This document shows positions 1 to 39,913 of a stretch of 39,913 nt of DNA, one piece after another. This DNA is from an uncultured Spartobacteria bacterium (GTDB lineage Bacteria; Verrucomicrobiota; Verrucomicrobiia; Chthoniobacterales; UBA6821): positions 1 through 39,913 of the forward strand of contig CAIKYN010000059.1 of NCBI GenBank assembly GCA_903831635.1, read 5' to 3'. Position 1 is the stretch's first letter, and each line of letters starts with the position of its first letter. Under the pieces are notes generated by a model. It searched no databases, was not told where the DNA came from, and worked only from the letters and a program-made list of their open reading frames with translations. The position numbers and the translations under genes were made by a program.

Positions 1-90
1 GCAAAGGAGCAAGAAATCCCCGAGGTAAAGGTCCGGGAGATCAGCGAGAGGTTCGCCAGAATCCAGGAGAAAGTACTACAAACTGCTTAG
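1..90 (+). CDS. 3' end of a CDS that starts upstream of the window (product unknown)
   Basis: Frame +1 is open from base 1 to TAG at 88-90 (AKEQEIPEVKVREISERFARIQEKVLQTA*). It is too short to name. Confidence 0.25.
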   Translation, partial: AKEQEIPEVKVREISERFARIQEKVLQTA

Positions 91-293
91 TGAGCTGGAA
101 CTTGGGATGCTCCCAAGCTGGAGCACCAGAGATGACATGGAGGTACAGAGTCCTTGGCATGTTCATGAACAGGAAAACAAATGCCCCAGCGGATGCAGCA
201 ACTCTGCTCAATAGCCGTCGCGTACCCGCCGGCCTCCACTCCAGTGAGGTGGCTGGGATGCTTGGATTCCAAGACCACGATATCCTATGCTAG
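90..293 (+). CDS. small hypothetical ORF, possibly a truncated HTH/excisionase-like fragment
   Basis: GTG at 90 overlaps the preceding TAG by 1 nt. The stretch LHSSEVAGMLGFQDHDI resembles the HTH of AlpA/Xis-type proteins, but the ORF stops right after it. The support is weak. Confidence 0.2.
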   Translation: MSWNLGCSQAGAPEMTWRYRVLGMFMNRKTNAPADAATLLNSRRVPAGLHSSEVAGMLGFQDHDILC

Positions 294-377
294 ATGTGGT
301 CCTCATCCCGGGTTGTTACCGAGTAGTGTGTGAGTCACCACCCGCACACGGTGACTAGCCCCAAAACGGTTTTTTTT

Positions 378-407
378 GGTGTCCGTTTGGTGTCCGTTTG
401 GTGTCCG
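378..407. repeat. three tandem copies of GGTGTCCGTTT (11-bp period), iteron-like
   Basis: Read directly: ggtgtccgttt ggtgtccgttt ggtgtccg, preceded by ccccaaaac and a T-run. Confidence 0.9.
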
Positions 408-563
408 CTACCTCTAGATCCTGTGTTTATAGGGCTCTAGGAGTTGGAGGCGGGGGACGGAATCGGGCTGCGTCTGTCGCGTCTGCAGGGTTAAAATAGC
501 ACCTTCTACAGAGTAATCAAGGCTACTCGGTACGTTTCGAAAACTACCCCAAAACCACAATTT

Positions 564-583
564 GGTGTCCGTTTTGGTGTCCG
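564..583. repeat. two further copies of GGTGTCCG (12-bp period), same orientation
   Basis: Read directly: ggtgtccgtttt ggtgtccg, again preceded by ccccaaaac (552-559). This is a second copy of the module seen at 364-407. Confidence 0.9.
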
Positions 584-853
584 TTGCGTACCGAGGGACC
601 TTCCTCGCACAAGTGGGATAAATCTGATCTAGTGCTGGTTGGTCTTTAACCACACGGCGAGCCAGCGGACCGAGAAGATTTCCATCTCGGGGGGTAGGTG
701 ATAGGCAAAGTCGAACTCCGATGCCGTGGTTGATTCCTTCATACCTTGGCTTCCCCTTAGTTGGTGCTAGGGTGAGAGTTATGACCAACGAGTTGCTTAA
801 ATCAACTTGAGAACAAGCAGCGCCGAGAGAGGAACGACGCCAACATCAAAGCT

Positions 854-1168
854 TTGGATACTGGAGAGATTGCCAAGATGAGCGATAAGGAACTAGCTGC
901 TTGGAGTACCCAACAGGATGCAGACAGCCCTCAGAGGACACTTGCCATGTTCGAGTGGCAGAGACGGCTCAATAAACAACACGCTGAAGGAAAGCTGAAA
1001 GGAGCCTCGCTCGGTGGGCGATCTGCGATCATTAGTGCGCTGCTTGTTGCTTTGGTGACGTGGTTCGGTAGCCACTACGGCACCAAGCAAGAACACGACG
1101 CTGAAATGAGACTTCTACGGGGTTTATCACTCCTTAAGCGAGAAGCATCTTCCGCGGTATGTGGATGA
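854..1168 (+). CDS. hypothetical small membrane protein
   Basis: 104-aa ORF with a TTG start; an ATG at 879 is an alternative. It has one hydrophobic helix (SAIISALLVALVTWF) and no recognisable family. Its 3' end overlaps the transposase remnant. Confidence 0.3.
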   Translation: MDTGEIAKMSDKELAAWSTQQDADSPQRTLAMFEWQRRLNKQHAEGKLKGASLGGRSAIISALLVALVTWFGSHYGTKQEHDAEMRLLRGLSLLKREASSAVCG

Positions 1169-1286
1169 GTTTTCCTGCCGCCTGAACGATGGAAATTGCA
1201 GGGTTCACACGCTGGATCGCATGGATTCGCTTCTTCGCTGCACTATCGGAAAAGGGATCACCTATGCAGAGTTGACACTGGCCTAG
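1110..1286 (+). pseudogene. C-terminal remnant of an IS1595-family (ISXO2-like) transposase
   Basis: Translation SEKHLPRYVDEFSCRLNDGNCRVHTLDRMDSLLRCTIGKGITYAELTLA* matches the conserved C-terminal KHLxRYxDEFxxRxN...R(L/I)TY..L tail of IS1595 transposases. No DDE domain lies upstream, because an in-frame stop occurs at 1107. Confidence 0.5.
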
Positions 1287-1406
1287 ATGGTGATCAACTA
1301 TCCTGTTTGATAATTGACTCCTCGGCCCGTGAAAGCCCGCTTTACTCTGTGACAAAAAAGACACACAGATTTTTGTGGAACGGCAGAACGGCAGGGTCTA
1401 GTCTTC

Positions 1407-2066
1407 TTGGTGCTTTGGATGATTTCCAAAGCTCCCACCTCTCCAATGACTGACACTCCTACGAAATCATTGAACGCTGAATCTTCCTCGATCTTTACGA
1501 TCGGCGATGCCATTCAGCAGTACGCTAAAAACGGTGAACAATCGATCCATAAAGGATATAGAGATGTAATCAAAATGCTTGTCGATAGTGGCTATGACAA
1601 GCCAATCAAGAACGACTCATACGAGGACGCATTATTTCTTTCAGACATCATGTTTGAGAACTCCCAGAAGTCCGTCAAAATTTTTACCGGCGGAGGAATT
1701 GAGGAATTTATAGAGGTTCTGAATGATCAATTTAAGAAGATGCTTCACCGCATAAAATTAAATAATGGATCAGTAAAAGTGGTCACACTTGGCGGTGTTA
1801 TTCCCAATGCTCTTAAGCAACTTGTTGTAGAATACAAAGAAACACTTCAAGTGGTCGCTGCTAAAGCTAAAGAAGGAACTGAAGTTCGCCACTTTATTGT
1901 ATGTGATGAAAAAATGATAAGGTCAGAAGAACCTCATGGTCCACTTACTAAAGATAGCCCCGCTTCAGACATTAAAGCTGAAGTGTATTTTGATAATCCT
2001 TCAAAGGGAAAGTTTTTTTCTGATATGTTTGATGCCATTTGGAAAAAAGTTGGGTCTGGAAATTAA
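1407..2066 (+). CDS. hypothetical soluble protein (family not recognised), first gene of an AT-rich two-gene cassette
   Basis: 219-aa ORF in visibly AT-rich DNA. The start is uncertain (GTG 1407, ATG 1416 or ATG 1446). The segment RHFIVCDEKMIRSEEPH is faintly PLD-like but lacks the HxK motif. Confidence 0.6.
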   Translation: MVLWMISKAPTSPMTDTPTKSLNAESSSIFTIGDAIQQYAKNGEQSIHKGYRDVIKMLVDSGYDKPIKNDSYEDALFLSDIMFENSQKSVKIFTGGGIEEFIEVLNDQFKKMLHRIKLNNGSVKVVTLGGVIPNALKQLVVEYKETLQVVAAKAKEGTEVRHFIVCDEKMIRSEEPHGPLTKDSPASDIKAEVYFDNPSKGKFFSDMFDAIWKKVGSGN

Positions 2067-2184
2067 ATCAATTAAGGTACTTTTGTGGAAATGTTTTCGG
2101 TTATTGGATTGATGCTGTCACTATAAATCCATTAAGGTACTTTTGTGGAAACGTTTTCGGTTATTGGATTGATGCTGTCACTAT
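2065..2184. repeat. 60-bp perfect-period tandem duplication (2 copies, 2 mismatches)
   Basis: Segment 2065-2124 matches 2125-2184 (aaatc[a/c]attaaggtacttttgtggaaa[t/c]gttttcggttattggattgatgctgtcactat). It duplicates the 5' end of the downstream membrane-protein gene. Confidence 0.95.
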
Positions 2185-2645
2185 TCGGAGGGACATATAC
2201 TGCAATAGCAGCACTAAAGGGATGGACTGACTCTATTGTTCATGGTCATAAAAAACGGAGAATCGACGCCGCAGAAGAGCTTAAAAAATACGATGGAAGA
2301 AAGCACTCTCAAGGAATAGGTAAATTTTATGGAGGAGCGTTGGATATTTGTTGCTTAATATACCATTTGGCCCAAGCGGTTCCTGTTATTGGATTCTCTG
2401 TATTTTCTTTATGGATGACGCATTGGACAATAAATAATTTTTCAGGGGAAATTCCACATGAACAAATTGAATTTTGGAAAAAATTGATAAGTTTCTCATA
2501 TTGGACAGTTATTATCACTTTAATAGCCATAACATTAGTTCTCGTGGTTGCATGGATTTTAGGAAAGCTTTTGGACAGTCATATGAAAACTGTAACGGAG
2601 TCATTTGCTCCAGATGTGGTAGCAGTTGTTCCCCCTCCTAAATAA
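2145..2645 (+). CDS. hypothetical multi-pass membrane protein (about 3 TM helices)
   Basis: 166-aa ORF with a GTG start at 2145 or in-frame ATG at 2172. Hydrophobic helices are SVIGLMLSLFGGTYTAIAAL, AVPVIGFSVFSLWM and WTVIITLIAITLVLVVAWILG. The DNA is AT-rich. Confidence 0.6.
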   Translation: METFSVIGLMLSLFGGTYTAIAALKGWTDSIVHGHKKRRIDAAEELKKYDGRKHSQGIGKFYGGALDICCLIYHLAQAVPVIGFSVFSLWMTHWTINNFSGEIPHEQIEFWKKLISFSYWTVIITLIAITLVLVVAWILGKLLDSHMKTVTESFAPDVVAVVPPPK

Positions 2646-2742
2646 TTTTTTACAACGGGAGTCAGGTATGTAGTTCCCAAATCAAAATTCTGGAAAATGC
2701 GCATTAATCTTTTATTCCATCTTGACTAGATAACACAGGATT

Positions 2743-2758
2743 GCTCCCAACCGGGAGC
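2743..2758. repeat. hairpin GCTCCC-AACC-GGGAGC at the AT-rich cassette / GC-rich backbone border
   Basis: Perfect 6-bp stem read directly. A near-identical hairpin occurs at 35771-35792. Confidence 0.7.
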
Positions 2759-2783
2759 GTGGAGACCGTCTTGATCGTTCAGC

Positions 2784-3113
2784 GTGGCGGGGATGAACAA
2801 CCCACACATACCCGACAACGACATCCAGAACGCCGAAACTCGCCATCCGGTTGACCATATCGAGCCCCTCCCTAGCGGGGAGAGCGATACCATTGAGAGG
2901 ATCTGTGAGGTCTTAGGCCGTACCTTTGAATGGGTCGCCGAAGCGGAGGAACCCTCCGAGAAAGGCCTCCGTGCCGCCGTGGTGCTCTACTGCGTCCGTT
3001 CCGATCTTGTCGGCAAGGAGAGCCTTGAGGACCTCGCCTTCTCTCTCCGCTACTCGGAGGGGGAGGTGGATGATCTCATCCAGGGGTTCTGCCACGCGAT
3101 CAACTGGAAGTGA
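2784..3113 (+). CDS. hypothetical protein (conjugative-element backbone)
   Basis: 109-aa acidic ORF with a GTG start (ATG at 2793 is an alternative). Its stop overlaps the next start (GTGA at 3110). The GC-rich codon usage resembles its neighbours. Confidence 0.5.
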   Translation: MAGMNNPHIPDNDIQNAETRHPVDHIEPLPSGESDTIERICEVLGRTFEWVAEAEEPSEKGLRAAVVLYCVRSDLVGKESLEDLAFSLRYSEGEVDDLIQGFCHAINWK

Positions 3114-3331
3114 GGATCATCGGGATGCCTCCGGCTGACCTTCATGCCCTGTTGTTGGAGGACTATTTTTTCAGCTGGGTCGATCGGGGTGTAGCCGTGG
3201 GGGCCACCCCTCTCTTCACAGGCGTGGTGGAGGGAGAAGACCTTCCGTCTGCTGTGGGGCGCCGGTTCGGTCTTCCGCCCGAGCAGGTGGAGGAACCTCT
3301 GGCACTAGCTCGGAGGGAGGTTGCGCTATGA
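3110..3331 (+). CDS. hypothetical small protein
   Basis: 73-aa ORF bracketed by overlaps with both neighbours (GTGA at 3110, ATGA at 3328). Confidence 0.45.
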   Translation: MRIIGMPPADLHALLLEDYFFSWVDRGVAVGATPLFTGVVEGEDLPSAVGRRFGLPPEQVEEPLALARREVAL

Positions 3332-4287
3332 GTCGTGACATCTACGAGGGCATCACGACTCGCTTCATCGAGCAGCTGCAGAAGGGCACAGTCCCGTGGC
3401 AAAGACCCTGGTCGGGAGTTCAGAACCTCGTATCCCGCAAACCCTATCGTGGAATCAATTCCCTGATCCTTGGAGGGAGTGAATTCCAGTCCCCCTACTG
3501 GATCAGCTTCAAGCAGGCGAAGGATCTAGGGGGGACCATTCGTCAGGGAGAGAAGGCCACCCCGGTCATCTACTACAAGCTCTTCGAGAAGCGGGATGAC
3601 CAAGGGAATCTTGTTCTCGGCAGCAACGGCCACCCCACCCGGATCCCCTTCATCCGCTGGAGCAATGTCTTCAACCTCGACCAGACGGAGGGTATCCAAC
3701 CCCCGTCGCAGGCACTCCCTCAGAATGACATTCAGCCCATCGAGAAGGCTGCCTCGATCGTCCGTGAAGCAAAGCTCTGTCCCATCCGGGAAACGGGTTT
3801 CGTGGCGGCCTATTCGCCGCAGGAGGACGTGATCCGGATGCCCGCCCAGAAGACCTTCCGGAGTCCCGAAGCCTACTACCAGACCCTCTTCCATGAGATG
3901 ACCCATGCCACGGGCCATGCCTCCCGGCTAGACCGGGAGGGGATCACCCAGCCGGTTAAGTTCGGTTCGGAGCGTTACTCCAAGGAGGAGTTGATCGCAG
4001 AGCTTGGTGCCTCGTTCCTGGCGAACGAGGCTGGCATCCTGAACAAGGTCGAGTTTGAGAACTCTGCGGCCTATCTGGCCTCATGGATCGAACGTCTCAA
4101 GAACGATCCCAAGATGATCTTCACGTCCTCGTCGCAGGCCCAGAGAAGCACCGACCTGATTCTTGGAGTGGAGCTCAAGGAGTCCCTCTCAGCAGAGACT
4201 CAGGCACCAGCTTTGCCGAAGGAGGAAGCAGTCCTGGCACAACAAACCATCGGGAAGCCCTCCAAGGGGCCAAGAATCTCCCTATGA
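3328..4287 (+). CDS. ardC: ArdC-like antirestriction protein (N-terminal ssDNA-binding domain plus zincin metalloprotease domain)
   Basis: The N-terminus ITTRFIEQLQKGTVPWQRPW and YRGINSLIL is typical of ArdC/DUF1738. The C-terminal metalloprotease motif is HEMTHATGH. It sits in a conjugation context. Confidence 0.9.
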   Translation: MSRDIYEGITTRFIEQLQKGTVPWQRPWSGVQNLVSRKPYRGINSLILGGSEFQSPYWISFKQAKDLGGTIRQGEKATPVIYYKLFEKRDDQGNLVLGSNGHPTRIPFIRWSNVFNLDQTEGIQPPSQALPQNDIQPIEKAASIVREAKLCPIRETGFVAAYSPQEDVIRMPAQKTFRSPEAYYQTLFHEMTHATGHASRLDREGITQPVKFGSERYSKEELIAELGASFLANEAGILNKVEFENSAAYLASWIERLKNDPKMIFTSSSQAQRSTDLILGVELKESLSAETQAPALPKEEAVLAQQTIGKPSKGPRISL

Positions 4288-4360
4288 GGACAGGAGCGAG
4301 CTCCATGGGGAACCATTCCCGTGCCCCTGCTCATTGGCCGGGATCGGCCGTTACACTCAC

Positions 4361-4395
4361 GGCTCTGGGGCGGGCCAAGGCCTTGCCCCGGAGCC
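4361..4395. promoter_or_regulatory. 35-bp imperfect inverted repeat (candidate oriT or terminator hairpin)
   Basis: Sequence ggctctggggc-gggccaaggcctt-gccccggagcc has 11-bp arms with 1 mismatch. It lies in the 430-bp non-coding gap between ardC and the relaxase operon. Confidence 0.4.
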
Positions 4396-4611
4396 TTCCT
4401 CTCCCGACCAATCAGCCAACCGTGAGGAGTGACCGGCAGCGGTTCCGCCCATTACCGGGAGACCTTGGCAGGGCCTTCGGCATCCCGGCAATCGGCTCCC
4501 TTCGAAATGACCCGCGTGGAAGATCGCCACACCCTCATCAGCCCCATGACCCGACCCTCTGGAACGTCCAGGTAGAGGGGAGTTTCCCCGTACTCCAAGT
4601 GATGCAGGATA

Positions 4612-4634
4612 GTGATTTCCCCCGGGGAAATCAC
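4612..4634. promoter_or_regulatory. 23-bp perfect palindrome (candidate oriT inverted repeat or RHH operator)
   Basis: GTGATTTCCCC-C-GGGGAAATCAC lies about 87 bp upstream of the RHH accessory gene and the relaxase. Confidence 0.45.
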
Positions 4635-4720
4635 AGCTTCGCCTTTGCCGTGCAAAGAACATGTTCCTGCGCGTGTCGGGCACGCTTCGGAATCCACCTG
4701 GCCTTTTGCAACTTTTGAGC

Positions 4721-4951
4721 ATGGGCAGGAAGAAAATTCCCGGCACCTACCGCGTCGAGATTCTGCTCACGCCTGAGGGGCATTCGCGTCTCAAAGTGAT
4801 CAAGAAACAGCTCCGCTTGCGGAACCAAAACGAGGTGATCGAGGCACTGCTTTTGAATGCAGTCGGAGAGGAAAAGGGCGGTGGGCAACTCACCGAGGAG
4901 ATTGCTGAAAACGTCCTCCTGATCCTTGAGAGATTGGAGCAGCTCGCATGA
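4721..4951 (+). CDS. MobC/RHH-like relaxosome accessory protein
   Basis: ATG at 4721 gives MGRKKIPGTYRVEILLTPEGHSRLKVIKKQLRLRNQNEVIEALLLNAV, a beta-strand/helix/helix pattern of ribbon-helix-helix proteins. Its stop overlaps the relaxase start (ATGA at 4948). Confidence 0.6.
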   Translation: MGRKKIPGTYRVEILLTPEGHSRLKVIKKQLRLRNQNEVIEALLLNAVGEEKGGGQLTEEIAENVLLILERLEQLA

Positions 4952-6099
4952 AGAACGGGCTCATCTTTCCCTTTAAAACGACATGGCGGGAGCGGTTGGA
5001 TCTCGACTACCTCGATGAGACATCGGCACGGAAAATCGCCGCTCGTGGAGAGCGACATGCCATGCGGAAAGTCGATCAAGCTGATCCCTCGGCAATCGGT
5101 AAAAGCCTGAAGCAATTTGCTGACTACGCCTCCAAAGAAACCATCGGTCAGGTTCATGCAGGGGGATTCCTGCATCACCTCATTGTTTTGAATCCGGATG
5201 GCACCCGTTCAGCTCCTGCGGCACTCACCAACTCGGAGCGGAAAAAACGCATTACTGAGGAGTGGCTCACCCACCTACGCAAGTTTCAAACCAAGGCGAA
5301 GAACCCCGTGATTCAGCACAGGCTGATCTTCACGATGTCGACACCTTTTCACGACAAACTCGTGGCCGCAGGACTCAATCCCGACACCGTTCTTCAGGGT
5401 ACGTTGCGCAAGATGATGCGGCAGTTTCAGGAGCGATTTCATCCCGGGGATTCAATCGGTTACGCCTACGGCATCCATCACGATACGGATCATCTCCATG
5501 TTCATGTGGCGCTCTGTCCGAGGACGAAAAAGGGGGCCTATGTCGGCTGCAGCACCTCACGCACACGGACCTCGGGGAACCGCAATCAGATCGAGTATTT
5601 GATGAACTGTTTTGAGAGCGAAAACCGCATCTGGGAGAAGCGTCTCTCCGATCCCCTGAAGCTTCATCAGAACCTCGCAAAGCGACTCGATTCCGACAGG
5701 CAAACCATTGTTCCTAAGATCACCGCACAGCAACAGACGGCTCTCAAACGCGATCAATCCCTCTATGCAACCCGGTTGCGTTACGGCTATCAGGCGATCC
5801 TCGATCTCGAGACAGCATTACAGAAAAAGCGTCAGGCCCAGCGTGCCGTTCGAATTCTGAGGCGAGTGCCAAAACTCTTTGGCCGCAGAAGGCCGGCCCC
5901 TATCCGAACGATCCAAAAAGTGGCTGAAGCCATTGAGAAAATGTCCATCAGGGAGATGCAGGCGCAACTCAGTCGGATGAAGCAATCCTACCGCGCAGAT
6001 CACCACATTTATTGCCAGCACTACGGCGATCCGACCCTTCAAACCCATGTCCATCAAAACACCCATGCCCAAGTCCAGCGCACGCGCCAGAGCCTTTGA
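4948..6099 (+). CDS. conjugative/mobilisation relaxase (MobA/VirD2-type nuclease domain)
   Basis: Histidine-triad motif GIHHDTDHLHVHVALCPR (HxDxxHxH). It is positioned between an RHH protein and the coupling protein. Confidence 0.85.
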   Translation: MKNGLIFPFKTTWRERLDLDYLDETSARKIAARGERHAMRKVDQADPSAIGKSLKQFADYASKETIGQVHAGGFLHHLIVLNPDGTRSAPAALTNSERKKRITEEWLTHLRKFQTKAKNPVIQHRLIFTMSTPFHDKLVAAGLNPDTVLQGTLRKMMRQFQERFHPGDSIGYAYGIHHDTDHLHVHVALCPRTKKGAYVGCSTSRTRTSGNRNQIEYLMNCFESENRIWEKRLSDPLKLHQNLAKRLDSDRQTIVPKITAQQQTALKRDQSLYATRLRYGYQAILDLETALQKKRQAQRAVRILRRVPKLFGRRRPAPIRTIQKVAEAIEKMSIREMQAQLSRMKQSYRADHHIYCQHYGDPTLQTHVHQNTHAQVQRTRQSL

Positions 6100-6292
6100 T
6101 TTTGTCTCCTGCCTGAAGTTCGTTTTCCGCCCCCGGCGTGTGGATGCCTACTTTCATCAGGTGATCGGGGAGCAGGCCATCACGACAGTGCATTTTCAGG
6201 GATACACGCAGGAGATTCCTGATCCGGAGCAGGTGCTTTACGGCTACCTATCGCGAAGGCTTCAGCCGGAACCCTCAGATGAGGATTGCTGA
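6047..6292 (+). CDS. possible small ORF between relaxase and coupling protein
   Basis: 81-aa ORF overlapping the relaxase 3' end. A shorter version could start at GTG 6140. It ends 14 nt into the T4CP gene and has no recognisable family. Confidence 0.2.
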   Translation: MSIKTPMPKSSARARAFDFVSCLKFVFRPRRVDAYFHQVIGEQAITTVHFQGYTQEIPDPEQVLYGYLSRRLQPEPSDEDC

Positions 6293-7808
6293 CCTCATCA
6301 TCTTTTTCGGCAGCATCGCCGGAGCGATTGCCGGTCACTTTCTGCTCGTTCCTCCCTACTCATGGGGAGTTGTTTCCCTATGCGCACTCTTTGGTGCCTG
6401 GAGCCTCTTTGGGGAGGTCCATGCGGGCAATGTCGTGGTACGCCTCGGAGGGCTTTCTTGGTCGATGGAGGATTTTGTCCGGGGATGGCTCATCACCGGA
6501 CGGACCGGCTCCGGAAAAACCCAGTCCGGGATCAATACAATCACCTACCAGATCTTCCAGAATGTGAAGGATTGGGGAGGCATCTGCCTCGATCAGAAAG
6601 GGCTCTACTGGGAGATCTTGGTCCGGATGGCAGCCCACTTCGGCAGGAGCAATGACCTGGTGCTTCTGCAGACCCGTCCTTCGGGGGAAAGCGTCCTCTG
6701 GAGACCACCCAATACGATCAACATTACCGGCAATCCCGAGGTCCCTTCATCCACCTATGCCAAGGTGATCGTTGATACAGCTCTTTCACTGACTGGGGGG
6801 AGGGGAGGGAACCCCTTCTTTCCCATCCGTGCTCAGCTGGCGATCCAGATGGCCTTCGACATCCTCCGGCACCTGGAGTCCTACGTCACCATCCCGAACA
6901 TTCATTCCATGCTCCTCAATCAAGAGGATGGCGAGGGTGTCATGAAGCAGTTGCACAGGTTAGGAGATGAGCGCTCCTTGGAACTTCTCTCCTCACTGAG
7001 GATCTATCTGGAGCAACCCCCAGAGCAGCTTGGGGGTGTTCAGGGGACCCTGAGTACGTACCTGGAGTTTTTTCTGAACCGCGAGATCGCCGAGGTCTTC
7101 TGTGCCGAGGAGCCGACATTCTCGGTTGGGGAGATTGATCAGGGGAAGATCGTCTGCCTTGCGATGCCGCAGAAGTTCCAGAGCGAGCGCCTCTACATCA
7201 ATACCATCCTAAAACTCTCCTACTACTTCCACGCACTCAGTCGCTTTGACAAACCTGCCGAGCAGCGTGAGAAGGACAACCTGCTGGTTCTCTTTGCTGA
7301 TGAGGGACAGGAAATCATTACCGGGGCAGAGTCGGCCTTCGCCGATCACCGGGCTGCCGGGATCATCCGAGAGGCCAAGGCGACCATCGTGCTGGCCACT
7401 CAGGCCTATACGTCGTTGCTTGGCTCTTTGGACAAGCGCTATGCCGATGTCCTGATGCTCAATCTCAGCAACGAGCTGATCTTCACCGTGGCCAACCATG
7501 ATTCAGCCGTCATTGCGGCGAAGAATATCGGAGAGCATGAGGTCACCGAAAAATCCTGGGGATGGTCCGCGGGGAAGCGCTCCTATAACTACCAGACCCG
7601 GATCAAACCTTGGTTCGATGCCTTCCGGCTTCGGAAGCTCCCTCGATTCACGGCGATCGTTTGCCACTGCGAGAAACCGTTCCGGAAGCGGCTTATCCCT
7701 CCCATTACCCCAGAAGGGATTTATCCCACTTGGTTCACCCAACTCCGCCCCGACTATGCGCTTCGCCAATGGTGGCGTGGCAAAACTCCATCCCCGTTCC
7801 ACTCATGA
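6279..7808 (+). CDS. type IV coupling protein (VirD4/TraG family)
   Basis: Two N-terminal TM helices, Walker A ITGRTGSGKTQ, Walker B LLVLFADEGQE, and a TQAYTSL motif. Confidence 0.85.
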   Translation: MRIADLIIFFGSIAGAIAGHFLLVPPYSWGVVSLCALFGAWSLFGEVHAGNVVVRLGGLSWSMEDFVRGWLITGRTGSGKTQSGINTITYQIFQNVKDWGGICLDQKGLYWEILVRMAAHFGRSNDLVLLQTRPSGESVLWRPPNTINITGNPEVPSSTYAKVIVDTALSLTGGRGGNPFFPIRAQLAIQMAFDILRHLESYVTIPNIHSMLLNQEDGEGVMKQLHRLGDERSLELLSSLRIYLEQPPEQLGGVQGTLSTYLEFFLNREIAEVFCAEEPTFSVGEIDQGKIVCLAMPQKFQSERLYINTILKLSYYFHALSRFDKPAEQREKDNLLVLFADEGQEIITGAESAFADHRAAGIIREAKATIVLATQAYTSLLGSLDKRYADVLMLNLSNELIFTVANHDSAVIAAKNIGEHEVTEKSWGWSAGKRSYNYQTRIKPWFDAFRLRKLPRFTAIVCHCEKPFRKRLIPPITPEGIYPTWFTQLRPDYALRQWWRGKTPSPFHS

Positions 7809-8647
7809 ATCCCGATCCCGCCCTTCTTCAAAAACTCTCCGGCTTGGAGGAATACCTTTCTTCCAAGATCCGGGGACAGAGCCATGTCATCCCAAGAGTC
7901 TGCTCCGTTCTGGAGCGTGGAGAGCTTGGACTTCAGCCTCCGGATAAGCCGTTGGGGTCATTCCTGTTCCTAGGGCCGACCGGCGTGGGAAAGACAGAGC
8001 TTACCTTGGAATGCTCCCGGTATCTCTTCGGAGAGGTGGCTCTCCATCGGTTTGATATGTCGGAGTTCCAGCATCTCGATAGCGTGAAACTCTTCCTTGG
8101 GGATGAGACAGGGATGCCTGGGCGGCTTGGGAAAGTCTTGGAGTCCCAGACTCGGGGGGTCCTTCTCTTTGATGAGGTTGAGAAGGCTCACCGGCTGATC
8201 TGGGATTTATTCCTCCAGATGCTCGATGCCGCACGGATTACACTGGCCGATCACCGCACCTATGACCTGAGCGGGTTCTATGTGGTTTGCACGAGCAACA
8301 TCGGATCCCACCAGCTGATGAGGCCCACCCGATTACCCTTTGCGACATTGGAACGGGCGGTGCTGGCGGAGCTACACCGTCACTTCAGGCCGGAGCTGAT
8401 CGGGAGGTTCGATGAGAAGATCGTCTTCAAGCCACTCACTCCCGAGACCCAGAGAGAGATTGCCCTGATCGTGATCGGAGAAGAGGTCGAGCGCTACCGG
8501 AAGATGGGGATCGACCTGACAGTAGAGGATGAGACCGTCGAAATGCTCATCCGGAAGGGAATCACCAAGGCCATGGGAGCTCGTCCCATGAAGAGGACCG
8601 TTCAGAAGTACTTGGGAGATGTAATCAGGGAGAAATTGATGGAGTAG
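7805..8647 (+). CDS. stand-alone Clp/Hsp100 D2-like AAA+ ATPase
   Basis: ATG at 7805 overlaps the T4CP stop (ATGA). Motifs: Walker A FLFLGPTGVGKTELT, Walker B VLLFDEVEKAH, RPELIGRFDEKIVFKPL, and sensor-2 GARPMKRTVQKYL. The ORF-track extension back to 7610 lies inside the T4CP gene and was not used. Confidence 0.8.
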   Translation: MNPDPALLQKLSGLEEYLSSKIRGQSHVIPRVCSVLERGELGLQPPDKPLGSFLFLGPTGVGKTELTLECSRYLFGEVALHRFDMSEFQHLDSVKLFLGDETGMPGRLGKVLESQTRGVLLFDEVEKAHRLIWDLFLQMLDAARITLADHRTYDLSGFYVVCTSNIGSHQLMRPTRLPFATLERAVLAELHRHFRPELIGRFDEKIVFKPLTPETQREIALIVIGEEVERYRKMGIDLTVEDETVEMLIRKGITKAMGARPMKRTVQKYLGDVIREKLME

Positions 8648-8754
8648 GGGGATTCAGCTTGTTAAGGGCGCCGTTGCAGAGGAGTGGTCAGCACAACCTC
8701 GCTCTTGCTTTTACGCTTGAGGGTTCCGATCGGCCCGCACCTTGTCTTCCAGCC

Positions 8755-8784
8755 CAGCTCAGCGAATAAAGCGATCGTCGGCTG
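8755..8784. repeat. 30-bp cassette-boundary motif, copy A (cagctcaGCGAATAAAGCGATCGtcGGCTG)
   Basis: Direct repeat of 10074-10103 with 26/30 identical. A 12-bp core AGCGAATAAAGC recurs at 34886-34897. Confidence 0.8.
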
Positions 8785-8792
8785 TTAGAGCC

Positions 8793-8818
8793 TGATCCCC
8801 GGAGTAAATGTGGGATCA
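8793..8818. terminator. hairpin between convergent genes (TGATCCC-12 nt loop-GGGATCA)
   Basis: 7-bp stem read directly, lying between the + strand AAA+ gene and the - strand 403-aa gene. There is no clear U-tract. Confidence 0.3.
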
Positions 8819-8825
8819 TAGAGCT

Positions 8826-10037
8826 CTAGTGACGAGCGCCAGTGAAGGTCTTATCAATGCATTCTTCCAGATATCGTTTTGCCTTTTCTGGGATGTCGGA
8901 CTTGGAGAAATCTTTCATCATGCTGCTTGTTCCCCAAATCGTCATGAGGGGCTCAAAGTCTGACTCTCGGACTCTGAAACAGACAAACTCGGGTTTACCA
9001 TCGTCACTCATAGATGGCTTTAATTCCATCACCCACTCCAGATCATGTCCCCTGATGGTGTGATTCAGAACCACCCCAGCCATCCCGCTGCCAGCGGCGA
9101 CTACGTGGGCATTGATTCTTTTGGAATACTCCACCCCTATCTGAGCGAATGAAGAGAGAGTTTCCCGCATGAATTGAGCACATTCGATTTCTTGCTGGGA
9201 TGGTGGTGTTGACATTGCAGGCGGGGAGGAATGGCTCATTTGAGGTTTTAACGCTATATTTTCTGATTCCTTACCAAGATCAGATGTTTGCGGAGTCGAT
9301 TCAGTCTGCTGAATTGAAGGTCGGATCGAAGGACTCATGCTCCCATACTGCCTCTTGACCGAATGTGATCTCCAGAGATTCCGGGGCAGATCGAATCTCG
9401 TACAGAGATTCTGATCCATGAAGTCGATATGTGCTCGGACATGGGCACCTGCCCACGTTCCCAGTTCTAGATTGGCTTCTAGCCAATGATCCTCGGAATA
9501 GCGGACCGGGATCACTCCTTCTGGAATATCTGTGGGCGGAATAATGCACCACTGATTCCCTTTGGAACGAATTACTGCATCAACTTCCCTATCTGGATCA
9601 TACCCAATCTGATGAACAAACTTATTTCGGAGGGTAACGACGACATCACTTTCAGGACTCCAATAGGCGTGAAGCTCATCTCTGAGGACTTGTCGCGCCC
9701 TATTATCTGAAGCTCGATGCATGAATAGACGCTCTGGAAGCTCTTCTGGTTTTTCTCTTGGGAAAAACTTTGTAACCGCTTCATAAACTCCTGCGTCGCG
9801 TTTAAGAATTTCTCCTAGAATCGACTGGCAGTAGGAGTTCAGGACATCTGCCGCATGACATACCTGAAGCCTTCCGAGATAAGATTCCATCTTGGCATTG
9901 TATGCCTCGTTGGAATGACCAGGCGGGCAACTCGCATCCACTCGTGAAGCATCAGAACGGATAAACCAATTGATAAAATAAGCTTCGTGAAGATCAACAA
10001 GAGCTCGTTGTGCATGAATTGAATGTCCTTTACTCAT
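8826..10037 (-). CDS. HEPN-motif protein with S/P/Q-rich linker and an unrecognised C-terminal domain
   Basis: 403-aa ORF. It has an Rx4H motif (TLRNKFVHQ) at about residue 150 in a helical N-terminal region, a low-complexity linker (SIRPSIQQTESTPQTSD...SSPPAMSTPPSQQ), and a C-terminal alpha/beta-looking domain of about 115 aa. Confidence 0.65.
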   Translation of the reverse strand: MSKGHSIHAQRALVDLHEAYFINWFIRSDASRVDASCPPGHSNEAYNAKMESYLGRLQVCHAADVLNSYCQSILGEILKRDAGVYEAVTKFFPREKPEELPERLFMHRASDNRARQVLRDELHAYWSPESDVVVTLRNKFVHQIGYDPDREVDAVIRSKGNQWCIIPPTDIPEGVIPVRYSEDHWLEANLELGTWAGAHVRAHIDFMDQNLCTRFDLPRNLWRSHSVKRQYGSMSPSIRPSIQQTESTPQTSDLGKESENIALKPQMSHSSPPAMSTPPSQQEIECAQFMRETLSSFAQIGVEYSKRINAHVVAAGSGMAGVVLNHTIRGHDLEWVMELKPSMSDDGKPEFVCFRVRESDFEPLMTIWGTSSMMKDFSKSDIPEKAKRYLEECIDKTFTGARH

Positions 10038-10073
10038 CAGAGAGATATCTCAGGACGTCACCGTCTTTCAGCA

Positions 10074-10103
10074 CAACTCCGCGAATAAAGCGATCGCTGG
10101 CTG
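10074..10103. repeat. 30-bp cassette-boundary motif, copy B
   Basis: Sequence caactccGCGAATAAAGCGATCGctGGCTG lies in the 106-bp gap between the helicase gene and the 403-aa gene. Confidence 0.8.
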
Positions 10104-10143
10104 CACTACCAGCTGAACCTTGGTGTAGGCGTGAGGCATGGCG

Positions 10144-11955
10144 TTAGGGCTCAACCTCCTCTTCATCAAGCCTTTGCTGCAACTCAGTCAGGAAGATGGA
10201 CGGGCCATTCTTATGGCGGCGTCCGTATTTGTCATCGGTGAATCCTGAAAATGTCATGTGGATCTGTTGCTTCGCTCGGGTCAAACCAACGTAGAAAAGT
10301 CGACGTGCTTCACTGATAGCTTCTGGGCTCTTTGCGTTCCATCTAGGAATCTTACCCTGATCCATCCCCATCATCACAACGACTTCAAATTCCAGCCCCT
10401 TCGCACTATGAAGTGTAATTAGGTTCAGATGTTTGGGGGACCCTCCTTGGCCAGAGAATGTTGCGATATTGAACTCCGCCAAATCCTTCTTTTCGTCAGT
10501 TGCTTGGAGGAGACCCTTAAAAGCATCAGCCTCATCTCTCATTGCCGGTTCGTGTTTGAGTGTTGAGCCGAGACAGGCTTTGTAGAAATACAGGAGCCAC
10601 TCGCGTAATGAAATGCTCGGGTCTCGGTGTGCAAAAAGAAATGTGACTAACTGCTGCCGCAAGGCAGCACGCCCCACATCACCCTTCGCTGAACGATTGA
10701 AGCTCAGCCATTTCTTGATGAGCACTGAGAGTGGAGGCTCTTGGCATTTCCAACCACTGACGCACCATGCCGTACAATCCTCAAGCCAGCGTGTCAAAGG
10801 TGTTCGACGGTAGGCAGCTCCTGCATCAATTCGGACATACTTCATCTTCGCGGCGTCAGCTGCGGCCGCTATAACGCTCCCGTCATTTCGATCACTATAA
10901 AGGACTGCAATCTTTCCCACGTCCAATCCGGGATTTTCTTTTAGCACTGCCGGAATGATCTCCTCGATGATGAAGGTTGCTTGGTGTGCAATTCCTTCGG
11001 GGCACTCGTAGAAATCTATCGTGCCATGCTCCTTGACTTTCGATTCGTATTCTCGGACTTCACCAAGCGTGGCAAGCGAAGCAGCCACTATCTTTCTGCC
11101 ACAGCGATAGTTAAATTTCAGCGTTACCGACTCTACCCAATCTGCTCTGGCCAGTTCCTTCAAGAGTTTGGGCTTCGACCCAGCGAAACCATAAATGGAT
11201 TGGTCTGGATCGCCTACGGCTACAAGACGAATTCCCGCTTTCTGGCATAGCGCCAATACAATTCTATGGAGGGCGAGTCCCAAATCCTGATACTCATCAA
11301 CAACGAGAACCGGGAACCGTGCTTTGATTGCCTTTCGCACCCATTCGTGACGCTCTATCAACTGAAGGCCCCAGAGAATCATGTTGTCGAAATCGACAAG
11401 GCTTTCAGCAATTAGTCGCTTCTCGTATTCTAGAATCAACCCAGCAATTTCTGGGTCTTCTTTGGTAAACTCTATCGACCCACGATCTAGAAAAGTGCGC
11501 CGATACAGTTCAAAGCGACTAATATATTTCAAAGGGTTCTCATCGCCGATTGTAGCATTTAATGACTCGGTGAAGATTCGATCTTTATCAGTCACAGAGG
11601 CCACAGAGAATTCCTTCGGAAGGCCCAAGTCCGACAACCCGGCAAATGGTGAGACCACATGCTTTAGCGAAAATGAATGCACAGTCCCTATGAAGACGTT
11701 CGATCCTTCGATGATACCGAGTTTACCCAATCGCTTTTGAAGCTCACGAGCGCACTCGGTGCTGTAGGTGATACATGCGATGCCGGAAGGTCGCTGAACA
11801 TCTTCAGCTATCATCCTAGCCATCTTTGTTGTCAGCGTCTTTGTCTTCCCGCTGCCGGGTCCAGCGAGAATAACGCAGCTTTCAGAGGATTCGTATGCCT
11901 TCCACTGGCCAGAATTGTCTCGTAGCTCTTCAGCCGCTCTTTTGTAGTCCGTCAT
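10144..11955 (-). CDS. UvrD/PcrA-type SF1 helicase (GajB-like)
   Basis: Walker A ILAGPGSGKTKT, motif II VLVVDEYQDLG, and C-terminal LHSAKGLEFEVVVM and YVGLTRAK motifs. Its start lies 4 nt from the stop of the upstream OLD-family gene. Confidence 0.85.
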   Translation of the reverse strand: MTDYKRAAEELRDNSGQWKAYESSESCVILAGPGSGKTKTLTTKMARMIAEDVQRPSGIACITYSTECARELQKRLGKLGIIEGSNVFIGTVHSFSLKHVVSPFAGLSDLGLPKEFSVASVTDKDRIFTESLNATIGDENPLKYISRFELYRRTFLDRGSIEFTKEDPEIAGLILEYEKRLIAESLVDFDNMILWGLQLIERHEWVRKAIKARFPVLVVDEYQDLGLALHRIVLALCQKAGIRLVAVGDPDQSIYGFAGSKPKLLKELARADWVESVTLKFNYRCGRKIVAASLATLGEVREYESKVKEHGTIDFYECPEGIAHQATFIIEEIIPAVLKENPGLDVGKIAVLYSDRNDGSVIAAAADAAKMKYVRIDAGAAYRRTPLTRWLEDCTAWCVSGWKCQEPPLSVLIKKWLSFNRSAKGDVGRAALRQQLVTFLFAHRDPSISLREWLLYFYKACLGSTLKHEPAMRDEADAFKGLLQATDEKKDLAEFNIATFSGQGGSPKHLNLITLHSAKGLEFEVVVMMGMDQGKIPRWNAKSPEAISEARRLFYVGLTRAKQQIHMTFSGFTDDKYGRRHKNGPSIFLTELQQRLDEEEVEP

Positions 11956-11958
11956 ACG

Positions 11959-13743
11959 TCAGCCGCATTTTGCCGCGAGGAAGGTGACCGCATCGCGGAT
12001 GTATTTTGGGCAGAGATCGCCTTTCAGTTGAGATGCAAGGCGCTGAGCGAAACGCCCCTTTGCTATAGCGTCTATGTCCTTCAACATCTGTACTGGGTCG
12101 AGCGAATCGGGTTCTTCCTTCCAAGCTGCAGCGCGTTTCTTTGCTGCGCCGTTTGTTGTCAATTCGCTGAGAGTGGAGCATAGGCTCTTGTGGTGACCGC
12201 ACTCGAAGAGGTCTACTTCGAAAGTGTATTCATTGAGAAAGATACCTTTGGCCTCGGCCTCGTTTAACAGCAGTTCGTCATCCTCAAAGTCTGATTTCGC
12301 TCCTGTGATTAGATCAAGAAGAGCCTCCACTCGGTTAAACCCTAAACCTCCACCATTTTCGACCGGATCATAATCGGTGATTACGGCAAATGGGATTCCG
12401 AGTCCATCATTGCCAAGGAACTTAATGTAGGGCGCGAAATTGGTCCCAGAGACTGAGCACACAGAAATTCCCAATTCATCGAGGTCATGGCCGATGAGCC
12501 TCGCCAGCACGGGAACAACGAAGCATTCGGAATCCCCTTCCACTAGCAATACCGCTCGACTGAAAACAATCTCCCCGCGCGTCACGTCCAAGTAGCGTTC
12601 AAGGTCAGCAACGTCTTTCTCGTCCAACTCGACTTCGGCAGTCGATTTGGCCTCGGTGCTCAACCCGTCTTCTGCTTTTCGCAGAAGCACAAGAGACCTC
12701 AGGGGTGTCACGCTGACGATGTGTGGAGAGTGCGTTGTTAAAAACGTCGTTCGGTTCGTCTCAACTTCCTCCGCTTCCGGCTGCTGCCGTGTATGCAGGA
12801 AGTCCCGATAAACAAGACGCTGCAAATGTGGGTGCAGGTGTGCCTCAGGTTCCTCGATTGCAAGGAACGTATGGTCACGGTTGCCTTCCTCAACGAGTTG
12901 GCGAAGTTCGAGGGCTTTGAGGGCGAGGTAAATGAGGTTCGTTGAGCCCAAGCTTGCCTCACTGATTCCGCGTTTTCCGGAGTCGATGAACAACCGCAAC
13001 GAGCGGATGAGGCGGTCTGCGACAGAGGGAGTTAATCCAAGAGTTACGTTCACCGCATGTGAACCTCCCACCATTTCGTTGAGCCGGTCCGTAACAGCAG
13101 TATTGAGCGCGGCAATCTCCGGCAACGCTGCGATCTCTTCTGATGCATCTGATACGTTTTGGGCGATTGCTTCAAGCGCAGCCTTATCAACCTCCCCCGC
13201 GGCTTTCTCTAGCAGTGGCCGGAGGGGCGATCTCCGCCAGTTTGCTAGATCGCCCTCGGCATCGCGGAGCGCCGAAAAGACATCCATAGGTAAGCGGCGG
13301 CGCAGTTCGTAGCTGACAATGTTCTCCTCGCTTTGACCTCCGAAGATGAAGAACTCAAAATCCGAGTCCTTCACAGGTGGCCCGTCCAGCGTTGCGAGCG
13401 GACGAAGAACGTAGGTTAACCGTGCAGTCATGGGTTCGACTGCAACTAAGTGTTCAGCGAGAACCGCCAGCAACTTGGGGTTTTCTTCAAATTCCGTTAT
13501 CTCAAGTGCAATTCGGATTTCATTGTCAATAGCAAGCGGGCGCTCGAGCCCATCCCAGAAGTCTTCCTCACGCAGTTGGCGCGCGGAATCTGGCAGCGTT
13601 GGGTCGAGCAGAAGACGCAAGGCATAGACTAGGTTCGTTTTTCCGATCTTGTTTTCGCCAACTATGACCGCGTGCTCACTTAACGCCAAATCAAGGCTTT
13701 TGAAGTTGCGGAAGTTTGTGATCTGAATGCGGGAAAGTCTCAT
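11959..13743 (-). CDS. OLD-family ATP-dependent endonuclease, ABC-type ATPase plus TOPRIM (GajA-like)
   Basis: N-terminus MRLSRIQITNFRNFKSL. Motifs: Walker A VGENKIGKTN, Walker B/D-loop FLAIEEPEAHLHPHLQ, and TOPRIM LLVEGDSECFVVP with ITDYDP. Confidence 0.85.
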   Translation of the reverse strand: MRLSRIQITNFRNFKSLDLALSEHAVIVGENKIGKTNLVYALRLLLDPTLPDSARQLREEDFWDGLERPLAIDNEIRIALEITEFEENPKLLAVLAEHLVAVEPMTARLTYVLRPLATLDGPPVKDSDFEFFIFGGQSEENIVSYELRRRLPMDVFSALRDAEGDLANWRRSPLRPLLEKAAGEVDKAALEAIAQNVSDASEEIAALPEIAALNTAVTDRLNEMVGGSHAVNVTLGLTPSVADRLIRSLRLFIDSGKRGISEASLGSTNLIYLALKALELRQLVEEGNRDHTFLAIEEPEAHLHPHLQRLVYRDFLHTRQQPEAEEVETNRTTFLTTHSPHIVSVTPLRSLVLLRKAEDGLSTEAKSTAEVELDEKDVADLERYLDVTRGEIVFSRAVLLVEGDSECFVVPVLARLIGHDLDELGISVCSVSGTNFAPYIKFLGNDGLGIPFAVITDYDPVENGGGLGFNRVEALLDLITGAKSDFEDDELLLNEAEAKGIFLNEYTFEVDLFECGHHKSLCSTLSELTTNGAAKKRAAAWKEEPDSLDPVQMLKDIDAIAKGRFAQRLASQLKGDLCPKYIRDAVTFLAAKCG

Positions 13744-13825
13744 AATATAAAATAGTAAGTTAATACAACCTCACGCAACATCCTATTGCAATTAGAGCAG
13801 ATGTTTTGGCTGTGATAAAATAGAC

Positions 13826-14656
13826 TCATTCAACTCTCCCTGTACTTTTCTGATAGGAGTAGCTATCAAAAATAAAATCCACTAACGTTTTTGCACTGTT
13901 CACCGCCAGCTTGGCGTGGTGCTTTGATGCCTTGTAGCCAGCAGCATGAGCGTCACTCATTTTATTTCGCATGCTGGCAAGGCCATTTACCACGCTCGTC
14001 AGTCCTGACAACACTTGGCGTAGCATATCACCAATGTCTTTCCGTGACGGATCAAGATTTAGTAGCGTCTGAACCCGTTTGTTGAGCTTAATCAGCTCTC
14101 CATCGTACTGCAGCGGATATGGTGACAACTTTGCTTCAATTTCAATAAGAACCGCTTCAACCAGAGAGCGAGCGTTGGTAATTGCGCCTTCAAAATCCCC
14201 TTCACTTATCTTCTTATCACATTTTAGCACCTGGTCCTTGATGAAGACGTGGTTAATTTCTTTTGATTCCATAAATGGAGAATCGAACTGCACAGAGACC
14301 CCACCAATTTGCAGAACCTTGAAATGCTCGCCAACCTTACCCATCTCGAAACCATCGAATTTCAAATACTGATTGAGATGATCAACAGCGTTTTCGGGAT
14401 TGAGATCTTTTCCGAGAAACTCTCTCGCATCAAAAACCGCATTAATAATATCTTTTAGTTCGGTTTTCCCATTTATTAGACGCAGCTTGTCTTCAGCATA
14501 TTTCCACCGAGATGGAAATCCCTGCCCATAGCTGTCACAGCAGCCAAATTGATTGAAAAAATCAACAAGCATTGGACCGCTCCGATATTGAGTCAAGGAA
14601 CTGTCTCCTGTGATGATCTTGGCAAGAATCTTCAGCGTGTTTTCTGATATTTTCAT
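13826..14656 (-). CDS. AbiJ-like abortive-infection protein (AbiJ N-terminal domain plus Abi_C HEPN domain)
   Basis: The ATG at 14656-14654 gives MKISENTLKILAKIITGD... The C-terminus is MRNKMSDAHAAGYKASKHHAKLAVNSAKTLVDFI (Abi_C/HEPN Rx6H). The 65-codon upstream extension in the ORF track is Arg/Pro-rich and overlaps an hsdS remnant, so I did not use it. Confidence 0.75.
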   Translation of the reverse strand: MKISENTLKILAKIITGDSSLTQYRSGPMLVDFFNQFGCCDSYGQGFPSRWKYAEDKLRLINGKTELKDIINAVFDAREFLGKDLNPENAVDHLNQYLKFDGFEMGKVGEHFKVLQIGGVSVQFDSPFMESKEINHVFIKDQVLKCDKKISEGDFEGAITNARSLVEAVLIEIEAKLSPYPLQYDGELIKLNKRVQTLLNLDPSRKDIGDMLRQVLSGLTSVVNGLASMRNKMSDAHAAGYKASKHHAKLAVNSAKTLVDFIFDSYSYQKSTGRVE

Positions 14657-14835
14657 GCGGCCTCCATTTCGAGTTTCGCCTGACCTGACAATAGACGCGG
14701 CAGGAGAAGGTCGCGGGTTTTGCGGAGGTTTTGGATTTGCAAATACAGATTGTAGATGAGGCGGATACTCCTCGCGACGAGGGCGGTGAATTTGTCGATT
14801 AAGTGTACCGGCGGTTCGGGAGGTATAGCGTCCAT
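14653..14835 (-). pseudogene. C-terminal remnant of a type I restriction-modification specificity subunit (HsdS)
   Basis: Translation ...IPPEPPVHLIDKFTALVARSIRLIYNLYLQIQNLRKTRDLLLPRLLSGQ matches the conserved HsdS C-terminal helix and the (R)DxLLPxLxSG tail. No target-recognition domains are present. Its stop overlaps the Abi start (ATGA). Confidence 0.55.
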
Positions 14836-14851
14836 TGCCCCTGGCTCCCAT

Positions 14852-15031
14852 TCAATGAGTGGGTCTGAACGCTTCTATATGATGGTCAATCCTACCTGGT
14901 AGATCTTCGGTCAACCATCCGCCTTCTTCTGCAATTTTGAGCAGTTGAGCTTTTAGGTTTTCCGTTGAGGGAGGATTATCCCGATTAAGCTCCCGAGCGA
15001 TCATTTCTCTAAGTTGTTCTACCTCATTCAT
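14852..15031 (-). CDS. possible 59-aa ORF (below the ORF-track cutoff), unknown function
   Basis: Hand translation: MNEVEQLREMIARELNRDNPPSTENLKAQLLKIAEEGGWLTEDLPGRIDHHIEAFRPTH*. There are no internal stops and no recognised family. Confidence 0.25.
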   Translation of the reverse strand: MNEVEQLREMIARELNRDNPPSTENLKAQLLKIAEEGGWLTEDLPGRIDHHIEAFRPTH

Positions 15032-15086
15032 TTGAAATGCGCGTAGGAGTTCTTTCTGAACCCTGTAACAGAGTGATGTGCCAGTT

Positions 15087-15542
15087 CTACCCCTTCAGTG
15101 AGTAGGTGGTGCTCCGCTTGTTTCCCTCGATGTGGAGGAATCCCCCGTTGGCCTTGAGGAAGGCGCTGAAGCGGGGACGGGCGAGACCGACTTCCTTGAA
15201 GATCACGGCTGAGGAGACTTTCTTGCCTCCGGAGAGGATTTTGGAGAGCTGGGTCTTGATCTCCTCATCGGAGATTTTGGAGAGACGTCGACGGGTGCGC
15301 TTGTCGGCAGGACTTGATTTGGCGGCCTTGGGAGCCTTGGGGCCTTTGGAGGAGAGCCCGAAGCGGGAAAGCAGGGATTCCACCTCTTTCAGCTCCTTGG
15401 CGTACTTCTTGTGAACGGAGGCCACTTCTTTCGCGATTTTCTTCTCAATGACGGCCTTGGCCTTGAGTACCTGCTTGGAGGCTTTCTTCTCCAGGGCGGC
15501 AAATTGTTTGAGGATATCTAGGGATGGTTGGGTCTGAGGCAT
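15087..15542 (-). CDS. Lys-rich coiled-coil protein with a basic linker, possible DNA-binding/nucleoid-associated protein
   Basis: 151 aa. It has an N-terminal K/E-rich helix (ALEKKASKQVLKAKAVIEKKIAKEVASVHKKYAKELKEVE), a basic linker (KGPKAPKAAKSSPADKRTRRR) and a small C-terminal domain. The function is inferred only from composition. Confidence 0.5.
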   Translation of the reverse strand: MPQTQPSLDILKQFAALEKKASKQVLKAKAVIEKKIAKEVASVHKKYAKELKEVESLLSRFGLSSKGPKAPKAAKSSPADKRTRRRLSKISDEEIKTQLSKILSGGKKVSSAVIFKEVGLARPRFSAFLKANGGFLHIEGNKRSTTYSLKG

Positions 15543-15840
15543 AAGATATTAATGTAGAGATTCTTCCATATATTTCAATTCTTTATCTCACAGAAACAGA
15601 GTGGAAAGAGTATCAGGATAATACACATGAGTTTTTGGCACGGCGAATGCTGTTTTATTAGAGCTTCTAATGAGCGTAATGCAACATAATCGCAATAAAT
15701 GAAAAAACATGTTGCACACGTGTATCCACTACGAATACACCGATCGAAGTTCATCGGATGACGTCGAAGTTTTCCTGTTCTGACTGGGAAATGAAAACGG
15801 ACTCGATGAGCTTCCTTCCCCTCCTCCAAAAACCCAGAAC

Positions 15841-16554
15841 ATGAAGCTAGCTCAAGGAAACAGCGCGGCATCACGGAGCCGAAACAATGCCCTCAAGCAC
15901 GAAGTGCATGGGAGAACAAGATACAGATTTACGCTGTTCATCATCCTTTTCTCCCTTGGGCTTGGTTGCAGGATATCTTCTGCGCAGCAGGTGATCAGTG
16001 GAGGGCTCAGCGTTGGCTCTAGCAACCGAGTAACTGGTACAAATTCAGCTGCATTTGGAACCAGCAACACCGTCAGTGGAGCCAGTGCTGTCGCAGTAGG
16101 CACCTCCGCTAGCGCGTCAGGGAAAAATAGTGTCTCTTTGGGAGGTTCGGCAACGGGGCAGAATGCACTTTCACACGGTGCTTCTACAGCGGGCGGTAGT
16201 TATGCCAGTGCATTCAACAACTCAGCTGCAAATGGTAACTTCAGTTTTTCAGGCAATATTGCGGTAGCCACAAATACATGCTCCGCCGCTTTGGGATACC
16301 AAACCCTAACGGCTTCTCCGATGGAGGTTGTGGTTGGCCTTTACAACAAGAATGTGGGGAATGGGGAAACCGCAATCACCACAACTAACGGGTACTACGT
16401 TTTAACCGATGGTACTGCTCCATTGTTCGTTATTGGAAATGGAAATAGCAACACTCCATCGAATGCATTTCAAGTGCGATATGATGGCAAGGTCTTGGTG
16501 AATCCATCAGGAGATTTAAGCATGGGAGGGTTCACTAACGGCCCCACGCCTTGA
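15841..16554 (+). CDS. secreted protein with Hep/Hag-like (YadA-head/tail-fibre-like) Gly/Ser/Ala/Asn repeats
   Basis: N-terminal hydrophobic signal/anchor (YRFTLFIILFSLGLGC). Repeats of the SxAxGxxNxxxGxxSxAxG type follow (NSAAFGTSNTVSGASAVAVGTSASASGKNSVSLGG...). The C-terminus is PLFVIGNGNSNTPSNAFQVRYDGKV. Confidence 0.65.
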   Translation: MKLAQGNSAASRSRNNALKHEVHGRTRYRFTLFIILFSLGLGCRISSAQQVISGGLSVGSSNRVTGTNSAAFGTSNTVSGASAVAVGTSASASGKNSVSLGGSATGQNALSHGASTAGGSYASAFNNSAANGNFSFSGNIAVATNTCSAALGYQTLTASPMEVVVGLYNKNVGNGETAITTTNGYYVLTDGTAPLFVIGNGNSNTPSNAFQVRYDGKVLVNPSGDLSMGGFTNGPTP

Positions 16555-16605
16555 GGTTCAGTGTTTTAAACCAAATTGGGAATTTAGATCAAAAGTCTAG
16601 TTTAG

Positions 16606-19600
16606 ATGGACCCGAAGAACTCCCAAAAAGAGGGCGGATTCACGCGCCGGAGCATTTTGGTCGTTATATGCCTGGTTGCTCTACCCATCTTGACCTATGC
16701 GGCAGCTCCTGAATGGTGGTTACAATATGGAATATCAACCACGCAGAGTCTAAGCACTAGCAAAGCAACAGACTATAGCGCAATAAACCAAGGTCAGCTT
16801 AAAAACCTTGCCAATGGAGCGGCATCAGCAATGGATTCCTACTTTCCAGAGGGTGCTGGATCAGATATCCATGCACTGGTCGGATCGTGGTCTATCTCCA
16901 ATTCATACACTTCAGATTACTCGGCAGTAAATCTGGGACAGCTCAAATCTGTCGCAAAACCTTTCTATGATAAGTTGATTCAGAAGGGGTATGCACAACA
17001 ATACCCTTGGTTAAGTAACACGGTAAGTATTCCAAGTGATTATTCACTAGCAAACATAGGACAGGCTAAAAATCTATTTTCATTTGATCCTGCTCAATTA
17101 GCAGGCTATTCGACAGGTTATTATACAAATGCCTCTGGAAGTTGGTATTACGGAACATTTAAAAACTATTATTACTCATTCACACCATCATCCCAATCGA
17201 CCTCCATGGTGACACGGCATGGGTGGAACAGCGCCCAAGCAACGAATTACTATAATTTTCTAAGCAGCAATCCAACTCTCATGGCTACCGGCCTCACCGC
17301 TTGGTTTAGGTCAGATAAAGGAGTCATTAGATCATCAAACAATAAAATCAGTAAGTGGGTTGATCAAGTCACCGGTAACTTTTCTGTTCTACAAAACAGC
17401 AATAATTCACAACCAACCATACAAACCAATGTCATTAATGGATGTCCGGCAATCAATTTCAATGGGTTTCAGACACTGACCAATACGTATCTCCCCTCGG
17501 ATCCTGCTTTAAATTCTGATATCACATTAATCGCTGTATGCAATACTACCAATAATTCCGCATTACAGTATTCAGTTGCGATGGGCACATGGGGGAATCC
17601 CTACACTTGTCGATCACTTGGATATAACCGCGGAAGTCAATTTATGGACTCCTATGGGATATCACCCTCTGGTGCACCTGCTAGTTCAAACGGAACTTAC
17701 TCCGTCGAGGCATGTTCAGTAGGCCCGGGACTTACCAACACGATCTTTTACAGGAATGGCACAATCATGCAGACCAATACTATTGGGCAATTGAATGGGC
17801 TGACGGCAGGATTTAATATCGGAGTTGCAAGGCCTGGTGGAGTAGGTTGGCAGGGCAACATTGCAGAACTTCTTGTCTATGATCACCAGCTTACGGCGAG
17901 TGAATTCAGTCAGGTTAGCACTTATCTTGGCTCCCGATATAATACCTATGCTCCTGGTGTTCCATGGCTTACGAATTTCACACCGGCTGTGCAAGCTGTC
18001 ATTGCCTCCAAGCAATTCAACAAGGATCAGGCTGATAGTTACAAACTGTACTTATCAACACTCAACTCCTCTCAAACTTCAATAGTTCTGAAGCATCAAT
18101 GGACAATTACTCAAGCTCAAAACTATTTTGCAATGCAAAGCAACAATCCTGGGATGTTAACTTCAGGGCTGACCGCATGGTTTAGTTCCGGAAACGGTGT
18201 TTTAACGGACTCAAATGGATATGTGACTACATGGATTGATCAATCCACTGGTGCATACACTGTTAGCCAGACAAATCAAGGGCAGCAGCCCGTATATCTT
18301 ACCAACACTACAAACGGCTACCCGTTAATATCATTTAGTGGCAGCAACTCCCTGATTAACCCCGCAGCCTATGCAGATGCAGGTCTTAATTCTGACATGA
18401 CGGTTATTGTTGTTGGTGATTCTACAAATAATACCTTACAGCAATACGCTGTTACCCTTGGAACGTGGGGAACTATGACCAGATGTCGTGCCTTGGGTTA
18501 TTTTAGAACTGCACAGGTCATGGATGCCTATGGTATCAGTCCGAATGGTGCACCTGCTGCAGCGAACAATACATTTACAACCGAAGCCTGGAGTTTGAGC
18601 CCGGGATTGGGAAGTGTCTCATTTTATCGCAATGGAAATCTGACTTCATCAAAGAGCATATCAGGAATGGGAACTCTTAGCCCTGGTATCGCAGTCGGAG
18701 CCAGCCGAGCCGCTACAGAAACATGGCAAGGGAGTATCGCTGAAATATTGGTCTATGATCACCAGCTTAGTGCGAGCGAATGGACAAATGTAAACTCTTA
18801 CCTCAATTATAAGTATTACCGAGGATGGGTTTCTGACTATTCCCCATCGATTCAACAAGTTATCCAAAAACATCAATGGAGTCACCAACAAGCAGCAGCT
18901 TACGCTAAGATGGTTAGCAACAATCCGTCGATGCTGACTACCGGTTTAACAGCATGGTTGAGAGCAGATGGTGGTGTTTCTGTGGATACGAATGGGAATG
19001 TGAGTTCTTTAACAGATCAAGTTACTGGCAACTTTAGTGTCGGAGCAACGTCACAAAGCAGTGGTCCGACTTTGATTACAAACGCATTGGGAGGAAAGTC
19101 TGTACTTCGTTTCTATGGCAATCAAGGACTTGCCAATGACGGTGCCCTAGCTGATCCCGGTCTTAATTCCGATATGACGATGATCGTGGTGGGATCAACA
19201 TCATCCAATTATCAACAGCAATACGCAGTTTCAATCGGAGCATTTTGGCAGTGGGGCGCTAGGAGAGCTCTTGGTTATTGCAATGGATTACAACAAATGG
19301 ATGCCTATGGAATCTATGCCTTTGGCACGAATTCCCCAGGAAACCAATCTTATACTATGGAGGCTTGGTCCCTTGCAGGAGACATGAATACTGTCAGCTT
19401 TTATCGAAATGGTAATCTGACAGCTACTAATTCCCTCAACGGCACACTGGGAAATCTTAATAATGGAATCTATCTTGGCGAAAGTTATGATGGCTTAGGC
19501 TATAATTGGAGCGGAGATATTGCAGAGATTCTAGTTTATGATCATCAGCTTAGCCCGCAAGAGATGTTGCAAGTCTCGTCCTATGTGAGTGGAAAGTATG

Positions 19601-22600
19601 GTCTGTATAGCTCTAATGCACCTTGGTTACAGGGCTACACGACAGACCAACAAGCTGAAATAAATAAGCATCAATGGAGCCAGTCTCAGGCAGTAAATTA
19701 TGCTGCCTTGCAGTCAAATAATCCTACCATACTGACAACAGGACTGAGTGCCTGGTTCAAGGCAGATTCAGGCGTTTCCGTCGATAGCAGTAACAATGTG
19801 ACTTCATGGGGAGATCAGACAGGCAACTATAACGTGAACCAGTCCGATGTTACCGACGGTTACGCTCCAACCTACGTGACCAATGATTTGAATAGACTTC
19901 CAGCCTTGAGATTCAATGGCGGCCAGTTCCTTGCCAGTACGGCACAAGTAGACAACGGTTGGAACTCTGACATAACAATCATCACTGTTGGGGCGACCAC
20001 GAACCCAAGCACCGGTTCACAGCAATATAGCTGCTATGTCGGAGGAGGAGGCAATGCAGGCGATTCCCGAGGGATGGGATACAATGATTCTTGGAGTGTG
20101 ATTAACGGTTATTGGCAGTTATTGAATACTCAGTATGCAGACTATGATGGAATAGGATTAAACGGCATCAACCCCATAGCTTTTGGGGCTTTTGCACTCG
20201 AGGCAACAACATTGGCCTCAGATCTCCAAACAGTAGGTTTTTATAGGAATGGCACTCCCACGGCAGGGGGGAGTGTCACCGGAATAACCAATATTTCTGG
20301 CGGGATCACTCTCGGGGCAAGATCTGGAGGAATCTATGGATGGCAGGGGGATATTGCTGAGGTGCTAGTTTATGACCATCAACTTAGCCCTCAAGAAATG
20401 GCTCAAGTCTCGGCCTATATTTCAGGAAAGTACGGACTCTACAGTTCAAATGCCCCTTGGCTGCAGAATTATTCTCTCGATCAACAGGCTGCAATTAGTA
20501 GACATCAATGGAACCAAACACAGGCTGCAAATTACGTTGCTCTTCAGAGTAATAACCCGATAATGCTAACTGCCGGTTTATCCGCATGGTTTAAGGCAGA
20601 TACGGGAGTCACGACGAACTCTGATGGGGCTGTTTTATCTTGGATAGACCAATTGGGTAATATTACTGTCACTCAGAGTAACGTAGTGCAGCAACCGTCC
20701 TATGTTAGCAATGCACAGAATGGACTTCCTGCGGTACGATTTAATGGTTTTCAGGGATTGGCAAACGCCAGTTCGGTACCCGATCTAGGACTGACAAATG
20801 ATCTAACAGTAATTGCGGTAGGAAACACTACCAATAATACGGCCCAACAGTACGCCGTTGCTATGGGAACATGGGGCAATTGGGGGCAAATGCGCTCGTT
20901 GGGATATCTATCATCATTACAGCTGATGGATACCTATGGGAGCCAGGGGCAACAATATGTACTGGGAACAAATGCTCCCAATAATGGTGTGTACGTCTCT
21001 GAAGGATGGAGCCTTAGCCCCGGCGCTACAAATGTTACCTTTTCTAGAAACGGATCTATCACAGGAATTGTACCAATCGGAGGAGTTTCTGCGATATCTA
21101 CAGGATTTTATATCGGAGAATCCTCTGATCAAGTATGCGGATGGCAGGGGGATGTTGCTGAGGTGCTTGTCTATGACCATCAGCTTAGTCAACAAGAAAT
21201 GGCTCAAGTCTCGGCCTATATTTCAGGAAAGTACGGACTCTATAGTTCAAATGCTCCTTGGTTACAAAACTACTCAGTAGACCAGCAGGCTGAGATCAAC
21301 AAACATCAGTGGAACGCGACGCAGGCATCTAAATACGCAGCAATGCAAGCAGCCAACGCCAACTTGCCCACTACGGGGCTCTCTGTTTGGTTTAATGCTG
21401 CAAGCGGGGTTTCAACAAGTGGAAGCAATGTCATTGGATGGACGGATCTTGTGACCGGAAATTTCAGTGTGACTCAGAGCAATGCGGCTCAACAGCCATC
21501 TTATGTTAGTAATACGCTGAATGGTCTTCCATCAGTACGATTTAATGGAGCCCAAGGATTATCGAACCTTACAGTTCCGACAGATCCCGGTTTGACCAAT
21601 GACCTCACTGTTATTGCTGTCGCAAATACAACCAATAATGTAGCTCAACAATATAGCGTATCAATGGGAACATGGGGTAGTTGGGGACAAATGAGGCTTT
21701 TGGGATACGCATCATCACAAGAAATTCTTAATACCTATGGAAATTACAGGAGCCAATACGTATTCGGAACAAATGTGGCAAATAATTCTAGTTATACTAT
21801 GGAGGGATGGAGCCTTAGTCCCGGAAAGACAAATGCCATTTTTTACCGGAATGGATCCGTAAACGCAAATCAACCAATCAATGGAGTCTCAACAATTTCC
21901 AGCGGATTCAATCTGGGTCAGGCATATAATGGTGTATACGGTTGGCAGGGGGATATTACAGAAATCCTTGTTTATGACCATCAACTTAGCCCTCAAGAAA
22001 TGGCTCAAGTCTCGGCCTATATTTCAGGGAAGTACGGACTCTATAGTTCAAATGCTCCTTGGTTGCAAAACTACTCGGTAGACCAGCAGGCTGAGATCAA
22101 CAAACATCAGTGGAACCAAAGTCAGGCTTACAGCTATGCTTTAATGCAATCAAACAACACAAATGTTATGACTTCAGGCCTGACTGCATGGTTCAGGGGA
22201 GATAACGGAGTAATTACTGATTCTAACAATAATGTAACCAGTTGGGTTGATCAGGTTACTGGATCATATTCGGTTAGCAATAGTGTAGCAGGTATGCAGC
22301 CCCTATTCGTAACAAACAGTCAGTTAAATGGAATGCCTCTCATTAGGCTTACGGGTCAGCAAGGATTGGAAAACCTCAATGTAACAATAGATCCTGGTTT
22401 AAATACTGATATGACAGTTATTGAAGTTGGATGTACTACCAACCCTGGAGTTCAACAATATGCTGTTACATTGGGAACTTGGGGCAATTATGGGCAAAGA
22501 CGCTCCTTGGGATATTACAACTTTTCTCAAATCATGGATGCAGACAGTGTCTATGCATTGGGTAGTTCTGTTCCATTCGGTGAGGCATATACAGTAGAGG

Positions 22601-25600
22601 GGTGGTCTTTAGACCCGGGAAGAACAAATGTTACATTCATCAGAAACGGAGAAACTGGACCGTCGGTCGCATTTTCAGGTGTTGGTAATCAGTCCCAAGG
22701 AATCTGCATCGGAGAGGGATATATCAAAACCTTCACATGGCAGGGAGATATTGCAGAAGTGCTGATATATGACCATAAGCTTAGCAGTAATGAAATATCC
22801 AAGGTCAATCAGTACATAGGTGATAAATATGGATTGTACACGCCATCGGCAACCTGGCCAAACGCCTATTCGACATCTGGACAAAGTTTAATACAGCGAA
22901 ATAAGTGGAGTAAAAAGCAGGCTGATAATTATACGGTACAATCTTCCTTAAATCCCAATATCATGGCGACAGGACTTGCTCTATGGTTTAAGGCAGATAG
23001 TGGTATAGCAACAAATGGAACAAATGTTGTTGGATGGACAGATGCTATCCGTGGAGAAAAACTAAATCAATATTCAGCGGGAAACCAACCTGGATATGCT
23101 ACTAATATAGTTGGTGGGTTTCCAGTTGTGAGATATTCGGGAGGTAATCAATGGCTTTATTGTAGTGGGAATTCCACAAACGCTGCAAACCTTAACAGTG
23201 ACATGACGATGATCACTGTAGCTGCAACAACAAACCCCTCTCCACAACAGTACAGTGTGTACTTGGGTTCAGGAGGTACTGGTCAAAATAGAGCTATGGG
23301 ATATTATCAGAGTCGGGAGCTGATGGACACATATAATATTTACGGACAAGGAATTGCATCTCCCGATACCAATATTTTTGTTACTGAGTCTTGGACACTT
23401 AATTCGAACTGCACAGCACTTACCTTCTATCAAAATGGAGTTCAAACTGCGAGTAGTACTCTTTCCGGCGTTCAAAACATAGGCTCGGGTATCTCTATAG
23501 GTGCCGTAGCATTTGCATCTGGAATTGGTTGGCAAGGAGATATTGCTGAGGTTCTTGTTTATGATCACCAACTTAGCAGTAATGAATTTGCACAGGTAAA
23601 TCAGTACATCGGAGACAAATACGGAATGTACAATGCCTTTGCGAGCTGGACCAACGGCTATACACCTGCGGTTCAAGCTCAGATTGCTAAGCACCAATGG
23701 AATCGCCAGCAGGCTGATGCTTATGTGGCAATGCAATCCGCAAATACAAATGTGCTAACGACAGGGCTGAGCATGTGGTATCGAGCTGATGCGGGTATCA
23801 CAACAAATTCGACCAATGGACAAGTGACGAGTTGGGCGGATCAGACCGGCAATTACTCTGTGAGCCAGTCAAGTTCCAATAACCAGCCCTTATTAATTAC
23901 GAATGATCTTTCCGGTAAACCTGCATTGCGATTTAACGGAAGTCAGTTCTTGTACAATCCTCGACAGATCGACCCAGGAATGAACGGCGACATGACGATG
24001 ATTACCGTTGCATCAAGTTCTAAAACGAACGTTGGTCAGTTTACCTGTTATCTTGGAAACAGCTCAGACTACTCGGGAAGAGGCCTGGGCTACTATGGAT
24101 TCAAGCAATATTTTACTACTTATAATAATGATACAACAGGAACCAATCTCCCTGACGCAAATATTTTTAATGCAGAAGCTGTTACACTGAGTGCAAATAA
24201 AACAAATGTAGTTTTCTACCGAAATGGAATACAGACGCGAAATACATCAATTTCTTATCCAGCTGGAAGCGTTAGTCCTGGTGTAACCATTGGAGGAGAG
24301 GGCTTCCAGCTAAACTGGCAAGGAGATATTGCTGAGGTTCTTGTTTATGATCACCAACTTAGCAGTAATGAATTTGCACAGGTAAATCAGTACATCGGAG
24401 ACAAATACGGAATGTACAATGCCTTTGCGAGCTGGACTAACGGCTATACACCTGCGGTTCAAGCTCAGATTGCTAAGCACCAATGGAATCGCCAGCAGGC
24501 TGATGCTTATGTGGCAATGCAATCCGCAAATACAAATGTGCTAACGACAGGGCTGAGCATGTGGTATCGAGCTGACGCGGGTATCACAACGAATTCGACC
24601 AATGGACAAGTGGCGAGTTGGGCGGATCAGACCGGAAACTACTCTGTGAGCCAGCCAAGTTACAATAACCAGCCCTTATTAATTACGAATGATCTGTCCG
24701 GTAAACCTGCATTGCGATTTAACGGAAGTCAGTTCTTGTACAATCCTCGGCAGATCGACCCAGGTATGAATAGTGACATGACTATCGTCACTGTTGGGAT
24801 GACAACCAATCCTAACCATCAACAATATAGTTGCTATATGGGCGGGCCAAACTCAAGTACAGGAAGGGGTATCGGATATTATAATGGTAACCAGACTTTT
24901 TCGCTATATGATAACGATGTATTTTCTACAAACCCAGCTATTACCAATCGGTTTGCAGCAGAGTATGCAACTCTAGATACTAACCTAAAGTCTATTAATC
25001 TTTATAGAGACGCAATAAAAACAGCATCTCTAGCTGCTTCATATCCCGCTTCAACTATAGCTCCTGGAATCACTATTGGATCAGTCGGGACACGAACTGA
25101 TATAGCATGGCAAGGCGATATTGCTGAAGTCCTTGTGTATGACCATCAGCTCAGTCCACAAGAAATGACACAGTTGGGTGTTTACTTTATAGGAAAGTAT
25201 GGACTCTATATCTCGGTGCCTGCCCCGGTGATTTCTCCCAATGGTGGTACTAATTCAAATTCAGTAAATGTAACGATGACAGGTTATGCGTCGCCATCAC
25301 AGATTCGTTATACTTTGGATGGAAGCATTCCTAACAGCAATTCGCTTCTTTATTCTGGACAGCTCTCTTTAATTCAAAGCTCACAAATTCAGGCCGCTGT
25401 ATTTTTAAATGGGGTGATGATCAGCCCTATTGCAACGGCTCAGTATTACATCGGAGATACTTATCAGATTGGTATATCAGATGCATGGCAGTTACAGTAC
25501 TTCGGAACAGTATCGAATCTTAATCCTAATGCATTGGTCCCTGGTGGTAGTGGTCTTACTTACCTTCAAGCCTATGAGTGGGGGTATGATCCAACAAAAT

Positions 25601-25836
25601 ATTCAAGTAACGGAGATGGTCTTTCTGATTACGTAAACCATCTCCTCGGATATGGTGGAAATAATCTCGATATTAATGGAGACGGTTTGAGTAATGCGCA
25701 GGATCTGGCTCTTGGATTAAATCCATTTTATTCAAATACCAAGTACACAACAGCACCTACTGCAAATCCAAATGATCATTCTCTGCCAGTAATCAATCTT
25801 ACTGTCCCGAGCGGTGCCAATCTTCTTACCCACTAA
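16606..25836 (+). CDS. giant secreted repeat protein: 10 LamG/concanavalin-like (Laminin_G_3-type) modules, a chitobiase-C-like domain and Asp-rich Ca-binding-like repeats
   Basis: 3076-aa uninterrupted ORF with a signal peptide (RRSILVVICLVALPILTYAAAP). It contains ten modules of about 262-290 aa, each ending in WQG(D/N)I(A/T)E(V/I/L)L(V/I)YDH(Q/K)L(S/T). The C-terminus has IRYTLDGSIPNSNSLLY (CHB_HEX_C-like) and DINGDGLSNAQD. Confidence 0.85.
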   Translation: MDPKNSQKEGGFTRRSILVVICLVALPILTYAAAPEWWLQYGISTTQSLSTSKATDYSAINQGQLKNLANGAASAMDSYFPEGAGSDIHALVGSWSISNSYTSDYSAVNLGQLKSVAKPFYDKLIQKGYAQQYPWLSNTVSIPSDYSLANIGQAKNLFSFDPAQLAGYSTGYYTNASGSWYYGTFKNYYYSFTPSSQSTSMVTRHGWNSAQATNYYNFLSSNPTLMATGLTAWFRSDKGVIRSSNNKISKWVDQVTGNFSVLQNSNNSQPTIQTNVINGCPAINFNGFQTLTNTYLPSDPALNSDITLIAVCNTTNNSALQYSVAMGTWGNPYTCRSLGYNRGSQFMDSYGISPSGAPASSNGTYSVEACSVGPGLTNTIFYRNGTIMQTNTIGQLNGLTAGFNIGVARPGGVGWQGNIAELLVYDHQLTASEFSQVSTYLGSRYNTYAPGVPWLTNFTPAVQAVIASKQFNKDQADSYKLYLSTLNSSQTSIVLKHQWTITQAQNYFAMQSNNPGMLTSGLTAWFSSGNGVLTDSNGYVTTWIDQSTGAYTVSQTNQGQQPVYLTNTTNGYPLISFSGSNSLINPAAYADAGLNSDMTVIVVGDSTNNTLQQYAVTLGTWGTMTRCRALGYFRTAQVMDAYGISPNGAPAAANNTFTTEAWSLSPGLGSVSFYRNGNLTSSKSISGMGTLSPGIAVGASRAATETWQGSIAEILVYDHQLSASEWTNVNSYLNYKYYRGWVSDYSPSIQQVIQKHQWSHQQAAAYAKMVSNNPSMLTTGLTAWLRADGGVSVDTNGNVSSLTDQVTGNFSVGATSQSSGPTLITNALGGKSVLRFYGNQGLANDGALADPGLNSDMTMIVVGSTSSNYQQQYAVSIGAFWQWGARRALGYCNGLQQMDAYGIYAFGTNSPGNQSYTMEAWSLAGDMNTVSFYRNGNLTATNSLNGTLGNLNNGIYLGESYDGLGYNWSGDIAEILVYDHQLSPQEMLQVSSYVSGKYGLYSSNAPWLQGYTTDQQAEINKHQWSQSQAVNYAALQSNNPTILTTGLSAWFKADSGVSVDSSNNVTSWGDQTGNYNVNQSDVTDGYAPTYVTNDLNRLPALRFNGGQFLASTAQVDNGWNSDITIITVGATTNPSTGSQQYSCYVGGGGNAGDSRGMGYNDSWSVINGYWQLLNTQYADYDGIGLNGINPIAFGAFALEATTLASDLQTVGFYRNGTPTAGGSVTGITNISGGITLGARSGGIYGWQGDIAEVLVYDHQLSPQEMAQVSAYISGKYGLYSSNAPWLQNYSLDQQAAISRHQWNQTQAANYVALQSNNPIMLTAGLSAWFKADTGVTTNSDGAVLSWIDQLGNITVTQSNVVQQPSYVSNAQNGLPAVRFNGFQGLANASSVPDLGLTNDLTVIAVGNTTNNTAQQYAVAMGTWGNWGQMRSLGYLSSLQLMDTYGSQGQQYVLGTNAPNNGVYVSEGWSLSPGATNVTFSRNGSITGIVPIGGVSAISTGFYIGESSDQVCGWQGDVAEVLVYDHQLSQQEMAQVSAYISGKYGLYSSNAPWLQNYSVDQQAEINKHQWNATQASKYAAMQAANANLPTTGLSVWFNAASGVSTSGSNVIGWTDLVTGNFSVTQSNAAQQPSYVSNTLNGLPSVRFNGAQGLSNLTVPTDPGLTNDLTVIAVANTTNNVAQQYSVSMGTWGSWGQMRLLGYASSQEILNTYGNYRSQYVFGTNVANNSSYTMEGWSLSPGKTNAIFYRNGSVNANQPINGVSTISSGFNLGQAYNGVYGWQGDITEILVYDHQLSPQEMAQVSAYISGKYGLYSSNAPWLQNYSVDQQAEINKHQWNQSQAYSYALMQSNNTNVMTSGLTAWFRGDNGVITDSNNNVTSWVDQVTGSYSVSNSVAGMQPLFVTNSQLNGMPLIRLTGQQGLENLNVTIDPGLNTDMTVIEVGCTTNPGVQQYAVTLGTWGNYGQRRSLGYYNFSQIMDADSVYALGSSVPFGEAYTVEGWSLDPGRTNVTFIRNGETGPSVAFSGVGNQSQGICIGEGYIKTFTWQGDIAEVLIYDHKLSSNEISKVNQYIGDKYGLYTPSATWPNAYSTSGQSLIQRNKWSKKQADNYTVQSSLNPNIMATGLALWFKADSGIATNGTNVVGWTDAIRGEKLNQYSAGNQPGYATNIVGGFPVVRYSGGNQWLYCSGNSTNAANLNSDMTMITVAATTNPSPQQYSVYLGSGGTGQNRAMGYYQSRELMDTYNIYGQGIASPDTNIFVTESWTLNSNCTALTFYQNGVQTASSTLSGVQNIGSGISIGAVAFASGIGWQGDIAEVLVYDHQLSSNEFAQVNQYIGDKYGMYNAFASWTNGYTPAVQAQIAKHQWNRQQADAYVAMQSANTNVLTTGLSMWYRADAGITTNSTNGQVTSWADQTGNYSVSQSSSNNQPLLITNDLSGKPALRFNGSQFLYNPRQIDPGMNGDMTMITVASSSKTNVGQFTCYLGNSSDYSGRGLGYYGFKQYFTTYNNDTTGTNLPDANIFNAEAVTLSANKTNVVFYRNGIQTRNTSISYPAGSVSPGVTIGGEGFQLNWQGDIAEVLVYDHQLSSNEFAQVNQYIGDKYGMYNAFASWTNGYTPAVQAQIAKHQWNRQQADAYVAMQSANTNVLTTGLSMWYRADAGITTNSTNGQVASWADQTGNYSVSQPSYNNQPLLITNDLSGKPALRFNGSQFLYNPRQIDPGMNSDMTIVTVGMTTNPNHQQYSCYMGGPNSSTGRGIGYYNGNQTFSLYDNDVFSTNPAITNRFAAEYATLDTNLKSINLYRDAIKTASLAASYPASTIAPGITIGSVGTRTDIAWQGDIAEVLVYDHQLSPQEMTQLGVYFIGKYGLYISVPAPVISPNGGTNSNSVNVTMTGYASPSQIRYTLDGSIPNSNSLLYSGQLSLIQSSQIQAAVFLNGVMISPIATAQYYIGDTYQIGISDAWQLQYFGTVSNLNPNALVPGGSGLTYLQAYEWGYDPTKYSSNGDGLSDYVNHLLGYGGNNLDINGDGLSNAQDLALGLNPFYSNTKYTTAPTANPNDHSLPVINLTVPSGANLLTH
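23530..23985 (+). repeat. intragenic near-identical repeat, copy 1 (pairs with 24316-24771)
   Basis: A block of about 456 bp is repeated at an offset of exactly 786 bp (262 codons). I counted about 11 mismatches by eye. Confidence 0.9.
24316..24771 (+). repeat. intragenic near-identical repeat, copy 2
   Basis: See copy 1. Both encode WQGDIAEVLVYDHQLSSNEFAQVNQYIGDKYGMYNAFASWTNGYTPAVQAQIAKHQWNRQQADAYVAMQSANTNVLTTGLSMWYRADAGITTNSTNGQV... Confidence 0.9.
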
Positions 25837-25843
25837 GCATTAT

Positions 25844-28800
25844 ATGAAACCTCTCATATTGCATCGGCATCTTTTTTGGGCATTGGTAGGTGTATTGTTT
25901 AGTCATTCCATAAAAGCGCAGAGTAATACCCCCGCCCCGATCAATTACAATGTCACAGGATTTTCGGTTGTGGTTCCAGCGGCGAATATCAGTGCCAATG
26001 AAGGAGTGGAAGCTTTTCGGAATCTTCCTCAGTTCCCAGAGGCCCTAGTTCCGACATCCACACCTAGTGACTCGGATAATGCAGTCTTTGCAAATGCTGT
26101 TAATGCATTCCTGAGTAGAGGGACACCTGACGATTATAGCGCCTTGCAGGATTTTCTCACTGCCAATCCTGTTTCTCCTTGGAGAGTAGCAGTACTGGTC
26201 AACCTAGGGATCTTGCAGGAAAAGGGAGGATATTTCACTAAGGCCTTGGGAAATCTCACGACTGCTTGGAGCGAGGGGCAAGGATTAAGTTCTAATGTCG
26301 GAGTAATCTTAGCAGATCGAGCCTATGCGGAGTTATTGGAGCTACAATCACACCTTGGGCATGTGGTTGAGACGATGAATCTGATTGGGCAATCCTCCGG
26401 TAGGGTTTGGACAGGCAAAACTCCCAGAGTCATTGAGATGGCTCAGAAAGTAGTTGCAGACATGAAGAATGCACCGCAAAGCCCCAGTTTCCAGTGTGGA
26501 CCGACTTCACTGGGTCAGGTGGCGGCTGCACTCCATGTAAGTAATGCGATGGATGTCATTCTAGCAGGACACCATGCGGTTTCGGATACGAATGGATACA
26601 GCCTTGCTCAGCTTGGATCAATGAGCCAGCAGTATGGACTTCCATTGCAAATGGCCTATCGCAGCAAAGGGGCAGCGATTTTAACACCTGCAGTGATCCA
26701 TCTTGGTGTCGGTCACTACAGCGCACTCACGCAGCATGATGAGAAGAACGGTTATCTCCTTCAGGACACCTCGTTTAATCAGCAGATCTGGATGAGTTCT
26801 GCTACTGTGGATGCCGAGTCTAGCGGTTATTTCCTTGTTCCCGTTGGTCCCTTGCCGAGTGGATGGAGAGGAGTTGGGGTGGATGAGGCCGCAACAGTAT
26901 GGGGAAGTGGTAACACTCCCTTTAAGAATCCCGTCAGACCTAATCCAATTACACCGCAGTGCTGTCCATGCAATGGCATGCCGGTGGCGACGATAAATCT
27001 GCAGGAGGCTAGCGCACTATTGAAAGACACTCCTGTAGGGTATCAGCCTCCTGTAGGCCCGAGGATCGACTTTACCTTTACCATTGATGAGGGGAATACA
27101 TCACAACCCTCGATGATGAACTTTTGCAATATGGGAAGTCTGGCTTCGTTTAACTGGCTTGGGTACATCGAGTTTAATCCAAGCACCCCGACAGCAAGTG
27201 TGACGCTTTATGCGAGGGGAGGCGGGGTGGAAATCTACCAAGGGTATAATACGAACACCATGAGCTATCTCATCGGACAGAATACGGGTGTCGGATTAAA
27301 ACACTTAAGTTCTACGACCTTTGCTCGAATCTTTCCCGATGGATCTCAGGAAATCTACGCCCAGGATGATGGTGTGGTTGTGGGATCAGGAACCACTCTC
27401 AAGAGAGCCTTCCTCAGTCAGTTGATCGATCCACATGGGAATACCATCACTCTCAGCTACGATAGCCTACGCAGGATTGTTGGAATAACAGATCCGATTG
27501 GTCAGGTGACTACCTTGAGCTACGGGAGTAGTGGTGATCCCTACAAGATCACTCAAGTTACTGATCCGTTCGGGAGATCGGCGACCTTCAGCTATACTTC
27601 CAGCGGATTACTTACCTCCTCTACGGATGCCTTGGGACTTACGACTACCTTTGCCTGCAATGGTAGCATCCTGATGTCGATGACGACACCATACGGGACG
27701 ACTTCTTTTAGTGTCGGCAACAACGGTGGAGATAATACCTGGGTACAGATCACCGATCCGTTGGGAGGCACCGAGAGGGCCGAATCCTGGCCAACAGGAG
27801 CCCCGAAAGCCACTAATAGTGATCCGTTGGGAGCCCCATCTGGTATTGGCATGAACACCATCAATGATTACCTCCAGTATCGTACCACTTATTACTGGGG
27901 TAAACACGCGATGATGGTAGCTCCCGGTGATTTTACTGCGGCGTATGCCTATCAGTTCAACCACAGCCAAGATTCCCTCGGGAATGTCAATTACAACTCC
28001 ATGGGCAACTCACTGGAAACCGAGAAGCCACCTGGCGAGAGTCGTATCTGGTACAACTATCCTGGACAGGCAAACTCGATTGTAGATGGAAAACAACCCA
28101 ATCCCTCCGCCATCGGACGCCTCGTTCAGAACGCCCAAGGGCAGATAATGTCACAGATCACTCTGAAAGGCTACAACGCTCAAAACAACCTCACCAACGT
28201 GGTAGACCCCGCAGGTAGAGTAACGACTTATTTGTATGCAACCAATGGCCTGGACCTGACGAACGTCACACAGGGAGAGAGCACCATCTTTGCAGCTAGT
28301 TACAACGGCCAGCATCTTCCCCTGAGCATTACCGATGCTGCCGGTCAAACGACCACCTATAGCTACAACTTGTTCGGAGAGCGCCTTAGCATGACAGATC
28401 CCCTAGGGAATAATACTTCGTACAGTTATGATGGGAATGGATATCTCCTCTCCATCACAGCACCCTTGGGAGCGACCACTTCCTTCACGCATGATACAGT
28501 GGGCAGGATAGCCAGTGTTACCGATAGCGAGGGGTACAAGGTTACTTACAGTTATGACAATCTCGATAGGGTGACCTCCATGACCTATCCGGATGGCACC
28601 AGCAAGGTAATCAACTACGACAAACTCGACGTCGCCAGCATCACTGACCGCGAAGGGAGAAGCACCCACCAATGGTGGGATGCCAATAGACACATGATCG
28701 TCTCACAGGATCCCCTAGGACGTATTACGCAGTACAACTGGTGCAAGTGCGGCGTGCTAGAGGGACTCACCGATGCGAATGGCAATCAGACGAAGTTTTC

Positions 28801-30772
28801 CTACGATCCGGGAGTACGCCTCATCAGCAAATCCTACGCCGACGGAACGAGTCTCTCCTATGCCTACGACCTCTCGGGGCGACTCTCGACAGTCACCGAC
28901 GCATTGGGACAGGTAAAGACCGCCCGCTACAATGTCGATGATACCACAGCGAGCCTGAGCTACAGCAATGCAGTCAACATGACTCCCTCGGTCTCCATGA
29001 CCTGGGCCACGAACTACCCCCGCGTCATCACAGTCACCGATGGCAGCGGAACCAATAGCTTCAGCTACGTCCCCTACGGCTCTGTTGGTGGAGGGAAAGT
29101 CTCCTCCTTGACGACACCACTTGCACAGATCAATTACGGCTACGATGCCATGGGACGGCTAACCAACCGCCAGATTGGGAGCAACACCGAGAGCCTCAGC
29201 TACGATGCCCTCGGGAGAATGACTGGCGATACCAATACCCTCGGCAGCTTCGCCTACAGCTACGTCAATGCCACAGCACGACTTGCGAGCATCACCATGC
29301 CTGGAGGTATATCCAGCAGCTACACCTACTATGGGAATACTGGCAGCGCAGGGAATGAAGACCAGCGACTCAGCTCCATCACCAATACTATCGGCTCTAT
29401 CACCGCATCCCAGTTCGGATACAGCTACGACGTCGTGGGCAATATCACCGGATGGAGCCAAACCCAGCCGGGAGCCATGAGCAATGTGCTGGCCTGGGGC
29501 AACCAATACGATGCAGCCGACCAGCTCACAGCAGCTGCCATCAGTGATCAGGTCACCTCGGCAATGCTGACCAACAACGCCTTTACCTACGACATGGTGG
29601 GCAACCGCCTCTCCAAGCAGCAGAATAGCTCCCTCGTATCTGGAACCTTTAATAACCTCAATCAACTTACCGCCCTGAGTGGAGGAAGTGGCCGATTACA
29701 GGTTGGGGGAAGCGTTAGTAAAACCTCCAAGGTCACCGTGGTAACCGGCACCAATAGCTACCCCGCCACCACCCTCTGGGGAACCAACTTCAGCGCCAGC
29801 ATCGCAGCCAGCTTAGGGACCAATACATTCAGCGTGGTGGCCCAGGATGCCAATACGAACTTGGTCACCAATACCTACCAGATCGCCGTCACGGCTCTGG
29901 AGGGGAGTAGAAACTTCACCTACGATGCCAATGGGAACTGCCTCAGCGATGGACAACGGAGCTACCAGTGGGACGCCGAGAACAGACTCGCTACACTGAC
30001 GGTAGGCACCAATGTCTACAGCTTCGGATACGACTTCGCTGGTCGACGCATCTCCGAAAAACTCAATGGCACCCTAATCAAGCAAACCCTCTGGGACACG
30101 GCGGGTAACTCACCGATTCCACTGGAGGAGCGAGATGCGACTAATGGAGTGGCCAAGAGATTCTTTGCTCAGGGAGAGCAGCAGAATGGCACCAACTACT
30201 ACTACCTAAGAGACTATCTTGGATCTGTAAGGGAGATGGTTAGCAGTAGCGGATCTATTGTCTCCGAGGCCACCTACGATCCCTACGGAGTAGCAACAAT
30301 AACGGGGAGTGTCACACCCACCTTCCAGTACGCCGGATACTATGCCCATCAGGGGAGCGGACTGAGCCTCACCTGGTATCGAGGATACGATCCGGTGATC
30401 GGAAGGTGGCTAGCAAGGGATCCGCTGAAGAATGCAGAGAGAAAGCAGGGAATGAATCTGTATGATTATGCACAAAGAGATCCACTTAAAAAAACTGATC
30501 CCTTTGGTTTATTTAATATAGGTAAAATCGGACCGATACTACCGACACCTGATCCTTTTTGGGATAATATATTCCCACCAGAATTAGGTTCTCCCAAAAT
30601 CCCGGGACATTGTATCTTGATAAGCTCAACATTGACTGGAACATGCCCATCCATAAGGGTTTGTGTTTGGTCTTGTGTTGCGGCTCACACAGAAGGCATG
30701 CCATCATCAGCGCCGTACCAAACAATCACGGTGTGTACTGCAGATAAGGCCTGTAAATCTCCGTTAGATTAA
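25844..30772 (+). CDS. RHS/YD-repeat polymorphic toxin with Sec signal peptide, C39/papain-like N-terminal domain and a Cys-rich C-terminal tip
   Basis: ATG at 25844 gives MKPLILHRHLFWALVGVLFSHSIKAQS. QCGPTSL...HYSAL is a cysteine-peptidase-like pair. There are many YD repeats (YSYDGNGYLLSIT, YSYDNLDRVTSMTYPDG). The core end is YYYLRDYLGSVREMV...YRGYDPVIGRWLARDPL with the DPFGL cleavage-type motif. A tip of about 86 aa with 6 Cys follows. The start is 8 nt after the LamG gene stop. Confidence 0.85.
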   Translation: MKPLILHRHLFWALVGVLFSHSIKAQSNTPAPINYNVTGFSVVVPAANISANEGVEAFRNLPQFPEALVPTSTPSDSDNAVFANAVNAFLSRGTPDDYSALQDFLTANPVSPWRVAVLVNLGILQEKGGYFTKALGNLTTAWSEGQGLSSNVGVILADRAYAELLELQSHLGHVVETMNLIGQSSGRVWTGKTPRVIEMAQKVVADMKNAPQSPSFQCGPTSLGQVAAALHVSNAMDVILAGHHAVSDTNGYSLAQLGSMSQQYGLPLQMAYRSKGAAILTPAVIHLGVGHYSALTQHDEKNGYLLQDTSFNQQIWMSSATVDAESSGYFLVPVGPLPSGWRGVGVDEAATVWGSGNTPFKNPVRPNPITPQCCPCNGMPVATINLQEASALLKDTPVGYQPPVGPRIDFTFTIDEGNTSQPSMMNFCNMGSLASFNWLGYIEFNPSTPTASVTLYARGGGVEIYQGYNTNTMSYLIGQNTGVGLKHLSSTTFARIFPDGSQEIYAQDDGVVVGSGTTLKRAFLSQLIDPHGNTITLSYDSLRRIVGITDPIGQVTTLSYGSSGDPYKITQVTDPFGRSATFSYTSSGLLTSSTDALGLTTTFACNGSILMSMTTPYGTTSFSVGNNGGDNTWVQITDPLGGTERAESWPTGAPKATNSDPLGAPSGIGMNTINDYLQYRTTYYWGKHAMMVAPGDFTAAYAYQFNHSQDSLGNVNYNSMGNSLETEKPPGESRIWYNYPGQANSIVDGKQPNPSAIGRLVQNAQGQIMSQITLKGYNAQNNLTNVVDPAGRVTTYLYATNGLDLTNVTQGESTIFAASYNGQHLPLSITDAAGQTTTYSYNLFGERLSMTDPLGNNTSYSYDGNGYLLSITAPLGATTSFTHDTVGRIASVTDSEGYKVTYSYDNLDRVTSMTYPDGTSKVINYDKLDVASITDREGRSTHQWWDANRHMIVSQDPLGRITQYNWCKCGVLEGLTDANGNQTKFSYDPGVRLISKSYADGTSLSYAYDLSGRLSTVTDALGQVKTARYNVDDTTASLSYSNAVNMTPSVSMTWATNYPRVITVTDGSGTNSFSYVPYGSVGGGKVSSLTTPLAQINYGYDAMGRLTNRQIGSNTESLSYDALGRMTGDTNTLGSFAYSYVNATARLASITMPGGISSSYTYYGNTGSAGNEDQRLSSITNTIGSITASQFGYSYDVVGNITGWSQTQPGAMSNVLAWGNQYDAADQLTAAAISDQVTSAMLTNNAFTYDMVGNRLSKQQNSSLVSGTFNNLNQLTALSGGSGRLQVGGSVSKTSKVTVVTGTNSYPATTLWGTNFSASIAASLGTNTFSVVAQDANTNLVTNTYQIAVTALEGSRNFTYDANGNCLSDGQRSYQWDAENRLATLTVGTNVYSFGYDFAGRRISEKLNGTLIKQTLWDTAGNSPIPLEERDATNGVAKRFFAQGEQQNGTNYYYLRDYLGSVREMVSSSGSIVSEATYDPYGVATITGSVTPTFQYAGYYAHQGSGLSLTWYRGYDPVIGRWLARDPLKNAERKQGMNLYDYAQRDPLKKTDPFGLFNIGKIGPILPTPDPFWDNIFPPELGSPKIPGHCILISSTLTGTCPSIRVCVWSCVAAHTEGMPSSAPYQTITVCTADKACKSPLD
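30399..30472. repeat. inverted repeat arm 1 (end of Rhs core in the main gene)
   Basis: Matches the reverse complement of 33463-33536 over 74 bp with no indels and 10 mismatches. The 37-bp perfect core is 30407-30443. Confidence 0.9.
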
Positions 30773-30781
30773 GAAAAGGTT

Positions 30782-31291
30782 ATGAAAAGATATTTATATA
30801 TAGTCAGCATTCTACCCTCCATATTAATTGTTTCCATTTCTTTTTCTTTATTAATTGGCAGGTTATATGTGCAGAAATCATCTTCTATGAATCCATCTAT
30901 TATTAATAATGATAGGATTTTTATATTAAAATCTAAAAACATACAGAGATTTGATATTATTTGTTTTAACTTTACACAAGATGGAAAAACTTTCCCCATT
31001 CTAAAAAGAGTTATAGCATTTTCTGGTGAAAAAATTTTAATATCTTATGGAGAAATTAGAATTAATGATAAAATAATAAAACTACCTTCGGATATCGATG
31101 TGCAGAATCTTCTAGGGTCAGATTTAAATCCAATTAAATTTGGATCACCTTACAATTATATCGTTCCTCCAGGCGAACTTTTTATAATGGGAGACAACAC
31201 AAAGGATTCTTATGACAGTAGATATTATGGAGGAGTTCCTATTACTATGATAATAGGAAAAGCAGCTTGGATATTGCGTTTTTTAAAATAG
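30782..31291 (+). CDS. type I signal peptidase (S26 family) homologue
   Basis: N-terminal TM helix. Box B is SSSMNPSI, box D is ILKRVIAFSGEKI, and box E is GDNTKDSYDSRYYG. The DNA is very AT-rich. The start lies 9 nt after the rhs stop, the position normally held by an immunity gene. Confidence 0.8.
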   Translation: MKRYLYIVSILPSILIVSISFSLLIGRLYVQKSSSMNPSIINNDRIFILKSKNIQRFDIICFNFTQDGKTFPILKRVIAFSGEKILISYGEIRINDKIIKLPSDIDVQNLLGSDLNPIKFGSPYNYIVPPGELFIMGDNTKDSYDSRYYGGVPITMIIGKAAWILRFLK

Positions 31292-31422
31292 GTTCTTAGC
31301 AAAGATTCCGATAATTTAAAAACAGGTAATTTTACGAAATATTCATAACTTCGCATTAAATCTAAAAACTGTTATATGTTTAATAGTTTTGTGTAAAAAT
31401 ATTAACTGGTCATTCATTACAT

Positions 31423-32499
31423 CTAAATCTCATAATCGATCATTTCCTCGCTGAAGAGTTCATCGTTTTTCATCTTTGAGGCGGGATGGCATTTGCGATG
31501 CACCTCTTTAAGCTGGCGGATGTCGAGCGTGGTATAGATTGCGGTGGTCTCGAGTTTTTCGTGTCCTAGGAGCTGCTGGATGAAGCGGATGTCTGCCCCT
31601 CCCTCGAGCATATGGGTGGCGCAGGCATGGCGCAGCTGGTGGCAGCTTCCATGGCCCGCCAGTCCAGCTTTCTTCATGAAACTAGAAACCCTGCGGCTGA
31701 GTACGTCTGGATTGAAGGGGCCCCCGTAGCCGGTGAGGAAGAGGTGTGTCTCCTGACTATCTCTACAGAGGAGTGGGCGTGTCGTTTTGAGGTAGGAACG
31801 AATCCATGCGACGGCGCGTTTCCCGACTGGGATGATCCGATCCTTCTTCCCCTTGCCCAGTCGGATATGTAACGAGCCATGATCGGCGTTGAAGTCTTGG
31901 AGTTCCAGATTGCAGAGTTCAGCACGGCGGAGACCATTGGTATAGAAGAGCTCTAGAATCGCTCGATCACGGATTCCCAGAGGATCTGTGGTGTCCGGGA
32001 TGGAAAGGAGGCGTCTGATCTGTCGGATTGTCAGGGAGACGCTAGGAAGACGTTTCTCGGGACGGGGAAGGACCAGATCGATTGCTGGATCATAGGGAAT
32101 GATGCTCTTGCGATTCATCCAATGGAACCAATCCCGGAGGGTAGAGATCCGCTGTCTTTGTGCGCTCCAGCCCAAGGGTTTGCCCTTAGTCGGGTGGCGA
32201 TAACTCCAGAGCCATACTTGATAGGCTTCAAGAATGGACTGAGTGACCTGACTGGCGGAGGTCAGATTTCGAGCAGCACACCAATTGATAAATGTCTTCA
32301 GGGCATCTCGACGGCCCTCGATAGTACCGGGCGAGTAGTTGTGAGCCCTGAGTTGCTCCAGGTAGGTGTCCTGGAGTGTGCCTAGAGAGTCGGGAGACGT
32401 ACGATCCCAGCAGTCATGCCATTTGGCTATTCCACCTCGAGTATGAATCGGCCTATCCCGCATCCAGCGGATGGAAGCAATTCCCTTGGGAGCACTCAT
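31423..32499 (-). CDS. tyrosine site-specific recombinase (XerC/D-like phage-integrase family)
   Basis: Motifs: NGLRRAELCNL (Arg I), HQLRHACATHMLEGGADIRFIQQLLGHEKLETTAIYT (HxxR ... H ... Y), and an N-terminal SAM-like core-binding domain (YSPGTIEGRRDALKTFINWC). It is GC-rich, unlike its AT-rich flanks. Confidence 0.9.
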   Translation of the reverse strand: MSAPKGIASIRWMRDRPIHTRGGIAKWHDCWDRTSPDSLGTLQDTYLEQLRAHNYSPGTIEGRRDALKTFINWCAARNLTSASQVTQSILEAYQVWLWSYRHPTKGKPLGWSAQRQRISTLRDWFHWMNRKSIIPYDPAIDLVLPRPEKRLPSVSLTIRQIRRLLSIPDTTDPLGIRDRAILELFYTNGLRRAELCNLELQDFNADHGSLHIRLGKGKKDRIIPVGKRAVAWIRSYLKTTRPLLCRDSQETHLFLTGYGGPFNPDVLSRRVSSFMKKAGLAGHGSCHQLRHACATHMLEGGADIRFIQQLLGHEKLETTAIYTTLDIRQLKEVHRKCHPASKMKNDELFSEEMIDYEI

Positions 32500-32679
32500 G
32501 GCGGATGAGACGGCGTAAATGGCCTATCTCAATCACGCACATGGCGATCACAGAATCAAGATGATGGTTCTAGTGGAGGAATAGTTACAACTAAATATTT
32601 GATTTTGCTAGTATTTGTAACATATTATCTTTTTGTGTGCACTTATACTCCGCGGCATTATAGTTTTACAGATAAAAAT

Positions 32680-33099
32680 TTACTTTAGTGATTCTTTGTA
32701 TTCCGATAAGCTTTTATTATTAAGAGAAGGTAACATACCATTAATTACAGACATAGACTCAACCAACTGGAATTGTAACTGATCAAATCCAGGTTCTTTT
32801 GAAACATGATAACAAACAATTATTAAATCGGGAAAAACCCTGTCAGCTTGACCATGATACTTAAGACTACCACCACCCATATCTTGTCCTAAACCAATAT
32901 TTATTTTAAATCCAGATTTGTTCATTAAAACCTCCTTCACAGGAAACATATACTTACCGCTATTTTTTCTAATTGAACAAAGAACGATAAAATTAATCTT
33001 TCCTGGCGCCCTACCACAAGCAGTAATTAATAAAATCCCAAGCAATATACAAAAAGCTAATATTTTAGAATAAAGACTCTTTTTTTTAATTATTTGCAT
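32680..33099 (-). CDS. small lipoprotein, candidate immunity protein for the orphan Rhs tip
   Basis: The ATG at 33099-33097 gives MQIIKKKSLYSKILAFCILLGILLITAC (lipobox-like LITAC). The DNA is AT-rich. The gene lies immediately downstream of the orphan tip (stop at 33112). Confidence 0.6.
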   Translation of the reverse strand: MQIIKKKSLYSKILAFCILLGILLITACGRAPGKINFIVLCSIRKNSGKYMFPVKEVLMNKSGFKINIGLGQDMGGGSLKYHGQADRVFPDLIIVCYHVSKEPGFDQLQFQLVESMSVINGMLPSLNNKSLSEYKESLK

Positions 33100-33111
33100 T
33101 TTAGGAAACAA

Positions 33112-33621
33112 TTATTTGAGACTAGTATCAATATCCAAGGAATATGATATTTCAGTTTTTTCTGAAATCTTTGATTGTTTAGTTTCCACAGTAGTTTTAT
33201 GAGTACATGAGTCGGTACAAAAATATCTTTGTTGGCGGATCACATTATATAATTGCCCCCATTTCACTAAATAAACATCAATTCCATCTGGAATTGGAGA
33301 AAAACCCTCTTTGACATAATTAATTAAAGCGAATGCTCTTAAAAGTTGTCTTTGAATCTCATACTTATCACCGATATATTGTTTCCAATCAAATGAATCA
33401 CCCACAGGAACGCAAGTAACTTCTAATCCAAAAATATCTAGCCACTTAATACTATTATTAAGTGCATAGTTATACAAACCTATGCCCTGACTTCTCTCTG
33501 CATTCTTCAGCGGATCCCTTGCTAGCCATCTTCCGACCTTCAGAGAGGTTGGAAAACTCGGGGTGGAACGGTAGAGGAGTGCCACGCTCGAACTGTTACC
33601 TTGGGACCATCCGGGATGCAA
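33112..33621 (-). CDS. orphan Rhs C-terminal module (core-end stub plus alternative toxin tip), probably silent in this orientation
   Basis: Encodes ...LLYRSTPSFPTSLKVGRWLARDPLKNAERSQGIGLYNYALNNSIKWLDIFGLEVTC... followed by about 100 aa unrelated to the main tip. There is no Rhs shell upstream and no ATG start. Confidence 0.7.
   Translation of the reverse strand: MHPGWSQGNSSSVALLYRSTPSFPTSLKVGRWLARDPLKNAERSQGIGLYNYALNNSIKWLDIFGLEVTCVPVGDSFDWKQYIGDKYEIQRQLLRAFALINYVKEGFSPIPDGIDVYLVKWGQLYNVIRQQRYFCTDSCTHKTTVETKQSKISEKTEISYSLDIDTSLK
33463..33536. repeat. inverted repeat arm 2 (Rhs core-end stub of the orphan tip)
   Basis: Reverse complement of 30399-30472 with 64/74 identical. The 37-bp perfect core is 33492-33528. 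Confidence 0.9.
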
Positions 33622-33808
33622 GACCTCATTTGGTTCATCACCAAGACGCTCTAATCAGGACAACAGAAAACAACAAAACAACCATTGGCCATAAGGAGGA
33701 AGATAACTTTCCTTTCCCTCCTCTTTTTCCTTGAGTAGAGGATTTGAAAGAGCTAATCCTGTAGAAGGATTACCCCAATTCCAATCAACCCCGACCCCAG
33801 AACAAACC

Positions 33809-34015
33809 ATGAAATCGCAAAAAATCTATGTCGAAAGACGAGATCAAGGAGATTATGCAGTCCGGCGTGCTGGTTCACAGCGAGCCAGTGCTGTTGAATC
33901 GACTCAAGCTGAAGCCATAGCTCGAGCTCGGGAAATTGCTCCCGGAGCAAAACCCCATGTTGAACGTGTCCGCAATACGGACGGCGGTCATCCGGATAAG
34001 TGGAGGAGTGCTTAG
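33809..34015 (+). CDS. DUF2188-family small protein
   Basis: ATG at 33809 gives MKSQKIYVERRDQGDYAVRRAGSQRASAVESTQAEAIARAREIAPGAKPHVERVRNTDGGHPDKWRSA. This fits the DUF2188 pattern (W/Y-AV-R-x-G-x-RAS...TQAEAI..AR). Confidence 0.65.
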   Translation: MKSQKIYVERRDQGDYAVRRAGSQRASAVESTQAEAIARAREIAPGAKPHVERVRNTDGGHPDKWRSA

Positions 34016-34021
34016 CAATCT

Positions 34022-34720
34022 ATGGCTAGGAAACCGGCGCTTTCTTCGGTTGTTTTGAGGTACGAAAAAACCTTGGAATCTTCCGAGAATCTTTATGAGA
34101 CTGTAAAGCCATATTCAAATTCAACATGGGAAACATTTAAAAAAACGGATATACTTCATCCTGCTCAAGCAAGAGCAATCATCTCTCTTGCCTTTCTTCA
34201 AATTGTTACTGCATGGGAGGATTATGTTGAATCGGTATTTGTACGTTATGTTGCCGGTGCATCCTCTCCAAAAAACTACAAGCCAGCAGCGCGGGTTTCG
34301 GCGGTTAAAGATATTCATCATGCATTTCAGTTGCTCAGCCTCAATGAAGAGTATAGCCCTCAAAGGGACTATTTAAGCTGGAGCAACTGGAAATCTGTTG
34401 CATCTCGCTCAAAAATATTCTTTGAGTCTGGCCGTCCATTTACAAATCTGACTCTTAATGAAAACGATAGACTGAAGGATGCTGTTATTATAAGAAACAG
34501 AATCGCTCACAACTCATCTAAATGTAGATCTTCATTTGTTGAAATTTCTAAAAGACATCTTGGAATTGATAAAAAAGCAACCTTGCCGCAGGGCTTTTCT
34601 ACTGGAAAACTACTACTAACTGAATCAAATCGTCTCTTTGGGAAAAACTCAAAGCCAAAGCCTTACTTTGAACACTATCTGGAACTTTTTAGATCAATAT
34701 CTAAGAAGATATGTCCCTAA
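34022..34720 (+). CDS. HEPN-like protein (Rx4H motif), putative RNase/defence effector
   Basis: 232 aa, predicted helical. It has a TAWEDYVESVF motif and IIRNRIAHNSSK (R-x4-H), as in RiboL-PSP/MAE_28990-type HEPN domains. The start lies 6 nt after the DUF2188 stop. Confidence 0.55.
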   Translation: MARKPALSSVVLRYEKTLESSENLYETVKPYSNSTWETFKKTDILHPAQARAIISLAFLQIVTAWEDYVESVFVRYVAGASSPKNYKPAARVSAVKDIHHAFQLLSLNEEYSPQRDYLSWSNWKSVASRSKIFFESGRPFTNLTLNENDRLKDAVIIRNRIAHNSSKCRSSFVEISKRHLGIDKKATLPQGFSTGKLLLTESNRLFGKNSKPKPYFEHYLELFRSISKKICP

Positions 34721-34768
34721 AACTACAATGATTTACTCAATGTGGTGAGCAGCTTGCAGTCCTTTCAA

Positions 34769-34791
34769 GGCAAGAGTGATCGGGTGCATCC
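34769..34791. repeat. direct repeat GGCAAGAGTG(AT/GC)CGGGTGCATCC, copy 1
   Basis: 21/23 identical to 35808-35830, with weaker similarity extending about 25 bp upstream. The two copies flank the FRG gene. Confidence 0.8.
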
Positions 34792-35025
34792 ATGAGTCGA
34801 TGATTCCAGTTCAGATACACTCACATCACCTCTTGCCTAGTTGCTTTGATAGCGCTTCATGGCATCGTATCAAAGTTATATCTTGAGCGAATAAAGCTCT
34901 CTACTGTATGGCCTATCTACGCGCATTGTGATCCAGAAATGATAAAAAAATAATCAGGGCCATATCAATTTAGGGTAGGATACTTTCAAGAAGGGGGTGA
35001 GATCTCCCAAAACATAATCACAGTC

Positions 35026-35757
35026 ATGGAAACCTTTGAATCATTGGCAGAAATCATCGATTGGGCGTCCAAGCAGGAACGGTGTCATGTCGCGCAGTGG
35101 TTCTACAGGGGGCACGCCAACAAGGACTTTCAGCTTGTTCCTAAACTATGTCGTCTCAAGCAGGCGAAAGCTGATTCCTTTTCCTCATGGGAAGAAATGC
35201 AGAGCTCTCTGCTTGCAAGGTTTAGGCGCGAAGCAGAGGCGTTTACCTCTGGTAAATTATACGATGAGAATGACTGGCTGGCACTTGCTCAGCATCACGG
35301 TCTGCCGACCAGGCTTTTGGATTGGACCTCGAATCTCTTGATTGCTGTTTATTTCACCGTGACTGAGTTGGCTGATACGGATGGATGTGTTTGGGGATTA
35401 GGATTTCCGTCCACAAATAACTGTTATTCAGAAAGTACGATCTACTCGAAGGTTAAAACATTATGGGAAACGCCTTTCATTCATTTTCCAAAGCACCTTT
35501 CTCCTAGAATCATCAATCAGGGAGGATGCTTCACTGTTCATGTGGATGACGTTCCCCTTGATAAGGACGCCCGGTGCAAAGACATCATGAAAATTGAGAA
35601 AATCATCATTACCAGCAGTGCCAAGAAGCGAATCAGGCACTCGCTCTACGATTTGGGAATCCATGAGTCGTTTGTGTATCCAGGCATAGAAGGGATATCA
35701 CAGAGACTTCTCTATGAGATCGATACGCGGGTTACGTTTCTGACTAAAGAATCGTAA
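35026..35757 (+). CDS. FRG-domain protein
   Basis: WFYRGHANKDFQLVPKLCR and LALAQHHGLPTRLLDWTSNLLIAVYF match the FRG-domain signature. Confidence 0.8.
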   Translation: METFESLAEIIDWASKQERCHVAQWFYRGHANKDFQLVPKLCRLKQAKADSFSSWEEMQSSLLARFRREAEAFTSGKLYDENDWLALAQHHGLPTRLLDWTSNLLIAVYFTVTELADTDGCVWGLGFPSTNNCYSESTIYSKVKTLWETPFIHFPKHLSPRIINQGGCFTVHVDDVPLDKDARCKDIMKIEKIIITSSAKKRIRHSLYDLGIHESFVYPGIEGISQRLLYEIDTRVTFLTKES

Positions 35758-35770
35758 TGCGTCTCCGAAT

Positions 35771-35792
35771 CCTGCTCCCAATTGGGAGCAGG
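35771..35792 (+). terminator. perfect 22-nt palindrome CCTGCTCCCAATTGGGAGCAGG downstream of the FRG gene
   Basis: 9-bp GC-rich stem with a 4-nt loop, 14 nt after the stop codon. No U-tract follows, so the terminator role is uncertain. Confidence 0.4.
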
Positions 35793-35807
35793 TAGCTGCG
35801 CCATCCC

Positions 35808-35830
35808 GGCAAGAGTGGCCGGGTGCATCC
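35808..35830. repeat. direct repeat GGCAAGAGTG(AT/GC)CGGGTGCATCC, copy 2
   Basis: See copy 1. Confidence 0.8.
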
Positions 35831-35852
35831 CAGAGGCAGTCATCCTTCTCCC

Positions 35853-36221
35853 ATGGCTCCATATGGGGCTGTTGGTTGTATCACGGATGAAGTGACAGGT
35901 AAGGCAGAGGAGGGTTTTTCACCCCGGGTGAAAAACCTGAACCTTATCGGTCCCAAAGTCCGTCGCCTCCGCCATCAACGCAGCTGGTCTCAGAATGACC
36001 TGGCAATTCGCCTCCAAATCCTCGGGATGGATGAGGGGACCCGAGGCCGTGTTTCCAAGATCGAGGCCCGTCTTGTCTGGGTGTCTGACGAGGACATGAT
36101 CTACCTGGCTAGGGCACTCAAGGTCGAGGTAGGGGATCTCTATCCGGTAGTGATCCGCAAATCCGACTGCCTGCACGAGGCCATCGGAGCCGCAAAGGCC
36201 TCCCGCTACGGGGTCGCCTGA
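35853..36221 (+). CDS. XRE-family helix-turn-helix transcriptional regulator
   Basis: IGPKVRRLRHQRSWSQNDLAIRLQILGMDEGTRGRVSKIEAR is a classic HTH_3 pattern. The start is uncertain (GTG 35823, ATG 35853 or GTG 35929). Confidence 0.75.
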   Translation: MAPYGAVGCITDEVTGKAEEGFSPRVKNLNLIGPKVRRLRHQRSWSQNDLAIRLQILGMDEGTRGRVSKIEARLVWVSDEDMIYLARALKVEVGDLYPVVIRKSDCLHEAIGAAKASRYGVA

Positions 36222-36229
36222 GCGATGTT

Positions 36230-36754
36230 CTAGCGTTTCAAGCGGTACTTGCGAACGAGAGTGCGGGGCTTCGAGAGTACGATCTGGTGCCTCTCGGTAT
36301 CCGAATCCCTGAGGATTGCCCAAAGGGTCTCAATTTCCTCATTGGCATTCAAGATATGGCCGTCACTGGTGAGGAGGATTTCACAGCCTTTCCAGGCAGC
36401 TTCTGCGATCACCATGGAGTCCCCTGCTTCCTCATGAGGAACGAGTTCCTTCATGCGGATCTTAAGGCTGATCTCGGCCAGAATACCCCTCTCCAAGGGG
36501 GAAAAGTTCATGGGCGTATAGCCTCGTGCAAGAAGCTTGGTGAGAGCGCCCTCGGCGAGCTTGCGCTTCGAGGATGTATCTCCTTGTTCATAGATCCAAG
36601 CGAGTTCCTGAAAGACGGTCTCAGTAATCACGAACTGAGCATGGGGGAGACGCTCACGAAGCGTCTCCAAAGCATCAAGGACATCCGCATCCCCGTCCTC
36701 CTCATCGAGGAGGACATTGGTATCAACGGCAATGAGCAGCAGCTTTTTTCGCAC
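36230..36754 (-). CDS. PIN-domain protein (putative toxin ribonuclease)
   Basis: LLLIAVDTNVLLDEEDG at the N-terminus and CEILLTSDGHILN near the C-terminus are conserved acidic PIN positions. The start codon is GTG. Confidence 0.7.
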   Translation of the reverse strand: MRKKLLLIAVDTNVLLDEEDGDADVLDALETLRERLPHAQFVITETVFQELAWIYEQGDTSSKRKLAEGALTKLLARGYTPMNFSPLERGILAEISLKIRMKELVPHEEAGDSMVIAEAAWKGCEILLTSDGHILNANEEIETLWAILRDSDTERHQIVLSKPRTLVRKYRLKR

Positions 36755-36899
36755 CTGCGTGATTATGGTAGATCAGGCGCATGGCCGTGGCCGTGAGATG
36801 AATGCGGGATTCATCCGGGAGCGAGTTGCACGCTTTGCGAGCTGCGGCTGCGATCTTGGTTCCTCGGGTGGAGGGGTGCTTTTTTTCAAATGCGCTCAC
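36723..36899 (-). CDS. possible 58-aa antitoxin-position ORF overlapping the PIN gene start
   Basis: Hand translation from the GTG at 36899: VSAFEKKHPSTRGTKIAAAARKACNSLPDESRIHLTATAMRLIYHNHAGAKKAAAHCR*. It overlaps the PIN start by 32 nt in another frame. It is below the ORF-track cutoff and has no recognised fold. Confidence 0.3.
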   Translation of the reverse strand: MSAFEKKHPSTRGTKIAAAARKACNSLPDESRIHLTATAMRLIYHNHAGAKKAAAHCR

Positions 36900-37076
36900 G
36901 AGTTAAAAGTTCCCTCAAGGAGGCTTGGAGGTCAAGTCGGGAGAGGCAGCGATTCGCTGTCAAAAGAGGAATCATAGAGGTCTTGATCTCTTTTGAGTGC
37001 CTGATGGGAAGGGGCTCTCTGTTGCTCCCGACTCGGAGCAAGGAAGAGGGTAGGGGGACTCTAAGGTGCGCCCCCT

Positions 37077-37328
37077 ATGCACCACGTCATCCTCGCTCAA
37101 TCAAGCTCACTCGACGGCGCGTTGTCCCAAGGACTTGGGATTATTGCGAAGTTCCTCTACATCATCGCGGTCATTGTCATCGCCCATGGCGGATGGCAGG
37201 TCCGCAGCGGTAATGCCGACATGGGCAAGATGTCGATCGTGGGAGGGCTGCTCCTAGGTCTCTCAGTCCTGATCGCCCAAGCGCTCTTCAGCGCAGGCGG
37301 GATGCCGACCATCAGCGTGGGGCAATGA
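37077..37328 (+). CDS. VirB2/TrbC-like pilin candidate
   Basis: 83 aa with two hydrophobic helices (GLGIIAKFLYIIAVIVIAHGGW, MSIVGGLLLGLSVLIAQALF). It lies directly upstream of VirB3-like and VirB4-like genes. Its stop overlaps the next start (ATGA at 37325). Confidence 0.5.
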   Translation: MHHVILAQSSSLDGALSQGLGIIAKFLYIIAVIVIAHGGWQVRSGNADMGKMSIVGGLLLGLSVLIAQALFSAGGMPTISVGQ

Positions 37329-37663
37329 GCCGGGGCGTGATTCCAACCCATGCGGGTGATGACAGCGACGGCAAGATCTGGGGGATCGAGGGGATGAATA
37401 TCCTCTTCCTGCTCGCCAGTGGGATGATCGGCCTTGGATTGGCCCTCATGCTTTCGCACGGGCACTCACCGGCAGTCTGCGTGGGAATCGGCGCCCTGCC
37501 TTTCGTGGTGACTGCTCTCTACATCTTCGGCCTGCGGCAAGGGAAGCCGAAGTCGTTCGATACCGATTTGCTCGAAACCCTCCTCTCCGGAAACGGGTGG
37601 ATGGCCCCAGTCAAACAACCCCGCAATCCACTCATCCATGCAGGCTCCCATGCAAGCTCCTAA
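37325..37663 (+). CDS. VirB3/TraL-like small inner-membrane T4SS protein candidate
   Basis: 112 aa with two TM helices (ILFLLASGMIGLGLALML, VGIGALPFVVTALYIFGL). It overlaps the start of the VirB4-like gene. Confidence 0.45.
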   Translation: MSRGVIPTHAGDDSDGKIWGIEGMNILFLLASGMIGLGLALMLSHGHSPAVCVGIGALPFVVTALYIFGLRQGKPKSFDTDLLETLLSGNGWMAPVKQPRNPLIHAGSHASS

Positions 37664-39913
37664 CGGCTGGATCTCCAATGACCTGCTGATCTGGAACGAA
37701 CTGGATCGGCGGGGGGCGGTGTCTAAGGGGTATATAATCGATGCCCCGGATCTCCGACATGCCAGCGATCACACGCTGGATGACTTCTATGAGTCGGTGC
37801 GGCAATTCCTCCACTCCCTCGATGAATCGACTCGCTGCCAGATCCGCTGGTCGGTGGATTCCGATTACCGGGAGGAACTCCTGGCCTACAAGGAGGTGAC
37901 CGATACGCGGTGTGAACCAGCCTCTTGGGCGGCGATCACCCGTAACGAGCGATTCAATCGGTACTGGCAGGCAATGCAGTCCGGGGGACTCCGACGGGAA
38001 AAGCTCCTGCTTTTCCTCTCGAAGAAGATCGATGCCGATCCGCCCTCGTCACCCTCCCGCAAGGGGCTCGAGGAGCACTACCGGAGACTCCTTGCCCAAT
38101 ACAATGAGGCCTTCGCCCAGCATGGGCGCGTCCTTGCTTCACTCTTTGAAGGACATGGATGCGGAGTCACGGCGATGGGGACGGAGGATCTCTATCGGCA
38201 CTACGCGACCTTCTTTAATCCCTCCTACCTGCGCCGGGATGGCTATGACCCGATCGGTCAGTTCCGGGAGGAGGAAACCATCCACCAGAACTGCTGGCAC
38301 CAGGGGGTGCAGGCAGGAAAGAGCTTCGGGTTCTACTCCGACGGCTTCTACCACAACCTGGTGATCCTCAAACGGCGTCCGCAAAGGACGAGGCGGGGTA
38401 TCTTCTGGGCTCTGACCTCGCTTCCCTTCCTGGACTACGCGATCACAGTCAATCTCTACCCACAGAATATCCGCCGGGAGATCGATAAGGCGGAAAAGTC
38501 CCTCGAACGGGTTCGCGGAGACTATGCAGCCGAGGGGAAGCATTCGCTCCTGACGGCCAAGGAGGTAAAGGAGGAGCGCATCCGCAATCTCTCCCAGGGC
38601 GATACGGTTCCCTTCCTCTACGACTACGTCGTCCATGTCTGGGACGAAACGGAGGAGGGCCTGGTCTCCAAGACCCGGCAAATCGAGACGGCCTTTGGCC
38701 AGATGGAGGATGCCCAGTGCTGGACGAGCAATCTCTCCTCGGCGGCCACCACCAAGAACATCTGGTATCAGACCTGGCCGGGATGGCTCTGGGGCAACTA
38801 CACCCACCACGCCGATAGCGGACTGGATGAATGGCTGGCTGACATGCTGCCCTTCTCCTCCACCTTCACGGGCCATCTGGAGGGATCAGAGGCTCTCTAT
38901 GACGGATCGAATCGGAATCTCGTCGGAGTGCGAAACTTCCTGTCGGGAACACCGCAACTAGCAGTCCTTCTGGGTATGACGAGAGCCGGGAAGTCGGCCT
39001 TCATGTGCGATCTCCTGTCGCAGACCGATCCCTACTACGACTTCACCCTCATCGTGGAGGAGGGACTCTCTTATGGGATTTGGACGCAAGCGCTAGGGAG
39101 CACCCCGATCGTCATCCAGCCGGACGGGGATCTCTGCCTGAACTACCTCGATACCCAAGGGGCACCGCTGACCAATCTCCAGATCACCACTGCGGCGGCA
39201 CTGGTAGCGAAGATGGCGGGCAATCCTGCCGATGAGGATTGGAGGAACCTCCGCCTGGCCCAGATCACCCAATACATCGAGCAGCTCTATACGGATCGCT
39301 TCGAGGAATGGATCGCAGAGGATGGGGGGCGGCTCGACATGGTCGCGCGACATGCCATGGCGGTCCTGGAATACAAATCGCGCCACATGCCGCTCTCGGC
39401 GACATTCCTGGAGGCGTGGACAGAACTAAAGCACGCCGCGAGTGAGGAAGAGCGGGAGGAGCTACTGAGCTCTCCCAAGCCTGAGGAGGTATCGCGCTTC
39501 ATCAAATCCCATGACATGGAGCGCCATGTCCGCAATACGGCCTTCGCCTTCTTCAAGCCAACGGATTATCCGACCCACGACATGCTCCAGCAGATGATGC
39601 TGGTGGCTCCGTTCGCGGAGCATAACAGGGAGGAGATCAACCATCTGGCGACCCTGCTTGCCCCGTGGAATGAGCAGAGGCTCCTCTGTGGGCACTCGAC
39701 CTTGTCGATGACGGGACGGGTGGCCCACTTCGATCTGACCTACATCCCTGAGTCGAACAAGCAGCTCAAGGAACTGGCTGGGTTCCTGATCGCCAACTAC
39801 GGACGCCAGCACATCATCACTCTCCCCAGGGGGGCGAGGAAGCGGGTGATCTTTGAGGAGGTAGCCCGAACGCTGGACGTGCCGGGAGGGGAACAGCTCG
39901 TGAGTGAGTTCTA
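37638..39913 (+). CDS. virB4: VirB4/TraC-family conjugation ATPase (5' part; runs off the window)
   Basis: The frame is open from ATG 37638 (or 37650) to the window end, about 758 codons, and is absent from the ORF track because it has no stop. Walker A is LLGMTRAGKSAFMCDLL. It follows the pilin-like and VirB3-like genes. Confidence 0.75.
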   Translation, partial: MQAPMQAPNGWISNDLLIWNELDRRGAVSKGYIIDAPDLRHASDHTLDDFYESVRQFLHSLDESTRCQIRWSVDSDYREELLAYKEVTDTRCEPASWAAITRNERFNRYWQAMQSGGLRREKLLLFLSKKIDADPPSSPSRKGLEEHYRRLLAQYNEAFAQHGRVLASLFEGHGCGVTAMGTEDLYRHYATFFNPSYLRRDGYDPIGQFREEETIHQNCWHQGVQAGKSFGFYSDGFYHNLVILKRRPQRTRRGIFWALTSLPFLDYAITVNLYPQNIRREIDKAEKSLERVRGDYAAEGKHSLLTAKEVKEERIRNLSQGDTVPFLYDYVVHVWDETEEGLVSKTRQIETAFGQMEDAQCWTSNLSSAATTKNIWYQTWPGWLWGNYTHHADSGLDEWLADMLPFSSTFTGHLEGSEALYDGSNRNLVGVRNFLSGTPQLAVLLGMTRAGKSAFMCDLLSQTDPYYDFTLIVEEGLSYGIWTQALGSTPIVIQPDGDLCLNYLDTQGAPLTNLQITTAAALVAKMAGNPADEDWRNLRLAQITQYIEQLYTDRFEEWIAEDGGRLDMVARHAMAVLEYKSRHMPLSATFLEAWTELKHAASEEEREELLSSPKPEEVSRFIKSHDMERHVRNTAFAFFKPTDYPTHDMLQQMMLVAPFAEHNREEINHLATLLAPWNEQRLLCGHSTLSMTGRVAHFDLTYIPESNKQLKELAGFLIANYGRQHIITLPRGARKRVIFEEVARTLDVPGGEQLVSEF

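Follow-up and report, generated by a model that had tools for sequence, protein, structure and literature searches.

Introduction

The diversification of Rhs and other polymorphic toxins is attributed to homologous recombination with orphan tips, and the arrival and displacement of tips is still described rather than explained. Switching of the C-terminal part of a protein by programmed DNA inversion is exemplified by the R64 shufflon, in which the tyrosine recombinase Rci acts at seven sfx sites (19-bp repeats) to exchange the C-terminus of PilV. In the phage Mu G segment and the P1 C segment, the serine invertases Gin and Cin, whose genes lie outside the segment and whose activity requires an enhancer and Fis, switch the tail fibres between S-U and S'-U'. 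In phase-variable type I restriction hsdS loci, such as the S. pneumoniae ivr locus with PsrA/CreX (PMC7096588), a tyrosine recombinase encoded beside or among inverted repeats in coding sequence shuffles alternative gene halves. For Rhs toxins, orphan tips and C-terminal displacement have been documented (Jackson 2009, PMC2935791; Koskiniemi 2014, PMC3967940). Recombinases of the XerC/D type have been found beside polyimmunity loci in recombinase-associated immunity arrays (PMC3482391), and Rhs-associated integrases were noted in bee-gut bacteria as an association for which no mechanism was given (PMC5727410).

Here we analyze a locus in a 39,913-nt stretch of DNA from an uncultured Spartobacteria bacterium (contig CAIKYN010000059.1; the window). 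As in the R64 shufflon, a tyrosine recombinase is predicted to invert a segment bounded by short in-frame repeats and so to combine a constant N-terminal part with alternative C-terminal segments. In contrast to the shufflon, the window has two sites and two states, the recombinase is encoded inside the segment, and each variable end has its own partner (immunity) gene; the recombinase is Xer-like by its best family and structure matches, and the target of the predicted inversion is an Rhs toxin. With just two sites in place of multiple 19-bp sfx repeats, the locus is not a shufflon in the strict sense. Like Mu G and P1 C, it keeps the constant 5´ portion of a gene outside the segment, encloses two variable 3´ ends that face each other, each with its accessory gene, and has its repeats in coding sequence, but its enzyme is a tyrosine recombinase encoded within the segment. 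The hsdS loci share the placement of a tyrosine recombinase near inverted coding repeats, but there the specificity of a DNA-binding subunit is changed, not a toxin tip and its immunity, and the repeats and enzyme are unrelated.

[quoted passage not shown] Integrons and immunity arrays likewise link a Xer-related recombinase to exchangeable conflict-gene cassettes, but the two previously described associations (PMC3482391; PMC5727410) concern immunity arrays or mere proximity rather than in-frame tip exchange at a defined codon. Shufflon-like C-terminal switching is a known kind of mechanism, which the predicted inversion would apply to Rhs.

Results

A repeat search of the window identified two inverted arms of 75 nt, 87% complementary and spaced by 2988 nt: a left arm at the predicted expression site (30399-30473, plus strand) and a right arm at the predicted parking site (33462-33536, minus strand). 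Compared directly, the arms are identical at 65 of 75 positions and share a perfect 37-mer (30407-30443 and 33492-33528) that covers 12 third-codon positions; the chance expectation for exact inverted 37-mers in 40 kb is about 4e-14. In-frame translation of either arm gives GRWLARDPLKNAER, the left arm being part of the 1652-aa Rhs ORF (25814-30772) and the right arm part of a 169-aa ORF on the minus strand (33112-33621). The perfect core begins at the TGG (Trp) codon of GRWLARDP, with the whole repeat extending 8 nt further upstream. Since the canonical Rhs core end (to DPFGL or DIFGL) continues for ~25 codons past the DNA repeat, the repeat is internal to the core-end motif rather than terminal. 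The 17-nt core TGGCTANNNAGRGATCC is found at only two places in the window, the two arms, indicating two sites and hence two states. The repeats found in the window are coding core-end sequence, and inspection of the arms by eye revealed no clear dyad-symmetric binding site.

The main rhs gene (25814-30772, plus strand) encodes a signal peptide, a YD-repeat shell (RHS_repeat, 9e-64; YD_repeat_2x), the core end and tip 1, giving a protein of 1652 aa from a GTG start or 1642 aa as called from 25844, with an Rhs_assc_core match at residues 1488-1566. The order is that of a Rhs/YD polymorphic toxin: a core end (..GRWLARDPL..NLYDY..DPFGL), then a tip and an S26 partner gene. The tip-1-specific part (30474-30772, plus strand) consists of the remaining core end to DPFGL and a Cys-rich C-terminal domain of ~86 aa. 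Its partner (30782-31291, plus strand) is a 169-aa S26 signal-peptidase-I-like membrane protein (Peptidase_S26, 1.3e-30; sigpep_I_bact, 1.4e-29) that retains the SMNPS, KRVIA and GDN..S.DSR boxes. Another locus, L173, has a tip-1-like orphan, 71% identical in the tip, followed by a 168-aa S26 gene and thus a partner of the same type. Alternative tips occur on the same core: the protein P0127 is 95.5% identical to the Rhs core of the window and carries a different tip after GRWLARDPL.

The facing ORF (33112-33621, minus strand; Rhs_assc_core match, 1e-05) is a shell-less core-end fragment with a second tip, whose specific part occupies 33112-33461 (minus strand). It is followed by a gene for a 139-aa lipoprotein (32680-33099, minus strand), whose sequence shows a signal peptide and a LITAC lipobox. 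This pairing is conserved in L084 and L085, where a 139-aa gene lies behind tip 2 or a tip-2-like tip. Tip 2 is 100% identical to the tip of P0121 and 69% identical to that of P0122, a protein in which the tip is joined to a genuine Rhs core; the tip-2 protein cluster has six members, all of them orphans of 157-169 aa and none fused to a shell. Because both tip-partner pairs are conserved elsewhere, the orphan tip 2 is taken as intact and not decayed. The orphan runs in the opposite direction, toward the main gene, and so is not an ordinary downstream orphan in direct orientation, of the kind associated with deletion or duplication by homologous recombination. Immediately upstream of the orphan core end is a non-Rhs leader (33537-33600, minus strand).

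Between the two modules lies a gene for a 358-aa tyrosine recombinase (31423-32499, minus strand; Phage_integrase, 5e-41) with no adjacent primase. The protein matches XerD (1a0p) at 5e-40 and has a weak SAM-like N-terminal domain, and residues R191, K219, H287, R290, H313 and Y322 are invariant in 25 homologues. The catalytic R-K-H-R-H-Y set, the SAM-like core-binding domain and the similarity to XerC/XerD mark it as a simple Xer-type enzyme with no arm-binding domain. It scores below the curated cut-offs for XerC/XerD orthologues (TIGR02224, 237.9 bits, cut-off 335; TIGR02225, 235.7 bits, cut-off 329.6; NF002331, 367.6 bits, cut-off 371) and, unlike integron integrases, is far below the cut-offs of the IntI models (TIGR02249, 111 bits, cut-off 265; PRK15417, 78.5 bits, cut-off 435). 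The gene has a host-like GC content of 0.54 and is surrounded by AT-rich cassettes within a mobile element.

The predicted invertible segment, delimited by the perfect cores (30444-33491), contains tip 1, the S26 gene, the recombinase gene, the lipoprotein gene and tip 2. In-frame inverted repeats in coding sequence, placed at a constant/variable boundary and enclosing a recombinase gene, make up the layout of a programmed inversion. Computed inversion yields a 1669-aa Rhs protein with tip 2, fused in frame, and a 152-aa orphan with tip 1. A preliminary description of this DNA had recognized most of this anatomy. Its inverted 74-bp repeat with a 37-bp core is confirmed with a slightly greater length, and the S26-like gene, the tyrosine recombinase and the 139-aa lipoprotein ORF lie between the arms as it described. 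The two tip-plus-partner modules do face each other, with the orphan intact and its tip type present on a genuine Rhs core elsewhere; the catalytic motifs it called intact-looking are complete in an intact ORF, and the geometry and in-frame fusion that it predicted for an inversion are correct. The abrupt GC drop that it placed at both repeats was found only at the right arm (0.48 to 0.31), whereas on the left GC falls stepwise, from 0.48 in the arm to 0.42 in tip 1 and 0.28 in the S26 gene.

At greater distance (40-61% identity), the recombinase is related to the integrases of primase-integrase elements of ~6-8 kb, which occupy Rhs core ends and have direct core-end repeats on both sides. We examined 103 gene copies of these relatives that have at least 1.5 kb of downstream sequence: a same-strand Rhs core end lies within 1.5 kb in 62 cases (median distance 426 nt), and in no case is there one on the other strand. 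For 24 of the 37 copies with at least 8 kb of upstream sequence, a further same-strand core end is present ~6 kb upstream. In at least eight loci with both core-attached and leader-attached core ends, the two share DNA identity from precisely the first base of the Trp/Phe codon onward, over roughly 14-48 nt; the sequence upstream is unrelated, and the leader side bears the conserved motif AAAACCGCRTCGGGTCGG. This fixed start of identity, together with the leader motif, reads as an attL/attR signature. Since the repeat identity in these relatives starts at the Trp codon of the perfect core in the window, the arms are very probably the sites of this recombinase.

We defined the element family by a DnaG-type primase directly upstream of the integrase, direct core-end repeats flanking the element and, on the downstream side of the integrase, the leader motif AAAACCGCRTCGGGTCGG at 6-9 nt before the Trp codon. 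In the window the primase is lacking, the repeats are inverted and the leader is not downstream of the recombinase. This leader and the leader motif downstream of the integrase in canonical elements have AACC..GGTCGG in common. Given that its recombinase is homologous to the element integrases (up to 61% identity) and that the position of the site is identical, the window is a derived relative and not a member. Rather than standing alone, the module is a primase-less derivative of a large family of integrative elements whose insertion sites are Rhs core ends.

In a neighbor-joining tree, the window-type recombinases (at least 67% identity) form one clade, in which the primase is lacking and the recombinase gene is positioned between two inward-facing core-end/tip cassettes of differing cargo. 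This inverted architecture is conserved: the order core end, tip, partner and recombinase, followed by partner, tip and core end in the opposite direction, is common to the window, L088 (83%), L174 (89%) and L175 (67%). The latter three are segment-sized contigs analogous to 30444-33491 of the window. Each terminus of the JGI contig L174 falls precisely on the TGG of one of its two inverted core ends; the repeat inside this contig (18 nt, 2 mismatches) is too short for repeat collapse to have broken the assembly, which indicates that the flanks are heterogeneous in that sample.

The preliminary description had proposed a search of related genomes for the opposite orientation, and one such case was found, L086, with the recombinase reversed against the syntenic flank. 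Both L086 and L087 have the leader of the window (93% conserved, in L086 before a different tip) and its PIN flank, with the recombinase inverted relative to this leader and flank and a different tip parked. Only the half of the two-cassette order 3´ of the recombinase is seen in L086, where the contig stops before any Rhs shell, and the L086 recombinase is frameshifted. The cassettes of all relatives differ, and the opposite orientation of L086 could stem from independent cassette assembly instead of a simple flip. In L084, an identical block of tip 2, lipoprotein and recombinase genes follows a different cassette, with the junction ~20 nt before TGG. With cassettes on both sides turning over among relatives, the module also behaves as a cassette-exchange platform and not just as a two-state switch.

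A single orientation (4/4) is common to the window and to three metagenome contigs of the same strain that were assembled independently (0-2 mismatches in 15 kb), and no inverted junction was found among these four assemblies. The three k141 contigs are continuous through both arms, from which it follows that the flipped state is absent or rare there; a k=31 contig (L004) covers 30414-33521. The locus is in the tip-1-ON state in the sampled populations. This uniform orientation and the orphan status of all tip-2 copies argue against frequent switching.

Discussion

We consider it slightly more probable than the opposite (about 0.55), judging from sequence, that the locus is a site-specific Rhs tip-exchange module, in which the facing orientation of the sites would make a recombinase-catalyzed event an inversion. 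The Xer-type recombinase would recognize a ~25-nt site at the core-end Trp codon (TCGGAAGR directly followed by TGGCTANNNAGRGATCC), one copy of which is at the end of the Rhs shell and the other, inverted, before the parked tip 2. Strand exchange inside the shared 37 nt would flip 30444-33491, joining the shell in frame to tip 2, with the lipoprotein partner of this tip behind it, while tip 1 would be parked after the non-Rhs leader together with its S26 gene; lying inside the segment, the recombinase gene would reverse direction with each flip. The ancestors were probably mobile primase-integrase elements that inserted at the same rhs codon and brought a new tip, with the clade of the window having lost the primase and the integrase having turned into a resident invertase and cassette exchanger. 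We infer that the recombinase acts on these two arms, reversibly and at a useful rate. The invertible tip switch of the preliminary description thus stands in part: the link between recombinase family and site, the conserved inverted architecture, the reversed relative and the Trp-codon ends of L174 speak for it, while the four assemblies without an inverted junction and the constant orphan state of tip 2 speak against it.

The strongest competing explanation, though an unlikely one, is that the locus is a static relic, the recombinase being only the (past) integrase of a tip-delivering cassette element and the inverted orphan a dead-end by-product, with no meaningful switching. The single orientation shared by same-strain assemblies that run through both arms fits such a relic, as do the invariably orphan tip 2, the direct repeats of the integrative elements that make up most of the family and the frameshift in the L086 recombinase. 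However, an accident is hard to credit when the inverted two-cassette layout recurs with different cargo at four loci of one clade, down to 67% identity, and by half in L086. In addition, the recombinase ORF is intact with every catalytic residue present, the arms retain the perfect 37-mer even at its 12 third-codon positions, and the L174 termini point to flank heterogeneity.

RecA-dependent homologous recombination between core-end repeats, as in classical Rhs orphans and with the recombinase as a bystander, appears highly improbable. Orphan activation by that route is established in Salmonella (PMC3967940), and the orphans of three Acidobacteriota loci (L069, L071, L080) keep ~600 nt of core homology, whereas the homology here is 75 nt (37 perfect) and in L174 just 18 nt with 2 mismatches. 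Homologous recombination is also at odds with the identical codon at which identity starts across many unrelated loci, with the conserved non-coding leader motif on one side, and with the linkage of the recombinase gene to the site, on a fixed strand, in 62 of 103 cases. We give the least credence to the recombinase being the integrase of the surrounding conjugative element, with its att site elsewhere and its position between the tips incidental: the window does contain genes for ArdC, a relaxase and a coupling protein (3.3-7.8 kb) and, from 37 kb, T4SS-like genes, but the recombinase gene lies in the interior, away from the element ends and with transfer genes on either side, its 3´ end has neither a canonical leader nor an att-like motif beside it, the close relatives L088, L174 and L175 lie between tip cassettes without transfer genes, and the entire recombinase family is tied to Rhs core ends.

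Extending the tip-exchange reading, we tentatively suggest, at a little under even odds, that a clade of Xer-type integrases was domesticated from elements inserting at the rhs codon and runs a resident 'Rhs shufflon', in which reversible inversion and same-site cassette capture would let a single shell change its tip while both immunity genes are kept. Site-specific recombination at the core-end Trp codon would then, alongside homologous recombination, be a major route to the acquisition of Rhs tips, their displacement into orphan arrays and their reactivation in Verrucomicrobiota, Acidobacteriota and even Ralstonia. If this is true, a dedicated enzyme acting at a defined ~25-nt site within core-end codons would be a concrete mechanism, and one that would span tip delivery by the canonical elements, the formation of orphan arrays through direct repeats and, in the inverted form, tip switching; the compact pair of recombinase and site could also be of use in engineering. 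Toxin arsenals would join the traits under programmed inversion, with one DNA flip swapping which toxin the cell deploys, and this would bear on kin discrimination and strain competition.

Results

Direct comparison within the window defined two inverted-repeat arms of 75 nt at 30399-30473 and 33462-33536 (65/75 identical positions), with a perfect 37-mer at 30407-30443 and 33492-33528; an exact inverted 37-mer is expected by chance in the window ~4e-14 times. The left arm lies in the gene for a 1652-aa Rhs protein (25814-30772, + strand; RHS_repeat, 9e-64; Rhs_assc_core at residues 1488-1566) that ends in tip 1, and the right arm lies in an orphan ORF of 169 aa (33112-33621, - strand) that encodes the parked tip 2 and begins with 29 residues unlike Rhs. 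In each arm the reading frame gives GRWLARDPLKNAER. Between them are an S26 signal-peptidase-like gene next to tip 1 (30782-31291, + strand), a gene for a 358-aa tyrosine recombinase (31423-32499, - strand) and a gene for a 139-aa lipoprotein paired with tip 2 (32680-33099, - strand). The tip-partner cassettes are AT-rich (GC 0.28-0.42), and the recombinase gene is host-like (0.54). The preliminary description had reported inverted core-end repeats around the recombinase, and the arms, the 37-mer and the shared in-frame coding were all verified. Its in-frame fusion of the Rhs shell to tip 2 also held on computing the predicted inversion products, a 1669-aa Rhs protein with tip 2 and a 152-aa orphan joining tip 1 to the leader, the non-Rhs sequence directly upstream of the orphan core end. 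The site core is present in only two copies in the window. No convincing dif-like dyad was seen in the arms by eye, and a promoter and terminator scan gave signal at chance level.

The partner of tip 1 (30782-31291) is a signal-peptidase-I homologue of the S26 family that keeps the catalytic Ser/Lys boxes, which is atypical for a small immunity protein, and it may act by proteolysis or processing rather than by binding. An S26-like gene adjoins a 71%-identical tip in another metagenome (locus L173, 2570-3076).

The recombinase is of the simple Xer type: it matches the XerD structure 1a0p (5e-40) and, at 367.6 bits, falls just short of the cut-off of an XerC-like NCBIfam subfamily. Its scores against the equivalog models for XerC, XerD and integron integrases are far under their cut-offs. 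The catalytic residues R-K-H-R-H-Y are invariant across 25 homologues, and more than 5000 homologues were found at E<1e-10. The metagenome scan returned no close relatives, every one being at most 61% identical. From species-representative genomes and JGI metagenomes we took 158 loci with relatives of the recombinase (40-61% identity), and a core-end profile derived from the data served to locate their Rhs core ends. At least 1.5 kb of downstream sequence was present for 103 recombinase copies; of these, 62 had a core end on the same strand no more than 1.5 kb downstream (median 426 nt) and none had one on the opposite strand. A second same-strand core end was found upstream in 24 of the 37 copies with at least 8 kb of upstream sequence, at a median of 6.0 kb. 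The core end was also the exact start of many short contigs among these loci.

Between the two core ends, these canonical elements carry a tip and small ORFs, frequently with an HTH gene, and, directly upstream of the recombinase, a DnaG-type primase of ~1000 aa. Where shell- and leader-attached core ends formed clear pairs (L008, L009, L012, L032, L036, L063, L096 and L098), DNA identity started exactly at the first base of the Trp/Phe codon (GRW/F..DP) and extended roughly 14-48 nt, with unrelated sequence upstream. A conserved leader motif, ..AAAACCGCRTCGGGTCGG.., is located on the non-Rhs side, 6-9 nt before this codon. Judged by sequence, the identity pattern and the motif are the attL/attR junction signature of an integrative element, and the core-end codon is its predicted attachment site, where insertion would give the shell a new tip and move the old tip downstream. 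By appearance, the canonical elements are mobile DNA that brings in a new toxin tip and displaces the previous one; their family is large and apparently undescribed so far.

Elements of this family are ~6-8 kb long, sit between direct repeats within Rhs core ends and comprise the tip, a partner gene, the HTH and primase genes, the Xer-type integrase gene and the leader motif (L006-L083, L090-L169 and L176; for example, L009 304-7260, L082 3217-11356 and L069 4423-12984). In long-read genomes (L011, L032, L050-L056 and L071), units of ~7-8 kb that each contain a copy of the recombinase gene and a core end are arranged in tandem. Five loci have a second recombinase copy at coordinate 11375; a stitching artefact was considered for these and ruled out, as the copies are 88-99.9% identical and therefore represent real tandem units, and this identity suggests repeated insertion at one rhs gene. 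In two loci the recombinase ORF is open into the downstream core end and tip (L041 9962-11878 and L057 7459-9468; 638 and 669 aa), reflecting either a genuine fusion or a frame left open by chance. The same recombinase-Rhs association, at 42% identity, is found on the Ralstonia pseudosolanacearum GMI1000 megaplasmid (NC_003296, 88864-109781; L181), where an XerC-like recombinase gene (9887-10975), two orphan core-end fragments and another Rhs fragment come, in this order, after an Rhs gene (core end 7933-8091). These orphan fragments begin elsewhere in the core-end motif (..VASG/PTIYAYV.., the slash marking the start).

Neighbour-joining placed the window recombinase with P0001 (91% identity), P0002 (83%) and P0004 (67%) and separated this group from every canonical member; P0003 (89%) was outside the underlying alignment, and P0005 (64%) is already canonical, with the order primase, recombinase, leader-core end. 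In the group loci that reach far enough (the window, L086/L087, L088, L174, which carries P0003, and L175), the recombinase is followed after 690-1050 nt by an opposite-strand core end, and none of these loci has a primase. The full order of core end, tip, partner, any extra genes and recombinase, followed by inverted partner, tip and core end, is present in the window, L088, L174 and L175, and the cassettes all differ among these four. Homology among the clade relatives is limited to the recombinase gene and ~65 nt upstream (31420-32565). The clade leader (..GGTCGGAAGR/TGG, with the slash before the Trp codon) is the canonical leader shifted by 2 nt, and the shell arm reads ..ATCGGAAGG/TGG; the arms therefore have ~25 nt in common, TCGGAAGR-TGGCTANNNAGRGATCC. 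A search downstream of the window recombinase did not find the canonical leader motif.

Several loci show signs of exchange at the arms. The leader of the window is shared by L086 (ENA) and by L087 (Logan, another sample) with 93% identity over 82 nt, and in L086 the PIN-gene flank is shared as well (93% over 832 nt). Both contigs have a different tip and partner parked at the leader, with the recombinase gene (83% nucleotide identity) inverted relative to leader and flank, an arrangement that would be the topology expected for a flipped state. The opposite orientation, which the preliminary description had proposed seeking in relatives, was thus found for the recombinase, but with a different tip, on a contig (L086) that ends before the shell and whose recombinase gene is frameshifted. 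The frameshift is near the 5´ end (6006-6357), leaving the N-terminal 78 codons in another frame, and is either a sequencing error or the mark of an inactivated enzyme frozen in the opposite orientation.

The 4382-nt JGI contig L174 has the T of a core-end TGG codon as its first base and finishes at the TGG of an inverted core end. Its ends have only TGGCTATCrAGrGATCCG in common (18 nt, 2 mismatches), and therefore too little for an assembly break by repeat collapse; a cut at base +1 on both sides is the graph outcome of two alternative flanks per end that differ from base -1. At base -1, the window has G in the shell arm versus A in the leader arm. In L084, a block of tip 2, lipoprotein and recombinase genes (96% identity) follows a different AT-rich cassette, with homology beginning ~20 nt before TGG, and P0127, a 622-aa fragment 95.5% identical to the window Rhs shell, has another tip after GRWLARDPL. 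A tip-1-like orphan (71%) followed by an S26-like gene is found in L173, and a tip-2-like domain (69%) with a 139-aa partner is carried on a genuine Rhs core in L085. Since both tip-partner pairs are conserved elsewhere, the orphan tip 2 appears functional, and the decay allowed for in the preliminary description is not supported.

A search of same-sequence contigs for the flipped state gave only contigs collinear with the window. Among them were three long contigs from the metagenomes of other samples, with 0, 0 and 2 mismatches over about 15.5 kb; the two mismatches, in L002, fall outside the arms. As the k141 assemblies pass through both arms, the sampled populations contain the alternative state rarely or not at all. 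The k=31 Logan contig L004, which ends inside the arms, was dismissed as evidence for a flip, the perfect repeat of 37 nt being longer than k. Both tips were used as queries to seek chimeras of shell and tip 2 or of leader and tip 1, and the homologues found were orphans only; a 1659-aa chimera was likewise absent from a protein-cluster look-up; the word-index search behind these negatives is insensitive, failing to return the window's own Rhs protein, and the absence is therefore weak evidence. The tip-2 cluster consists of orphans of 157-169 aa (6/6 members). The proposed inversion switch is partly supported, by its geometry, reading frame and family-site link, but no flipped state was present among the same-strain assemblies, and flipping is evidently not frequent in the window strain.

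The window lies inside a conjugative element, with transfer genes flanking the Rhs locus, which is therefore cargo of a transmissible element. To the left are genes for ArdC (3328-4287), a relaxase-like protein (4948-6099), a coupling protein (6279-7808), a Gabija-like pair of UvrD helicase and OLD-family ATPase (10144-13743) and Abi_C (13826-14851). To the right are DUF2188, HEPN, FRG, HTH and PIN genes, then T4SS-like genes (37077-37328 and 37325-37663) and an 896-aa ORF that starts at 37650 and runs off the window. The recombinase might merely be the integrase of this surrounding element, acting only on an att site elsewhere, as the preliminary description had considered. This explanation is disfavoured, as the gene is internal to the conjugative element rather than at its boundary, and neither a tRNA gene as a possible att site nor a leader motif was found beside it.

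The DUF2188/HEPN (RiboL-PSP)/FRG/HTH block (33731-36221) between the leader and the PIN gene is replaced in L086 by a 575-nt stretch with a T2SSE C-terminal fragment (3386-3961); the block beside the parking site is a variable defence-like islet. Upstream of rhs, a YadA-head-like ORF (15841-16554) precedes the gene for a 3076-aa secreted protein (16606-25836) with eight matched Laminin_G_3 (LamG-like) stretches and CHB_HEX_C/Fn3-associated domains. This gene overlaps the first 23 nt of the rhs ORF as annotated from its GTG start, and given this overlap the two proteins may be co-expressed.

Discussion

As in the R64 shufflon, the Mu G segment and invertible hsdS loci, in-frame inverted repeats would serve to join a constant N-terminal part to alternative C-terminal ends, but the module is not a member of these families. 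It shares parts with classical Rhs orphan systems and lacks their direct-repeat, homologous-recombination feature. We found no description of an inversion-type Rhs switch in the literature searched: toxins go unmentioned in a systematic survey of inversions that alter genes (PMC9881135), a report of Rhs-associated integrases gives no mechanism (PMC5727410), and XerC/D genes have been recorded adjoining polyimmunity loci (PMC3482391). Recombinase-linked inversion of Rhs tips is a specific proposal with a mechanistic grounding, and the flip itself is a prediction from sequence.

We consider it somewhat better than an even bet (probability roughly 0.55) that the recombinase binds the ~25-nt sites in both arms and inverts the segment to swap the Rhs tip. 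The anatomy of the module and the link between the family and its site are observed; catalysis on these arms, its reversibility and its rate we infer. Strand exchange would occur in the shared sequence from the Trp codon and, because the sites are inverted, the 3.05-kb segment would flip. The shell would then read into tip 2 and the lipoprotein gene, and tip 1 and the S26 gene would be parked behind the leader. In the flipped state, the recombinase gene would be downstream of and co-directional with the rhs operon, and we speculate that its expression could be coupled to state in that orientation. Cassettes may also be captured or replaced at the same sites, which would give rise to their turnover between relatives.
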